Shown: piece by piece, positions 1 through 44,238 of the stretch
Layout of the letters: each line of letters opens with the position of its first letter
How positions within the stretch are numbered: the first letter of the stretch is position 1
Virus record (IMG/VR): IMGVR_UViG_3300030735_000039
DNA: 44,238 nt
Reading direction: 5' to 3' (one strand)
Source: a virus
The notes under the pieces: generated by a model
What the model was told of the DNA's origin: nothing
Database searches by the model: none
The model's input: only the letters and a program-made list of their open reading frames with translations
Translations under genes and position numbers: made by a program

Positions 1-99
1 GCCTTGGACTTGACGAGGTGGCATGGGCCGCAGATCAGGCCGAGGTTGTCGAGGTCCTCGACGGCTCCGCCCTCGAAGATCGGCGTGATGTGGTCCAGC
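1..99. repeat. Terminal overlap, identical to 44140..44238 (circular closure)
   Basis: Base-by-base comparison of the first 99 nt with the last 99 nt shows identity. An ORF continues in frame across the junction. Confidence 0.95.
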
Positions 100-353
100 T
101 CGTGCTGGTGCTCGCCGTCGGGGTCGTCGTCGAGGCTGGGCTGTTCGTCGCCGCATCGGTAGCAGCATCCATTGTCACGTGCTGTGACGTAACGCTTGAG
201 CGTGCGCCATCTGCCCGAGCTGATGCCGTACCTGCTGGCCTTGTCGTCCCTGCCTGCCCATGGGATGGGCTGGTGGTCGTCGCATCTGCCTCGCTTGGTA
301 GCGAAGACAGAGCATCGGGGGTCAGAGCACCGGGAGGGGGGCCGGGTAGGCAC
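1..353 (-). CDS. HNH endonuclease, 5' part (full gene = 353..1 joined to 44139..44097, 131 aa)
   Basis: Manual translation gives ...RCSDPRCSVFATKRGRCDDHQP...NGCCYRCGDEQPSLDDDPDGEHQHELDHITPIFEGGAVEDLDNLGLICGPCHLVKSKA. This contains the CxxC, H-N-H and CxxH motifs. The only in-frame start after the stop at 432..434 is GTG 353. The position just upstream of terS is typical of HK97-like cos phages. Confidence 0.85.
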   Translation of the reverse strand, partial: MPTRPPSRCSDPRCSVFATKRGRCDDHQPIPWAGRDDKASRYGISSGRWRTLKRYVTARDNGCCYRCGDEQPSLDDDPDGEHQHELDHITPIFEGGAVEDLDNLGLICGPCHLVKSK

Positions 354-540
354 GGGGGGTACCTCCCGGGGGTGGTGTGGGGGCGTCAGGTGGTGGTGGG
401 GGCAGCATGGGCAGCGTGTTGCATGTCCCCTTCAGGCACGTCTGGTGCCCCTCGGCGGACAGGTGTACGTGCTTCCCTGCCTTGGCGAGCAGGTGGGCGG
501 CCTCTACAGCGTCTCTGGGCGCTTCAGGGCGAGCGGGCAT
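322..540 (-). CDS. Hypothetical small protein with proline-rich C-terminus
   Basis: ATG 540 is preceded by AGGGAGGTG. The 72-aa product ends PPPPPDAPTPPPGGTPRAYPAPLPVL. Its 3' end overlaps the HNH GTG start by 32 nt. No family recognised. Confidence 0.5.
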   Translation of the reverse strand: MPARPEAPRDAVEAAHLLAKAGKHVHLSAEGHQTCLKGTCNTLPMLPPPPPDAPTPPPGGTPRAYPAPLPVL

Positions 541-564
541 GACACCTCCCTGATGGCACGACAA

Positions 565-592
565 AGCCCCCGGGTTCAGGTCACCGGGGGCT
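565..592 (-). terminator. Stem-loop (9-bp GC stem AGCCCCCGG/CCGGGGGCT) after the HTH gene, followed by TTTG on the transcribed strand
   Basis: Inverted repeat read directly. It lies in the 127-bp gap between CDS 668..967 and CDS 322..540. Confidence 0.5.
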
Positions 593-667
593 CTGTCGTG
601 AGTGATATGGGTGCCATCTGAGGGCACAGTTGTACACCCGGATCGTCACACGGCGCCTGACCTGCGG

Positions 668-967
668 TCAAGCGACGCTGCGTTGTCGGCGCTCCGCGAG
701 TAGGGCGGCAACGTCAGCCGAGGCGTACCAGGGGTACCGGGCGGTGCCTCCGGCCTTGGCGATGCGGCCTCGGTAGACGAGGTTGCGGAGGGCTCCGGGG
801 GTGATCCCGAGAGCGCGTGTCACGTCGGCGGCGGTGTAGTAGCCAGGGGGCGCTTCCATGCCTCCATGATGCCCAGGGAGGGAGGCGTCGAAGGGGAGGA
901 TGAGCCCTTGTTTCCCGGGCTCTGCTGCCTCCGATGCGGTGCCTCCCTTGCCTCCCTGACTGGCCAT
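668..967 (-). CDS. Helix-turn-helix DNA-binding protein (excisionase/MerR-like HTH_17 type)
   Basis: YYTAADVTRALGITPGALRNLVYRGRIAKAG...YPWYASADVAALL resembles excisionase-family HTH domains. The start is uncertain (967, or ATG 859). Confidence 0.65.
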   Translation of the reverse strand: MASQGGKGGTASEAAEPGKQGLILPFDASLPGHHGGMEAPPGYYTAADVTRALGITPGALRNLVYRGRIAKAGGTARYPWYASADVAALLAERRQRSVA

Positions 968-1040
968 TTGCGCAGGTCATGCACAGGGAGGCAGGTCGGG
1001 GAGGCTGGTAGGGAGAACTCCCCGGGATCCTGGCGCCTCC

Positions 1041-3164
1041 CTACTCGTCGAAGTCGTCCTCATCGTCGGTCGCGCGGTCGGCGATGGCTTCGGCGACGCG
1101 CTGTCGACTGACGTGCATGACGCCGCTGGTCTTGTACTCGCCGTGCCCGGCGTCGTCCAGGACGCGCTTCAGGTCGCGGAATGACCAGCCGTCGTACTCG
1201 CCCGGGTTGTGGTCGCCGAGCCGGTGCAGGACGTCTTGCGTGCGCAGCTTCGTCTCGTTGCCGAGGACGGTCAGGATGTCGGCGAGGTGGTCCGCCGGCG
1301 CGTAGGCGGTCACCTCCGGGTCCGCGGTTCCCTCGACCAGTCCCATGGCGCGCTCGACGACCGGGGTGACCTCGTCGATGCCCTTGTCGGGGTCGCGGGC
1401 GACGTAGTGGGCGCGGACCACCTCGAACGGCTTGCCGCTGAACCCCACGGTCACAGCCGTACCGACGTCCTCGCCGGGAATCAGCGTGGTCGCGGTGATC
1501 CCGGCCTTGTGTCGGCCGGAGCCGAGCAGCCCGTCATTGGCGACGTGGTCACCGACGGCGAACGCGACACGGTGGGAGGTATTGCGGGTGACGTCGCGCG
1601 GGAGGCTGTCGGCGGTCGGGGAGACGGTGACCCAGACGAGGGTGATGGCCGTCTTGCGGGCCTTCTTCATCACCTTGATGGCCAGTTCAGCGGCCTCTTT
1701 GCCGTACTCCTTGTGCATGAACAGCTCGTGGCACTCGTCGAACACGACGACCTTGGGCCGCATCCGCGGATCCTTCAGGGCCAGTTCGCGGGTGACCTTC
1801 GTGGCGCCGTCGCCGAGTTCCTCCAGCAGCTTGCCCCGCATCGTCACCTCGTCCCGCAGGCTGCGCAGGGCCTTCAGAGCGGCCTCGATGTCCTCGTCGT
1901 CGTCGCCCTTGACCAGCGTCTTCAGGCGGGGCTTCAGCGGGTCGTAGTCGGTGTTGTACGCCATGACGTACGCCTCGACGATGACGAGCGGGTCGAGGAT
2001 CGCACCGAGCAGCAGGGCGATGACCAGGGACGACTTACCCGAGCCCATGATGCCGCCGACCATGTAGTTGGCGGCCATGAGCTTGCCGATGATGGGCTCG
2101 CCGCGCTGGGAGACGGCGACGGGCACGCCCTTGAAGTAGTCCGTGACGCCCTCGGTGAGGAGCGGCCACGGCGGGACTGCGCCGGAGAGGGAGCCCTGGT
2201 CGGCGACCCACAGGTCGAGGACGCCGGGCTGCTTCGGGGGTTCGGTCGGCCACACCTCGACGGGCTTGCGCATGAGGTTGTGGGCGAGGACGTTCTTCTT
2301 CCCGGCGATCATCTCGACGGTGACGCCGAGCGGGAGTTGCAGCTGGGTGTGCCAGCCGTTCCCGGACCGGCTGGTCGGGGACACCCAGCGCGGCTGCCAG
2401 CCGTCCTTGATGGCCTTGTTGAGCGGGGCGATGCCGAGGTTGCCGAGCGCGCGGAGGATGGCGCCCTCGTCGGGGACGACGTCGCGCTGCTCGGGGTCGC
2501 CGGGCAGTGCCCAGGCCGGGGCGGTCTGCCGGTGCCGTCCGACGGCCCACACCCCGGCGAGGGCGATGAACGGCAGGGCGACGAGGAGCGGGTCCCAGAT
2601 GACGCCGGCGATGAATGCGACCCAGGCGACGAACTCGATGACGGTGGCGAGCGGGGTGAGGACGTCGCTGACGTCGTGGTTGGCCCAGGCGAGCATGATG
2701 CCGAGCAGCAGCAGGACGCCGGCCCCGGCGGTGGCGCCCATGAACAGGGCCTTCGGGGCGTTGATGGCCAGCTGGAGGAGTTCCATGCGCCGCCGGTGGC
2801 GGGACTGCCGGAAGATGTAGGCGCGCTGCTCCCAGTCACGGGCGACGTCTTCCTGACCTGCGGCTTCGGCGGCTCGCATCATGCGTTCGTGGCGGGCGGT
2901 GGTGCGGGAGTCCCAGGCCCGGCGGGTCAGCAGGCGGGCGCCGCCGACGACGTAGGCGCCGTGTCGGACGACGGCCCTGTAGGAGCCGTGCTCGCGGGCC
3001 TCGACGACGACGCGCCGCAGGTGGTCGATGCGGACGCGGCGGCGGGGCCGCAGCTTGTCCTCAACAACCGTCTCGGGGGCCGGGGCGGGCGCGGGGGCGA
3101 GTTTGAGGAGGGACACCTGCGGCTGGTGGTGTCCGTTGACGCGTTCCAGGGTCGTGTCCGTCAT
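1041..3164 (-). CDS. FtsK/SpoIIIE-family dsDNA translocase, TraB/TraSA-like (N-terminal membrane segments, P-loop motor, C-terminal winged-helix-like tail)
   Basis: Walker A is GGIMGSGKSS and Walker B is VVVFDECHELF. Hydrophobic helices are present near residues 140-215 (LFMGATAGAGVLLLLGIMLAW, VAWVAFIAGVIWDPLLVALPFIALAGVWAV). The tail is acidic and wHTH-like. GGAGAG lies upstream of ATG 3164. Confidence 0.9.
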   Translation of the reverse strand: MTDTTLERVNGHHQPQVSLLKLAPAPAPAPETVVEDKLRPRRRVRIDHLRRVVVEAREHGSYRAVVRHGAYVVGGARLLTRRAWDSRTTARHERMMRAAEAAGQEDVARDWEQRAYIFRQSRHRRRMELLQLAINAPKALFMGATAGAGVLLLLGIMLAWANHDVSDVLTPLATVIEFVAWVAFIAGVIWDPLLVALPFIALAGVWAVGRHRQTAPAWALPGDPEQRDVVPDEGAILRALGNLGIAPLNKAIKDGWQPRWVSPTSRSGNGWHTQLQLPLGVTVEMIAGKKNVLAHNLMRKPVEVWPTEPPKQPGVLDLWVADQGSLSGAVPPWPLLTEGVTDYFKGVPVAVSQRGEPIIGKLMAANYMVGGIMGSGKSSLVIALLLGAILDPLVIVEAYVMAYNTDYDPLKPRLKTLVKGDDDEDIEAALKALRSLRDEVTMRGKLLEELGDGATKVTRELALKDPRMRPKVVVFDECHELFMHKEYGKEAAELAIKVMKKARKTAITLVWVTVSPTADSLPRDVTRNTSHRVAFAVGDHVANDGLLGSGRHKAGITATTLIPGEDVGTAVTVGFSGKPFEVVRAHYVARDPDKGIDEVTPVVERAMGLVEGTADPEVTAYAPADHLADILTVLGNETKLRTQDVLHRLGDHNPGEYDGWSFRDLKRVLDDAGHGEYKTSGVMHVSRQRVAEAIADRATDDEDDFDE

Positions 3165-3202
3165 GCTGGTCTCTCCGGTCGTTCTGTTGGGCGGTCCGGG
3201 GC

Positions 3203-3243
3203 CCGGGGACGGTCACGGCTTGGCAGTTGTGGGCCGTCCCCGG
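3203..3243 (-). promoter_or_regulatory. 10-bp GC stem (CCGGGGACGG/CCGTCCCCGG) with 21-nt loop immediately upstream of the TraB-like gene
   Basis: Inverted repeat read directly in the 86-bp gap between CDS 3251..3424 and the TraB-like start. Confidence 0.4.
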
Positions 3244-3250
3244 GGTGGAG

Positions 3251-3424
3251 CTACTTGCTCTTGCGGCGGAGCGCCTGCTTCTCGATCCGCTCGACCTTGC
3301 GCTTCAGGTCGGACAGGTCGACGCCGTCACCGGCCAGGCCGCGCTTCGCCATCCGGGCGGTGAGGGCGGCGACGCGGAGCTTTTCGCCGGTGGTGAAGTC
3401 GCTGAACTTGATGTCGTCGGCCAC
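3251..3424 (-). CDS. Hypothetical small basic/coiled protein (57 aa)
   Basis: GTG 3424 is preceded by GAGGGAG. The product is VADDIKFSDFTTGEKLRVAALTARMAKRG...IEKQALRRKSK. Codon bias looks coding. Confidence 0.55.
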   Translation of the reverse strand: MADDIKFSDFTTGEKLRVAALTARMAKRGLAGDGVDLSDLKRKVERIEKQALRRKSK

Positions 3425-3504
3425 GGGGTCTCCCTCGGTTGTGGGCCGGGCTGTCCGGCCCCACCGCACCCCCGCGAACGTGCCGCGGGGGACGGAAGGG
3501 CAGG

Positions 3505-3828
3505 TCAGCGGCCCTTGCGCTGCATGTCGCGCCACATGTCCCGCAGGACGAGGACGACGATCGCGGCGACGCCGCCGAGGATGGCCAGCGCGAGGGAGGC
3601 GAACGCCAGGCCGATGGAGCCGACACACACCGCGCACGCGATGCCCATCCACTCGCCCGCGCTGCGGGGGGCCTTGTGGTCGTGCTGGCACTGCTGCTGC
3701 GGTACTTGGGCCTGCTGCTGCGTGGCCAGCTTCGCCAGCTCCATCGCGGCCATGGCCAGCTGGACGGCGGCGGTGTCGGTCTCGGCAGCCCGGACCGCCT
3801 GCTCGGCCTTGTCGAGGGCGTCGCTCAC
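3505..3828 (-). CDS. C-terminally membrane-anchored protein (107 aa), Spd-like position
   Basis: GTG 3828 overlaps the upstream stop (GTGA). The product has a Gln-rich middle and a C-terminal hydrophobic stretch GIACAVCVGSIGLAFASLALAILGGVAAIVVLVL. Confidence 0.6.
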   Translation of the reverse strand: MSDALDKAEQAVRAAETDTAAVQLAMAAMELAKLATQQQAQVPQQQCQHDHKAPRSAGEWMGIACAVCVGSIGLAFASLALAILGGVAAIVVLVLRDMWRDMQRKGR

Positions 3829-4001
3829 CGGGCCCACCCCCTGATGCGGCGGGTGATGCGCGGCCAGGCGATGATCCCGGCGGCGACCATGAGGACGACC
3901 GGCTGCGACATAAGCGCGACAGCCATGGCGAGGACGCCGGAGAGCAGCGAGGGGTAGACGACGAGGAGCCCGAGGAGGGCGCCGAAGATGAGGCGCATCA
4001 T
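3825..4001 (-). CDS. Small two-helix membrane protein (58 aa), Spd-like position; not in supplied ORF track
   Basis: Manual translation gives MMRLIFGALLGLLVVYPSLLSGVLAMAVALMSQPVVLMVAAGIIAWPRITRRIRGWAR. The ATGA overlap with the stop of 3998..5122 and the GTGA overlap with the next gene support it. Confidence 0.6.
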   Translation of the reverse strand: MMRLIFGALLGLLVVYPSLLSGVLAMAVALMSQPVVLMVAAGIIAWPRITRRIRGWAR

Positions 4002-5122
4002 GCGTATCCGCCTTCCATCGGCGTGGCCGGGGGCTCCGCCACGGTCTTCTTCGCCGCCCGAGAGAGAGCGGTCCGGACGTAGGGCTCGGCAACGACGAGG
4101 CGCCGGTGTTCGGCGATGTGCTCTGCGATCTCGCGGGCTGATGCGTCGGTGCCGAGAGCGGATGCGGCCTCGATCACGATGCCTTCCATCGTGAGGGGTT
4201 CGAGGGCCGGTACCGACCCGTTGACCTGCTGATGCGTGGGCGCATCCACCTGATGCGCTTCGTACTCGGCGGGCCGGTGGCCGAGGACCAGGGCGACCGC
4301 CACGGCGTCCACGACGACCCCGTAGTCGCCGAGCACGTGGGCGAGTTCGGCGGGGGGCGCATCAGGTCGCGCATCCGCCGCCAACCGGATCGCATCCGCG
4401 GGGTCCATCTCTGCGAAGCGTGCGCGCAGCACCTCTGTGGCGGAGGCCGTACGGGGCCGGGCGGGCGGCTCGATGGCCGGCGCCTTGCCGTACATTCCGC
4501 CGAGCGCGGTGTCCGCGCCCTCGGTGATGCGCACGCGCTGCACGTCGACCAGGGCCGCGCCGAGCTGGGCGTCACCGACCCCGACCTTCTTCGCGATGGC
4601 CCACGACTCTCTGAGTGCGTCCTCGCGGACTTCCTCGTCGGGGTGGTGGGCGGCGACGGCCTGGTGGTACGCCAGCTGCTGCACGGCGTCTGCGTTCCGG
4701 CGCTGCGCCTCGGCGTCGACGCCGGTCCGGTAGACGACGATCCGGCGGGCGATCAGGCCCAGACCCTCGGCAGCCCCGCTCATGGCGAGCGGGGTGATGG
4801 CGTACACGACGGCCTCGCGGACGCTGGTGGCGATCAGGACGCCGGTCACGCAGGCGCCGGCCGGGGCGAGCCACAGCCCGATCCGTACGGCGGCCGGGGC
4901 GGACTGCCCGAGCATCGTCAGGCCGAGCATGGTGAGCGCGAGGACCAGGGCGAGGCCCTCGCCGGCGGCGACGACACCGGCCGCGGTGGCCCCGCGGTGG
5001 AACTGCGCCTCCACGTTGGAGTACGTACCCCATGCGCCGAAGCCTCCGACGCCCAGCATGACGACGGCCGCAGCAGTGAGGACGGCGGTCTGGCCCTTGG
5101 ACAGTTCGCGACGGGTGCTCAC
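3998..5122 (-). CDS. Multi-pass membrane protein with long cytoplasmic C-terminal region (DUF2637/SpdB-like by position and topology; low-confidence family call)
   Basis: Four N-terminal hydrophobic helices (VLTAAAVVMLGVGGFGAW, GVVAAGEGLALVLALTMLGLTMLG, IGLWLAPAGACVTGVLIA, VVYAITPLAMSGAAEGLGLIA) are followed by about 230 soluble residues. GTG 5122 overlaps the upstream stop (GTGA). Confidence 0.7.
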   Translation of the reverse strand: MSTRRELSKGQTAVLTAAAVVMLGVGGFGAWGTYSNVEAQFHRGATAAGVVAAGEGLALVLALTMLGLTMLGQSAPAAVRIGLWLAPAGACVTGVLIATSVREAVVYAITPLAMSGAAEGLGLIARRIVVYRTGVDAEAQRRNADAVQQLAYHQAVAAHHPDEEVREDALRESWAIAKKVGVGDAQLGAALVDVQRVRITEGADTALGGMYGKAPAIEPPARPRTASATEVLRARFAEMDPADAIRLAADARPDAPPAELAHVLGDYGVVVDAVAVALVLGHRPAEYEAHQVDAPTHQQVNGSVPALEPLTMEGIVIEAASALGTDASAREIAEHIAEHRRLVVAEPYVRTALSRAAKKTVAEPPATPMEGGYA

Positions 5123-5778
5123 TGGTCATCACCCGGGCGGCGGTTCTCGGCGTGGCTGAGCTGCGAGGGCTGAGTACGCGGGCCGTCAACCCACGGGAAC
5201 GGGCGGATGCCCTGGGCGGCCTTGAAGACACGGATGGCGGTGCCAGCCTCGGCGTGGGGGAGGCCGTAGACGCGTCCGCCGTCGAGGCTGGCGAGGAGGC
5301 GGGCGCCGTGCTGCTCGCACCCGTCCGCGCCCGCGTTCTGGGCGTCGAGGACGGTGACGACGGGCGGGCCGTCGCACGGGGTGGGGTCGTCGCCGTGCGC
5401 GGCCGGGCAGCGGGCGCTCAACTCCATAGTCGCGGCTACGGCCTCGGTCGCGTCCTCGATCAGGTGGGCGTCGTCCCTGTGGTCCTGGGCGCGGCGGTCA
5501 GCGCTGCTCGCGTAGTCGTCGCGGCACAGCCGGTGCAGCTCGGTGACGGCCGGCTGCACGGTTTTGGTGTCCGGCTCGGCGCCGAGGGCGTGCAGCAGGA
5601 TGCGGATCGATTCGGAGAGGGCACCGTGGGCCTGGGCGTAGCCGAACTCGCCGAAGGTGCTGGTGTCGCTGTAGGCGGCGAGCATCTTCTGCGCGACGCG
5701 GATGGCGACGGTGAGGTCGCTGGGCTCGACAGCCCGAGGGATGGTGCTGCTCGGGGCAGCGGGCATGGAAAGATCCAT
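5119..5778 (-). CDS. Hypothetical protein (219 aa)
   Basis: A strong AAGGAGAA lies 8 nt upstream of ATG 5778. Codon bias looks coding. No family recognised. Confidence 0.65.
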   Translation of the reverse strand: MDLSMPAAPSSTIPRAVEPSDLTVAIRVAQKMLAAYSDTSTFGEFGYAQAHGALSESIRILLHALGAEPDTKTVQPAVTELHRLCRDDYASSADRRAQDHRDDAHLIEDATEAVAATMELSARCPAAHGDDPTPCDGPPVVTVLDAQNAGADGCEQHGARLLASLDGGRVYGLPHAEAGTAIRVFKAAQGIRPFPWVDGPRTQPSQLSHAENRRPGDDQ

Positions 5779-5871
5779 GGCAGCCGTTCTCCTTGCTTGC
5801 TCAAGGGTTCGGTCAGGCCCTGCCTTGGTGGTGACACACCTCGGTAGGGCCGCTTAGTTTTAGCTGGTCTA

Positions 5872-5885
5872 GGTGGCTAGCCACC
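5872..5885. promoter_or_regulatory. Perfect 14-bp palindrome GGTGGCTAGCCACC in the divergent promoter region between 5778(-) and 5938(+)
   Basis: Read directly. It lies in a locally AT-richer 160-bp gap. Confidence 0.45.
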
Positions 5886-5937
5886 ACTCTACGCACGCCC
5901 ATGGACGGGTGGCAATACACCGTGCGAAGATTCGGCT

Positions 5938-6117
5938 ATGCCCTCCGTTCACAGGAACCCCGCGAAGACTTTCCGCCCCGATCCCGACCTGTACGAGCGG
6001 GCCAAAGGCGCGGTCGCCGAGGTCGGGTCGGACATGAACGGACACCTAGTCGCATTCCTTCGCTGGCTCACACACGAGACGGACGACCTTCCGCAGCGCC
6101 CCGAGCGCCCCGAGTAG
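5938..6117 (+). CDS. Ribbon-helix-helix (CopG/Arc/MetJ-like) small DNA-binding protein, 59 aa; not in supplied ORF track
   Basis: Manual translation gives MPSVHRNPAKTFRPDPDLYERAKGAVAEVGSDMNGHLVAFLRWLTHETDDLPQRPERPE. This fits a beta-strand, helix, G-x-D turn, helix layout. About 83% of third positions are G/C. The overlapping listed ORF 5901..6143 is in another frame and is Arg-rich. Confidence 0.6.
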   Translation: MPSVHRNPAKTFRPDPDLYERAKGAVAEVGSDMNGHLVAFLRWLTHETDDLPQRPERPE

Positions 6118-6736
6118 AAGTGCCGTCCTCCTCGGGCTGGTAGTGCCGGAGCAGCAGCAGATCCGTCTCCGACCGGTAGGCCGTCCCGCACCAGCGGCAC
6201 GCCACCGATTCGCCGGGCAGGCGGGACAGGACCGCCCCGCACACGGTGCCCTGATCGTCTGTGACGGCCACGCACAGGCCGAGCCGCTGTCGGCGCGGTG
6301 CCGGGTCGCCGACGACCGAGCGGGCCTGTGTCTCCAGCGTCCAGACCTCGCGGGCGAGGTCACCGGCCGCCGGGTAGCTGGACGTGATCCAGTCGAGTTC
6401 CCGGGCTAGCCATCGGCAGTCGTCGGCGAGGGTGCCTGCGGGTACGGCCCCGCGGTGGGGCCACCGGATGCGGCGGACGTCGGTGCGCCACGATCGCATG
6501 ACCTCGGTGGCGCGGCCCCAGTTGACCGTGTCGATGACGTCCTCGTCGATGGGGGACTGCGGGCCGGCCGCGCTCTTGGTGGCGATGATCTCGCCCCAGC
6601 TGGATCGGCGGGGCACGAGGCACTCGCCGACCTCGGCGTACAGGGTGGGCAGTTCGGCCAGACGCGCGGCCAGCTGCTCCCTGTGCCGGTTGCACAGGTA
6701 GCCGCTGGCCGCGTTGCCGCACAGTTCGCAGGTCAC
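6068..6736 (-). CDS. Hypothetical protein with N- and C-terminal Cys clusters (zinc-ribbon-like)
   Basis: GTG 6736 overlaps the upstream stop (GTGA). Motifs are VTCELCGNAASGYLCNRH at the N-terminus and CGAVLSRLPGESVACRWCG near the C-terminus. Confidence 0.65.
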   Translation of the reverse strand: MTCELCGNAASGYLCNRHREQLAARLAELPTLYAEVGECLVPRRSSWGEIIATKSAAGPQSPIDEDVIDTVNWGRATEVMRSWRTDVRRIRWPHRGAVPAGTLADDCRWLARELDWITSSYPAAGDLAREVWTLETQARSVVGDPAPRRQRLGLCVAVTDDQGTVCGAVLSRLPGESVACRWCGTAYRSETDLLLLRHYQPEEDGTSTRGARGAAEGRPSRV

Positions 6737-6999
6737 GGGGCGCTGTTCTCCTCGGGTGAAGCGATCAGGTGACGCACGTTGGCGGCCACGGGGTGTATGG
6801 CGGTGGGCTCTTTGGCCAACTTCCGCGCGCCCTCGTTGAGCTGGTCGCACCAGCGGGTCAGCCGCTCGATGGCGGCCTCAGCCTTCTCCGCCCGCTCCTT
6901 CCAGCGGTCGCCGCGCCTCCAGCCCTCGTTGGCGTTCTCGTACAGGTCGTCCAGGGCGTCATCGGTGATCGTGTCGGCGGTGTACCTCGGCCTGCTCAT
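6733..6999 (-). CDS. Hypothetical protein (88 aa)
   Basis: ATG 6999 overlaps the upstream stop (ATGA). The product is MSRPRYTADTITDDALDDLYENANEGW... Codon bias looks coding. Confidence 0.65.
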   Translation of the reverse strand: MSRPRYTADTITDDALDDLYENANEGWRRGDRWKERAEKAEAAIERLTRWCDQLNEGARKLAKEPTAIHPVAANVRHLIASPEENSAP

Positions 7000-7349
7000 G
7001 CGATGCGGCTCCTCTGCTGGTGACGGCACGCGGGGTCGTGGTCGGTGCCGAACGAGGTCCACCAGCGCTCGCAGCAGGCGTGCCCGAGAGCGTCGGCGGC
7101 AGCGCGGAGGCTGCGCTGCTCCGTACGGTCGCGGAGCCGGGCCGCGCGCTCGGTGTCCGTACGGACGACGGTGAGCGTGTCCGCGTGCTCGGTCTCGCGT
7201 ACGAGGGCGATGAGCGGGACGAGGGAACAGGCGGCGAGGGCGGCGACGGCCCAGACCTCGCCGTAGAGGGCCTGCTGAACGGTGGCGTACGCCAGGAACA
7301 GAGCGGCGGCGCCGTAGATGGAACAGAGGATGCGGGCGAATCGGGTCAT
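6996..7349 (-). CDS. Membrane protein (two hydrophobic helices)
   Basis: Hydrophobic stretches ILCSIYGAAALFLAYATV and VWAVAALAACSLVPLIALV. The gene starts 3 nt after the upstream stop. Confidence 0.65.
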   Translation of the reverse strand: MTRFARILCSIYGAAALFLAYATVQQALYGEVWAVAALAACSLVPLIALVRETEHADTLTVVRTDTERAARLRDRTEQRSLRAAADALGHACCERWWTSFGTDHDPACRHQQRSRIA

Positions 7350-7352
7350 TGG

Positions 7353-8003
7353 TCAGGCCTCCTTGGTGGGCTCGGCGCCCTTGTTGTCGTAGCCGATGCC
7401 GGGGCACCACACCCCCGGTCGGTCGGCCCACTCGTGGCCGTCGTGGTAGTCGTCGTGGCCGCACGGCTGTGTCCCGCTGACCAGCTCAAAGCCGGGCTCG
7501 TCCGTCTCGTCCTCGAACGGCTCCAGCAGCGCGTACGCAGCCTGCCGGTCGCCGTTCAGGTACTCCACGGCGTAGTCCCCGAGACGTTCACGGCGCAGCC
7601 AACCGCGCTGCTCAGCGATGAACCCCTTGTCGTCCCAGTGGCCGTCACCGCAACTCAGGTCGCTGCTGCCGTTCTTGTCCGCGCGATCAAGGCGGGAGGC
7701 CGGAAAGCCGTACTCGATGGCGGTCTGGCGGGACCACACTCCGGCGGGCATCTCGCACACGTTCGACCAGCCGACGTACATGTCCTTGTCGCGGTGGGGC
7801 TTGACGAGCAGGCAGCGCAGGCGCGGGTCGTGGCTGGCCTTCTCCTCGGCGAGGTCGGCGCGCAGCTGCTCGACGTGCTCGCGCAGTACGACGACCTGCG
7901 AGATCAGCCAGACCGCTCCGTCGGACGTCACCATGCCGGTGTTGGCGTACTCAGTGCGGAGGGCGCCGAGGCGGTCAGTGGCGGGGGTGGGCTGGTCGTT
8001 CAT
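7353..8003 (-). CDS. Hypothetical protein (216 aa)
   Basis: ATG 8003 is preceded by CGGAGGAAC. Codon bias looks coding. No family recognised. Confidence 0.7.
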   Translation of the reverse strand: MNDQPTPATDRLGALRTEYANTGMVTSDGAVWLISQVVVLREHVEQLRADLAEEKASHDPRLRCLLVKPHRDKDMYVGWSNVCEMPAGVWSRQTAIEYGFPASRLDRADKNGSSDLSCGDGHWDDKGFIAEQRGWLRRERLGDYAVEYLNGDRQAAYALLEPFEDETDEPGFELVSGTQPCGHDDYHDGHEWADRPGVWCPGIGYDNKGAEPTKEA

Positions 8004-8062
8004 GGGTTCCTCCGTGGTGTGATGGGTGGAGGTCCGGGCCTGGTAGCAACAGGCCCGGACCG
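8004..8062 (-). repeat. Intergenic element copy B: hairpin 8032..8060 (11-bp stem, loop TTGCTAC on the mRNA strand) plus conserved CTCCAC...GGAGGAAC leader
   Basis: It aligns by eye with 9146..9198. Confidence 0.7.
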
Positions 8063-9145
8063 TTACGCAGCGGGGGAGAGCGCGGGGGCGGCGACCGGGA
8101 TGCCGGTGGCGGCCGACACGACGTGCGCGGCGAGCACCGGCGGGACCGCGTTGGCGATCTGCAGGAAGCACTTGGACTCGCTGCCCTGGAACGGGTAGGC
8201 CGGCCGGAACCCCTGCAGTACGGCCGCTTCGGCGAGCAGAAGGGGCCGCTTCTCCACGTCGCGGCGGCCGTCGACCTTGACCCACTGGTAGTCATGTCGG
8301 GCGTGTCCGGCGACGATCGTGGCCGCGGGCTGGTCCAGGCGGCGGGTGGTGGCGTTCGACCGCTTGCCCTGCCGGAGCACCCACCACGAGCGGGACTTCT
8401 CCGTGAGGGTCCGAGCGGGCTCGTCACAGATCCACTCGTTGCCACCAGGCGTCTTACGCTCGCCGCGGGTGTTGACCCACTGGCCGGGCTCTAGGCCGAG
8501 GACGTCGGCCATGGTCACCCAGGGCAGTCGGGCCTCTCCGAACAGGTCCACGTCAGTGTTCTCGCCGTGAGTGGGAGCCGGGGCCGAGACCGACCGGGTG
8601 CGGGAGGCGATGAAGATGGCGCGGCGCCGGGTCTGCGGCAGGCCCCAGTCGGCGGCGTTGAGGACGCCGGTCCACGTGCTGTAGCCCCAGCCGTTCAGGA
8701 TGCCCGCGTACTGCTTCCACAGCGGGAGCACGCCCGGCACCTGCTCCAGGCACACCCACTCGGGGCGCAGGTCGTACAGCCAGCGCATCGGCTCCGCGGC
8801 GAGGATCGACTTCTTGTCCTTGCACGCGGTCGCCAGCGTGGCGCGGGTATCGCGGCCGTTCGCCAGGTCGTGCACTGCCTGGTGGACGTGCGGAAGGTCG
8901 GTGACGCCCTTCTGCTTGCCAGCCTGCGAGTAGGGCGTGCAGACCGGCGAGCCGATGACCCTCGTCTTCCGCCCGGCGAACGGTGCGGTCGGGTACTGGG
9001 TGACGTCGCACTGGATCGTCAGGTGCCCGGCGGCATGGGAGGTGCGGGCGGTGTCGGCGTCCAGCTCCAGGCCGACGTCGGCGAGACCGAGAGGCTTGAG
9101 CCCCTCGGTCCAGCCGCGGGGTCCGGAGAACAGGTCAACGATCAT
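8063..9145 (-). CDS. DNA (cytosine-5)-methyltransferase
   Basis: Motif I is DLFSGPRG, motif IV-like is GSPVCTPYSQAG, motif VI-like is LEQVPG, motif VIII is RRRAIFIAS and motif X is QIANAVPPVLA. ATG 9145 is preceded by AAGGAGG. Confidence 0.9.
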   Translation of the reverse strand: MIVDLFSGPRGWTEGLKPLGLADVGLELDADTARTSHAAGHLTIQCDVTQYPTAPFAGRKTRVIGSPVCTPYSQAGKQKGVTDLPHVHQAVHDLANGRDTRATLATACKDKKSILAAEPMRWLYDLRPEWVCLEQVPGVLPLWKQYAGILNGWGYSTWTGVLNAADWGLPQTRRRAIFIASRTRSVSAPAPTHGENTDVDLFGEARLPWVTMADVLGLEPGQWVNTRGERKTPGGNEWICDEPARTLTEKSRSWWVLRQGKRSNATTRRLDQPAATIVAGHARHDYQWVKVDGRRDVEKRPLLLAEAAVLQGFRPAYPFQGSESKCFLQIANAVPPVLAAHVVSAATGIPVAAPALSPAA

Positions 9146-9198
9146 GTGTTCCTCCTTGGTGAGTGGAGGGCTGGGCCTGGTAGCAACAGGCCCGGCCT
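9146..9198 (-). repeat. Intergenic element copy A: hairpin 9171..9195 plus conserved leader
   Basis: It has the same loop, stem core (GGGCCTG/CAGGCCC) and downstream CTCCAC...AGGAGGAAC as 8004..8062. Confidence 0.7.
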
Positions 9199-10815
9199 TC
9201 ATGCGGCGGCGGGAAGAATGAGCTGGCCGAGAACGCGGCCCACGCGGTCCTGGTCGATGAGGTCAGCGACCTCGCCCGAGGTGCTGCCGCGCGGCACCTT
9301 GATGCCGAGGCGCCGGCACAAGCCGAGCTGCTTGTCGCTGGGCTGGCCACGCCGCCACCGGGCCTCCCGCGCCACGAACGCGCCGGGCGCCAGCACCTTG
9401 GCCTGCTGCTCCAGCCACGCCAGCGCCTCCGGCAACGGCCGGGCCGTGTCGTCCTTCGGCGGCTGCACGCCTGTGGCCTGGGTCCACCGGCGCATCCGGT
9501 ACAGCCGGGTTCCGGGGTCCCGGACGAGGAACAGGAACATGGCACCGGTCAGTCGGATGAACCAGGTCCCGTCAGGAGTGCGGAGCCAGCGGATCGCCGA
9601 CGAACCGAACAGGTTGATCTCCTCGGCCTCGACGCGGGCGGCGAGCGCGCGCCGCTTCTCGTGGGCAACGTGCTCTTCGGCGACCTGCTTCAGGCTCTTG
9701 CCTTCCTCGGCCTCGCCGATCTCCCGCTCGGTCAGGTCGACCATCGAGGCGAGCTTGTGGCGGCTCGCCGCGCCCATCACGTCGAGCAGCAGAGCGTCGC
9801 GCTTGCCGGGTGCCGGGCGGAGACCGCGCCCGACCATCTGCACATACAGGCCGGCCGACTTGGTCGGGCGGGCGACCACGATGCAGCTGGTGTGCGGGGC
9901 GTCGAACCCCTCGGTGAGGACCATGCAGTTGGTGAGCACCTGCACGTCGCCCGCCGTGTACCGGGCGAGGGTGGCGCGGCGCTCGTCGCGGCCCATGTCG
10001 CCCCACACAGGGGCGGCCTTGATTCCGACCGCTTCCAGCGCGGCGGCGGCCTGCTTCGCAGTCGCCACGGTCGGGGTGAAGACAACGCCGGCCCGGTCGC
10101 CCGCGTGGTCGACGTACGCCTTGGCGATCGCGTCCAGCGCGCCCGAGTCCTCCAGCGCCTTGCCCAGCTGGCCCTCGACGAGGTCGCCGCCCCTGGTCTT
10201 CACCTTGTTCAGGTCGAGGGTGTCGACGGTGATGGACTTGCCGCGGACGTCGCACAGGTAGCCGTCGCTGATCATGTCGAGGATGTCGAGGCGGAACACC
10301 ACGTCCTGCCAGACCTCGGCGAGCCCGCCATCCGTGCGCGTCATGGTCGCGGTGAACCCGGCGACCGGGACCCCGCGCCAGGCGCCGAAGTGCTCCAGCA
10401 CCTCCATGTAGGTGCGGGCGGCGGCGTGGTGGCACTCGTCCACGATGATCAGACCGATATCGCGGATGGCCTCCCGGCGCCGGGCCACGGCCAGGGTCTG
10501 GACGCTGGCCACGATCACGTCGGCGTCGTGGTGCTGGTCGCGCTCCGCCTTGACGATGCCGACCCGCAGCATCGGGTCCACGGCGAGCAGCTTGGAAGCG
10601 GCCTGCTCGATCAGCTCCTCGCGGTGGGCGATGACGAGGACGCGGCGGCCGTCGAGCTGGTCGAGCATCTGGTGGGCCAGGTGGGAGAAGACGACGGTCT
10701 TACCGGCGCCGGTGGGCAGGACGACGGCCACGCGGTTTCGGCCGGCGGCCCAGCCCTGGCGGAGCGCCTCGATGGCGTCGAGCTGGTACGGGCGAGGGGT
10801 GAAGGAGCTGGTCAT
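9199..10815 (-). CDS. Superfamily-2 DNA helicase (DEAD/DEAH-box, ResIII-type N-domain)
   Basis: RPYQLDAIEAL, motif I LPTGAGKT, motif II DECHH and helicase C-domain motifs (VLTNCMVLTEGFDAP, QMVGRGLR). ATG 10815 is preceded by GAGGTG. Confidence 0.9.
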   Translation of the reverse strand: MTSSFTPRPYQLDAIEALRQGWAAGRNRVAVVLPTGAGKTVVFSHLAHQMLDQLDGRRVLVIAHREELIEQAASKLLAVDPMLRVGIVKAERDQHHDADVIVASVQTLAVARRREAIRDIGLIIVDECHHAAARTYMEVLEHFGAWRGVPVAGFTATMTRTDGGLAEVWQDVVFRLDILDMISDGYLCDVRGKSITVDTLDLNKVKTRGGDLVEGQLGKALEDSGALDAIAKAYVDHAGDRAGVVFTPTVATAKQAAAALEAVGIKAAPVWGDMGRDERRATLARYTAGDVQVLTNCMVLTEGFDAPHTSCIVVARPTKSAGLYVQMVGRGLRPAPGKRDALLLDVMGAASRHKLASMVDLTEREIGEAEEGKSLKQVAEEHVAHEKRRALAARVEAEEINLFGSSAIRWLRTPDGTWFIRLTGAMFLFLVRDPGTRLYRMRRWTQATGVQPPKDDTARPLPEALAWLEQQAKVLAPGAFVAREARWRRGQPSDKQLGLCRRLGIKVPRGSTSGEVADLIDQDRVGRVLGQLILPAAA

Positions 10816-10846
10816 TGGGTCACCTCGTTTCGGATTGCTGGCTTTT

Positions 10847-11166
10847 TGCGGGGAGTGCGGGGACATGGCGCGAGTCCTGCGGGGACTTCAGACCGGTCCC
10901 GGGGTGGCGCTGATCAGTGGTTTTGCGGGGACGCGGGGACTTGCGGGGACTTGGGGAATCCCTTGATGCCGGAGAGCTTCAGAACTGATCCGTGATGACG
11001 TGCGGAATGCGCGATGCGCGATGCATGTGAGTCACGTGCGCTGTACGGGGGAGTGGGGCAGGTCCCCGCAGGTCCCCGCCTCCCCGCGTCCTCGCAGGTA
11101 GAGCCCTGTGCGGAGGTCTGTCGGAGTCCCCGCACAGGTCCCCGCGAAGTCCCCGCACTCCCCGCA
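10847..11166. repeat. Two facing arrays of a 9-bp iteron (TGCGGGGAC) around a unique core; candidate replication origin or regulatory array
   Basis: Plus-orientation copies start at 10847, 10856, 10878, 10924, 10932 and 10942, with a degenerate copy at 10951. Reverse-orientation copies (GTCCCCGCN/CTCCCCGCN) start at 11062, 11072, 11080, 11126, 11138, 11149 and 11158. The core 10960..11061 contains GCGATGC repeats and the near-palindrome CATGTGAGTCACGTG. Confidence 0.7.
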
Positions 11167-11176
11167 GATCGGCCGG

Positions 11177-13834
11177 TCACGACTCGTGCCGTCCAGTGCC
11201 GCGGTCGGCGTGGACCTCGACGCGCCACAGGTTCTGCTTCCTGTGGCTGTCGACGACCATCACGACCTTGTGGGTGCCGAAGTAGCGGCCCTGACGGGCC
11301 TTGAGCCAGATGCCCAACTGATTTGCACTCGGCGGCTCATCGCCCTTGCGCGGCACGTGGCTGGGCAGGCCTTTGATGAGGGCCCCCGTGGCCAAGGGCT
11401 CGCCGCCGTACGTCTCCCGCCACATCTCCAGGAAGAGCGCCCACTCTTGGAGTTCGTCGTCCTGGTCGCGCGCCTCGGCGCGGTCGGCCATCCAGCCTTC
11501 GACCCCGATGAAGTCGAGTAGGCCGGCGATGAGGCTGGCCCAATGGCTGTAGTCGCCCTTACGGACGCGGACTTGGGGCGCCCCCGCGGCGACCCAGGCC
11601 CGCACCAACGTCACCAGGGCCGCGACCAGAGTCGAGGCGTTGTGGCGCAGCCACGGGCGGAGGTCGCCGACGGTGAAGTTGTCGCGCTGGTCGGGGTCGG
11701 GGCAGTCGGGGTCAAGGCGGACCCAGAGCACGCGTCGGCCGTTGTCCCCGCCGGTGCGCAGCGCGTTGCCGGTGACGATCCACAGCCGGTCGTTCGGCAT
11801 CGTCACCTTCGAGGTGGCGCCGAGGACGCGGTCGCCCCATACCTCGGAGGTCAGCAGCGCGGACAGGACCGGGCTCTTGATGACGTAGCCGTTGGGCAGG
11901 TTGTCGAGGACGACGACGGGCTGTCCGGTGCCGTACAGCTGCGTGGTGATCGACTTCCTGAGTTCGGTGTCGTTCTCGGGCCAGGCCGTGTCAGCGATGC
12001 CGTAGCAGTGCCGGAAGATGTCCTTGAGCAGGCTCTTTCCGGACCCCGCAGCCGTCGCGGTGAGCACGAACATCGGAGTCGCACCGTGGAAGTAGGGGCG
12101 GAGGATCGGGGTGAGTAGGGCGCCGAGGAAGTGCGCGCGATCGCTGGCAGCGACCCACGGGAAGTCCTTCAGGACCTGGTCCAGGACGATGGCCTTCGCC
12201 CGGTCGAGGCTGCCCCGGGTCACCTGCGGAGCGAGGCGGCGCAGCGGTACGCGCGGTTCCAGGTAGAGGCCCGTCGCGCGGTCGTATCCGAGCGAGTCGA
12301 GCAGAGACCCGTCGGACCGGATCACGGGTGAGGTGACGATGCCGCGCAGAATCGGGAGCGGCCACGTCTTCCGGCCGAGGATCGTCGAGCAGCTCTTGGG
12401 CATGAGCAGCTCGCGTTCTTCCTCCAGCTGCTCGGTGAGCGGGTTCCGCTTCAGGGTGAAGCTGGACACGTGGTCGGCGAGGTATGCCCGGAGGTTGTCG
12501 GCGCCGAGCTGCTGGACGATCGGGTCGTCGTTGTCGTCGCGGTAGACCCAGCAGGGGCCGCCTGATCGGGTGTACAGGTCGGGCAGGCGGCCGTCCTTCA
12601 TGAGCTGGAGGACGCCGTCGATCCCGTCGGCTTCGTTGGTGATGTCCAGCTCGGGGCGGGAGGGGACGGAGCGCAGTTGCGGGCCGCCCTCGAACCCCTC
12701 TTGCGCGTCCGGGGCGTGCTCGGAGTCGAGCGCCGAGGAGCCATCGGCGAAGTGCTGTCCGGGCACAGAGGACAGGCGTCGGCGAGGGGACTCGGTGCCG
12801 TAGCCGCGCCCGCGCAGTTCGGCAGCAGCCCGCCTGAAGTGCTCGGCGTTGGTGCCGCCCTGCGTCAGGTGGGTGTACGCGGCGAACTTGTCGTACGGCG
12901 TTTCCGACTCGAACGTCGTCGACGTGGTGAAGACGTACAGACGGTCTCGGTCCTGGGCGTGTCCGGTCGTTGCCGAGATCCCCTGGTTCTTCCCCTTGCG
13001 CCGCCAGTACGTGGTGCTACCGCGCGTGAAGATCGGATCGAACTCGTCACCGATGATCTCCGGCCAATCGGTGCGGGCCTCGTAGTCGTCGCCTGGCCGG
13101 ACGCCGCCCTCGGGAAGCTCTCGTTTCGGACGCGGCGCGGTCTTCGCCTTGTCCTCGCGAGGCATCGCGTCGACCATCTGGCAGACGGCGTGCACTGCCG
13201 TAAGCGTGTCCGCGTCGAGGGTCGGGATACTGCTCGGCCCGCCGGCCAGGCGAACGTACGGCCGTCCGGACGCGTGGACCGGGCCACAGGACGGCTCGAC
13301 CAGCCCGTATCCCCCCTCCCCGCGCGTTTCGATGAGGACTCGCACGATCTTCGAGTTGGGTTTCTCCGCGACGCGCTGTCGCTCCTCCGCGGTGTACTCG
13401 TCCTCGCGAGCCAGACGACTGGCCAACTTCGTGTTGCCAGCAACTCCGTCCTCGACACGGATCCGGTAGTGCAGGCCACCGGAGGGAGACTCGCTTGCCC
13501 ATCCGGTGGCGATGCTCTGCCACACATCACCGAGGCCGGAGCCCTCCATGATTTCGGTGACCTCGTCGAGGACTCCTTCGCGAACGGCGAGACCCTCGAA
13601 CTCCAGCATCTCGACGTTCCCTGACACTCCGCCGTAGACCACGGCGATGCCACGGGGCCGGTCGCCGCTGAACCAGGCGTCGTGCTCAGCGGGGGTACTG
13701 CGGTTGATCTTGTACTGAAGCCAGGACACGGCTGGCTTCTTTGTCCCGTCCGCCTTGATCGGGAGGACGCACAGGCCAGCGTCGTGCAGCTCGCGGGCGG
13801 AAGCCCGGAGGTCGGCGGACTGTGAGTCGGTCAA
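11177..13834 (-). CDS. Bifunctional primase-polymerase (Prim-Pol N-domain) fused to a P-loop NTPase/helicase-like C-domain
   Basis: The N-terminus LHDAGLCVLPIKADGTKKPAVSWLQY...GIAVVYGGVSGNVEMLEFE is typical of Prim-Pol domains. Walker A is TAAGSGKS and Walker B is PVVVLDNLPNG. TTG 13834 overlaps the upstream stop (TTGA) and follows GGGGAG. Confidence 0.85.
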   Translation of the reverse strand: MTDSQSADLRASARELHDAGLCVLPIKADGTKKPAVSWLQYKINRSTPAEHDAWFSGDRPRGIAVVYGGVSGNVEMLEFEGLAVREGVLDEVTEIMEGSGLGDVWQSIATGWASESPSGGLHYRIRVEDGVAGNTKLASRLAREDEYTAEERQRVAEKPNSKIVRVLIETRGEGGYGLVEPSCGPVHASGRPYVRLAGGPSSIPTLDADTLTAVHAVCQMVDAMPREDKAKTAPRPKRELPEGGVRPGDDYEARTDWPEIIGDEFDPIFTRGSTTYWRRKGKNQGISATTGHAQDRDRLYVFTTSTTFESETPYDKFAAYTHLTQGGTNAEHFRRAAAELRGRGYGTESPRRRLSSVPGQHFADGSSALDSEHAPDAQEGFEGGPQLRSVPSRPELDITNEADGIDGVLQLMKDGRLPDLYTRSGGPCWVYRDDNDDPIVQQLGADNLRAYLADHVSSFTLKRNPLTEQLEEERELLMPKSCSTILGRKTWPLPILRGIVTSPVIRSDGSLLDSLGYDRATGLYLEPRVPLRRLAPQVTRGSLDRAKAIVLDQVLKDFPWVAASDRAHFLGALLTPILRPYFHGATPMFVLTATAAGSGKSLLKDIFRHCYGIADTAWPENDTELRKSITTQLYGTGQPVVVLDNLPNGYVIKSPVLSALLTSEVWGDRVLGATSKVTMPNDRLWIVTGNALRTGGDNGRRVLWVRLDPDCPDPDQRDNFTVGDLRPWLRHNASTLVAALVTLVRAWVAAGAPQVRVRKGDYSHWASLIAGLLDFIGVEGWMADRAEARDQDDELQEWALFLEMWRETYGGEPLATGALIKGLPSHVPRKGDEPPSANQLGIWLKARQGRYFGTHKVVMVVDSHRKQNLWRVEVHADRGTGRHES

Positions 13835-14064
13835 CGGTGCTCCCCGTAGTGGTGCCGGGCGAGGTGCTCGGTCTTGATGGCGCGGACGAACTCGGGCACG
13901 GCGTCGCCGAAGGCCGGGCCCTCGCGGTGCTGCGGGCAGCCCGGGCGGTAGCACTCGTAGCGAGCGCGGCGCTTGTCGAGGTCGACGATCAGCAGGCCGT
14001 CGATCTGCTGGGGGGCGGCCGTACGGACCGGGGTGTCCCGGGCCCGCACGGCGGCACTGGTCAA
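13831..14064 (-). CDS. Hypothetical small protein (77 aa)
   Basis: ATGA overlap with the upstream gene and TTGA overlap with the downstream gene. Confidence 0.6.
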   Translation of the reverse strand: MTSAAVRARDTPVRTAAPQQIDGLLIVDLDKRRARYECYRPGCPQHREGPAFGDAVPEFVRAIKTEHLARHHYGEHR

Positions 14065-14537
14065 CGGGACGCCTTCGAGGTGCGGGCGTGCCAGGCGTCC
14101 ATGTCCTCGACGTGGCCGGCCGCCACGGATGCCTGGAAGTCGCTGGCTCGCTGGGCGTCGGATTCGCGCTCGGAGATCTCCTCGCGCAGCTGGAGGAGAG
14201 TGGTCGACGGCGGTTGCCCGGGAGGCACGATGGCCATGGCCCCGCCGCCAGCCGTCCGGATGACCACCGTCTTGTCGAGGTGCTCCTCGTCGACGGCGCG
14301 CGACTGGTGCACGGTGATGCGGTGCCGGGCGGCGAACTGCTTCAGGTGCTCGCGGCCGAGGGTGTCGAGGACCCAGGCGAAGACGGCATCGGGGTCGCCC
14401 GAGACTCTGATCAGGTCACCGATGGCGTCGAGGCACTCACCGACGGCGTGGTCGACGACGAGCTTGGCGGCCTCGATGTCGGCGAGCGCCCGGCGGACGG
14501 CCGGGGTGTGTGACGCGGTTGTGGGATGGTTCTGCAT
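14061..14537 (-). CDS. Hypothetical protein (158 aa)
   Basis: Starts at ATG 14537 (MQNHPTTASH...). Codon bias looks coding, and the 3' end is coupled to the next gene. Confidence 0.65.
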   Translation of the reverse strand: MQNHPTTASHTPAVRRALADIEAAKLVVDHAVGECLDAIGDLIRVSGDPDAVFAWVLDTLGREHLKQFAARHRITVHQSRAVDEEHLDKTVVIRTAGGGAMAIVPPGQPPSTTLLQLREEISERESDAQRASDFQASVAAGHVEDMDAWHARTSKASR

Positions 14538-14554
14538 GGAGCTGACCCCGTTCG

Positions 14555-14866
14555 CTACTTGCTGGTGGGTGCGGGCTGCTCGACAGGCGCCCCCGGCTGG
14601 ACCCCGGGGGCGTCGTCGTTGGTGGCTGCTGCCGACTGGACCTCGGCAGCAGCGGTCTCGGTGAGGCCGAGGAACCTCAGAAGGTCGGCCTTGCGGACGC
14701 GGAAAGCCCGCCCGAACTTCACGACCTCGATGGGGAACTCGCCGTTCTTGACCAGGGCGTAGCCGTTCGTCTCGCCGATGTTCAGGGCGGCGAACGCCTG
14801 AAGGACGGTGGGCATCGCGGGCAGATCGCGGACCTGCTCGGGGGAGAGCGGCGTGGCAGTCGTCAT
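14555..14866 (-). CDS. Excisionase-family/HTH_17 DNA-binding protein (candidate Xis)
   Basis: AFAALNIGETNGYALVKNGEFPIEVVKFGRAFRVRKADLLRFLG matches the excisionase-type winged helix. ATGA overlap with the Cro-like gene. Confidence 0.7.
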   Translation of the reverse strand: MTTATPLSPEQVRDLPAMPTVLQAFAALNIGETNGYALVKNGEFPIEVVKFGRAFRVRKADLLRFLGLTETAAAEVQSAAATNDDAPGVQPGAPVEQPAPTSK

Positions 14867-15153
14867 GACGCCACCTGCGCCTGAGCGGGAATGAAGGTGC
14901 GGCCGGCGCGCTCCATCTCGACGAACAGGACAAGCAGTTCGACGCCGAGGGCGGCGACGATGGCCTTGGCCTTGGGCTCCGGGACAGAGCGCTGGCTCCC
15001 GGACATCAGGGCGCCGATCGTTCCGTGGGCGACGCCTGCGGCCTCAGCCAGTTCGCGGCTGGTGATGGCCTCACCAGTACCGGTGCGCTCCATGAGCGTC
15101 TTCAGTCGGTCGCCGCTCGCGACCGCGTACATCGTGGGTGGAGATTCGCTCAC
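14863..15153 (-). CDS. Cro-like XRE-family HTH regulator
   Basis: ITSRELAEAAGVAHGTIGALMSGSQ is an HTH_3-type motif. GTG 15153 is preceded by GAGGTG (the track extends the ORF to 15210). It is divergent from the CI-like gene. Confidence 0.7.
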   Translation of the reverse strand: MSESPPTMYAVASGDRLKTLMERTGTGEAITSRELAEAAGVAHGTIGALMSGSQRSVPEPKAKAIVAALGVELLVLFVEMERAGRTFIPAQAQVAS

Positions 15154-15163
15154 GTTCACCTCG

Positions 15164-15389
15164 CTGGACAAAATGTCCCACTCGCAGGACAGCGATGAAC
15201 GGAGCATCACACAGGCTGAACACTTTGTCCAGCGTGTGTGACACCAGGGGGCGCACGAGCGTATTCGGTCAATGACTTAGGGCAACCTGGCGTAAGCGTC
15301 CAACGTGCTGAACAATCTGTTCAGTGCGTGAGATGAACCACCTGACTGACCTGCCCGTATGCCTCAATGGGCAGCGAAGACGCTGAACA
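15164..15389. promoter_or_regulatory. Immunity switch region with three 17-bp operators CTGRACA-N3-TGTYCMR plus one half-site
   Basis: O1 15164..15180 is CTGGACAAAATGTCCCA. O2 15216..15232 is CTGAACACTTTGTCCAG. O3 15308..15324 is CTGAACAATCTGTTCAG, a perfect palindrome. A half-site CTGAACA lies at 15383..15389. Confidence 0.65.
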
Positions 15390-15423
15390 GCCCGCGTAAC
15401 CCTCTGACCGCAGGAGTGGCAGC

Positions 15424-15864
15424 ATGCCCCCCATGGCTCCGAACGATTCCCAGCCACGCGAGAGCGTGAGCAGCCCTGAACGGCGCACGCAGTTTGCTGA
15501 CCTGATCCGGCGTCGACGGGCGGAGATGAACGTTGGCCTGAAAGCCTTCGCCGAGAAGGCGATTGATCCGGTTTCGGGAACCAGGGTGACGCGCGGGTGG
15601 GTGTACAGGCTGGAGCAGGGGGAGCCCGTTACGCCGCCCGTGTTCGAGGAGCTGCGCGCGCTGGCGACGGCCTGCGAGCTTCCCGTAGCGGTCCTTCAGG
15701 ATGCGGCTGGCAGTCAGTTCCATGGCGTCGATCCGCTGACGAGCGGTTCGAGTGAGGCCAAGGCCTATGTGCACAAGCTGGACAGCTTGCCGGCCGATCA
15801 GCGAGAGCGACTACTGCGACTCATCGACACGCTGGTTCCCCCTGGAGAGGGTGAAATCGAATAG
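15424..15864 (+). CDS. CI-like repressor (XRE-family HTH)
   Basis: AGGAG lies 7 nt upstream of ATG 15424. An HTH-like segment is present (LKAFAEKAIDPVSGTRVTRGWVYRLEQGE). The gene is co-oriented with the integrase and divergent from the Cro-like gene. Confidence 0.75.
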   Translation: MPPMAPNDSQPRESVSSPERRTQFADLIRRRRAEMNVGLKAFAEKAIDPVSGTRVTRGWVYRLEQGEPVTPPVFEELRALATACELPVAVLQDAAGSQFHGVDPLTSGSSEAKAYVHKLDSLPADQRERLLRLIDTLVPPGEGEIE

Positions 15865-16019
15865 ATCATTCATTCCCCATTGCATCACTCTGGGTAGCTA
15901 AGGCGAGCCGGGTGTAGCCATACGGGGCCCGTGGTGCGATCATTCGTGGACCCTCTGAGCCACAGAGGCGCAGGTCCACGCTAGAAATCGAACGCGCATG
16001 CGGGAGATGGGGGAGATGC

Positions 16020-16253
16020 ATGGAGTCACCGAAGCGCCCCGCCCAAAAGGTCTGGTTCCAGTTCGCCGATGAGATCCCCGACGATGAGGTGGTCGTAGCC
16101 GTCCAGACACCAGCCGGGATCGCGCTGCCGGTACGGCCTGGGGAGATGACACCCCTTCTCCTCCAGGCTTTGAACAGATCCTTCGATCACCTCGTCAGCG
16201 TCGGCCTGTTGCGGGTCGGCGATGATGGAGACGAACCTCCGCGAAGGGAGTAA
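16020..16253 (+). CDS. Hypothetical protein between repressor and integrase
   Basis: ATG follows the duplicated GGGAGATG. Codon bias is moderately coding. No family recognised. Confidence 0.45.
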   Translation: MESPKRPAQKVWFQFADEIPDDEVVVAVQTPAGIALPVRPGEMTPLLLQALNRSFDHLVSVGLLRVGDDGDEPPRRE

Positions 16254-16257
16254 CCCG

Positions 16258-17937
16258 ATGCCGTCAGCCCGCCGCGCAGGGAGTGTCTACAAACGCTGCG
16301 AGTGCCGCGGTACCGACGGCAAACTGCTGGGCAACAAGTGCCCGAAGCTCACAAAGAAGAACCACGGCGCCCCAGCACTCCGCCAGGAACTGCCGCCCAG
16401 CGCCGAGGGAACACGCCGGACTTTCCGGCGAACCGGATACGAGACTGTGACGAAGGCCCAGGGCGACCTGTCCCGCCTGCAAGCCATCCTCGCGCTCGCC
16501 GGTGACGACGCTGCCGAACAGCAGCGCGTCGGTGATCTCCTCGCCGACATCAACAAGAGGCGTGCGGACATCCCCGAGACCGCTGAGGTGCAGCGACGGC
16601 TCGGCGTCGGAGTCCCGCTCGACGGCAAGATGACGGTTGGCGACTGGCTCGACCACGTCATGGCCAACAAGGCCACGCGCACCACCACGAACCACGGTTA
16701 CAACAGCCACATCCGCGTCCACCTGAAGCCCGCACTCGGGCACCTGCGCCTGGACCGTCTCAGCGTCGGCCACTGCCAGGACATGTTCAACGCGATCGAC
16801 GACCGCAACGACCTCATCCGGGCCGAGAACGCCGCTCGCCACGAGCAGGTCGCCCGCTGCAAGCGCGGGAAGCCGGGCGCCCCGAAGGCGAAAGAGCGCG
16901 CGCAGCTGGCAGCCGAGCGGGCCAAGCTCGCCGAGATGCCGCCCTTCCGTCGCATTACCGGCCCGGCTACGAAGCAGGCGATCCGCCGCACCCTCCGCAT
17001 GGCCCTGAACAAGGCCATCGGCGCACAGCTCATCACCTTCAACGCCGCGAAGCACGTCGAGCTGACGTCCGCCGCCCGGCCCAAGGGACTGCTGTGGACG
17101 GCCGAGCGGGTGGCCCGCTGGGAAGAGACGGGAGAGAAGCCGGGCCCGGTCATGGTGTGGACGCCCGCCCAGCTCGGCGCGTTCCTCGACGCGGCCGAAG
17201 GCGACCGGCTGTACGCGTTCTTCCACCTGATCGCCCACCACGGCCTGCGCCGCGGCGAGGGCGTCGGCCAGGGATGGGGCGACTTCTCGCCGGAGCGCAA
17301 GGAGATCCGAGTGTCCGCCGAAATCGTGGTGGACGGCTGGACGCCGATCGAGACGGCCCCGAAGACCGACGGGTCCGTGGGCATCGTGAAGGTCGACGCG
17401 GAGACCGTGCGGGTCCTGCTGGCCCACCGCGAGCAGCAGCTGCGGGAGCGCGACGCGTGGAACGCACACGCCGCCGAGCAGCGCGCGGCCGGCGAGGACG
17501 TAGCCGACTGGACTGACACCGGGAAGATGTTCGCCGCCGAAGACGGGGCGTGGCTCCATCCGGACGTCGTGTCCAAGGCGTTCCGCAGGATCGCGGACGG
17601 CGCCGGCCTACCGCCCATCAACCTCCGGGACCTCAGGCACGGAGCGGCAGCCCTGGTGAAGGCAGGCGGCGGGGACATCCACGACGCCAAGGTGAAGCTG
17701 CGGCACGGAACCATTCAGCTCACCTCGGACACCTACATGGAGCTGTTCGAGGAGTACGAGGACGAGCTGACGGAGAAGGCCGCCGCCGCGGTTCCTCGCG
17801 CCCGCCGATCACGCGAAGAGCCCCCTGCTCCGGTCGCTGTACCGGAGCAGGGGGCCAGCACGTCGCAGCCAGCAGACGCGGTTGATGACGGGATCACCGT
17901 ACGGGCCAGCACTGACAACGACGAGCCCTCGGCGTAG
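16258..17937 (+). CDS. int: Tyrosine recombinase/phage integrase (560 aa)
   Basis: The catalytic signature is spread as HHGLRRGEG (Arg), LRDLRHGAAAL (H-x-x-R) and LRHGTIQLTSDTY (His...Tyr). The N-terminus SVYKRCECRG...KCPKL resembles an arm-binding domain. ATG 16258 is preceded by GGGAG. Confidence 0.92.
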   Translation: MPSARRAGSVYKRCECRGTDGKLLGNKCPKLTKKNHGAPALRQELPPSAEGTRRTFRRTGYETVTKAQGDLSRLQAILALAGDDAAEQQRVGDLLADINKRRADIPETAEVQRRLGVGVPLDGKMTVGDWLDHVMANKATRTTTNHGYNSHIRVHLKPALGHLRLDRLSVGHCQDMFNAIDDRNDLIRAENAARHEQVARCKRGKPGAPKAKERAQLAAERAKLAEMPPFRRITGPATKQAIRRTLRMALNKAIGAQLITFNAAKHVELTSAARPKGLLWTAERVARWEETGEKPGPVMVWTPAQLGAFLDAAEGDRLYAFFHLIAHHGLRRGEGVGQGWGDFSPERKEIRVSAEIVVDGWTPIETAPKTDGSVGIVKVDAETVRVLLAHREQQLRERDAWNAHAAEQRAAGEDVADWTDTGKMFAAEDGAWLHPDVVSKAFRRIADGAGLPPINLRDLRHGAAALVKAGGGDIHDAKVKLRHGTIQLTSDTYMELFEEYEDELTEKAAAAVPRARRSREEPPAPVAVPEQGASTSQPADAVDDGITVRASTDNDEPSA

Positions 17938-17953
17938 AATCGAGGGACGGACA

Positions 17954-17985
17954 AAGGGCCTCTGACCTGCGGGTCAGGGGCCCTT
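17954..17985 (+). terminator. 14-bp stem-loop after int
   Basis: AAGGGCCTCTGACC-TGCG-GGTCAGGGGCCCTT read directly, 17 nt after the int stop. Confidence 0.6.
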
Positions 17986-18157
17986 CCTGCTGGCCCGGTG
18001 CTGGCCCGAAGGCCACGCAAGAGCGCGATACGAGACGGCACGAGACACGGTGAAGACTCGAGAATTTTGGAGCCGGAACCTAGTCTGACCTGGGGTCGAC
18101 ATCGACGGACGCGCCGACGTGATACGAGCCGGTACGAGCCGCCTTGGGCAGTCCGCA

Positions 18158-18203
18158 GACTTTTAATCCATTGGTTGTGGGTTCGAGTCCCACAGGGCCT
18201 ACC
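18158..18203 (+). other. 3' portion of a tRNA-Lys(UUU) (anticodon loop to discriminator), the presumed attP core
   Basis: The segments read CTTTTAA loop, TCCAT, TGGTT, T-arm GTGGG-TTCGAGT-CCCAC, and acceptor AGGGCCT-A. The spacing is canonical, but no matching 5' half (D-arm or acceptor 5' strand) is present upstream. Confidence 0.7.
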
Positions 18204-18207
18204 GAAT

Positions 18208-18242
18208 CGCCCCCAGCTCAGAGGCACTTAGAGCTGGGGGCG
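18208..18242 (+). terminator. 12-bp stem-loop followed by GTTTT
   Basis: CGCCCCCAGCTC-11 nt-GAGCTGGGGGCG read directly, immediately 3' of the tRNA-like core. Confidence 0.5.
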
Positions 18243-18335
18243 AGGTCGTTTTCGTACCGTCTCGTGTCGTCCTGCTGGCCCGCTGCTGGCCCGAAATCCT
18301 GGGTGCATGGTGCGGCCTGGTGAGTGTAAGAAGCG

Positions 18336-18365
18336 CGGGCGGTCACCCCGAAAGGTGACCGCCCG
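18336..18365. terminator. 12-bp perfect GC-rich stem-loop in the P' arm
   Basis: CGGGCGGTCACC-CCGAAA-GGTGACCGCCCG read directly. There is no adjacent gene end, so its function is unclear. Confidence 0.35.
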
Positions 18366-18549
18366 GCCCCGCCTCCGGCGCCCTGTCCGAGGCCTCTCGG
18401 CCCCAACGCCATCGGCGGGTTCATCCCGCTGCCGGAACGCGCGGCTATCCGGCGGCGGGCGTCTTCAGCGTCTGCCCGCTCTCTACAAGATCACACAATG
18501 CATCAGAAGTGATGCTGACAGGTGATCGTCTGCGTCGCAGCTTGGACGG

Positions 18550-18777
18550 GTGCCCGACGACCTGCCTGAACTGATCCGTGCCTGCCAGCAGCAGGGCGAC
18601 CGCATCCGCCAGGCACGGGAGTACGCCAACCTGTCCCAGGAGACTCTCGCCGAGCGGGCGGACCTGGGGCGGTCGACCATCCAGCGCATCGAGTCGGGGT
18701 TCACCGGCATCAAGTTCACGCACCTGTACCTCATCGCTCGCGCACTGGACGTCCAGGTCGCGGATCTCGTTCGGTGA
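18550..18777 (+). CDS. Small XRE-family HTH regulator (75 aa)
   Basis: IRQAREYANLSQETLAERADLGRSTIQRIESG is a canonical HTH_3 motif. The start is GTG. Confidence 0.75.
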   Translation: MPDDLPELIRACQQQGDRIRQAREYANLSQETLAERADLGRSTIQRIESGFTGIKFTHLYLIARALDVQVADLVR

Positions 18778-18843
18778 GCCCGCCGCCTCGGGGGTCGCAG
18801 CGGCGGGCTCACCCAGGCCGCCCCTTTGCGGCACGGGGCGGCC
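18776..18843. terminator. Two tandem hairpins between convergent genes (18776..18810 and 18816..18843)
   Basis: GAGCCCGCCGC/GCGGCGGGCTC (11 bp, includes the XRE stop codon) and GGCCGCCCC/GGGGCGGCC (9 bp). Confidence 0.55.
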
Positions 18844-18881
18844 ACCTCGGGCGCCGGAGGTACCGGCCGGCGCCGAGGGGC

Positions 18882-19046
18882 TCAGCGGCGTATCGGCGTG
18901 GGCCAGGTCTGCCGCGGTGTCCTCTTGCAGGGCTTTGTATGGAGATACACGGTGGGGGCCGCCGTGGAGCCCGAGTCGGGGATGACCGTGTCGTATCCCT
19001 GTCCGGGGCTGATCGGCTGGTGGCAGCGTCCGCAGGTCTTGCTCAC
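18882..19046 (-). CDS. Tiny Cys/His protein 3 of the operon (54 aa); not in supplied ORF track
   Basis: Manual translation gives VSKTCGRCHQPISPGQGYDTVIPDSGSTAAPTVYLHTKPCKRTPRQTWPTPIRR. GTG 19046 overlaps the upstream stop (GTGA). The stop TGA at 18882..18884 was verified. Confidence 0.55.
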   Translation of the reverse strand: MSKTCGRCHQPISPGQGYDTVIPDSGSTAAPTVYLHTKPCKRTPRQTWPTPIRR

Positions 19047-19240
19047 GGCTTCCTCACCTTCCGGGGGCGCGTGGAGTGACAGGAACAGGGGCAGCGGTGC
19101 ACGAGCACCACCCCCTTCGAGTGGGGCAGTGGAATGTCCTCAGTCCGACGGCACTTGCCGTGCAGCTGCTCGTACTCGGGTCGCCGGGCAACCGCGCACT
19201 CGGGCGACAGGCTGTCGACGTCGGGGGAAGGCTCGCTCAT
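19043..19240 (-). CDS. Tiny Cys/His protein 2 of the operon (65 aa)
   Basis: The product is MSEPSPDVDSLSPECAVARRPEYEQLHGKCRRTEDIPLPHSKGVVLVHRCPCSCHSTRPRKVRKP. ATGA overlap with the upstream gene. Confidence 0.55.
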   Translation of the reverse strand: MSEPSPDVDSLSPECAVARRPEYEQLHGKCRRTEDIPLPHSKGVVLVHRCPCSCHSTRPRKVRKP

Positions 19241-19401
19241 GGCTGGTCTCCGAGTGGCGTGAGGTTGTGCTTCAGGCGGCACTTGGCGCAGGCGAACAGA
19301 CGTCCCGGGCCGCCGACCTGGACGAGCCGTGCGGTGTCGCTCAGCCCGTTGTGCCAGCTGCACCAGGCGATCAGGCGCGGGGGCTCTTCCTGCTCGGTCA
19401 T
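19237..19401 (-). CDS. Tiny Cys/His protein 1 of the operon (54 aa)
   Basis: The product is MTEQEEPPRLIAWCSWHNGLSDTARLVQVGGPGRLFACAKCRLKHNLTPLGDQP. ATGA overlap with the upstream gene. Confidence 0.55.
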   Translation of the reverse strand: MTEQEEPPRLIAWCSWHNGLSDTARLVQVGGPGRLFACAKCRLKHNLTPLGDQP

Positions 19402-19736
19402 CGCCGCTCCCCTAACTGCGCCCACAGTCCGCACTCGTCGGTCGTCAGACCGGACTGGTGTGTCAGACCGGAGACGATCAGCCAGCCGGGACCGTGGCTG
19501 TAGAGCAGGGGGATCTGGTCGGGCCCGCGCGCCGTGATGCGGATCCGGTGCCCTGCCGTCGACAGGGTCATCTCGACGACGTCGGCCCCCGAGCCGAGCA
19601 CCGATACGAAGAGTTCGTTCGCGATCAGCGGGGCGTCGGGATGTTTGACGCGGCCAGCCGTCCACAGGCGGACGTGGGTCGCTTCAACGGGTACGCCCTT
19701 GAATGCCTTTTGCCACGTATGGCCGGACTCGGGCAT
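19398..19736 (-). CDS. Small anti-sigma-factor/HATPase_c-like protein (112 aa), apparently degenerate in ATP-binding motifs
   Basis: ...EATHVRLWTAGRVKHPDAPLIANELFVSVLGSGADVVEMTLSTAGHRIRITARGPDQ...GPGWLIVSGLTHQSGLTTDECGLWAQL follows the layout of the small Streptomyces 'ATP-binding protein' (RsbW-like) family. ATG 19736 is preceded by GGGGG. Confidence 0.65.
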   Translation of the reverse strand: MPESGHTWQKAFKGVPVEATHVRLWTAGRVKHPDAPLIANELFVSVLGSGADVVEMTLSTAGHRIRITARGPDQIPLLYSHGPGWLIVSGLTHQSGLTTDECGLWAQLGERR

Positions 19737-19760
19737 AGCTGACCCCCGGAATCGGTGCCT

Positions 19761-19851
19761 ATCTGAGTACAGGTAGTGCTTATCTGTACTCAGATTGTCG
19801 CCGAGATTGGCGCGGGTCAAGCGGGACGGGAGAGTATGTGTACTCAGATTG
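19761..19851. promoter_or_regulatory. Three copies of an operator-like motif (CTGTACTCAGAT) in the divergent promoter region
   Basis: ATCTGAGTACAG at 19761..19772 and CTGTACTCAGAT at 19784..19795 form a perfect 12-bp inverted repeat with an 11-bp spacer. A 17-bp direct repeat TAT(C/G)TGTACTCAGATTG lies at 19781..19797 and 19835..19851. Confidence 0.65.
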
Positions 19852-20636
19852 ACTCGATCATTCGAAGTGGGGGTGTCTCGGTGGCACAGCCTGAGTACCT
19901 GCGAATCGCCGCCGACCTGCGGCGACGCGTCTCCTCCGGCGAGTACGGGCCCGGCGACCAGATCCCCACGCTCCCCGCCCTCTGCCGGGAGTACGGCGTA
20001 TCCGACACCACCATCCGCAGCGCGCTTCGCCTTCTCGCCAACGAGGGACTCATCGAGACCCGGGCCCGCGCCGGCACCCGCGTGCGCCCCCGGCCACCCG
20101 TCCACCGCATGGCCGCCGACCGCTACCGGTCCAAGCCCGGCGCCAAGTCGACGCCCTTCACCCGCGACCAGGGCATCGGCTGGTCCGAGTACCGGCTCGA
20201 CAAGCGGTTCGAGAAGGTGCAGGCGGACGCGGAGTTGGCGGCGCTCTTCGAGTGCGAGGTGGGGGAGCGGCTCCTCGCCCGGCACTTCGTGTTCTACGAC
20301 AACGACCAGCCCACCCAGATGAGCACGTCCTACGTGCGGTGGTCCGACGTCGAAGGGACGCCAGTCGCCGACCCCATCAGCGAGCCGTGGCCGGGCGGCA
20401 CCCGGGCGCAGATGGCGAGCCTCGGTATCCGTGTCACCAGGATTACGGAGTCGTTCACCGCAGGCATGCCGACCGAGCTGGAGGCGGCGACGCTACGGAT
20501 CGGCGCCGGCGTGCCGGTGCTGCGGTACACCCGGCGGCACATCGCTGACACGGGCCGCATTGTCGAGGTGGCTCACCCGATCGTGCGCCGCGGCGACACC
20601 ACCGTGGTGGACTTCGCCATCGACCTCGACGACTGA
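19836..20636 (+). CDS. GntR-family transcriptional regulator, HutC subfamily (wHTH + UTRA effector domain)
   Basis: The N-terminus EYLRIAADLRRRVSSGEYGPGDQIPTLPALCREYGVSDTTIRSALRLLANEGLIETRARAGTRV is canonical for GntR. The C-terminal roughly 170 aa look UTRA-like. The start is ambiguous: ATG 19836 (GGGAGAG upstream) or GTG 19881 (GGGGG upstream). The track start 19776 is unlikely. Confidence 0.9.
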   Translation: MCTQIDSIIRSGGVSVAQPEYLRIAADLRRRVSSGEYGPGDQIPTLPALCREYGVSDTTIRSALRLLANEGLIETRARAGTRVRPRPPVHRMAADRYRSKPGAKSTPFTRDQGIGWSEYRLDKRFEKVQADAELAALFECEVGERLLARHFVFYDNDQPTQMSTSYVRWSDVEGTPVADPISEPWPGGTRAQMASLGIRVTRITESFTAGMPTELEAATLRIGAGVPVLRYTRRHIADTGRIVEVAHPIVRRGDTTVVDFAIDLDD

Positions 20637-20654
20637 GCCCCGAGCATGACGAAA

Positions 20655-20691
20655 CGCCCCCTGCACGGCCGCATGGGCCGCGCAGGGGGCG
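20655..20691. terminator. Bidirectional compound hairpin between the convergent GntR gene and lysis cassette
   Basis: The outer stem is CGCCCCCTGC/GCAGGGGGCG (10 bp) and the inner stem is CGGCC/GGCCG. Confidence 0.6.
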
Positions 20692-20697
20692 CTGTCG

Positions 20698-21057
20698 TCA
20701 GACTCCAGTCCGGTTGTACTCGTCCACCCGGTCGGGCGGCGCGGGAGGCTCGATGCGGTTCGCGCGCATCTGCGTTGTCAGCTCGCCGACGTACGAGGCG
20801 AACGCCCGTACCAGCGAGCGCAAAGACTTCACCTCGTCGCGGGTATCCCGCAGATCCTCCCTCAGTTCCTTCTTGATGGCCTCGAACGCGGCCCGGTCCT
20901 CGGCCCGCTGGTTCGGCTCGGCCTGCGCGGTCGCCGCCGCCAGGTTCGCCTCCGCCGTTGCCGCCGCTGCCTGCCGCGTGGCCCGCGCGGCAAACAGGCC
21001 GGCCACCACCATGCCGACTGTCCCGAATGCTGCGACCAATCCCGCCCACACCGTCAC
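20698..21057 (-). CDS. N-terminally membrane-anchored coiled-coil protein, last gene of the lysis cassette
   Basis: GTG 21057 overlaps the upstream stop (GTGA). The TM segment VWAGLVAAFGTVGMVVAGLF is followed by an Ala/Glu/Arg-rich helical region. Confidence 0.6.
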   Translation of the reverse strand: MTVWAGLVAAFGTVGMVVAGLFAARATRQAAAATAEANLAAATAQAEPNQRAEDRAAFEAIKKELREDLRDTRDEVKSLRSLVRAFASYVGELTTQMRANRIEPPAPPDRVDEYNRTGV

Positions 21058-21497
21058 GGCGCCTCGCCTTTCCGGGCGGCTCTCGGCGCGTGGGGGACCG
21101 AATGCTCGGGCACCGTGGCCGCCCACAGAATCACCCCGACGTGCGAGGTCAGGTACCAGATCGCGACGTAGGCGCCGCGAGAGAACTGGCCGCTCACGAC
21201 GGCGGCCGTGTAGGCGATCGCCCACACCGTGGGGGGAATTAGGGCGACGACGAAGCCGAGACGGTCGCGGCCGATGCGGAGGAACGCTGACGAGCCTGTG
21301 ATCAGTCCGGCCGTGATCCACAGCCAGGCCCAGTGCCGGATGTCGCACAGGCTCGTCAGCAGCTGCAAGCCCTGGGTGGGCGGCGGGTCGACGAGCATGC
21401 CGATTCCCCAGCAGGCTTTCCCCACGCCGAGGATCAGCAGGAAGGCGCCGCGGCGGCCCAGCAGTTCACGCAGCCGCCGGGCCGCGCGGCACGACAT
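21054..21497 (-). CDS. Four-helix membrane protein in the lysis cassette (possible second holin or holin accessory)
   Basis: The ATG overlaps the holin stop (TGATG). There are four hydrophobic segments. Confidence 0.65.
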   Translation of the reverse strand: MSCRAARRLRELLGRRGAFLLILGVGKACWGIGMLVDPPPTQGLQLLTSLCDIRHWAWLWITAGLITGSSAFLRIGRDRLGFVVALIPPTVWAIAYTAAVVSGQFSRGAYVAIWYLTSHVGVILWAATVPEHSVPHAPRAARKGEAP

Positions 21498-21682
21498 CAG
21501 GCGTCCGGGGCGGTGGGCTTGTTGGGCACCGCGTAGGTGATACCCCACGCGCCGAGGACGGCGAGCACGATGGTGACGCCCTCGCCGGTGGTGACCACGT
21601 TGTCCTGCACGGCCGTGACCGCGGCTGCGGATCCGGCCGCGAGACCGGCGATGAGGGACTTGGCGATGCTGGCGATTCTCAT
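21497..21682 (-). CDS. Putative holin (61 aa, two hydrophobic helices)
   Basis: Hydrophobic segments SLIAGLAAGSAAAVTAV and VTIVLAVLGAWGITYAV. It lies immediately downstream of the endolysin. Confidence 0.65.
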   Translation of the reverse strand: MRIASIAKSLIAGLAAGSAAAVTAVQDNVVTTGEGVTIVLAVLGAWGITYAVPNKPTAPDA

Positions 21683-21685
21683 GGG

Positions 21686-22414
21686 TCAGTTGCCCTTCTT
21701 CAGTTCGGCGACCTCGGCGCGCAGTGCGGCGACGTCCTTGGACAGGTGGGTGATCGCGTCGTAGATCTCCCGCAGGAAGCTGATCGGCTTCCACGTCTTG
21801 TTCGTCGCCAGGGTCGGGGAGGTCGACGGGGCAGGCGCCCGGTCCTGCTCCCACACGGCGTCGTGCATCTGGACCTTGTCCATGTCTGCTCCCTCGCTGC
21901 TGTCCGGGCGCGGGGCGCCCTGCTTGACCCAGGCGTAGACCGCGTCGCCGGGGCACGATGTGGCGTAGCCGTCGCGGTGGCCGCCGAGCCATGTGCCGGC
22001 CGGGCCTTCCTTGCGGCAGTAGTCGATGGCGTCGCGGGCGCCGTGCAGCTGCGCGTCGGTCGGCTTCACGAGGTCGGAGGAGCCGACGAGCAGGCAGACG
22101 GCGTAGTCCTGCTCGTTCAGGCTGGTGTTGCCGTTGGCGCTGTTCCGGCGCTTCAGGCCGCGGCCCTCGTACACGTAGCCGTGCGTGCACACCAGGAACG
22201 AGTAGCCGATGTCGGACCAGCCGTTGCCGTCCATGTGCTGGTCCTGGAGCAGCCGTATGTAGGCGGCGCACCGGTCGTGCACCCGGTCCGCGTAGGCGGT
22301 GCCGAGGTAGTGGAGCTTCACGCCGCGGCGGGCGCCGCTGTACGGGGTGGCGCCGTTCGGGGTTCGGTAGGCCCGCGCCCCCCACTGGGCGCGAGTGACG
22401 AGCTTGATGGTCAT
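21686..22414 (-). CDS. Endolysin: N-acetylmuramoyl-L-alanine amidase (PGRP/Amidase_2 type) with C-terminal extension
   Basis: LVTRAQWGARAY, GWSDIGYSFLV, YEGRG and GHRD...TSCPGD are classic Amidase_2 motifs. ATG 22414 is preceded by GGAGGA (the track start is 22429). Confidence 0.9.
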   Translation of the reverse strand: MTIKLVTRAQWGARAYRTPNGATPYSGARRGVKLHYLGTAYADRVHDRCAAYIRLLQDQHMDGNGWSDIGYSFLVCTHGYVYEGRGLKRRNSANGNTSLNEQDYAVCLLVGSSDLVKPTDAQLHGARDAIDYCRKEGPAGTWLGGHRDGYATSCPGDAVYAWVKQGAPRPDSSEGADMDKVQMHDAVWEQDRAPAPSTSPTLATNKTWKPISFLREIYDAITHLSKDVAALRAEVAELKKGN

Positions 22415-22481
22415 GGGTCCTCCAGGCATGGCGAACGCCCCGGCCTGAGTGGCTCGGGGCGGCGGGGAACAAGACGTGGGG

Positions 22482-25052
22482 TCAGGTGGTGTAGCCGTGC
22501 ACCAAGATGCCGCTGCCTGCCCCGAACGTCCCGGCCGTGAAAGCTCCGGCCGTCACGGTGGGCGGCGTGCTCAGCCCTGTATCGGTGCCGCCGAATCCGG
22601 GGCTGACGGAGGCGAGGACGTCGGCGACGGAGCCCTCGGAGACCAGGTTGCACACTGTGGTCGCCTTGATCATGACGCCGAGGTAGTGCAGCCCGCCATA
22701 CGTCGTCGTGTACGAGCTGGCGGCCCCGGCGGTGGTCTGGGCGATCGCCAGCGTCTTCACCGTGTTGGCCGCCCAGGCGGCGGTGAGCTGGTCGGCGGTG
22801 CGGGCGAGCGCGACGCGGCTGCGGTCGTGCAGTGTGAACCACCAGTTCGTCGGGGTCACGGCGGCGGTGCCCCCGGAGGCGAACGACAGGTTCGAGATCA
22901 CGGCGCCCTTGGGAAGCCAGATCGGCACCAGGTACAGGCTGCCCGACGTCGGCGTGGACGTCGTACCGCACCGCAGGCGGCTGTTCGTCTCGTACCGGCC
23001 GGACGGGCGCGCCAGCAGATCGAGGACGCCGGCCGCGTCGAACGGCGAGGGCTCGGCGCCGGTGGACTGGTCGTCCAGCCCAGTGTCGCCGAGGTCGTTG
23101 CTGTGCCTGCGGACGTTCGTACAGGTCGAGGTGATGCCGACCCCGGCGGCCACCTCGTTGCCGCTGCCGAACTTCCTCACCTTGTTGCCGGTGATCAGCA
23201 GGCCGTCAGCGGAGGTCGAGCAGCGGATGCCCCACGACCCGGCTGCCGCGCGGCTGGCGCCCTTGACGTAGTTGTCCTGCACCTGGATGTCGGAGCCGCC
23301 GATGACGTGGACCCCGTTCACGCCGGCGTCCCGGATCTGGTTCACGGCGATCGTGATGCCGGTGCCGGTGTCGCACGAGATGCCGGAGCCGCCCGGGGCG
23401 TAGACCCGGTTGGGGCCGACGACGCCGCCGATCACCTGTTCCTGGCTGATGCCGGTGCCGCCGGTGTTGCGGACGGTGTTGCCGGTCACGGTGTAGTCGG
23501 AGACGTAGTAGAGACGGATCCCGTTCTCGCCGTCGTCCGCGCCGTCGATCGTGTTGCCCGTGATCGTGACCCCGGTGATCCGCCCGGTCGTCTCCCCGAA
23601 GAGCAAGATCGGGTCGTCGACGCCGGTGCAGTCCACGATGTCGTTGTCCGTGATCACCAGGTTCTCCATCACCTGGCTGGCGTTGGTGACCACGCCGGAC
23701 GTGTTGGTGGAGTCGGCGGCGTCCGCGCTGATGATCGACCGGCAGCGGATGCCCGACCCGCAACTCTTCATCGTGTTGCGGGAGATGACGGAGTCGTTGT
23801 ACGCGTACGGGACGACGCCGTACTGAAGGCAGCCCTCGAACGTGTTGTCCAGGATCTTGATGCGGCGGTGGGCGACGTCCACGGTCGCGGAGTGCGAGCC
23901 GACACCGCGCGGCCAGGCGGTCGTGCCCGCGGTGCCGGAGGCGCCGACGTAGCAGTCCCGGATGGTCACGTCTTCGCAGACCGTGTTGTCGTACGGTCCG
24001 AAGCCTCCGAACACACCCGAGCTTTTCGCCAGGTCGACCTGGACGGCCTCGCTGAAGTCCCTGCCGCCGGGGTCGACATAGCCGAGGAATCGGCAGCGTT
24101 CGACGGTCGCGTTCTTCGTCGAGTTCAGTTCGATCGCGTGGTAGCCGCTGACGTCCTGGATCACGACGTCGCTGATGTTCACCCCGCGGGCGTGCCCGAT
24201 GGAGATGCACATTGCCGAGGCGGTCAGCCCGGAGGTGGTGCCGCGCATGTTCCACAGGCCGCCCTCGATGAGGATGTTCCCGTGGCCGGTGTACCCGCCG
24301 AACGTCTGGTCGGAGTCGCCGTTCAGCAGCATCGTCCCGGCGTAGTTCCGCCGGAACTCGGCCCCCGGCATCAGGGTCAGCCGGGTGTTGCGGCGGATCC
24401 GCAGGATCTCGCCGATCATGTAGACGCCGGACGGGACGATGACCCAGCCGCCGCCCGCCGCGTACGCCGCGGTCAGCGCCTGGTTGATGAACGGGGCATC
24501 GTTTCCGGTGCCGTCGCCGAGTGCCCCGTAGACGCGCGGGTTGTAGATCCGCATGCCGGACAGCTGGAGGTTCTCCGGCGTGAACGTCCCGTCCACGGTC
24601 AGGTCGCCCTCGACATCGAGGCCGTCCACCGTGGCGCCGCCGGTGACGGTCAGGCCGTCCTCGACGCTCAGCCCGGCCTCGAACACGGTCGGGCCCTGCA
24701 CGGTGCCGCCGTCCTCCTTCGACAGGGCGTCGGCCGCCGCGCTGGCGGCTTCCTGCGCGAGTTCACGGGCGGCCTGGTACCAGCGGACCGGGGTGCCGCC
24801 GGGCCCGTTGTACGCGTACTCGATCGCGGTGACGGCATCCGCCTTGAAGGCCCGGATGGCGCCCGGCGTCGCGCTGCCGACGGCGTTGGTGCGCAGCTCG
24901 CTGATGGCGGTCGTCCCGTCCGTCTCGAACAGGGCGGTGACCAGCTCGCTGGTGCCCGCCCGGTACACCAGCACCTGATAGTCGGGGACGACGTTGCCCT
25001 GTGCGTCGGTGAGGACGTCGGCCGGTGTTCCGCCGAAGGTGTAGAGCGGCAT
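22482..25052 (-). CDS. Tail fiber/tailspike with right-handed beta-helix (pectate-lyase-3-like) domain; candidate depolymerase
   Basis: YNPRVYGALGDGTGNDAPFINQALTAA...VIVPSGVY is the N-cap typical of pectate_lyase_3 domains. Repeated PbH1-like turns follow (ITDNDIVD, VTITGNTIDG, YTVTGNTVRN, ITGNKVR). Confidence 0.8.
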   Translation of the reverse strand: MPLYTFGGTPADVLTDAQGNVVPDYQVLVYRAGTSELVTALFETDGTTAISELRTNAVGSATPGAIRAFKADAVTAIEYAYNGPGGTPVRWYQAARELAQEAASAAADALSKEDGGTVQGPTVFEAGLSVEDGLTVTGGATVDGLDVEGDLTVDGTFTPENLQLSGMRIYNPRVYGALGDGTGNDAPFINQALTAAYAAGGGWVIVPSGVYMIGEILRIRRNTRLTLMPGAEFRRNYAGTMLLNGDSDQTFGGYTGHGNILIEGGLWNMRGTTSGLTASAMCISIGHARGVNISDVVIQDVSGYHAIELNSTKNATVERCRFLGYVDPGGRDFSEAVQVDLAKSSGVFGGFGPYDNTVCEDVTIRDCYVGASGTAGTTAWPRGVGSHSATVDVAHRRIKILDNTFEGCLQYGVVPYAYNDSVISRNTMKSCGSGIRCRSIISADAADSTNTSGVVTNASQVMENLVITDNDIVDCTGVDDPILLFGETTGRITGVTITGNTIDGADDGENGIRLYYVSDYTVTGNTVRNTGGTGISQEQVIGGVVGPNRVYAPGGSGISCDTGTGITIAVNQIRDAGVNGVHVIGGSDIQVQDNYVKGASRAAAGSWGIRCSTSADGLLITGNKVRKFGSGNEVAAGVGITSTCTNVRRHSNDLGDTGLDDQSTGAEPSPFDAAGVLDLLARPSGRYETNSRLRCGTTSTPTSGSLYLVPIWLPKGAVISNLSFASGGTAAVTPTNWWFTLHDRSRVALARTADQLTAAWAANTVKTLAIAQTTAGAASSYTTTYGGLHYLGVMIKATTVCNLVSEGSVADVLASVSPGFGGTDTGLSTPPTVTAGAFTAGTFGAGSGILVHGYTT

Positions 25053-25069
25053 GCTCGGTGCCCCGCCTT

Positions 25070-25696
25070 TCAGTCAGTCCAGTAGGAGCCGTTGATGCCG
25101 ATCCACGGGACACCGCCGGCCGTTGGCCCGTCCTGCGACCACCAGGTCAGGTCACCGGCGACGCCGAGCGTGGAGGACGTGCCGACCTCCAGGACCTCGA
25201 ACTTGCCCACGCCGATGACGACATCGCCCGCCAGCGAGCACGTGGCGGCGTAGGTGCCCACCTGCTCCTGCGGGATGCACGAGGTGGGGACCGCGCCGAT
25301 CTTCACGCCGTTGTTGACGATGACCGTGCCGTCGACGCGCTCGATACGTCCGCGCAGGAACACCTGCTTGCCGATGAGGCGGGCCTGCGGGGTGTATCCG
25401 CCGGAGGTCTGGTAGCCGGAGGCCAGGGTGACGTTCTGCCAGTCCGGCAGCGGCTCCCACACGGTCGACCAGGTGTTGGACCCCGAGTCGGTCTTGATCC
25501 ACGTGGTGCCGTCGGCGGCGATGGCGAGGGTGTGCTGCGGCGCGGCCGACAGGGTGGCGTCGCGGTTCGCCAGGTCGGTGACGTGCTGCACCAGGTGCGG
25601 ATCGAGGGCGGTGGCCATGTCGGCGAGGTCACTGACGATCTGCGGTGCCTGTGACCCCGAGGGAACGGGGATCTGGGCGTATCCGATGGTTGCCAA
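25070..25696 (-). CDS. Minor tail protein
   Basis: Assigned from its position between baseplate genes and the tailspike. Composition is Gly/Thr/Trp-rich and beta-like. Confidence 0.7.
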   Translation of the reverse strand: MATIGYAQIPVPSGSQAPQIVSDLADMATALDPHLVQHVTDLANRDATLSAAPQHTLAIAADGTTWIKTDSGSNTWSTVWEPLPDWQNVTLASGYQTSGGYTPQARLIGKQVFLRGRIERVDGTVIVNNGVKIGAVPTSCIPQEQVGTYAATCSLAGDVVIGVGKFEVLEVGTSSTLGVAGDLTWWSQDGPTAGGVPWIGINGSYWTD

Positions 25697-25706
25697 GACA
25701 GCTCTC

Positions 25707-26639
25707 CTACGCCGAGAAAGTGATGGTGATCTTGCCGCCGGTGACGGCCAGATAGTCGCGGGAACCGGACGCGTAGATCGCCAGTCCCTTCGCCGCGCCC
25801 GAGGCCAGCTGGGACCGCCACGACGCCGGAAGCGTCGCCGTCCCGGTCGCCCCGACAGCCAGGCTCAGCAGCTCCTCCGGGCCGTCGTCCAGGTCCAACT
25901 GGCCGGACGGGGGCGAGGAGTGGTCGTGCAGGTACAGGTGCAGGGGGCGGCTGGCGTTCGATCCGGTGCCTCGTCTGCGCGTGAACTTGACCGTCATCTT
26001 CGACACGGTCTTGCCCGCGCACGCGTTCTGGATGGCGGAGCCGTAGAACCAGCCGCCGCGCCGGTTGCCGCCGCCGGTCCAGTCGCCCTGGGTCGGGGCC
26101 GACGCGTACTCGTCCGGCCGGCCGTTGCGCCACGAACCGGAGTCCGTCGGGGTGATGGTGACGGCCTTCGGCGCGGGGACGTCCGGTGTTCCGGGCGAAG
26201 GGTCCGCTGTGGAGGCGACCTTGAAGTACAGCTCAAGGCGTCCGTCGACCTTGCGGACGTGGACCTCGGAGGCCTGCTGCCAGCCCGATCCGGCCGGGGC
26301 GCCGGTGCCGTAGGTCGCGGCCCGCACGACCTGAAGGTCGAGGGAGGCCTGCACGGCGATCTGCTCGGTGGCCGCCTGCTCGGTCTCGGCCGGGTCGGCA
26401 CCCAGGCGCCACAGAACCACCGGGACGGCGCCGCGGCGCACGGCCACGACGTCGCCGGCCTTGCGGTTGCGGTAGGCGTCGGTGCACGGCACGTCGTACA
26501 GGTCCGCGCCCATCATCCGCAGATGAACCGTTCCCTCTTCGGTGACGCCGGTGACTTCCGCCGAGACGGTCTGAAGGCCGGACGCGGCGGCGGTCTCCAG
26601 GCCTGCGAGGTCCTTGCCGAGCTGGTCACGGATGCCCAC
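25707..26639 (-). CDS. Minor tail protein
   Basis: GTG 26639 overlaps the upstream TAG by 1 nt. It lies in the tail module. Confidence 0.7.
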   Translation of the reverse strand: MGIRDQLGKDLAGLETAAASGLQTVSAEVTGVTEEGTVHLRMMGADLYDVPCTDAYRNRKAGDVVAVRRGAVPVVLWRLGADPAETEQAATEQIAVQASLDLQVVRAATYGTGAPAGSGWQQASEVHVRKVDGRLELYFKVASTADPSPGTPDVPAPKAVTITPTDSGSWRNGRPDEYASAPTQGDWTGGGNRRGGWFYGSAIQNACAGKTVSKMTVKFTRRRGTGSNASRPLHLYLHDHSSPPSGQLDLDDGPEELLSLAVGATGTATLPASWRSQLASGAAKGLAIYASGSRDYLAVTGGKITITFSA

Positions 26640-27784
26640 TACAGCCTCCGGGTGCTGGTACGGGTCTGACAGGCCATCGATACGCCGCCCAGGGCGTACG
26701 GGCTGGAATCGATCAGGTGCCGTTCCCACCGGCCCTCGGACACCTCGACCTCGACGACATCGCCGGGTTCCAGGGCCGGGTTGCAGACCGAGGTGAACGA
26801 CAGCGACGCCTGCACGCCGAGGGAGTCGGCGAGTTTCGCCTGCGCCACGTCGTCGGCCTGGCCCTGGGTGGTGACCAGCGGGGACGTGTAGCGGCCGGTG
26901 CGCACCCGTACCCCGTGCAAACCGAGGCGCTGCGGGGCGAGCGGGTCGGCCACCGGGTCGGGCCCGGCGTAGGTCAGGGAGGCGGGGTCGTCGTCCCAGG
27001 CATAGGCCGGGCCCACCGTGGCGCTGCCCGAGCCGGAGTCGCCGGTGACCACCCACAGGTTCACCAGCCCCTCGTTGGTCTCCTCCTCCGACGGCTCGGC
27101 GGTGGCGAAGTGACGGGGGATCTGCCAGACGACCGGGTCGGCGAGGGTGGGCACCGGAGCGAAGGTGACGATGCCGGTGGCGTCCGCGTACACCTCGGCG
27201 CCCAGGGACGCCGCGATACCGGTGGATACCCCCGAGGTGTCGGTGCCGCCGGACAGGGCCGCCCACCGGTCCTCGTCCACCACGAACGCGGGCAGCGCCG
27301 TGGACCCCTTCACCCCCGACCGCCAGGCGATCGGCGCCCCGGGCAGCGCCTCGCCCACCAGCACGCGCGCGCATTCCTTCGCGGTGTCGGGGCCGACCGT
27401 GCGGGCGGTGGGCAGGGAGGCACCACGGATGACGTCCTCCCGCCCGAGCAGGTCCAGGGACACCCCGAGCCGGGTCTGCTTCAGCCGGTCGATGACGTAC
27501 CAGCCCGCTGGGATCCACTCCACGTCCCGGCGCGGCACGCCGATCCCCTGGAACAGCCGGATCTCGGTGGTGATGCTGTTGATCCCGGACCGGCCCCGGG
27601 GCGGTGCCAGCAGTTCCACGGACGCCGAGTAGCGGCACTCCGCGGTCCGGTCAGGAGTGACGGAGCCGGAGCCGAAGCGGGCGTCCGTCCAGGTCCGGCC
27701 GCCGTCGTTGGACCACTGCGCGCGGACCGGGCGGCGGGTGGCCTGCCCGAGCGCGGCGAGCGCGGCCGGGCTGATGGGCAGCAT
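26639..27784 (-). CDS. Minor tail protein at the baseplate-hub (Tal) position
   Basis: ATG 27784 overlaps the Dit stop (TGATG). It lies directly after the Dit-like gene. Confidence 0.7.
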   Translation of the reverse strand: MLPISPAALAALGQATRRPVRAQWSNDGGRTWTDARFGSGSVTPDRTAECRYSASVELLAPPRGRSGINSITTEIRLFQGIGVPRRDVEWIPAGWYVIDRLKQTRLGVSLDLLGREDVIRGASLPTARTVGPDTAKECARVLVGEALPGAPIAWRSGVKGSTALPAFVVDEDRWAALSGGTDTSGVSTGIAASLGAEVYADATGIVTFAPVPTLADPVVWQIPRHFATAEPSEEETNEGLVNLWVVTGDSGSGSATVGPAYAWDDDPASLTYAGPDPVADPLAPQRLGLHGVRVRTGRYTSPLVTTQGQADDVAQAKLADSLGVQASLSFTSVCNPALEPGDVVEVEVSEGRWERHLIDSSPYALGGVSMACQTRTSTRRL

Positions 27785-28677
27785 CAGCCCACCACCCCGT
27801 TCGCGGCGAGTGCGGCATACGAGGTGTACGCGGCCTCCACGGCGTCGTAGCTGGCGAACGCGGCGGCCAGCGCGTCGTAGGACCATTCGGGGGTGGCCAT
27901 CGGCTGGTCGGCGGTGTCCGGCCGCTCGATGGGCACGATGTCGAAGGTGACCGTGTAGCCGCCGGTCGATCCCAGTCGTCCGGTCGGCTTCTCCGACACG
28001 TCCGCCGGCACGAAGAACCGGTCGGGGATCTGGTAGCCGGGCCGCACCTGCGCGAGCAGGACACCGGACCGGATGAGCGTCCGGAACTGCTCGATCTGCG
28101 AGGCCAGGACATCGACCTGGACACTCTCCGCCGGGGCGCCGGCGGTGTCGTAGGCGACCGCCGTGTACGGGCTGCCGGAGCGTGTGGCGGTGTCCTGCCG
28201 GGCGGCGCTGGTGGTGCCCTGCGCCTGCCCGTACATCACCCGCAGGGACAGGCCGGGGGACTCCAGGGACTTCAGCCACAGGTCCTTGCTCTGCCCCGGG
28301 CTGGGGGCGGGAACGACGACCGCCAGCGAGGTCTCCGGCCCCCACGTGCCGTCCGCGTATAGCGGTCGGGCGGTGTAGGCGACCGCGACCCCGAGGGGGG
28401 CTTCGTGGTCGTAGGCCTGCCCGGACCCCTCGATCGCCCAGGCGAGATTGCCCGAGCGGACCGGCACCGGCCCAACCGCGCCGGGGTCTTGCCGGGTGAT
28501 GAGCACCTTGCGGACGTCGGCGGCCTCGGCGAGGGGCGTGTCGCCGGCCGTGTAGTCGACCGCCAGGTAGACGCCCGCCCACACGTCGTCCACGACGGCC
28601 GTCAGCCAGCCCTCGGGACTGGTGACGACCTCCGGCGGCGTGATCGGTGGCGCCGACGGATCGACGATCATCGGCAT
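27784..28677 (-). CDS. Distal tail protein (Dit-like)
   Basis: It is the first gene after the tape measure, and the 297-aa size is typical. The family was not verified. Confidence 0.7.
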   Translation of the reverse strand: MPMIVDPSAPPITPPEVVTSPEGWLTAVVDDVWAGVYLAVDYTAGDTPLAEAADVRKVLITRQDPGAVGPVPVRSGNLAWAIEGSGQAYDHEAPLGVAVAYTARPLYADGTWGPETSLAVVVPAPSPGQSKDLWLKSLESPGLSLRVMYGQAQGTTSAARQDTATRSGSPYTAVAYDTAGAPAESVQVDVLASQIEQFRTLIRSGVLLAQVRPGYQIPDRFFVPADVSEKPTGRLGSTGGYTVTFDIVPIERPDTADQPMATPEWSYDALAAAFASYDAVEAAYTSYAALAANGVVG

Positions 28678-28681
28678 GGGA

Positions 28682-31600
28682 TCATCCCTTCTTCCCGGCG
28701 CGCTTGGTGCGGCGGACGTCGTCCAGGGCGTCGTCGACCCGGTCGGACACGTAGGCCCGCAGCACCGTGCCGTCGTCGACGACCAGGTACAGCGGCCGAC
28801 CGTCCAGGCCCGTGGCCGAACCCCGGGCAGCCGCGCCGGAGGTGACCGGCACGACGCCGACGGGCACCGCGTCGGAGGCCATCCGTTCTGCGGCGGAGAC
28901 GACCGCCGGACCGGCCGCAGCCATCCCGGCGACCAGACCCGCCCCGAGGTCGGCGCCCGCCTGCTCGCCCTTGCGGGACGGGCTGTGTGCGTCGATGCCC
29001 TTCTTGGAGCGGATCGCCTTCACTGCGGCGGCGCCGAGCCTGGCCATCGCGGACTCGATCTCGGCCTCTTGCTTGAGCAGCCCGGTCAGGAACCCCTTGG
29101 CCGCCGCGTCCCCGGCGTCGTACATGCTGTCGGCCATGGTGCGGCCGTAGCTGGTCGACAGCTTCGCCCCCGACTTGGCCATGGCGTTCAGCTGCTTGAT
29201 CTGCCCGGCGTTCGCCCCGGACAGGACACCGGCCAGCTGACTGTCCGGGCCCATCGCCACCAGTTGCCCGATCAGGTCCTGGGACAGGCCCTTCTTGGAC
29301 AGCAGCGCGATCTGAGCCTCCCGGGCGCGCACCGTTCCCTGCCGGTCGCTCATCCCGGACAGGACGTCGCCGATGCTGGTGGCCTCCGCCAGGTTGCCCA
29401 GGCCCAGGAAGTCGGCGGCGGTCTGCTTCTGGTCGGTCGCGGCGGTCTTGGCCTGCTCCAGCCGGGAACTGACCGCGTCGCGCTTCTTGGCCATCGCCTG
29501 CAACTTGGCCGACGCTGCCGTGACCGAGGCCGCCATCGCCTTGCCGCCGACCCCGGCCGCCTTCAGATCCTTCACCAGCTCCTTGGAAGCCTTGGCGATG
29601 TCGGACGCCGAACCGGTCAGGGACTTGGTGAAGTTGGTCAGGTCGCCGGGGATGTCCTTACGGGCCTTGGCGCGGGCGGACGTGGTGCCCTTGGCGAACC
29701 CTCGGGCGCCGATGCCCTCCCACATCCGCATGGAGTCACGGTGGTTGAACACCTCCGCACTTCCGCTGCCGAACTTCACCAGCTCGGGGCCGCGTTCGCC
29801 CACCCAGGCGACCTCACCCGGGCGGGGCTTGCCGCCGTCGGCGTAGCCCTTGGCCGCGAACCCGTACCAGTCCGTGAACAGGGCGTCCTTGTACGAGCGG
29901 GCCCGCGACCCGACGATCACCCCGTCCCCGCCCCTCGACTCGACGTTGACGCCGTTGAGCGTGCCCGCCGTGTGGCCCACCCCGCTGTTGGTGATGCCGA
30001 TCATGAACGGCGAGCGCTTGCCCTTCACCCAGCCGGACGGGGCGGTGGCCCCGGAGAAGCTGCCGGTGGCCCACCGGCGGTGCGCCTTCTGCCCACGGAT
30101 CACCGACTCGATCGCCGACATGAACCCGGAACAGTCCCAGCTCGGGTCACCGTTGCCGCCCCACTGGTACGGCTTGCCGTTCTGCGTGCGCGCCCAGGAC
30201 AGGGCCGACTTGTAGCCCTTGCCGCCGACGCCGGCGGCCTCCAGCTTGCCGTCGGCCTTGGCGGAGTAGCCCACGATCTGTTTGATCATCCGCTTCGGGA
30301 TACCGGTGATCATGTCCCGGTACAGGGACGGCGATCCGCTGATCTTCTCGATCAGCGGCTTCACCACGGCGTTCAGACCGGCCTCGGCGGAGGCCTTGAC
30401 GCCGTCCTTGAGCCACGCCACACCGGACTCGGCCAGGTCCGTGCCCTTGTCCCAGGCCTTGCCCACCCAGCCGAAGATGCCGCCCTCGGCGAACCCCTGC
30501 CCCTGGAACGGGCGCAGCGACTTGCCGTGCATGGCGGCCCGGTTCACGGCGAGCAGGCGCGAGCGCTCGTACGGGTCGCGCATCGCCTCCGAGACGGCGA
30601 TGCCCTCGCCACGGCGCAGCGGCACCAGCTGGTCGTCGCCCTGCCGGTACGAGGACTGGCCAGCCAGGATGCCGCCGCGGGCGAACCCCTCGGGGTGGAA
30701 CTCCTTCAGGGTGGGGGCGCCGAAGGCCTTGGCCACCTTGTTCCAGGTGCCGACGATGCCCTTGTTGTAGACGGTGTTGATCACGAAGCTGATCGGCTTC
30801 TTCGCGAGCTGGCCGACCTTCCCGAACTGCTTTCCGATGGTGTCCTTGGCGTCGGTGAACGCCTGCCCGAAGGCCTTCGCGGCGGCCTTCGCGGCGTCGA
30901 CGGGCGGCTTGATGCCCTTGTCGTACAGCCACTTCGCCACCGACGCGATGCCCCGGAACGCCGGCAGCAGGGCCGTCTTCCACAGCCAGGTCGCTCCGGC
31001 GCCGACCGCCCGGAAGCCGGTCTTGACCAGGCCGAAGTACAGCTTCACCCCGGTCCACCACAGGCGGAACCCGCCCACGATCAGATCGAGGGTGGGTGAG
31101 ATCGCGACGTCCCACAGCCACACCGCGCCCGCGCCGACGGCCCGGAAGCCTGCCGAGACCAGGGAGAAGTACAGCTTGACCCCGGTCCACCACAGGCGGA
31201 AGCCGCCCACGATCCAGCCGATCACGGGAGAGATCGCCTTCTGCCACAGCCAGACCGCGACCGCGCCGAGCGCGTAGAAGATCACGCCCACGGCCGTCGC
31301 GTAGATCTTCACGGCGGTCCACCACCATTTGAAGGCGGTGACGATGAAGCCCACCACGGGCTTGAGCACGACGTTCCACAGCCACAGGGCCGCCACCGAG
31401 ACTGCCTTGAACGCGCCTTGCACGACGTTGCGGAACGTCTCGGACTTCTTGTAGGCGACGACGAGGGCGACGCCGAGCGCGACCAGGGCGATCGCGATCA
31501 GCACGAAGGGGTTCAGCGCCATGACCGCGTTGAGGACCGCCTGCGCGGCAGCGAACCCGCTCGTCACCGCAGTGCCGACGAGGATCGCCGCCCGGTACGC

Positions 31601-32905
31601 CGAGAACACGGCCGTCACGAAGCCCGTCGCGATCGCCTGGGCGTTCAGGGCGATGGTGAGGCCACCGACGAGGACGATGACCGGTAGCAGCCAGGCGCCC
31701 CACTTGTTGATCCAGGCGCCCGTCGCCTCGAACGCGTCACCCGCCCAGCCCACGCCTTGGATCAGCCCGTTGATGCCGGGCAGAACGACCGCGTTCACGA
31801 CCTGTCCGAAGGTGTCGGTGAAGCGGCGCTTGAGGACTTCGAGGCGGGTGGCGGTGTTGCCCCGGATGGTCTTGCCCAGCTTCGCCGCGGCCCCGGCCGT
31901 CTTATCCATGCCGGCGGACGCCGCGGCGGAGGCGGGGTCCATGGCGAACAAGGCGTCGCCCATCACGGTGCCCGGGTCACCGAACAGAGCGGTGGCGGCG
32001 GTCAGCTTGGTGGTCTGGTCCTCGGTGCCGCGCAGCGCGTCGAGGGTCTGCTGAAGCGCGCTGGTCGCCGACGAGCCGCCCTTGCCGATGAGGTCGGCCA
32101 TGTTCCCGGCGTCCAGGCCGATGGACTTGAAGGCGTCCTTCACGCCCTGCTCGGAGGCAAGCGCGAGTTCACCGAACTGGCCGATGGCGTCGGCGACCTG
32201 GTCGCTGTCGCGGGCGCCGCCCTTGATGGCCTGGTCGATCAGGCCGATGGCCATCTTGCCGTCGAGCCCGACCCGCCGGAACTGGGTCGAGTACTCGTTC
32301 ATCGTGTCCAGCAGGTCGTCGGCCTTGTTCGCCGACGACTGGAAGCCCCGGGTGAGGATGTCCAGGGCCTGGCCGCCGTCCTTGGCCATCCCGGTGCGGA
32401 TCATCTGAGCGGCTGCGTTCGCCGTCTTCGACAGATCCTGCTCGAAGGTGCTGGACAGGTCGGTGACCTTCACGGTCAGCGACTCGATCGCCTTACCCGT
32501 GGCCTTCTCCGGAATCAGGCCGGAGCCCATCACCTGCCGGACGGACTCGGCGCCCTCCTCGAAGGTGTCGACAACCGCCTTGGAGTACAGGCTGCCTGCG
32601 AGCTTTCCGGCCCGCTCGGCCCCCTTGCCGGAAGCGCCGAGCTGTCCGGCGAGGCGGTCGGCGGTCTTCTCCTTCTCCAGCTGCTTGACCGCTGAGGCCG
32701 CGATCGCGGCACCCAGCAGGGCGCCGACCGCGGCGCCCCCGGTCTTCAGCTTCTCCCGCATCCCGCCGACCATCTCGTCGCCGCCGGCTTCACCGGCAGC
32801 CCGGGAAGCCTGAGCGACCGGCTCCCCGATCTCCCGCGCGAGCTGCCTGCCGAAGCCGGACATGTTCGGCAGGACGTCGACCCACACAGCACCAGCGCGG
32901 GGCAT
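28682..32905 (-). CDS. Tape measure protein (1407 aa) with embedded NlpC/P60-like domain and tandem membrane-helix repeats
   Basis: Supported by size, position after the frameshifted chaperones, and a TP901-type core (AQMIRTGMAKDGG...DLLDTMNEYSTQF). The peptidase motif is KPYQWGGNGDPSWDCSGF...GHTAG. Confidence 0.92.
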   Translation of the reverse strand: MPRAGAVWVDVLPNMSGFGRQLAREIGEPVAQASRAAGEAGGDEMVGGMREKLKTGGAAVGALLGAAIAASAVKQLEKEKTADRLAGQLGASGKGAERAGKLAGSLYSKAVVDTFEEGAESVRQVMGSGLIPEKATGKAIESLTVKVTDLSSTFEQDLSKTANAAAQMIRTGMAKDGGQALDILTRGFQSSANKADDLLDTMNEYSTQFRRVGLDGKMAIGLIDQAIKGGARDSDQVADAIGQFGELALASEQGVKDAFKSIGLDAGNMADLIGKGGSSATSALQQTLDALRGTEDQTTKLTAATALFGDPGTVMGDALFAMDPASAAASAGMDKTAGAAAKLGKTIRGNTATRLEVLKRRFTDTFGQVVNAVVLPGINGLIQGVGWAGDAFEATGAWINKWGAWLLPVIVLVGGLTIALNAQAIATGFVTAVFSAYRAAILVGTAVTSGFAAAQAVLNAVMALNPFVLIAIALVALGVALVVAYKKSETFRNVVQGAFKAVSVAALWLWNVVLKPVVGFIVTAFKWWWTAVKIYATAVGVIFYALGAVAVWLWQKAISPVIGWIVGGFRLWWTGVKLYFSLVSAGFRAVGAGAVWLWDVAISPTLDLIVGGFRLWWTGVKLYFGLVKTGFRAVGAGATWLWKTALLPAFRGIASVAKWLYDKGIKPPVDAAKAAAKAFGQAFTDAKDTIGKQFGKVGQLAKKPISFVINTVYNKGIVGTWNKVAKAFGAPTLKEFHPEGFARGGILAGQSSYRQGDDQLVPLRRGEGIAVSEAMRDPYERSRLLAVNRAAMHGKSLRPFQGQGFAEGGIFGWVGKAWDKGTDLAESGVAWLKDGVKASAEAGLNAVVKPLIEKISGSPSLYRDMITGIPKRMIKQIVGYSAKADGKLEAAGVGGKGYKSALSWARTQNGKPYQWGGNGDPSWDCSGFMSAIESVIRGQKAHRRWATGSFSGATAPSGWVKGKRSPFMIGITNSGVGHTAGTLNGVNVESRGGDGVIVGSRARSYKDALFTDWYGFAAKGYADGGKPRPGEVAWVGERGPELVKFGSGSAEVFNHRDSMRMWEGIGARGFAKGTTSARAKARKDIPGDLTNFTKSLTGSASDIAKASKELVKDLKAAGVGGKAMAASVTAASAKLQAMAKKRDAVSSRLEQAKTAATDQKQTAADFLGLGNLAEATSIGDVLSGMSDRQGTVRAREAQIALLSKKGLSQDLIGQLVAMGPDSQLAGVLSGANAGQIKQLNAMAKSGAKLSTSYGRTMADSMYDAGDAAAKGFLTGLLKQEAEIESAMARLGAAAVKAIRSKKGIDAHSPSRKGEQAGADLGAGLVAGMAAAGPAVVSAAERMASDAVPVGVVPVTSGAAARGSATGLDGRPLYLVVDDGTVLRAYVSDRVDDALDDVRRTKRAGKKG
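30926..31417 (-). repeat. Four tandem 132-bp (44-aa) repeats inside the tape measure gene
   Basis: The WLW motif recurs at residues 508, 552, 596 and 640. GGFRLWWTGVKLYF occurs twice. A roughly 45-nt DNA block near 31035 is nearly identical to one near 31167, exactly 132 bp away. Confidence 0.85.
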
Positions 32906-32909
32906 GGAC

Positions 32910-33655
32910 TCACCCCTTCTCTGCGTACTGGGGGGTCACCTGGGCGACGATCCGCAGGTAGCCGGAGCGTGCCTCGGTGGCCTCTTTGCGGGCCTTGTTC
33001 TTCCGCTTCTCAGCAGCGGCCTTCGGCTCGGGCCGCCAGACGGCCTCGGGATACGGCTGCGGCGGTGTCTTCTCCGCGCGGTTGGCGTTGCGGAAGTCGG
33101 TCACCAGCTGGCCCATCAGGTCGACCACGTCGGCCATCCGGAAGTCGCCGTACCCGAGGGCGTGCCCCGCAGCCGCGCGGGCCAGGGCGCCGTTCGGTGG
33201 CAGGCCCTCGACCAGGACGCGCAGCTTGCGCAGCGTGATCTCTCCGCGCCAGTACTCCGCCACCGGGTCGCGGGGCGCGTAGTGGTGGCACAGGTCGGCC
33301 TCGACGGCCTCGGGGTAGTGCCCGAGGACGTCTAGGACCGTGTAGGGCGCTTCTTCACCTGGTCACGCATGTCCTGCTGCACAGCCAGGAACAGCAGCGC
33401 GATGTCGTTGTCGGAGTGCCCGGCGGCCACGTACTTGTCGTACTGGTCCTCGCCGAGGATCGCGACCGCCTTCTCGCGGCTGCTCTCGGCGTCGTCGACC
33501 GCGGTCGACCACTCGTCGTCCGCGAACAGCGGGTGAGGGAAGGTGAGGACCTCGCCGTTGTCCAGCTCGAAATCCACCTCCTGTCCGCCCAGGGCCTCGG
33601 TGAACTGCTGCTTCACCTCGGACAGCTTGTAGCGCTTCTTGTTCGGCTTGCTCAC
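32910..33655 (-). CDS. Tail assembly chaperone -1 frameshift fusion product (G-T-like)
   Basis: The -1 frame is open from 33362 down to 32910 and encodes ...HYPEAVEADLCHHYAPRDPVAEYWRGEITLRKLRVLVEGLPPNG. Its stop lies 4 nt before the TMP start. Confidence 0.65.
33332..33655 (-). CDS. Tail assembly chaperone (G-like, 107 aa)
   Basis: It lies between the major tail and tape measure genes. The product is VSKPNKKRYKLSEVKQQFTEALGGQEVDFELDNGEVLTFPHPLF. GTG 33655 follows a purine-rich tract (alternative start ATG 33769). Confidence 0.75.
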   Translation of the reverse strand: MSKPNKKRYKLSEVKQQFTEALGGQEVDFELDNGEVLTFPHPLFADDEWSTAVDDAESSREKAVAILGEDQYDKYVAAGHSDNDIALLFLAVQQDMRDQVKKRPTRS

Positions 33656-33771
33656 GTGCGTCTCTTCTCTCGTGCGGGGGTGGGCCTCGGGGTGAACCGT
33701 GGAAGGCTCCGCGGCGGCGGGGCTCACCCCTGGCCGCCGCCGCGGAGCCCGCTTTCTGGGGGCGGTCATGC

Positions 33772-34743
33772 TCACGCGCCGCCGGGCGTGGTCGTGGTGA
33801 CGTTCACGGCCGGGCTGGTGCCGCCGGTCAGGCCAGCCGCCGAGGCCGTCATCTGCGCCACGTCCGTCTCGGCCAGCAGACCCTGGAACGTCACCGTCAC
33901 CGGCGTGCCCGGGTGCGGGCCGCCCGCGCACACCACGTCGCCGACCGCGATGTTGGACAGCGCCTCCAGCGCCGACTGCACCGCCGCTGCGGTGGCGTCG
34001 TAGGCGATCCCGGCCGTGGTCTGCCCGGAGTACGTGAGCGTGTAGGTGCCGCCGGTCGGTCCGCCGGTGATCGCGACCTGCTGGACCTCGTTGGACAGCG
34101 GCTCCAGGTCGCGCCAGCCGGGCCCGTCGATCCACGTCAGGCAGTCCGTGCCGAGGGCGTCGTCGACGTAGGCCTGGTAAGTGACGCCGCGTGCGATCTC
34201 CGCCGTGCGCGTCCACTGCTCGTCTTCCCGGCCGGTGCGCAGCGCGGACGGCATGTGCCGGACGATGTAGAGCGCCTGGCCGGTGCTCTTGTTGAGGTCC
34301 TCGGCGATGAACACCAGGCGCCGGTAGCGGGTGGGCGGGGTCTTCGGCCGCGACCACGTCCACGCCTCGGAGCCGATCACGGGCAGTGCCCCAGGCCCGG
34401 ACAGTGGGAGGTTCTCGTACAGGGCGACCGCCGCGGCGTTCGTCTCCTGCGGAACCCACTGGGCGGTTGCGGTGTCGGTCTCGACGTCCGAGCGGGTCGG
34501 CGAGGCGGACTGTCCGGACTCCACGTCCGAGGTCGACAGGTCGCCGGAGAAGGTGACGCCGTCGGTCGTGGTGTAGCCGACCGGGACGTATCCGGCGGGC
34601 AGGGTCTGAAGGACGCCGTCCTCGTCGAACGGCGCGGACACGGCGTCCGCACTCGCGTCCGCGGCGAAGATGGCGTAGCGGAGCGCCTTGCGGATCAGCG
34701 ACGAGCGCAGCTCCGCGATGGTGGTGAAGTCAGCGGCCGGCAT
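33772..34743 (-). CDS. Major tail protein with C-terminal Ig-like/display domain
   Basis: Supported by position and size. The C-terminal module is ITGGPTGGTYTLTYSGQTTAGIAYDATAAAVQSALEALSNIAVGDV...TVTFQG. Confidence 0.8.
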   Translation of the reverse strand: MPAADFTTIAELRSSLIRKALRYAIFAADASADAVSAPFDEDGVLQTLPAGYVPVGYTTTDGVTFSGDLSTSDVESGQSASPTRSDVETDTATAQWVPQETNAAAVALYENLPLSGPGALPVIGSEAWTWSRPKTPPTRYRRLVFIAEDLNKSTGQALYIVRHMPSALRTGREDEQWTRTAEIARGVTYQAYVDDALGTDCLTWIDGPGWRDLEPLSNEVQQVAITGGPTGGTYTLTYSGQTTAGIAYDATAAAVQSALEALSNIAVGDVVCAGGPHPGTPVTVTFQGLLAETDVAQMTASAAGLTGGTSPAVNVTTTTPGGA

Positions 34744-34804
34744 CGCGGCCCCCTTCCATGACGAAGCCCCCGCGCGGGCGGGGGCTGGTGGGTTGCCGTG
34801 CGCG

Positions 34805-35188
34805 TCAGGCGTCGGTGCTGGCGCGGGTGGTGAGCGTGTAGGTGGCGATCGCCCGGCGCACGCCGGGGTTGCCGTAAGGGACCTGCACCGGGCGTTGCAG
34901 GGTGTCGACGGTGTCGATGACGACGCCGCCCGCGACTGCTGCGGCCAGGGCGTGGACGGCCTGGCGAGCCTGCTCGGCGAGCAGCCACATGGCGGACCGG
35001 TCAGCGCCGAATGCCTCCACGTCGATGGTGGCGGTGTCGCTGGTGTGGCTGTCGGCGCCGCCCGCTACCTGGACGACGACCACCGGAACGAGCGTCTCGA
35101 CCTTGGCCGGGACCTCGTCGGTGACGCGCACGCCCGTCAGGTGGGTTCGCATCCCCTTCATGACGGCCAGCTCGATGTCCGGCCACAT
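34805..35188 (-). CDS. Tail terminator-like protein
   Basis: It is the last connector gene before the major tail protein. TGATG overlap with the upstream gene. Confidence 0.6.
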   Translation of the reverse strand: MWPDIELAVMKGMRTHLTGVRVTDEVPAKVETLVPVVVVQVAGGADSHTSDTATIDVEAFGADRSAMWLLAEQARQAVHALAAAVAGGVVIDTVDTLQRPVQVPYGNPGVRRAIATYTLTTRASTDA

Positions 35189-35493
35189 CAGCTCTCCCCG
35201 GTGCGGGCTGCCCGTCCGAGGATGCGGCGCCGGGCGGTGGTGCTGTCGCCGTACTCGTGTGCCTCGGCGTCCGCCCGGTCGGCGAGCACCTTGGCGGTCG
35301 GCCGGCCGCGCGGCCGGATCTCCTCCGCGACGGTGATGGAGTCGGCGAACTCGTCGCCGATCTCGGCGCGCGCGAGCGCCTGGGCGCGCGGCACGATCTC
35401 CTCCGCTGTCTCCCGCAGAGCGTCCCGGACCGGGGCCGACTGCATGACCTCCGGCAGGCACGCCGGGTCGAACTCGAACCGGATGCCGCTCAT
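35188..35493 (-). CDS. HK97 gp10-family tail-component protein
   Basis: Supported by position and size (101 aa). ATGA overlap with the upstream gene. Confidence 0.65.
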   Translation of the reverse strand: MSGIRFEFDPACLPEVMQSAPVRDALRETAEEIVPRAQALARAEIGDEFADSITVAEEIRPRGRPTAKVLADRADAEAHEYGDSTTARRRILGRAARTGES

Positions 35494-35828
35494 CCGCTCA
35501 CCACCTTCAGGAACGCCTCGGTGTGGTCGAGGATCCCGGCGAAGCTGCCGTGCTCGCCCGGGTCCCCGTCGATCTCGTACAGCACCCCGTCGAACCGGAT
35601 GCGGGACAGGGCGGTCAGGCCCATGCCGGGCGGCCCGGCCAGCCGCCAGCGGGTGACGACCTGCGTGCGGTCGTCGTTCTGCTCGGTCGAGGCGACGGGC
35701 TGCATGTTGCAGTCCGACACCTCGCGTTCGACGTCCTCGTACACGTCGTGCCCGCGGTCGTCCTGCCCGGTCAGGATCCGGTCGATGACGGTGACCGTGT
35801 GCCGCCGCAGCGGGTTCGCGAGCGGCAT
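35490..35828 (-). CDS. Head closure/head-tail joining protein (SPP1 gp16-like)
   Basis: HTVTVIDRI...CNMQPVASTEQNDDRTQVVTRWRL...IRFDGVLYEIDGDP fits the family pattern. TGATG overlap with the upstream gene. Confidence 0.7.
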   Translation of the reverse strand: MPLANPLRRHTVTVIDRILTGQDDRGHDVYEDVEREVSDCNMQPVASTEQNDDRTQVVTRWRLAGPPGMGLTALSRIRFDGVLYEIDGDPGEHGSFAGILDHTEAFLKVVSG

Positions 35829-36373
35829 CAGGCGTCGTCCCCCCGGTTCAGGCGGTGCGCCTCGACAGCGGCCCGCCACTGCTCGGTGATACCGACCGCG
35901 GCCGTCACCGCGAACGAGACGGATTCGGTGCCGGTGGTCACCTGCTGGATCGCCGGGTCCGTGCGGTAGATGGCGCGGGCCTGGTCGATGACCGCCTCGG
36001 ACACCTCGCCCGGGACCGGGTCAAGGCCGTGGTCCCACGAGACGGTGATCTCCGACCACTCCGGCCAGCAGCCGTCAGGGTGCAGCAGCAGCCCGGCCTG
36101 CCGGCGCACCTTCACCCCGGCCAGTTCCTCGCCGTCGACGAGGACGGAGTGCACGGCCAGGACCGGGCAGGCGGGCAGGCGCAGTACGGCCTGCCCGCTG
36201 CCGTCGAGGTACGACGTGTCGTCCGTGACCAGCGAAACGGGGTGACGGACCTGCCCGCGGAACCGCCTGGTGGCGGCGCGCAGTGCGGCCAGCAGCTGCA
36301 CGTCGCTGGCGGGCACGCCCAGGAACTCGGCCAGGTCGGACGGCTCGGCGAGGTACGGGGCCGCCGCTGCCAC
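35828..36373 (-). CDS. Head-tail connector (gp6-like adaptor)
   Basis: The N-terminus APYLAEPSDLAEFLGVPASDVQLLAALRAATRRF is typical. GTG 36373 follows the CTGACC junction. Confidence 0.7.
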   Translation of the reverse strand: MAAAAPYLAEPSDLAEFLGVPASDVQLLAALRAATRRFRGQVRHPVSLVTDDTSYLDGSGQAVLRLPACPVLAVHSVLVDGEELAGVKVRRQAGLLLHPDGCWPEWSEITVSWDHGLDPVPGEVSEAVIDQARAIYRTDPAIQQVTTGTESVSFAVTAAVGITEQWRAAVEAHRLNRGDDA

Positions 36374-36375
36374 GG

Positions 36376-36876
36376 TCAGGTCCCGGCGATGATGCCGCGC
36401 GTGCGCAGCGCGGCCAGCAGCGCGTTGTGGGCGTCCGCTGCGGCTGTGAGGCTGGCGAACGGGCTGGCGACGTTGTTGATGGTCGGCGCGGTGCCGGACA
36501 TGCCGCCCATCCCGACGGTCCGCAGCGGAGCCACCCGGATCACGGTGCCCGCCGCCGCGGCGTCGTCCAGTGCCATGCCGACCGCGTACAGGTCGCCGGG
36601 GTCGCTGACGAACGCCTTGCCCAGCGTGCCGCACCGGACCATGTTGCCCGGGTCGATCGCCTCTCCGGCCTCCACCTCCCACACGGCCCGGCCGGACACG
36701 GAGAACGTGAACTCCTCCTCGTCGGCCAGGTCGGTGCCGTCGGTGACTCCGACGGGGATCTCTCCGGCGACGGCGAGCCGCATCACGGCCCCGTCGTCGA
36801 CAGCCGCCGTGGTGGTGAGGAACCGGCGCTTGGGTGCGGCGCCGGACATCGTGACCTGGAACGTGCTCGTGCTCAT
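36376..36876 (-). CDS. Possible head decoration/DUF2190-like protein with C-terminal extension
   Basis: The beta-rich core is GEIPVGVTDG...GRAVWEVEAGEAIDPGNMV...GKAFV...AVGMALDDAAAAGTVIRV. It lies two genes after the capsid gene. Confidence 0.55.
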   Translation of the reverse strand: MSTSTFQVTMSGAAPKRRFLTTTAAVDDGAVMRLAVAGEIPVGVTDGTDLADEEEFTFSVSGRAVWEVEAGEAIDPGNMVRCGTLGKAFVSDPGDLYAVGMALDDAAAAGTVIRVAPLRTVGMGGMSGTAPTINNVASPFASLTAAADAHNALLAALRTRGIIAGT

Positions 36877-37139
36877 GCGGTGTCCTTCCCCATGATCGTC
36901 TTGCGGTTCTTGCCTGCGGCCTCGGCCGCCAGGACCCGCGCGGTCTCCGCCTCGTCCGCCGTGGCGAGGTGCTCCAGCACGGCCGGGGCATCGTGCTCGG
37001 ACGGGTCGAACAGCGGCTCGGGCTCTGCGAGCGCGCGCGTGAGCGGGCCCGCACCGGCGCCCGTGCGGGCGCGGTAGCGCGCCTCGTCCTCGGCCCTCAC
37101 GCGGATGCCGTCGATGGTCACCATCTTGTGGACCGGCAT
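36873..37139 (-). CDS. Hypothetical head-module protein (88 aa)
   Basis: The ATG overlaps the capsid stop (TGATG), and ATGA coupling links it to the next gene. Confidence 0.6.
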   Translation of the reverse strand: MPVHKMVTIDGIRVRAEDEARYRARTGAGAGPLTRALAEPEPLFDPSEHDAPAVLEHLATADEAETARVLAAEAAGKNRKTIMGKDTA

Positions 37140-38434
37140 CAGCTGCCACCCCCGGCGGGCTTCACCACGATCAGCCGGTTCGGCTTCCAGATGACCTGCT
37201 CCGCGCGCAGCTCCGCGCGGACGTAGACCAGGTTCCGCTGGGCGTAGTCCTTGTGCTGGTTGAACGCCAGGATGGACAGGCCCTCCACGTCGAGCAGGGC
37301 GACCTGCCGCCAGTCGCCGAGGATCACGGTCCCGGGGGCGAGCCGCTGGGACAGCGCGCGGGCGCGCCCCCAGCTGGTGTTCGGGCCCTGCCCGAACGGA
37401 CCCTGGCCCATGAACCGGTCCGTGGTGTCCTGGAGCAGGTCCCACGCCTCGTCGTCCTCCGGCGACATCAGGCACGCCGTCACGTTCCCGCCGGGCAGGG
37501 TCGTGATGCGAGTGATGGCCTGACGGATCGCCTTCACCTGCGCCATCGCGTTCGGGCCCGGCGAGTACGTCAGCTCCTGCACGCCCGTGGTGTGCAGGAT
37601 GCCCCTCGGCTCGCCGCTCGTACCGGGACCGTTCAGCAGCTTGTCCTCGATGACGCTGTCGAGGCTGTACTCCAGCTCGTTGTTCATGTACGTCGCCAGC
37701 GCCGGGGCGTCCGAGAGCAGGGCGTTGGTGACGTCGTAGCCGTCCGCGTAGGTGTACGGCTTGGCGTCCGCCAGTTCCGTCTGGATCGTCGACGTGGGCT
37801 TCACGGTGGCGTCGCCGGGGAGGATCTCGTCCGGGACGATGGCCGCGTTGCGGGTGACGCCGGTGACCTGGAGGTACTCGAACGGTCCGTCGGCCTCGCC
37901 CCGGGTGACGAGGTCGAGGATGGTCAGGTTGTCGCGGTCGACCTGGTCGACCATCGGCATCCGGACCGGCTGCACGTGGCCGAGGGCGACCTGGAGCGGG
38001 GACGCCGTGGCCTTCCGGCCGCCGAGCCACTCCTTCATGCTGCCGACCTTGACGCGGCCGATGTCGACCGCGCTGCCCTGACCGAGGCCGGTCGGGTGCT
38101 GCTTGCGGAACTCGCCGTACAGGCCCGACTTCACGAACCGCTCGCCGAGCGACGCGGCGTCGGCGACCTCCTGCCGGTCCTTCACCTGGAGAGCGCCGGC
38201 GGGCCCGGCCGGGGGCGTCCCGGGCTGGGTGCTCGCCTTCCCGGCCATCGCGGCGGCGGCGGCCTGCGCGTCGTCCGCGGCCTTCACCTTGCCCTCGACC
38301 TCGTCGGTCTCCGTCTTCAGCTCGTTGATCCGGGTCACCTCGTCATCGGTGAACTCCCGGTTCTCCTCGCGTGCCTTGGCGACGATGTCCGCCGCTTCCT
38401 TCAGCAGCGCCTGGAGCTTCTCGCGCAGCGTCAT
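37139..38434 (-). CDS. Major capsid protein, HK97 fold
   Basis: An N-terminal coiled delta-like region (MTLREKLQALLKEAADIVAKAREENREFTDDEVTRINELK) is followed by capsid-family motifs (GEPRGILHTTG). ATG 38434 overlaps the protease stop (ATGA). Confidence 0.9.
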   Translation of the reverse strand: MTLREKLQALLKEAADIVAKAREENREFTDDEVTRINELKTETDEVEGKVKAADDAQAAAAAMAGKASTQPGTPPAGPAGALQVKDRQEVADAASLGERFVKSGLYGEFRKQHPTGLGQGSAVDIGRVKVGSMKEWLGGRKATASPLQVALGHVQPVRMPMVDQVDRDNLTILDLVTRGEADGPFEYLQVTGVTRNAAIVPDEILPGDATVKPTSTIQTELADAKPYTYADGYDVTNALLSDAPALATYMNNELEYSLDSVIEDKLLNGPGTSGEPRGILHTTGVQELTYSPGPNAMAQVKAIRQAITRITTLPGGNVTACLMSPEDDEAWDLLQDTTDRFMGQGPFGQGPNTSWGRARALSQRLAPGTVILGDWRQVALLDVEGLSILAFNQHKDYAQRNLVYVRAELRAEQVIWKPNRLIVVKPAGGGS

Positions 38435-39234
38435 GCTGTCCTCCGTGCAGTCAGGTCTCGTGCGGTGATCCACGCATCGACCTGGGCGAGCGACGGACCG
38501 GCAGCCTTCGCGGGCGCCTCGGGGGCGGCGGCGGGCGGCTCGGCCGGCCGGTGGCCGGTCTCCTCGGGGTTGACCCGGCCGGACGGCCGGGAAGTCTTCT
38601 GCGGTTCGGCCGAGGCCAGCACCTCACCGATCGAGGCGTGCGCGCTGGACAGGGCGTCGTAGTTGGCCTGGCTCAGCACCCGGCCCGCCTTCGCACCGCG
38701 CACCAGGTCGGCGGCCTTCGCGGCGAGCAGCTCGGTTTGCTGGTTCGCGCCGACCAGGCACGGCCCCACCTCGTACAGGCGGGAGAACCGCTTGATCTCG
38801 TAGTACTCGCCCCACGGGTGCGCGGCCAGGTCGTCGGTGTCGACCCAGCCGCCCTCTCCGACGTCGTAGGCGAACGAGAACTGCTTGATCCGGCGGCCCT
38901 TCAGCAGGCCGTGCACGTGCTTCGCGGTCGGGTTGGTGTCCATGTCCTCGATCTGCGCGAGGACCTCCAGCCCGTCCGGTGTCTCGGTGGCCTCCATGAC
39001 GCTGCCGATGTGGGCGAACGGGTCGCCCCACTTGTGCGACCAGACGACCGGGATCGGGTCGCCGGACGCCTTCCACTCGGCGAGGACCTGGGCGAACGCG
39101 CCCGGGGCGATCACATCGCCCATGCTGTCCTCGTTGCCGAACACGGAGACGAGCGCCCGGAACTGGCCTTCCTTCAGTCCGTCGGCGGGACCGGCGGCCT
39201 TGATCCGGGCCTGTGCTTCCTTGGTGCGGGGCAC
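38431..39234 (-). CDS. HK97-family prohead protease (S78)
   Basis: FRALVSVFGNEDSMGDVIAPGAFAQVL...PVVWSHKW matches the family pattern. GTG 39234 follows the GGGGGGCTGACC junction. Confidence 0.88.
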   Translation of the reverse strand: MPRTKEAQARIKAAGPADGLKEGQFRALVSVFGNEDSMGDVIAPGAFAQVLAEWKASGDPIPVVWSHKWGDPFAHIGSVMEATETPDGLEVLAQIEDMDTNPTAKHVHGLLKGRRIKQFSFAYDVGEGGWVDTDDLAAHPWGEYYEIKRFSRLYEVGPCLVGANQQTELLAAKAADLVRGAKAGRVLSQANYDALSSAHASIGEVLASAEPQKTSRPSGRVNPEETGHRPAEPPAAAPEAPAKAAGPSLAQVDAWITARDLTARRTA

Positions 39235-39236
39235 GG

Positions 39237-39515
39237 TCAGCCCCCCACTCGCGGCGGCCAGCACCACGTACCGGCCTGGTCACCTTCGACGCGCGATGCG
39301 ACGAAGTAGTCGAACGGCCCGTCCATGAACACCTTGAGGTTCACGTCCGGGTGGCCGGTCACGGACGTCACGAGGGCCGCGTAACACTGCCCGGCCCGCG
39401 GCAGATTGGACTGGTCGAGCAGCGCCGTCGGGTTCGCCCTGAGCTGCGTGCGGACGGCTTTCACGTCGTGCTCGGACATGCGGTAGTGGACGATGCGGCC
39501 AACGGTGGGCTTCAC
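39237..39515 (-). CDS. Hypothetical head-module protein (92 aa)
   Basis: The product begins VKPTVGRIVHYRMSEHDVKAV... GTG 39515 follows the identical GGGGGGCTGACC junction. Confidence 0.6.
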   Translation of the reverse strand: MKPTVGRIVHYRMSEHDVKAVRTQLRANPTALLDQSNLPRAGQCYAALVTSVTGHPDVNLKVFMDGPFDYFVASRVEGDQAGTWCWPPRVGG

Positions 39516-39517
39516 GG

Positions 39518-40216
39518 TCAGCCCCCCTCTCGTGTGTAGTCCAGGCGGCAGTTGCAGTTCGCCGTTTCCTCGGCGCTGCCGTTCGCGTCGCCGGGCCAGC
39601 GCAGCCCGTTGGAGAAGGTGCGGCCCAGCTCGACGCTGTCGCCGTTCATCCGGACGTGGGACTCGCGCGGGTTCTTCCCGCCCGTCCGCCACACCTTGTG
39701 GGTCAGGCCCGAGGCGCCGGCCGCGTCGTGCGAGCCGAAGCTGCGGGCCTCCGTCGCGGCGGTCACCGCGCGCATTCCGGCGGCCACGACCCACGACGCC
39801 AGCCCGGTCTTCAGGTTGTCGCGCCAGTCGCCCTCGTCGCGGACGGCCGCGGTCGCCGCGCTGTAGGCGGCCTGCTCGTACTGCTCGGCGTGCGAGGCCG
39901 CCGCAGCCGCCAGCCACGCCTCCATCACGGCCGCATCCCAGCCGTCGGCCTCCGGGTTCCACACCCCGAGCACCGACCAGGCCCCGATCTGAGCGAGCCG
40001 GAACCCGTACCCGGCGATGAGTGCGGCCAGCTGCGCCTGCCGCTCCGGGGACTGCGCGGCCCACAGGTCGAAGAAGTCCGGAGGTCCGTCGGCTTTCGCG
40101 TCGGCTCGCTCCAGCAGTCCGTCGGCCTGCCGCTCCGCCCACCCCATCAGGGCAGCGGCGAACGCGTCCCGCTCCGCCTCGAACGTGCCCAGGTCCTCGG
40201 GCCGCCCGGCCTTCAC
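39518..40216 (-). CDS. Minor head protein, Mu F/SPP1 gp7-like
   Basis: The C-terminal motif is NPRESHVRMNGDSVELGRTFSNGLRWPGD...CNCRL. GTG 40216 overlaps the portal stop (GTGA). Confidence 0.8.
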   Translation of the reverse strand: MKAGRPEDLGTFEAERDAFAAALMGWAERQADGLLERADAKADGPPDFFDLWAAQSPERQAQLAALIAGYGFRLAQIGAWSVLGVWNPEADGWDAAVMEAWLAAAAASHAEQYEQAAYSAATAAVRDEGDWRDNLKTGLASWVVAAGMRAVTAATEARSFGSHDAAGASGLTHKVWRTGGKNPRESHVRMNGDSVELGRTFSNGLRWPGDANGSAEETANCNCRLDYTREGG

Positions 40217-41556
40217 GCGGAGCGGCCCCGACCTTTTGGGAGAGCGTCCGGCGCGGTGTCCCTCGGCGACGCCAGCCCGCCGATGGTCACATTCAGCGGC
40301 GTCACCAGTTCGTCGGTGCCCTCCACGTGCGGCAGGTTCTGCACCGCGCGCGCCTCCGAGCGCAGCATGTACGGCGCCCCGACAGCGGTCTGAAGCAGCG
40401 CGGCCTGCTCCGTGAAGGAGCCGCGCAGCTTGGCCTCCAGGTTCGCCTCGACGTACAGGTTCGAGCCGGGCGCGAGCAGCGGCACCAGCATGGAGTTCAG
40501 GACGTCCTGCCACTGCGTGACGTACGGCCCGAGCGAGATCGTGAACAGCATCTGCCGGAAGGCGTCGATGTTGGAGAACGTGCCCTCGCGCGCGCCCACC
40601 AGCTCGGGGGCGATGTGGTAGGCGCTCGCCACCTCGGCGTCGGTGAGCTGGCGGCCCTCGATGTCCTGCGTCTCCCGCGGGTTGAAGGCGCTGATGGTCT
40701 TCAGCGTCATGCCGTCCTCAAGGATCGGCGTGCCGCCAGCAGACGGGCCGCGCCCGACGAAGGCGTTGAACGCGGCGATGAAGCGGGCCTTCGCCGTCGG
40801 CGACCAGGCAGCCGCGTCCGCCGGCCGCTCGATCACGGCCGGTACACGGGCGCCGTTGCGCCACACGGAGCGGCGCCACTCGATCGCCTCGGTCTGCTCG
40901 GCGAGGATCTGCCGCAGCGTGTCCATCGGCGAGGTGCCGTCCGCGCCGACCGTGGCATATCCGTGGTCGAACAGGTACGGGGCGGGCAGCGGCACCACCT
41001 GCGCCGGGCCGCGCGACGAGATCAGGTACAGCGCTGCGGGCTGGTCGTCGTCGTCCGCCAGGATGTGGAAGCGGCGGGCGGGCTTGCGCCGCAGCTCGAA
41101 CCCGGAGGCTGTGTCCGCGCTGGGCAGGATCTGCTGGCACCACCGGTCGTAGATCAGCCAGTCCACCAGGGTGGAGTGCCACAGCCGCGACGGCGAGCGG
41201 TGCGGCGCCGGTTGCCCAAGGAGCTGCGCGATCGGGTGGTCGGTCACCCGGCGCCGGTCGGTGTCGGAGACCCGCTCGTAGACGTGCCACGGGATCGTGC
41301 ACAGCTGCCGGGCGATGTAGTCGACGACCTTCCGCACCGACGGCTGGGTCTCCCACACCCGGGCCGCCGCCGCGGTGTCGGAGTAGTTCGACAGCGGCAC
41401 CCCCGGGTCCACCACCCGGATGCCGTTCGCCATCAGGTGCGCGCCCAGCTCCGACAGGTCGCTGAACTGCTCGGCAGCCTTGGCCAGTACGGGCACTCCG
41501 TCCTGATCGACGACCTGCCCGGAGACAGGGGCCTTGCGGCGCGGCCACCAGCGCAT
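40213..41556 (-). CDS. Portal protein, HK97 family
   Basis: Supported by size, position after terL and the motif GTPILEDGMTLKT...ETQDIEGRQLTDAEVASAYHIAPELVG. AAGGAGGTGG lies upstream of the ATG. Confidence 0.9.
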   Translation of the reverse strand: MRWWPRRKAPVSGQVVDQDGVPVLAKAAEQFSDLSELGAHLMANGIRVVDPGVPLSNYSDTAAAARVWETQPSVRKVVDYIARQLCTIPWHVYERVSDTDRRRVTDHPIAQLLGQPAPHRSPSRLWHSTLVDWLIYDRWCQQILPSADTASGFELRRKPARRFHILADDDDQPAALYLISSRGPAQVVPLPAPYLFDHGYATVGADGTSPMDTLRQILAEQTEAIEWRRSVWRNGARVPAVIERPADAAAWSPTAKARFIAAFNAFVGRGPSAGGTPILEDGMTLKTISAFNPRETQDIEGRQLTDAEVASAYHIAPELVGAREGTFSNIDAFRQMLFTISLGPYVTQWQDVLNSMLVPLLAPGSNLYVEANLEAKLRGSFTEQAALLQTAVGAPYMLRSEARAVQNLPHVEGTDELVTPLNVTIGGLASPRDTAPDALPKGRGRSA

Positions 41557-41571
41557 ACGCCCACCTCCTTC

Positions 41572-43341
41572 TCAGATCGCTTCGAAGTCGCCGTCTTCGT
41601 AGGCCGATACACGCTTGGGCGGGCGGGCCAGGACCTCGGACATGGCGTCGCACAGTGCGCTGACGCCGTCGATCTTGTCGCCGCCGGAGGACTTGTCCGG
41701 CTTCACGTTGCCGGCGGTGTCGATGGCCACGGCGAGGTTGTCGACCATCCACGCCATGACGGGGTTCCCGTCGTGCCGCAGCATCGGCCGGCCGCCCTCG
41801 CGTACCTGCCGCTGCCCTTGGAGCAGCAGTCGCTGCACTGCCTTCAGCGCCGGGGACATGGACTTGTAGCCCTGGCCGACGCCGACCATTGGCGCACGCT
41901 CACCTTCCAGATCGTTGGTCAGAGGAGTCGATGACCAGCGGTCGAAGCCGAGCGACTTCACCTCGAAGAAGTCGAGGTCCGCTCTGATCTGGTCGCCGAT
42001 CACGCTGTAGTCGGTGACGTTGCCGGGCGTGGTCTTCAGCCAGCCCTCGCGCACCCACACGGAGGCGTTCCCGGCCGTGCGCCGGTCGAGGTCCGTGATG
42101 TTCTCCTCGGGCGTCCAGAAGCGAACGACCATGTCCACGCTGCCGTCCCGGTCGTCCGGGAACAGCCACACCAGCGCGTTCAGGTCGGACACGGCGCCCA
42201 GGTCCAGGCCGCCGTACGCCTCGCGCTCGCGCAGCTTCTCCTCGACGATCAGCGCGCCGTTCGCCGTCCACGACTCCAGCGTCAGGAACTTCGTCGTCTG
42301 CTTCGTACGGACACCGCAGTGCAGCCGCAGGAACGACGCCAGCTCCGCCGGTGACTGCTTCGCCTTGTCCGCAGCCACCCGCAGGTAGGCACGCGTCGGG
42401 CTGACCCCGTAGCCCGGGTTCGCCTTCCTCCACGTCGCCTCGTCGAACGGATCGTCGTCCCGCTCGGCCGCGAATACGACCCCGTACACGGCCGGTGCGG
42501 TGTACGCCCCGCGCGCCAGCTGCTCGATGCGCTCACGCTTGCGGTGGTAGACCGACTGGCGGTTACCCGCGTCCGCCGTCGTGATGATGAAGATGAGCGG
42601 CTGCCGACGCGAGCCGGTACCGGACTCGATCGTCTCCACCAGCTCCGGGCTCTTGTGCTCGTGCAGCTCGTCGACGATGCCGCCGTGCAGGTTCAGGCCG
42701 TGCTGCGCGCCCGCGAGGGACGACACCGGCTTGAAGTATGAGTCCGTCTTCGGGTGCAGGATCACCCCGGCCATCGGCTGCATCACCCGCTTGAGCGCGG
42801 GCGACTTCTCCACGATCGCCTTGACCGGCTTGAAGAGCAGACCGGCCTGCTCCTTGGTCACGGCCGCAGTGATGACCTGAGCGCCCGGCTCCCCATCGGC
42901 CGCCATCAGGTAAAGCGCGATGCCGCCCGCCAGCGTCGTCTTGCCGTTCTTGCGCGGCACGTCGACGTAGACCTCGCGGATGATCCGCACGTACATATCC
43001 GCGTCGTCGTCCCACTGCACCCACCCGAAGATCGGCGCCAGGATGTACGCGACTTGCCACGGGTCCGGCCGCAGTGGCCTCCCGGCCAGCGCGCCCTGGG
43101 TGTGCCGCAGCTGCTCGAACGCCCGCATCACCTTGTCGACGCGCTCGGCGTCGAACACGGCGCCGGGCACGTCCCGCGGCTCGGGAGTCTTGACCAGCGG
43201 CGGGCAGTCCGGCAGCGGTATGCCGCGCTCGACCAGATACCAGGCGACTTCCGGGCTCAGCTTCAGCCGGGCCAGCAGCTCCTCGTCCAGATAGGCGGCC
43301 GGGACGCCGCTACCCGAAGGGGTTGTCGGGGTCCGGCTCAT
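41572..43341 (-). CDS. terL: Terminase large subunit (Terminase_1 type)
   Basis: The Walker A-like motif is VDVPRKNGKTTLAGGIALY. Size is 589 aa, and the gene lies between terS and the portal gene. Confidence 0.92.
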   Translation of the reverse strand: MSRTPTTPSGSGVPAAYLDEELLARLKLSPEVAWYLVERGIPLPDCPPLVKTPEPRDVPGAVFDAERVDKVMRAFEQLRHTQGALAGRPLRPDPWQVAYILAPIFGWVQWDDDADMYVRIIREVYVDVPRKNGKTTLAGGIALYLMAADGEPGAQVITAAVTKEQAGLLFKPVKAIVEKSPALKRVMQPMAGVILHPKTDSYFKPVSSLAGAQHGLNLHGGIVDELHEHKSPELVETIESGTGSRRQPLIFIITTADAGNRQSVYHRKRERIEQLARGAYTAPAVYGVVFAAERDDDPFDEATWRKANPGYGVSPTRAYLRVAADKAKQSPAELASFLRLHCGVRTKQTTKFLTLESWTANGALIVEEKLREREAYGGLDLGAVSDLNALVWLFPDDRDGSVDMVVRFWTPEENITDLDRRTAGNASVWVREGWLKTTPGNVTDYSVIGDQIRADLDFFEVKSLGFDRWSSTPLTNDLEGERAPMVGVGQGYKSMSPALKAVQRLLLQGQRQVREGGRPMLRHDGNPVMAWMVDNLAVAIDTAGNVKPDKSSGGDKIDGVSALCDAMSEVLARPPKRVSAYEDGDFEAI

Positions 43342-43765
43342 GCTCAGACCCCCTCGCCAGCTGCTGCTCGGTCGACGGGGTCAGCCCGAAGTGGGCCGCC
43401 CACGCCCGCAGCTCACGGCCGGCCGCGCGAGCGATGCCGACCGCGGGGTGAGGCAGCGTGCCCTGCTTCGCCTCGAACGTCAGCCCTTCCCGCTGGACGG
43501 TCTCGGTCGCCTCGCGGAAGGTGGCCCAGGCCTCGCAGTACGCCGCCAGGGCGCCGCGGTCCTCGGGCTTCAGCAGGTCGAGGCGGGACAGGCCGGGAAC
43601 GACGCGGTCCCATTCGGCGCGGGCCTCGTCCGAGAGCCAGTCCGGAGCCTCGGGCGGGATGCGCTTGAAGGCCGGTCCGAGGTGGACGTCGCGGCCGGCA
43701 GAGTCCTTGCCGGGCGCGCGGCCCTTGATCAGCTTGAGGGTGGCGGGTTGCGGTGTGCGGCCCAT
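43310..43765 (-). CDS. terS: Terminase small subunit, P27 family
   Basis: The N-terminus GRTPQPATLKLIKGRAPGKD, plus LSDEARAEWDRVVPGL and GLTPSTEQQLAR, are typical. ATG 43765 follows GAAGGGGGG. Confidence 0.85.
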   Translation of the reverse strand: MGRTPQPATLKLIKGRAPGKDSAGRDVHLGPAFKRIPPEAPDWLSDEARAEWDRVVPGLSRLDLLKPEDRGALAAYCEAWATFREATETVQREGLTFEAKQGTLPHPAVGIARAAGRELRAWAAHFGLTPSTEQQLARGSEHEPDPDNPFG

Positions 43766-43834
43766 GGCGGGTGACCCCCCTTCGGGATTCTGTGCACGCA
43801 CGCGCCGAGCTGACGGCGCCGGGCCCCCAGCCGA

Positions 43835-44092
43835 TCACCCCGGCGATGGCGACTCCCCTACCCCCGGGGTGGGCTGGGGGAGGTCGGTCAGGTCGCCTCC
43901 GGTGAGCAGGTAGGCGGCGGCCTCGGTCATCAGCCCGGCGAGCATCGTGCGGATCTCGCCGAGGTCAACGCCGTCGGGGTGGACGGCCACGGTGATGCTG
44001 CCGATCTCTGTGCGCAGTTCGGCGCCGTCAGGCAGGTCGGTGACGAGGTGGACAGCGCTGGTGATCTCTGCGGGCATGGGGTGAGCCTCCAT
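43835..44092 (-). CDS. Hypothetical protein (85 aa) between HNH and terS
   Basis: ATG 44092 lies 4 nt after the HNH stop. Codon bias looks coding. Confidence 0.6.
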   Translation of the reverse strand: MEAHPMPAEITSAVHLVTDLPDGAELRTEIGSITVAVHPDGVDLGEIRTMLAGLMTEAAAYLLTGGDLTDLPQPTPGVGESPSPG

Positions 44093-44096
44093 CGGG

Positions 44097-44238
44097 TCAG
44101 TGGGGCCTGCGGCGTGCCCTGTTGGCTCGTGCGGCCTCGGCCTTGGACTTGACGAGGTGGCATGGGCCGCAGATCAGGCCGAGGTTGTCGAGGTCCTCGA
44201 CGGCTCCGCCCTCGAAGATCGGCGTGATGTGGTCCAGC
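44097..44238 (-). CDS. HNH endonuclease, 3' part (continues from 1..353 across the circular junction)
   Basis: The frame continues ...HLVKSKAEAARANRARRRPH to stop TGA at 44097..44099. Confidence 0.85.
   Translation of the reverse strand, partial: LDHITPIFEGGAVEDLDNLGLICGPCHLVKSKAEAARANRARRRPH
44140..44238. repeat. Terminal overlap, identical to 1..99
   Basis: Direct comparison. Confidence 0.95.

Follow-up and report, generated by a model that had tools for sequence, protein, structure and literature searches.

A conjugative-type TraB translocase and a candidate clt array in the genome of a predicted temperate siphovirus

Streptomyces form compartmented, multicellular mycelia, and to our knowledge the way in which phages and prophages spread through such a mycelium is poorly understood. 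Actinomycete conjugative elements pump double-stranded DNA (dsDNA) between hyphae, and the integrative and conjugative elements of actinomycetes (AICEs) live by intermycelial transfer. The window analyzed here, a stretch of viral DNA 44,238 nucleotides long, raises the question of whether a phage could use a pump of this kind: a first-pass annotation had reported a 707-aa FtsK-type ORF at 1041-3164 inside a complete phage genome and had suggested a phage/AICE chimera.

A translocase gene in a complete phage genome

The ORF was recovered at exactly these positions, and its strand, which the annotation had not given, is minus. Its codon-position GC (0.72/0.44/0.94) is typical of a real high-GC gene, and sequence comparison identifies the product as a dsDNA translocase of the FtsK/SpoIIIE type that is membrane-anchored and belongs with the Tra proteins of AICEs and plasmids; we refer to the gene as traB. 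The N-terminal membrane helices named in the annotation correspond to a segment at aa 139-211 (2532..2750, minus strand, as for all parts of the gene) with two to three hydrophobic helices, where Kyte-Doolittle peaks of 2.13-2.17 fall at aa 140-158, 172-190 and 182-200 and the AlphaFold model (full protein, pLDDT 78) has long continuous helices at 105-211. A RecA-like motor domain follows at aa ~340-600 (1365..2147) and carries the anticipated Walker A (GIMGSGKS, G371-S378; 2031-2054) and Walker B (VVVFDE, D476/E477; 1734-1751) motifs. The Pfam FtsK_SpoIIIE match lies right at the cut-off (E 3e-5) and the PHROG 1358 profile covers the motor part only (1.5e-19 over aa 264-550); a PDB FtsK sequence aligns at 7e-5 across both Walker motifs, and Foldseek places the model on the FtsK motor with E 8e-15 and a TM-score of 0.60-0.68 over ~400 columns. 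The C-terminal domain (aa 624-707; 1044..1295), which ends in the predicted acidic tail (DDEDDFDE), is a candidate repeat-recognition domain. It is homologous to the C-termini of AICE Tra proteins and has the order helix-strand-helix-helix-strand-helix in the full model (pLDDT 76-90); modeled alone from the single sequence it reached a pLDDT of 63 and gave weak winged-helix Foldseek matches (best E 0.44), and neither profile search nor Foldseek found an FtsK gamma domain in it. In an alignment of 101 sequences, G371, G376, K377, D476 and E477 are invariant, and the invariant residues are spread over the N-terminus, motor and C-terminus. With a dN/dS of 0.18-0.31, and 0.175 between two phage-borne copies, traB is under purifying selection.

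The surrounding genome is complete, as the annotation had held: positions 1-99 are identical to 44140-44238, and this 99-bp overlap closes a circular unit of 44,139 bp. An HK97-type siphovirus gene set for lysis, tail, head and packaging occupies 21054..43765 (minus strand), with Pfam matches to TerS, TerL, portal, S78 protease, HK97 capsid, tail tube, tape measure, beta-helix fiber and amidase; from lysis to packaging, these genes are 71-98% identical to a prophage in Streptomyces sp. ATCC 21386, and a homologous prophage sits on a 9.95-Mb Streptomyces contig. The 5' part of the HNH endonuclease gene lies at 1..353 (minus strand; Pfam 2.1e-7) and, by translation across the circular junction, runs to a stop at 44097, followed by TerS and TerL. 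A tyrosine integrase is encoded at 16258..17937 (plus strand; Phage_integrase 7e-6, Phage_int_SAM_3 4e-5), and the genome also encodes two HTH_17 Xis-like proteins. Beside the integrase gene, at 18150..18205 (plus strand), a candidate attP core was read from the sequence: it resembles the 3' half of tRNA-Lys(UUU), and repeated arm-type motifs flank it. The fragment was not called as a whole tRNA. No other part of the window matches a known phage at the DNA level, and the region matched carries no annotated feature in the record of that phage. Judged by its full virion gene set, integrase and completeness, the genome appears to be that of a temperate HK97-type siphovirus.

The genome encodes an 885-aa Prim-Pol replicase (11177..13834, minus strand; Pfam Prim-Pol 4.4e-7), which is 35-37% identical to the plasmid replicases of pCM32 and element L044. 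Between the Prim-Pol and helicase genes lie ten exact copies of GTCCCCGC, five per strand (10857..11156), flanking an AT-richer core. These iterons are a candidate replication origin and not a TraB site; in relative L004, whose TraB is 93% identical and whose replicase homologue combines Prim-Pol with DUF927, eight copies of GGTACGCA replace them in the same place, and there are none in the DnaB-type prophage L005. The Prim-Pol replicon and its iteron array are AICE-like. A tie between Prim-Pol and the tra module was considered and rejected, a close prophage relative having a DnaB/IstB replication module.

AICEs combine Int and Xis with integration in a tRNA gene, replication of the RepSA, RepAM or Prim-Pol kind, a single FtsK-like Tra, and Spd proteins and NUDIX (Pif) functions, and are small (about 9-24 kb), without virion genes. 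The phage genome shares Int, an Xis-like protein, the tRNA-Lys fragment beside int, Prim-Pol and a single FtsK-like Tra; it departs from AICEs in its size and virion genes and in the Spd and NUDIX functions, no NUDIX gene being found among the ~30 proteins scanned with Pfam; in relatives, the corresponding slots do contain DUF2637, SpdB_N or NUDIX genes. With its 44,139 bp and complete gene sets for head, tail, lysis and packaging, it is not an AICE in the strict sense.

The GntR regulator listed in the annotation together with the integrase, Xis-like protein and Prim-Pol is likewise present by Pfam (GntR/UTRA, 19881..20636, plus strand; 5.9e-19 and 8.5e-16). Kor-type control of tra by this regulator is not supported. 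Its gene lies ~15 kb from traB, its 12-bp operator ATCTGAGTACAG is confined in this genome to its own promoter (three copies at 19761-19849), and its 23-33% identity to plasmid TraR/Kor is similarity at the family level only. No Kil-Kor partner was found at the traB locus, and the regulator could not be linked to tra; pairing of Kil-Kor with a GntR-type repressor beside a tra/spd operon is frequent in plasmids and is not strictly defining.

Kinship and neighbors of traB

Conjugative and generic phage translocases share the FtsK motor, and phylogeny separates them here. In tblastn searches, actinomycete plasmid Tra proteins matched at E 5e-55 to 6e-72 over up to 90% of TraB, whereas phage FtsK-like proteins gave nothing better than E 5e-6, with matches confined to the motor. 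In a neighbor-joining tree of 336 motor columns (100 bootstraps), TraB and its counterpart in prophage L005 are sister to the Tra of an S. albicerus AICE and a viral contig (100%), and this group is nested in a clade with pCM32, Saccharopolyspora and Frankia sequences (100%); the phage FtsK-like proteins, 433-637 aa long and 22-24% identical to TraB in the motor, cluster apart. The S. albicerus element (L048) is a textbook AICE with GntR, NUDIX, DUF2637, DUF6257, Tra, Prim-Pol and Int, and its Tra is 76% identical to TraB; relatives in the ~32-35% identity clade also reside in textbook AICEs. The annotation had proposed this placement as a check and had named clustering with non-conjugative phage proteins, or absence of the membrane domain, as grounds for refutation. 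TraB falls within AICE and plasmid Tra clades and has a membrane domain, which supports its assignment, on sequence grounds, as a conjugative-type Tra and not a generic phage FtsK-like protein.

The module is common, occurring in dozens of Streptomyces species, and more than 120 clusters of intact full-length TraB were found at 72-93% identity. Within this TraB clade, phages carry the majority of the copies. The module is present in bona fide AICEs as well as in prophages, the latter with at least three types of terminase among them, and so moves between the two kinds of element.

Upstream of traB, all on the minus strand, lies a string of genes beginning with a DUF6257 protein (3251..3535; Pfam 1.8e-24), for which the match covers the last 55 aa of the ORF and the true start is probably internal. 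The same DUF6257-then-Tra pair is found in the AICE plasmids and AICEs L001, L054, L056 and L048. Next come a 110-aa protein with one C-terminal membrane helix by hydropathy (3505..3837), whose homologues in most relatives occupy the equivalent position at 43-90% identity, a 58-aa protein with two membrane helices by hydropathy (3825..4001), conserved in L005, L033 and others, and a 374-aa protein of phrog_16651 (3998..5122; PHROG 2.4e-45) with three to four hydrophobic N-terminal membrane helices, whose slot is filled by DUF2637 in L004 and L048 and by SpdB_N in L046. The annotation had called the small membrane proteins of this genome Spd-like. They are indeed membrane proteins by hydropathy, but neither they nor the 374-aa protein have detectable homology to SpdB, SpdB2 or DUF2637, and the term applies to position and membrane topology only. 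A 219-aa protein (5119..5778), without a family match in Pfam and PHROG searches and with 45-53% identical homologues in several relatives, is the first gene past a sigma-70-like promoter match (5886..5915, TTGCCA-18-TAGAGT, 9/12) that lies upstream of the whole string down to traB; one such site was found against 0.4 expected, a weak excess. On the other side of traB, a small HTH_17/MerR-like DNA-binding protein is encoded at 668..859 (minus strand; Pfam HTH_17 2.3e-4, PHROG 2474 1.5e-7), in most but not all relatives as well. Its probable start is MEAPPGYY, and its longest ORF reaches 967, overlapping the repeats described below.

A repeat array at the traB stop codon

In experimentally defined clt loci, TraB or TraA binds short repeats that lie at the 3' end of tra or next to it (PMC4447253, PMC3583192), although no clt is known for the archetypal AICE pSAM2 (PMC9513070). 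The search for clustered clt-like repeats that the annotation had recommended turned up an array of ~170 bp (870..1043, minus strand) that begins at the traB stop codon, the position of the clt loci of pSVH1 and pWTY27, and holds seven to nine copies of GGGAGG(C) in both orientations. Read along the minus strand, it consists of a copy overlapping the stop codon, the palindrome GGGAGTTCTCCC, GCCTCCC-N6-GCCTCCC, a conserved GACCTGC, AGGGAGGC-A-AGGGAGGC, a variable ~45 bp and CGCCTCCCTCCC. Six of the 21 copies of GGGAGGC in the window fall inside it. Clustering within this single genome was not significant by an overlapping k-mer statistic, shuffled sequences giving clusters of five to six, and the case for the array rests on comparative conservation.

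That conservation is strict. An array of the same architecture follows traB in 40 of 40 relatives (at least 65% identity, with downstream sequence available), against a background of 0.1-0.4 copies, and across 37 sequences pairwise identity is 96% in repeat columns versus 53% in spacers. In the reverse direction, the signature of the repeats was sought in 2.9 million viral contigs and turned up 16 times, on each occasion immediately 3' of traB, and as a positive control the same k-mer scan recovered the known pSVH1 clt (five copies of GACCCGGA) just past traB. The array also occurs in AICE elements with a TraB only ~32-35% identical, its architecture being kept in L001 (a 13.5-kb plasmid of Streptomyces sp. 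NBC_00859) and L057 (a K. aureofaciens AICE). In the S. rimosus AICE L056, all copies have switched to GATGGAG with the architecture retained, and the C-terminal 90 aa of its TraB are 43% identical, versus 78% across the rest of the protein. By these computational measures the GGGAGG(C) array qualifies as a candidate cognate clt of TraB, and we infer that TraB binds the repeats; another conserved protein of the module, e.g. DUF6257 or the downstream HTH protein, could be the binder instead.

Proposed role, alternatives and known systems

The suggested phage/AICE chimera thus holds in part: a conjugative Tra, a clt-like array and an AICE-like Prim-Pol replicon are in place, and the GntR link, Spd homology and the tie between Prim-Pol and tra are not supported. 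We favor, with a probability of roughly 60%, the reading that traB encodes a working conjugative translocase and forms, with the 3' array and the small upstream membrane proteins, a self-contained AICE-type dsDNA transfer module in a temperate siphovirus. Gene order suggests that the module would be co-expressed with the upstream genes of the same direction, and the promoter-like site at 5886-5915 may contribute. TraB would enter the membrane through the helices at 140-210 and form a hexameric FtsK-like ring, its C-terminal domains binding the GGGAGG(C) repeats of phage DNA in circular form or of the excised prophage. The motor could then drive unprocessed dsDNA through a septal cross-wall or hyphal contact into the neighboring compartment or mycelium, where the genome might integrate in a tRNA-Lys gene, replicate from the Prim-Pol origin or enter the lytic cycle. 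DNA transfer by TraB and the barrier that it crosses are both predictions, and the consequence would be a phage with a second, capsid-free route of spread. Tentatively, and with somewhat less than even confidence, the proposal may be widened to a large family of integrating Streptomyces siphoviruses as true "conjugative phages", with a complete TraB-clt module built on a previously undescribed repeat, virion-free dsDNA transfer between hyphae or mycelia, and a module traded in both directions with AICEs that blurs the boundary between the elements.

The module might instead act only within the infected or lysogenic mycelium, TraB docking on these repeats but pumping phage DNA over septa in lytic growth, or into prespores, to supply each compartment or spore with a copy and without transfer to other individuals, which was the second alternative of the first-pass annotation. 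SpdB2 homologues on actinophages have been proposed to aid the spread of phage DNA (Thoma et al. 2015, PMC4447253), intramycelial spreading of pSVH1 is driven by TraB with Spd proteins (PMC4447253), the module is co-directional with upstream replication genes, and its TraB clade is mostly found on phages. A 76%-identical module nevertheless serves a bona fide AICE, an element known for intermycelial transfer, and no sequence feature distinguishes the two uses; we regard a purely intramycelial role as rather unlikely.

Much less probable is that the repeats are an operator, late promoter or packaging site (cos or TerS binding) instead of a docking site, with TraB in another role or as passive cargo. 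Such a site would suit an array that directly precedes the HTH gene and has HNH, TerS and TerL about 0.5-1.7 kb downstream, and GGGAGG does look like a ribosome-binding sequence. Yet the array stays at the traB stop codon when other genes lie downstream (DUF6221 in L004, XRE in L048, others in L001 and L056), is invariant over at least three terminase types and is present in terminase-free AICEs and AICE plasmids; its copies lie in both orientations, and the stem of 5 bp with a 2-nt loop makes an RNA hairpin impossible. Similarly improbable is an inert passenger without phage function, originating either when an AICE or a fragment entered a prophage or through a chimeric assembly. Exchange of the module between AICEs and phages would allow it, as would locus L047, perhaps a remnant, where a tape measure is the sole phage gene seen within 10 kb. 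Against it stand the low dN/dS of traB, the many intact full-length clusters, the strong constraint on the array and the same in-line position in many phages, including the prophage on the 9.95-Mb contig, and neither a second integrase nor an att site was found beside the module.

Under the favored reading of a working transfer module, a common phage family may also spread without virus particles, using direct DNA transfer via hyphal contacts or septa as well as virions. If true, this would change models of host range, lysogen spread, receptor-loss resistance and horizontal gene flow in antibiotic producers, and with the module so common across Streptomyces species the hypothesis is directly testable. 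For a large Tra clade of AICEs and phages, the array supplies a candidate clt whose repeat is defined, and the natural switch from GGGAGG to GATGGAG could be used to map DNA reading by the TraB C-terminus. There is clear evidence that whole transfer modules are exchanged between AICEs and temperate phages, which bears on the long-standing idea that AICEs derive from both plasmids and phages (PMC2440964).

Among known systems, the actinophage "FtsK-like DNA translocases" of PHROG 1358 (Streptomyces phage Gilgamesh gp10; LittleE gp198, an example from the cluster J mycobacteriophages with an FtsK-like gene; WXIN) share the FtsK/SpoIIIE motor core with TraB. Their matches span aa 222-597 or less, leaving the N-terminal ~220 aa and the C-terminal domain unmatched. 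The 41.9-kb Pseudonocardia alni plasmid pPaSha2 is circular like the window and encodes capsid, portal, terminase, holin and integrase; behind its gene for a DUF2637 protein comes a Tra from the superclade of TraB, with 33% identity to it. The plasmid belongs to a different genus, its Tra falls in another subclade with an AICE plasmid, and no GGGAGG array was found past its tra.

The experimentally characterized model, pSVH1 TraB (described in PMC4447253 and, as cited therein, by Vogelmann 2011), is likewise a membrane-anchored, FtsK-like pump and is hexameric. Short repeats are grouped right past its stop codon, and the gene order of large membrane protein, small proteins and TraB is that of the window. 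The two proteins are only 27-28% identical (E 1e-13) and belong to different clades, the pSVH1 repeat is the 8-bp TRS GACCCGGA and not GGGAGG(C), and pSVH1, unlike the window, has a rolling-circle replicon and encodes a GntR regulator, TraR, in divergent orientation to its spd operon. In pWTY27, the clt reaches 16 bp into the end of tra and continues for 159 bp downstream; TraA binds its inverted repeats and 7-bp direct repeats (PMC3583192). The window array has this layout, and the likeness is one of layout, the pWTY27 repeats being TGACACC and CCCGCCC and the element a theta-replicating plasmid and not a phage.

Close counterparts are the AICE tra modules of Streptomyces and Kitasatospora, here those of L048, L001, L056 and L057. 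The Tra family is shared over its full length, DUF6257 lies directly upstream of tra as in the window (annotated in all but L057), and the repeat array follows directly downstream. A Prim-Pol replicon, Xis-like HTH protein and tyrosine integrase are also common to them and the window, which additionally has the partial tRNA sequence as a candidate attachment site. The window differs in its extra virion, lysis and packaging genes (44 kb versus about 13-18 kb), in lacking NUDIX and a GntR gene divergent from the tra operon, and in a membrane protein of a different family in the Spd slot.

A Streptomyces precedent for a dual lifestyle is pZL12/phiZL12, which unites virions and a conjugal transfer locus in one element (Zhong et al. 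2010, J Bacteriol 192:3747, as summarized in PMC3583192, PMC4487206 and PMC7157519). pZL12 was absent among the TraB tblastn matches listed (40 of 63 plasmid records). These summaries describe it as a singleton, a plasmid-prophage of 90 kb that is extrachromosomal and carries ParAB together with a traA-traC locus, whereas the window represents an integrating phage of 44 kb, one member of a large family, whose tra-clt module is of the AICE type.

A circular phage genome with a conjugative-type translocase

Positions 1-99 of the window are an exact copy of 44140-44238, and the record therefore represents a circular assembly with a unit of 44,139 bp, in which the HNH gene spans the junction. G+C content is ~70% and the minus strand carries nearly all genes. 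Pfam searches recovered packaging and head genes (HNH, Terminase_4, TerL, portal, S78 protease, HK97 capsid) and genes for tail and lysis (tail tube, tape measure, beta-helix fibre, amidase), together with a tyrosine integrase, two HTH_17 proteins, a Prim-Pol replicase, a helicase, a C5 methylase and a GntR/UTRA regulator. These matches bear out the remaining gene list of the first-pass annotation, from HNH/terminase and the integrase to an Xis-like protein, the Prim-Pol and the GntR regulator. A search of 50,697 deposited phage genomes yielded no close relative. All structural tests identify the window as a phage, and only its virion genes place it outside the definition of an actinomycete integrative and conjugative element (AICE). 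Two further repeats were observed: a 132-bp tandem duplication (30980-31243, 79% identical) within the tape-measure gene, and a 39-nt direct repeat (8020-8058 and 9157-9195, 90% identical) with the hairpin GGGCCTGGTAGCAACAGGCCC, which flanks the C5 cytosine methyltransferase gene and may be a terminator or the trace of a cassette insertion.

The traB gene (1041-3164, minus strand; GC by codon position 0.72/0.44/0.94) encodes a 707-aa protein with Walker A GIMGSGKS, Walker B VVVFDE, an acidic DDEDDFDE tail, and 2 or 3 membrane-type segments by hydropathy at aa 140-210. Sequence matches to the motor include Pfam FtsK_SpoIIIE (24 bits, E 3e-5, right on the cut-off), PHROG 1358 "FtsK/SpoIIIE-like" (1.5e-19) and FtsK motor structures (7e-5), so that the FtsK-like protein described at first pass, with its Walker motifs, membrane segments and acidic tail, is confirmed. 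In an AlphaFold model built from 101 homologues (mean pLDDT 78), long N-terminal helices (46-211) lead into an alpha/beta domain (233-320) and then a RecA-like core (340-600), with a small domain of helix-strand-helix-helix-strand-helix order on the C-terminal side (626-706). Foldseek places this model on the FtsK motor (E 8e-15, TM-score 0.60-0.68 over ~400 columns), followed by the conjugative coupling protein TcpA and EccC/EssC ATPases; the C-terminal domain gave no match to FtsK gamma by sequence profile or by single-sequence fold search. In its sequence-testable features the protein passes as a conjugative Tra, the exceptions being the C-terminal fold, at most a putative winged helix, and an adjacent Kor (the GntR-type repressor of tra), of which none is present.

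Comparison with the 50,697 phage genomes returned weak, motor-only matches (E 5e-6 or worse, 23-30% identity) in Gilgamesh, WXIN and cluster J mycobacteriophages. Among plasmids, TraB matched proteins of small actinomycete plasmids over up to 90% of its length (E 5e-55 to 6e-72), and the TraB proteins of pSVH1 and pSG5 at 1e-13 and 3e-14. The top plasmid matches are AICE-like circles encoding GntR, spdB or DUF2637, DUF6257, FtsK, Prim-Pol, RepAM or DUF3631, HTH and Int. A neighbour-joining tree (336 motor columns, 100 bootstraps) grouped the window TraB with a chromosomal prophage copy (100%), this pair being sister to the Tra of a Streptomyces albicerus AICE and a viral contig (100%), within a clade that also encloses Saccharopolyspora, pCM32, Frankia and a 92-kb viral contig (100%). 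Further outward lie, in turn, pPaSha2 grouped with an AICE plasmid, the clade of the Streptomyces sp. NBC_00859 plasmid, and pSVH1 with pSG5, while the proteins annotated as FtsK-like in phages (433-637 aa, 22-24% identity) cluster separately. The phylogenetic placement proposed at first pass thus sets the window TraB among AICE and plasmid Tra proteins, apart from phage FtsK-like ones. Invariant residues common to both large Streptomyces TraB clades run from R67 to L669, and the two clades are therefore homologous over their full length, beyond the motor. The family comprises 1,842 clusters at 50% identity (E <= 1e-3), 345 of them at E <= 1e-30. The dN/dS of the window gene is 0.18-0.31 against five relatives, and 0.175 between two phage-borne copies.

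Clustered repeats and the array 3' of traB

When the window was scanned without bias for clustered 8-mers, two signals emerged. The first is GTCCCCGC, present in ten exact copies (10857-11156), five per strand, in inverted arrangement with 8-12 bp spacing, flanking an AT-richer core, catgcatcgcgcatcgcgcat, in the interval that separates the stop of Prim-Pol from the start of the helicase. As the most striking repeat of the window it was considered as a TraB site and rejected, since in L004, a relative with a 93% identical TraB, it gives way to eight copies of GGTACGCA at the corresponding position after Prim-Pol, and L005, a prophage relative with a DnaB/IstB replication module, lacks it. The array tracks the replicase and is therefore read as origin iterons, which makes 10857-11156 probably the replication origin of a Prim-Pol replicon. 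RepAM likewise binds 8-bp repeats (PMC2440964). In the 13.5-kb plasmid of Streptomyces sp. NBC_00859 (L001), eleven copies of CCGCTACC directly after the RepAM/DUF3631 gene (11439-11750) are a likely origin, and six intergenic copies of CCTAGGAC adjoining the GntR gene (1658-1960) are a likely Kor operator.

The second signal, AGGGAGGC, lies after traB. Six of the 21 window copies of GGGAGGC fall within 165 bp starting at the traB stop codon, so that the search for clustered short repeats suggested by the first-pass annotation located a cluster at the 3' end of the gene. As a positive control, the same scan retrieved the known clt (the cis locus of repeats at the tra 3' end) of pSVH1, with five copies of GACCCGGA from 16 bp past the traB stop, and analogous clusters directly after tra in pSG5 and pCM32. 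The pSVH1 repeat GACCCGGA was itself rejected as the window site, with just two unclustered copies. Alignment of 12 and then 37 distinct relatives revealed a conserved order, comprising a copy overlapping the stop codon that is not always present, the palindrome GGGAG(T/A)TCTCCC, GCCTCCC-N6/7-GCCTCCC, GACCTGC, AGGGAGGC-N-AGGGAGGC, ~45 bp of variable sequence, and CGCCTCCCTCCC. Mean pairwise identity is 96% in repeat columns (32/58 invariant) and 53% in spacer columns (6/128 invariant). Among 41 loci with TraB >= 65% identical, one (L015) stops at a contig edge; all 40 with downstream sequence carry 5-9 copies of GGGAGG/CCTCCC and the palindrome within 250 bp of the stop, over a background of 0.1-0.4 copies per 250 bp. 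Clustering within the single genome, by an overlapping k-mer statistic, is not significant (shuffles reach 5-6), and we place weight on cross-genome conservation because that statistic is not discriminating. An RNA structure was rejected as a reading of the array, which has no compensatory pattern and whose variant copies in L017 are not the pairing ones; Rfam families gave no matches in the window.

The distribution of the array indicates that it belongs to traB rather than to the phage. It is present in the bona fide AICE of S. albicerus, and the same architecture occurs in the NBC_00859 plasmid and in a Kitasatospora aureofaciens AICE (L057), which have no terminase and a TraB 32-35% identical to that of the window. 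A blastn search of the 196-bp array region against all plasmids matched solely intergenic DNA of the NBC_00859 plasmid and of a 16.4-kb S. cellulosae plasmid. The reverse scan, with GGGAGWTCTCCC-N4-9-CCTCCC-N5-9-CCTCCC across 2.9 million viral contigs, gave 16 matches, every one of them 10-50 nt 3' of a traB homologue and in the same orientation, two being in the NBC_00859 plasmid clade. The gene downstream varies (HTH, DUF6221, XRE or others) and the position at the traB stop is constant. In more distant Tra clades, other repeats occupy this position (CTATCGATAGC in L053, CTCACTTCC in L044, CCCGGGCG in pCM32). In a S. rimosus AICE (L056, 11295-11430) the architecture after traB is kept with all copies as GATGGAG/CTCCATC and the palindrome as GATGGAGAACTCCATC; its TraB is 78% identical to that of the NBC_00859 plasmid outside the last 90 aa and 43% within them, where the predicted wing carries a 6-aa insertion. 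It is suggestive of a candidate recognition domain and its sites having changed together, a grading held at that level because C-termini generally diverge faster, and the two elements form a putative natural specificity-swap pair.

Genes around traB and the Spd and Kor assignments

A promoter-like site (5915-5886, minus strand) heads the module's gene string, which encodes a 219-aa protein, three membrane proteins (374 aa with 3-4 helices, 58 aa with two, 110 aa with one), then DUF6257 (Pfam 1.8e-24), TraB, the repeat array, a MerR/HTH_17-like protein, HNH, TerS and TerL. The DUF6257-then-Tra pairing is common to the window, AICE plasmids and AICEs, and the order in pSVH1 (SpdB2 of 409 aa with four helices, a small protein, TraB) is parallel. 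The small membrane proteins had been called Spd-like (plasmid spread) at first pass, and this is where the annotation did not hold. The 374-aa protein (3998-5122, minus strand; phrog_16651) has no BLAST match to pSVH1 SpdB2, the NBC_00859 plasmid SpdB or DUF2637, with an hhalign probability of 1.7%, so that for the window "Spd-like" describes an analogy of position and topology, not a homology. SpdB2 itself is without any Pfam family. Close relatives fill this slot with a DUF2637 protein (L004 and the S. albicerus AICE) or a Pfam SpdB_N protein (L046). Partial phrog_16651 homologues (aa 72-226, 38-47% identity) occur in Streptomyces phages TP1604, YDN12, Xkcd426 and phiSAJS1, which are absent from the TraB matches.

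The same applies to the proposed control of tra by the GntR protein. The GntR/UTRA gene (19881-20636, plus strand) has three copies of a 12-bp operator, ATCTGAGTACAG, at its own promoter (19761-19849), two forming an inverted pair, and none elsewhere in the genome; this set is likely an autoregulatory operator. No full operator was found near tra, 8-mer copies at 5170 and 7947 falling short of the full site, and identity to plasmid TraR-type proteins is family-level (23-33%). A role as Kor of tra is not supported, the operator being confined to the GntR promoter. A small divergent ORF (5938-6117) was rejected as an alternative repressor, being present in just one relative. Nor is the Prim-Pol part of the tra module, given the DnaB/IstB module that stands in its place in L005. 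Just downstream of the integrase gene, a tRNA-Lys(UUU)-like 3' half (18150-18205) is bracketed by repeated CTGCTGGCCCG..GCTGGCCCGAA and ACGAGAC motifs in flanks 17987-18012 and 18272-18297, and this arrangement is probably an attP core with its arm-type integrase sites. Of the whole window, this segment alone resembles a deposited phage at the DNA level (TurkishDelight, 85%).

Distribution of the module and its possible role

A large protein database holds >120 TraB clusters at 72-93% identity, all from Streptomyces and several on 40-44-kb contigs. Among the loci we fetched, a terminase or portal lies a few kb downstream of traB on the same strand in the window, L005, L009-L014, L017, L022, L027, L030-L032, L035, L037, L041 and L042. 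A convergent tape-measure gene lies 0.1-7 kb downstream in L019, L020/L046, L023, L024/L047, L026, L028, L029, L034, L039 and L043, and L036/L048 and L038 have an AICE-type context; the remaining loci are too short for a context class. Three or more terminase types (TerL_ATPase/nuclease, Terminase_6N and a phrog_9/phrog_19179 type) are represented in the terminase/portal group, and the window's own packaging and head genes are shared, among the loci compared, by L005 only. The convergent arrangement, in about ten Streptomyces genomes, is a second, distinct prophage placement of the tra-clt cassette. Given these differing backbones and the AICE occurrences, the module is a mobile cassette, found mostly in prophages and occasionally in AICEs. 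Distant Tra and virion genes also occur together in the 92-kb viral contig and in pPaSha2 of Pseudonocardia. The latter (P. alni, 41.9 kb, L002), deposited as a plasmid, encodes capsid, protease, portal, terminase, holin, Bet recombinase and integrase, and also a DUF2637 protein followed by an FtsK-type Tra; its gene content is that of a phage-plasmid-like element with a predicted conjugative-type translocase in another genus.

We propose, with a probability of about 0.6, that a functional tra-clt module gives the phage a means of capsid-free spread. Circular phage DNA would be pumped as double-stranded DNA through a membrane or septal barrier, in the mode of plasmid and AICE conjugation. That the module is instead used solely inside infected or lysogenic mycelium, across septa or into spores, is somewhat unlikely; such intramycelial use was suggested by Thoma et al. 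for the SpdB2 homologues on phiC31 and VWB (PMC4447253). That the array acts as a promoter, an operator or a cos site is unlikely, as it is found in terminase-free AICEs, is independent of the downstream gene and terminase type, and has copies in both orientations. Against inert cargo or an assembly artefact, likewise unlikely, stand the conserved in-line position, purifying selection on the module, and its presence on a 9.95-Mb contig.

TraB-clt conjugation of Streptomyces plasmids and AICEs is already known, and FtsK-like genes have been annotated in actinophages. The searchable literature holds no description of integrating siphoviruses with an AICE-clade Tra, of the GGGAGG(C) array as a candidate clt of such a Tra or as common to phages and AICEs, or of the GGGAGG to GATGGAG switch, and no account of how common the phage/AICE-clade Tra arrangement is. 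SpdB2-like genes have been noted in phiC31 and VWB (PMC4447253), and pZL12, as cited in PMC3583192, PMC4487206 and PMC7157519, is one experimentally demonstrated plasmid-phage that has a conjugal transfer locus. The clt of pWTY27 comprises 16 bp inside traA and 159 bp beyond its 3' end, and TraA footprints cover its 7-bp direct repeats and its inverted repeats (PMC3583192), and in pSVH1 the C-terminal winged helix of TraB reads 8-bp repeats (PMC4447253). The array of the window, known from its sequence, has the layout of these two clt loci, both of which were defined by experiment.

Follow-up and report, generated by a model that had tools for sequence, protein, structure and literature searches.

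Streptomyces have dozens of anti-sigma-like proteins of the AbaA/RsbW type, the partners of which are mostly unknown, and to our knowledge the interplay of Streptomyces prophages with the developmental programme of the host is largely unexplored. The AbaA paralogues of the WhiJ/BldB/AbaA loci are strongly repressed in normal growth, and overexpression of a canonical one, abaA6, blocks sporulation in S. venezuelae (PMC10294661). In the mobile element pSAM2, KorSA represses pra, and SCO3932/SCO3933 has the same divergent type of architecture (PMC8584621, PMC2440964).

We analyzed a locus in IMG/VR virus record IMGVR_UViG_3300030735_000039 (here “the window,” the whole stretch of 44,238 nucleotides). 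Four small genes, P1 to P4, lie next to a divergent gene for a GntR-family repressor, between the lysis genes and the attachment site. The reading that we prefer, to which we assign a probability of roughly 45%, is that the locus forms an autonomous accessory cassette, gated by a repressor and carried by Streptomyces prophages, and that P1, a pseudo-anti-sigma protein, would act by binding partners. The features are:

16222..17937: integrase
18150..18206, plus strand: attP core, the 3′ part of a tRNA-Lys(TTT), read by eye with approximate coordinates
18550..18777, plus strand: gene next to attP for a small HTH protein of the XRE/Cro type (75 aa), convergent with the operon
18778..18881: likely terminator for both directions, made of three GC-rich stem-loops that separate the stop codons of the convergent P4 and XRE genes
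18882..19046, minus strand: P4 (54 aa, GTG start), last gene of the operon, a CxxC...PGxxY...H...C mini-protein
19043..19240, minus strand: P3 (65 aa), a rare Cys/His-rich protein, LSPEC...H..C...PLPH...RCxCxCH
19237..19401, minus strand: P2 (54 aa), from a zinc-ribbon-like family with the motif CxW(C/H)...ACxxC, of which it is a short member
19398..19736, minus strand: P1 (112 aa), first gene of the operon, a predicted pseudo-ATPase with the RsbW/SpoIIAB/AbaA-like anti-sigma-factor fold
19737..19880: divergent control region between GntR and P1, with putative operators and promoter-like hexamers
19881..20636, plus strand: gene for a GntR/HutC-family repressor, divergent from P1, the product joining a winged HTH to a UTRA effector domain
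20637..20697: strong hairpin in the gap that separates the GntR stop from the last gene of the late/lysis arm
21686..22414: endolysin (Amidase_2), a phage lysis gene

Control region and borders of the cassette

The four ORFs overlap on the minus strand with ATGA, ATGA and GTGA stop-start junctions, and both the coordinates and the junctions given for this chain in a preliminary description of the sequence proved correct. The third-position GC peak switches frame in step with the P1–P4 ORFs (GC3 of 0.82–0.85). The ORFs are real and look coding. The codon-position pattern of P4 is atypical (GC1<GC2), and the GC3 of the cassette is below that of the adjacent phage genes. The att-proximal position described earlier also holds, with the endolysin on one side and the tRNA-Lys(TTT) attP core and integrase on the other. 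As read from the sequence, the attP core has an anticodon loop (CTTTTAA), a T-arm (GGTTCGAGTCCCAC) and a CCA end; ARAGORN called no tRNA, and Rfam detected no RNA family in 17800–20000.

The divergent gene encodes a protein with Pfam matches to PF00392 (GntR, 7e-19) and PF07702 (UTRA, 1e-15). Its GTG start at 19881 is backed by homologues, all of which begin with VAQPEY. The nearest solved structures are 3EET, the plasmid repressor TraR (1V4R), YvoA/NagR and DasR. Omega is 0.15 for the whole gene, and the UTRA domain (89% identical, omega 0.13) is more constrained than the HTH (80% identical, omega 0.22).

Three copies of the 14-mer ATCTGAGTACAGAT, each with at most one mismatch, were identified at 19836–19849 (OA), 19782–19795 (O1) and 19761–19774 (O2), and no further match occurs in the whole window (0.53 expected by chance). 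These putative operators are imperfect palindromes of the form ATCTG-N4-CAGAT, and alignment of the intergenic regions of 66 loci revealed that the three sites are conserved together with a near-invariant TTGACC. On the minus strand, we assigned by eye a −35 hexamer TTGACC (19820–19815) and, after a 17-nt spacer, a −10-like CAATCT (19797–19792); a simple sigma-70 scanner called no promoter in the GntR–P1 intergenic region. O1 overlaps the −10/start region of this predicted P1 promoter and OA is found a short way upstream of the start of GntR. Moreover, the operator core covaries with the recognition helix of GntR, in that TT is paired with GAGTAC, AP with GGATAC, IT with GTATAC or GAATAC, VT with GATTAC and AT with GACGTC. 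The computational evidence supports a model in which a HutC-type GntR dimer bound to the three operators would silence the P1 promoter as well as the gene for GntR itself. Two earlier proposals hold up here: the motif said to be common to the operon and the divergent GntR gene is present as three operator copies, and ligand-type control is in keeping with a UTRA-bearing GntR whose operators are shared with the P1 operon.

At the distal border, the preliminary description placed twin hairpins between the P4 and XRE stops. The hairpins are present there, but as three stem-loops rather than two, and as RNA they are predicted to fold at −86.8 kcal/mol (z −3.4). The hairpin at the opposite border (20637..20697) has a predicted fold of −58.4 kcal/mol (z −7.85), and none of 200 shuffled sequences folded as well; it is predicted to insulate the cassette from late transcription. 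With both borders considered, the folding models indicate that hairpins insulate the cassette on both flanks. Its putative own promoter, the flanking hairpins and the slot between the lysis genes and att are the attributes of a moron. The adjacent XRE protein has a Pfam HTH_3 domain (6e-14) and no further domain.

A CI-like, Cro-like and Xis-like region is located at 14.5–15.9 kb, beside int. Given this separate region, and operators that occur only at the GntR locus itself, GntR is ruled out as the main immunity repressor of the phage. The cassette is not the immunity switch.

The P1 protein

P1 was initially taken for a degenerate RsbW/SpoIIAB-type domain that would give a direct PF13581-like (HATPase_c_2) match. 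The direct match was not obtained in Pfam searches: P1 has no match in Pfam models (PF13581 included, E ≤ 1) or in PHROG, NCBIfam or PADLOC models, and PF13581 matched none of ~40 P1-family domains at E ≤ 10. The sole PF13581 match in the family, in P0167, comes from a separate C-terminal domain and not from the P1 domain. Searching PDB sequences with the P1 profile returned only chance matches, for example to reelin.

The relationship is visible at the profile-profile and fold level only. By hhalign, P1 aligned with Streptomyces HATPase_c_2 at 96.4% (P 1.2e-9), compared with at most 0.7% for shuffled and reversed controls, and the homology spans 103 columns that include the alpha1 Arg, a G2-like glycine loop and the C-terminal “GxxVWAEL” strand. 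An AlphaFold model built on a shallow alignment (pLDDT 54) was discarded, and the AF2 model from a deeper alignment reached a pLDDT of 94 and a pTM of 0.88. When this model was searched against the PDB with Foldseek, the best 19 matches were all to the anti-sigma kinases SpoIIAB, RsbW and UsfX (TMq 0.75–0.78, E 4e-5), so the model is not that of an unrelated fold. Based on profile and model comparison, P1 is a remote HATPase_c_2 homologue with a predicted Bergerat/GHKL alpha-beta sandwich of the SpoIIAB type.

In the hhalign alignment, the N-box “sELxsNA” of HATPase_c_2 is matched by “AxELfxaVl,” in which the Asn is replaced, and the G1 box “eVxDxsp” by “ItAxGxxP,” in which the Asp is replaced. 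The P1 family consensus lacks both residues, and the ATP lid of P1 is shortened, with much of it missing. With neither the N-box Asn nor the G1 Asp in place, P1 is probably non-catalytic. Thus, hhalign, AF2 and Foldseek agree with the degenerate domain without an N-box Asn that was first proposed, and the G1 Asp is gone as well. P1 is under purifying selection (omega ~0.27).

We scanned the early-arm and cassette genes and found no STAS or sigma gene among them. A phage-encoded sigma factor was set aside as a P1 target on this basis, none being found in the early arm.

Occurrence of the cassette and alternative roles

P1 homologues fall into at least 162 clusters, all from Streptomyces. The family is narrow, with 54 representatives among 1.84 billion proteins. 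Searches of 50,697 deposited phage records with P1 (tblastn) and with the locus (blastn) gave no match, and PLSDB yielded just three meaningful matches, on Streptomyces or Embleya replicons. P1 is divergent from a HutC/UTRA GntR gene, ~145 bp away, in 94 of 95 Streptomyces genome or viral loci, and the same pairing is found in a distant branch (L106 and L107). A convergent XRE homologue closes the cassette in 15 of the 95 loci, and also in L072. The small genes after P1 vary, and they are replaced by unrelated genes in the branch of P1 with 45–64% identity. We conclude that the conserved unit is larger than first reported and that GntR is the invariant partner of P1, which neither XRE nor the precise small-gene set is. 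As that set varies, P1 may be the only effector, or the effector function may vary from element to element.

The cassette occupies the lysis–att slot in ~24 of the 60 genome loci examined and in viral contigs in which P1 is 0.3–1.7 kb from the contig end, and ~17 of 60 related loci have a tRNA gene, of several identities, 0.6–2.6 kb beyond P1. The expectations that the arrangement would recur elsewhere, and that it is an autonomous unit in the lysis–att slot, are therefore borne out in many unrelated prophages and by recurrence across loci. Cassettes persist in prophage remnants, and intact ones also where the other prophage genes have been lost or are lacking. Intact cassettes also occur apart from recognizable phage genes, and thus “prophage accessory” may be too narrow a term.

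Sensor-controlled small antirepressors are known in other phages, and the cassette could be an induction or life-cycle switch, along the lines of kil-kor/Pra or of such an antirepressor, in which a metabolite-sensing GntR controls P1 and P2, and these inactivate the CI-like repressor or GntR, or activate excision and lytic genes. We consider this unlikely. The HTH of GntR resembles that of TraR (1V4R), which represses plasmid transfer, conservation of the UTRA domain is strong and the operator/recognition-helix classes are reminiscent of immunity groups without cross-talk, yet the phage already has a CI/Cro/Xis region beside int, and there are no GntR operators elsewhere in its genome. The very tight GntR–P1 linkage would fit a direct feedback loop between the two proteins, but the predicted P1 fold is that of an anti-sigma factor and not of a DNA-binding protein. 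The Pra family is understood to be widespread, and the narrowness of the P1 family (54 representatives) argues against P1 being a Pra, a comparison made by family breadth and not by sequence. The divergent layout of GntR and a small gene, with operators between them, does match SCO3932/SCO3933 and KorSA/pra (PMC8584621, PMC2440964), although a device for induction only would not be expected to persist intact once the other prophage genes are missing, as these cassettes do.

Also doubtful is a role as a defence or superinfection-exclusion moron that would block incoming phages or mobile elements, for example by abortive shutdown of host transcription on a danger signal, for which GntR would serve as the safety catch. 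The att-proximal location behind the lysis genes, the autonomous promoter-terminator unit, a GC3 lower than in adjacent phage genes and the survival of cassettes in remnants are all consistent with such a role. The cargo behind P1 is variable, as would suit a defence moron, but there is no recognizable effector (such as a nuclease, membrane protein or NTPase), and PADLOC found no match for P1–P4 and matched the XRE protein to generic HTH models only. Some non-phage copies are located beside CRISPR-Cas, CHAT/nSTAND, type I restriction or Ser/Thr kinase genes, although these defence-island neighbourhoods are anecdotal (3 loci).

Small proteins, proposed action and known systems

P2, P3 and P4 have no Pfam match at E ≤ 1, and none in PHROGs, NCBIfam or PADLOC. 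The Cys/His motifs first noted in them stand, as the positions are conserved within each family; those listed were correct for P2 (C14, H17, C38, C41) and P4 (C5, C8, H36, C40), and in P3 the residue given as H49 is H48. The three were also thought to be diverged paralogues, an idea that finds no support, as no relation is detectable among them (hhalign probability at most 0.3%).

A match to the P2 family HMM is found directly downstream of P1 in 54 of the 95 loci, and in 48 of the 51 loci where P1 is ≥65% identical. The 4-nt overlap between P1 and the P2-type gene is frequent across loci. P2 has a C-terminal LxPLxDxP tail and an omega of 0.65–0.9, at saturation. A natural P1::P2-like fusion occurs (P0139/L072), as do a P1::P3-like fusion (P0128/L071) and a P1-like::HATPase_c_2 fusion. 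P3 has only five homologues (52–67% identity) and an omega of 0.25–0.47, with C15, H27, C30, H40, C50, C52, C54 and H55 as family-invariant ligand candidates; H48 is not conserved. It is missing from all 95 P1 loci surveyed, and the closest relative phages (L073–L075) have a second P2 paralogue in its place. P3 homologues elsewhere are in operons divergent from a short GntR (L069 and L070). From these comparisons, P3 is a swapped-in, cassette-like insertion. The P4 family HMM matched genes downstream of P2-like genes in 18 of the 95 loci, and the ligand positions are conserved in the family. P4 is the weakest of the four genes, because its omega is ~1 at saturation and its GC1/GC2 pattern is atypical.

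That only GntR and P1 are functional, with P2–P4 as fast-evolving filler or spurious ORFs, is very unlikely: omega near 1 for P2 and P4, the codon-position GC pattern of P4, the lack of family matches and the varying small-gene composition between loci would fit, but frame-specific GC3 tracks each ORF, the P2 (54 loci) and P4 (18 loci) families conserve their Cys/His ligands, P3 combines low omega with eight invariant Cys/His, the 4-nt overlaps are conserved and domain fusions with P1 exist.

In the repressor-gated cassette that we favor, a HutC-type GntR dimer on the three 14-bp operators would repress its own gene and the P1 promoter until a small-molecule signal, bound in the conserved UTRA domain, released it. 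The translationally coupled operon would then make P1 and the small proteins. P1 has the predicted SpoIIAB/RsbW/AbaA fold, but with the Asn and Asp for ATP binding lost and the ATP lid largely gone, it would be unable to act as a kinase; it would act stoichiometrically, as a binding or sequestering subunit. Its partners may be the small Cys/His proteins, which probably bind zinc, and the P2-type ribbon in particular, a partnership suggested by conserved adjacency, the 4-nt overlaps and the natural fusions. Speculatively, the most likely target would be the sigma, anti-sigma or developmental network of the host, for example if P1 trapped a sigma factor or paired with a host AbaA/RsbW-type protein. 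Counting against this reading are the lack of sigma or STAS genes nearby, the failure of P1 to reach a curated HMM threshold, the omega near 1 of P2 and P4 at saturating divergence and the varying set of small genes.

There is a small chance that GntR, P1 and P2 together form a new metabolite-sensing prophage device, in which the UTRA signal frees a kinase-dead anti-sigma pseudo-subunit. If so, the zinc-ribbon adaptor and P1 would pair with host anti-sigma/AbaA-type proteins or capture a sigma factor, and the prophage could freeze Streptomyces development (sporulation) or let the physiological state of its host bias its own choice between lysis and lysogeny.

The cassette is compact and widespread (~95 loci in the survey) and was not previously studied; literature searches returned nothing specific on it or on phage anti-sigma-like proteins in Streptomyces. 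It offers several experimental handles, namely a repressor whose operators can be predicted and whose specificity varies in nature, a ligand domain that is conserved, a probably non-catalytic anti-sigma fold that would work by binding, and mini-proteins that are sometimes fused to P1. Once the partner and ligand were identified, it would become clear which signal prophages respond to and which switch of the host they act on, and the GntR variants could serve as ready-made orthogonal repressor-operator pairs for Streptomyces engineering.

Compared with SpoIIAB, RsbW and UsfX (HATPase_c_2), P1 shares the predicted fold and profile-profile homology. It is shorter (112 aa against 130–146), lacks the N-box Asn and G1 Asp of SpoIIAB/RsbW, has a shorter ATP lid and scores below every curated HMM threshold. 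Like the AbaA paralogues, P1 is a small anti-sigma-like HATPase protein beside a dedicated transcription factor and small proteins. However, the regulator is a GntR/HutC protein with UTRA instead of a WhiJ-type XRE (HTH_31 plus DUF5753), the small proteins are Cys/His ribbons instead of DUF397, P1 is catalytically degenerate judged by its residues and the cassette is phage-borne. The WhiJ/BldB/AbaA triad first suggested for this locus does not fit, given a 75-aa XRE protein with HTH_3 but no DUF5753, the absence of DUF397 and the failure of P1 to match PF13581.

The cassette shares with KorSA-pra, SCO3932-SCO3933 and Kor/TraR an autoregulated, mobile-element HutC-type GntR that represses a small divergent or adjacent gene (by prediction here). 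As in these systems, sites are repeated in a common intergenic region, and the HTH is similar to that of TraR. The element differs from KorSA-pra and AICEs in that it is a tailed phage, with no RepSA- or TraSA-type AICE backbone, a different operator sequence and a controlled gene with an anti-sigma fold.

In vibriophage VP882, VqmA-Phi/Qtip is reportedly a sensor-controlled small antirepressor. With morons and VqmA-Phi/Qtip, the cassette has in common an independent promoter-terminator unit at the prophage end and a ligand-type transcription factor beside a small effector gene; its regulator is a predicted repressor rather than an activator, and the effector fold differs.

An analogous cassette is gp25–gp28 of phage Raleigh, found also in SV1, ToastyFinz, SoJo and Tubberson. 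Its HATPase_c_2 protein is canonical (N-box and Asp intact, PF13581 at 1e-13), whereas P1 has neither residue; the regulator (450 aa) has no Pfam match, and the small genes are unrelated to P2–P4. The Raleigh cassette is in the same slot, and its order is endolysin and holin, a divergent regulator facing an anti-sigma-like protein, two overlapping small genes and the integrase.

Genomic setting of the cassette

The window (44.2 kb, 70% G+C, nearly every gene on the minus strand) is the genome of a tailed temperate Streptomyces-type phage. In the minus-strand direction, terminase and tail genes are followed by an endolysin, small membrane-type genes, the cassette, a tRNA-Lys fragment and the integrase. 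The cassette comprises four operon genes (products P1 to P4), a divergent GntR gene and their shared control region. The features are:

14555-14866, minus strand: excisionase-like HTH_17 protein, beside the integrase
14863-15210, minus strand: Cro-like HTH protein, divergent from the CI-like gene
15424-15864, plus strand: CI-like HTH_31 protein, beside the integrase
16222-17937: tyrosine integrase, beyond the tRNA-Lys fragment
~18150-18206, plus strand: 3' two-thirds of tRNA-Lys(TTT), with anticodon loop, T-arm and CCA
18550-18777, plus strand: small XRE-type HTH protein, convergent with the operon
18882-19046, minus strand: P4
19043-19240, minus strand: P3
19237-19401, minus strand: P2
19398-19736, minus strand: P1
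19737-19880: shared control region
19881-20636, plus strand: GntR regulator
21686-22414: endolysin (Amidase_2), before the cassette in minus-strand gene order

The tRNA-Lys(TTT) fragment, reported by neither ARAGORN nor Rfam, is presumably the attP core. Because CI-like, Cro-like and excisionase-like genes adjoin the integrase, the phage has its own, ordinary immunity region (14555-15864), distinct from the cassette. Past it, the early arm encodes a Prim-Pol, a helicase, a C5 methylase and an FtsK-like protein. A 707-aa FtsK/SpoIIIE-like ATPase (1041-3164, minus strand; weak nSTAND/AAA_16 matches) and a DUF6257 protein (3251-3424, minus strand) lie in this arm. FtsK-type translocases are a hallmark of Streptomyces conjugative elements.

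We fetched 95 loci with relatives of P1, 63 from Streptomyces genomes and 32 from IMG/VR viral contigs. As in the window, tail fibre, endolysin and holin-like genes lie upstream of GntR in ~24 of 60 genome loci examined. P1 is usually 0.3-1.7 kb from the end of the viral contigs, and a tRNA gene (Lys, Met/Asn, Arg, Ile or Val) occurs 0.6-2.6 kb past P1 in ~17 of the 60 loci. Thus, the cassette sits at the att-proximal end of elements with differing integration sites. Intact cassettes also occur without visible phage genes; examples include copies next to CRISPR-Cas, CHAT/nSTAND or restriction genes and one on a 439-kb plasmid. A distant P1-family member (locus L106) has genes for a Ser/Thr kinase and for a type I restriction R subunit as its neighbours. 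No P1 homologue was found in deposited phage genomes.

P1 and its small partner proteins

The four chained ORFs of the preliminary description are present, with ATGA, ATGA and GTGA junctions, and the third-position GC peak switches frame exactly at their boundaries (GC3 0.82-0.85, somewhat under the 0.88-0.97 of neighbouring phage genes). The stem-loops described as twin hairpins at the operon end number three (z -3.4), and another hairpin, a very strong one (-58 kcal/mol, z -7.9), lies between the last gene of the late arm and the stop codon of GntR. The operon is translationally coupled and, given hairpins at both cassette ends, insulated on both sides.

P1 had no match (E ≤ 1) in Pfam, PHROGs, NCBIfam or PADLOC, and its profile yielded chance matches only among PDB sequences. 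Despite the lack of a curated-library match it is a well-conserved protein (median dN/dS 0.27), with at least 162 homologue clusters (90% identity), all of 110-140 aa, all from Streptomyces and all labelled "hypothetical." The family is narrow, since a profile search among 1.84 billion proteins returned only 54 representatives.

The AlphaFold model, poor with a shallow alignment (pLDDT 54), became confident once distant members were added (pLDDT 94, pTM 0.88), and anti-sigma factor kinases (UsfX, SpoIIAB and RsbW; TM 0.75-0.78) account for all of its best 19 PDB matches. Among viral proteins, only one with a HATPase domain, from Streptomyces phage Nesbitt, matched the model significantly. Alignment of the family with six canonical Streptomyces HATPase_c_2 domains by hhalign gave 96.4% probability (P 1.2e-9, 103 columns), while one reversed and 20 column-shuffled controls all scored ≤0.7%. 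Both results agree with the earlier RsbW-like guess at the level of structure. Membership of PF13581 does not hold, as P1 fails the family HMM and lacks the catalytic signatures: in the alignment other residues stand in place of the N-box Asn ("AxELfxaVl") and G1 Asp ("ItAxGxxP"), and the lid is shortened. We treat P1, an anti-sigma fold without catalytic residues, as a putative pseudo-kinase that would act by binding alone.

P1 is habitually partnered with small Cys/His proteins. A P2-family gene (CxW(C/H)...(Y/F)ACxxC) directly follows P1 in 54 of 95 loci, and in 48 of the 51 where P1 is ≥65% identical, often retaining the 4-nt overlap; the window P2 is a short form, and close relatives of it occur in four loci (L008, L090, L094 and L075). 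P4 relatives (CxxC...PGxxY...H...C) lie downstream in 18 loci. No other P1 locus contains P3, which has five homologues only, with eight invariant Cys/His and good purifying selection (dN/dS 0.25-0.47). The Cys/His spacings first listed were correct, except that H49 of P3 is really H48 and that C15 and H40, invariant across its family, had been overlooked. P2, P3 and P4, once suggested to be diverged paralogues, have no detectable kinship (hhalign ≤0.3%).

In the window's closest relatives, IMG/VR contigs L073-L075 (P1 89%, GntR 94-96% identical), the order is P1-P2-P2'-P4 (e.g., L075 5336-5873), with a second P2 paralogue in P3's place: a clean single-gene cassette swap within an overlapping operon. 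Elsewhere, P3 relatives are encoded in small operons whose divergent neighbour is a short, 90-aa HTH-only GntR, once straight after a P2-like gene. Those of L068-L070 adjoin integrase remnants as well as WhiJ-type XRE (DUF5753) and DUF397 genes, and the L069 operon is embedded in a type VII secretion region (WXG100, EccD, FtsK-like).

Three natural fusions tie P1 to its partner families: P1 fused to a P3-like protein, its GntR gene lying divergently (protein P0128, locus L071), P1 fused to a P2-like protein, a small XRE gene lying convergently (P0139, L072), and a P1-like protein fused to a canonical HATPase_c_2 (P0167, L107 4145-4942). The last is divergent from a GntR/UTRA gene, as are the separate overlapping P1-like and HATPase_c_2 genes of L106 (5001-5788). 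Behind P1 of the 45-64% identity branch are other small genes instead, including DUF6415, DUF7848, and a UCP032817-like protein with a methyltransferase. In ~17 loci (e.g., L003 10336-11148 and L009 6590-7801) a P2-like gene precedes the UCP032817-like protein (PF27765) and SAM-dependent methyltransferase, a recurrent alternative cargo of the GntR-P1 cassette; in L003 and L016 the P2-like gene is apparently fused to the former.

The divergent GntR repressor and its predicted operators

A GntR with a UTRA domain is divergent from P1, ~145 bp upstream, in 94 of 95 loci, and likewise at the loci of distant family members (L106 and L107). It is better conserved than P1 (75-96% versus 45-89% identity; dN/dS 0.15 versus 0.27). 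Its effector (UTRA) domain has 89% identity and dN/dS 0.13, and its HTH 80% and 0.22. Across the GntR genes of 91 loci the effector domain is thus the better conserved of the two, which is unusual for a mobile-element repressor.

The intergenic alignment contains a near-invariant TTGACC, a 17-nt spacer and a -10-like CAATCT, which operator O1 overlaps. A second, inverted operator lies 22 bp from O1, and the GntR start is immediately preceded by a third. The motif already noted as common to both upstream regions, ATCTGAGTACAGAT, occurs three times in the 145-bp divergent region and nowhere else in the window (0.53 copies expected; ≤1 mismatch allowed throughout). From locus to locus the three operators change their central bases in concert, tracking two recognition-helix residues: SE-TT-IR with GAGTAC, AP with GGATAC, IT with GTATAC/GAATAC, VT with GATTAC and AT with GACGTC, i.e., at least five operator-matched classes. 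Such covariation argues strongly, on computational grounds, that GntR would bind the three predicted sites, repressing P1 and itself, and that it has probably diversified into specificity classes without cross-reaction.

Possible role and relation to known systems

A GntR/HutC repressor thus has matching predicted operators over the P1 promoter. We infer that a small-molecule signal may release GntR, and that P1 would then act stoichiometrically, together with P2-type partners, upon a protein target. The anti-sigma fold is that of proteins that work as dimers and bind sigma factors. For this reason, and because canonical anti-sigma-like proteins are paired with or fused to distant relatives of P1 and a single overexpressed AbaA paralogue is sufficient to stop S. 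venezuelae from sporulating (PMC10294661), the likeliest target would be a host sigma, anti-sigma or developmental network.

Alternatively, the cassette may be a KorSA-pra-type or antirepressor-type switch of the life cycle (PMC8584621, PMC2440964); this reading is somewhat disfavoured by the separate CI/Cro region, by operators confined to the cassette locus and by cassettes that persist outside prophages. It may instead be a defence or exclusion moron, but the lack of an effector-like domain and of any PADLOC match weighs somewhat against that. Finally, the small ORFs may be without function. The cassette is of moderate interest at present, and would be of greater interest if a partner or ligand connected prophage behaviour to host development.

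We found no published description of the GntR-P1 cassette. Its parts are of known kinds: HutC repressors, an anti-sigma/AbaA-like fold, zinc-ribbon mini-proteins and moron-like units. P1 differs from PF13581 anti-sigma kinases in failing their HMM and ATP-binding signatures. The layout echoes kil-kor modules and WhiJ/BldB/AbaA loci, but the cassette is a member of neither: it is not on an AICE, and it lacks the WhiJ-type regulator and DUF397 of the triad to which it had been likened. An analogous cassette occupies the same slot in sequenced temperate phages, namely Raleigh, SV1, ToastyFinz, SoJo and Tubberson. There the divergent regulator has 450 aa and is accompanied by a canonical HATPase_c_2 protein (PF13581, 1e-13) and two overlapping small genes, after which comes the integrase. 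In Raleigh (L105; NC_047795.1, 20385-23105) the HATPase_c_2 protein is gp26, the regulator has no Pfam match and the integrase is of the serine type.
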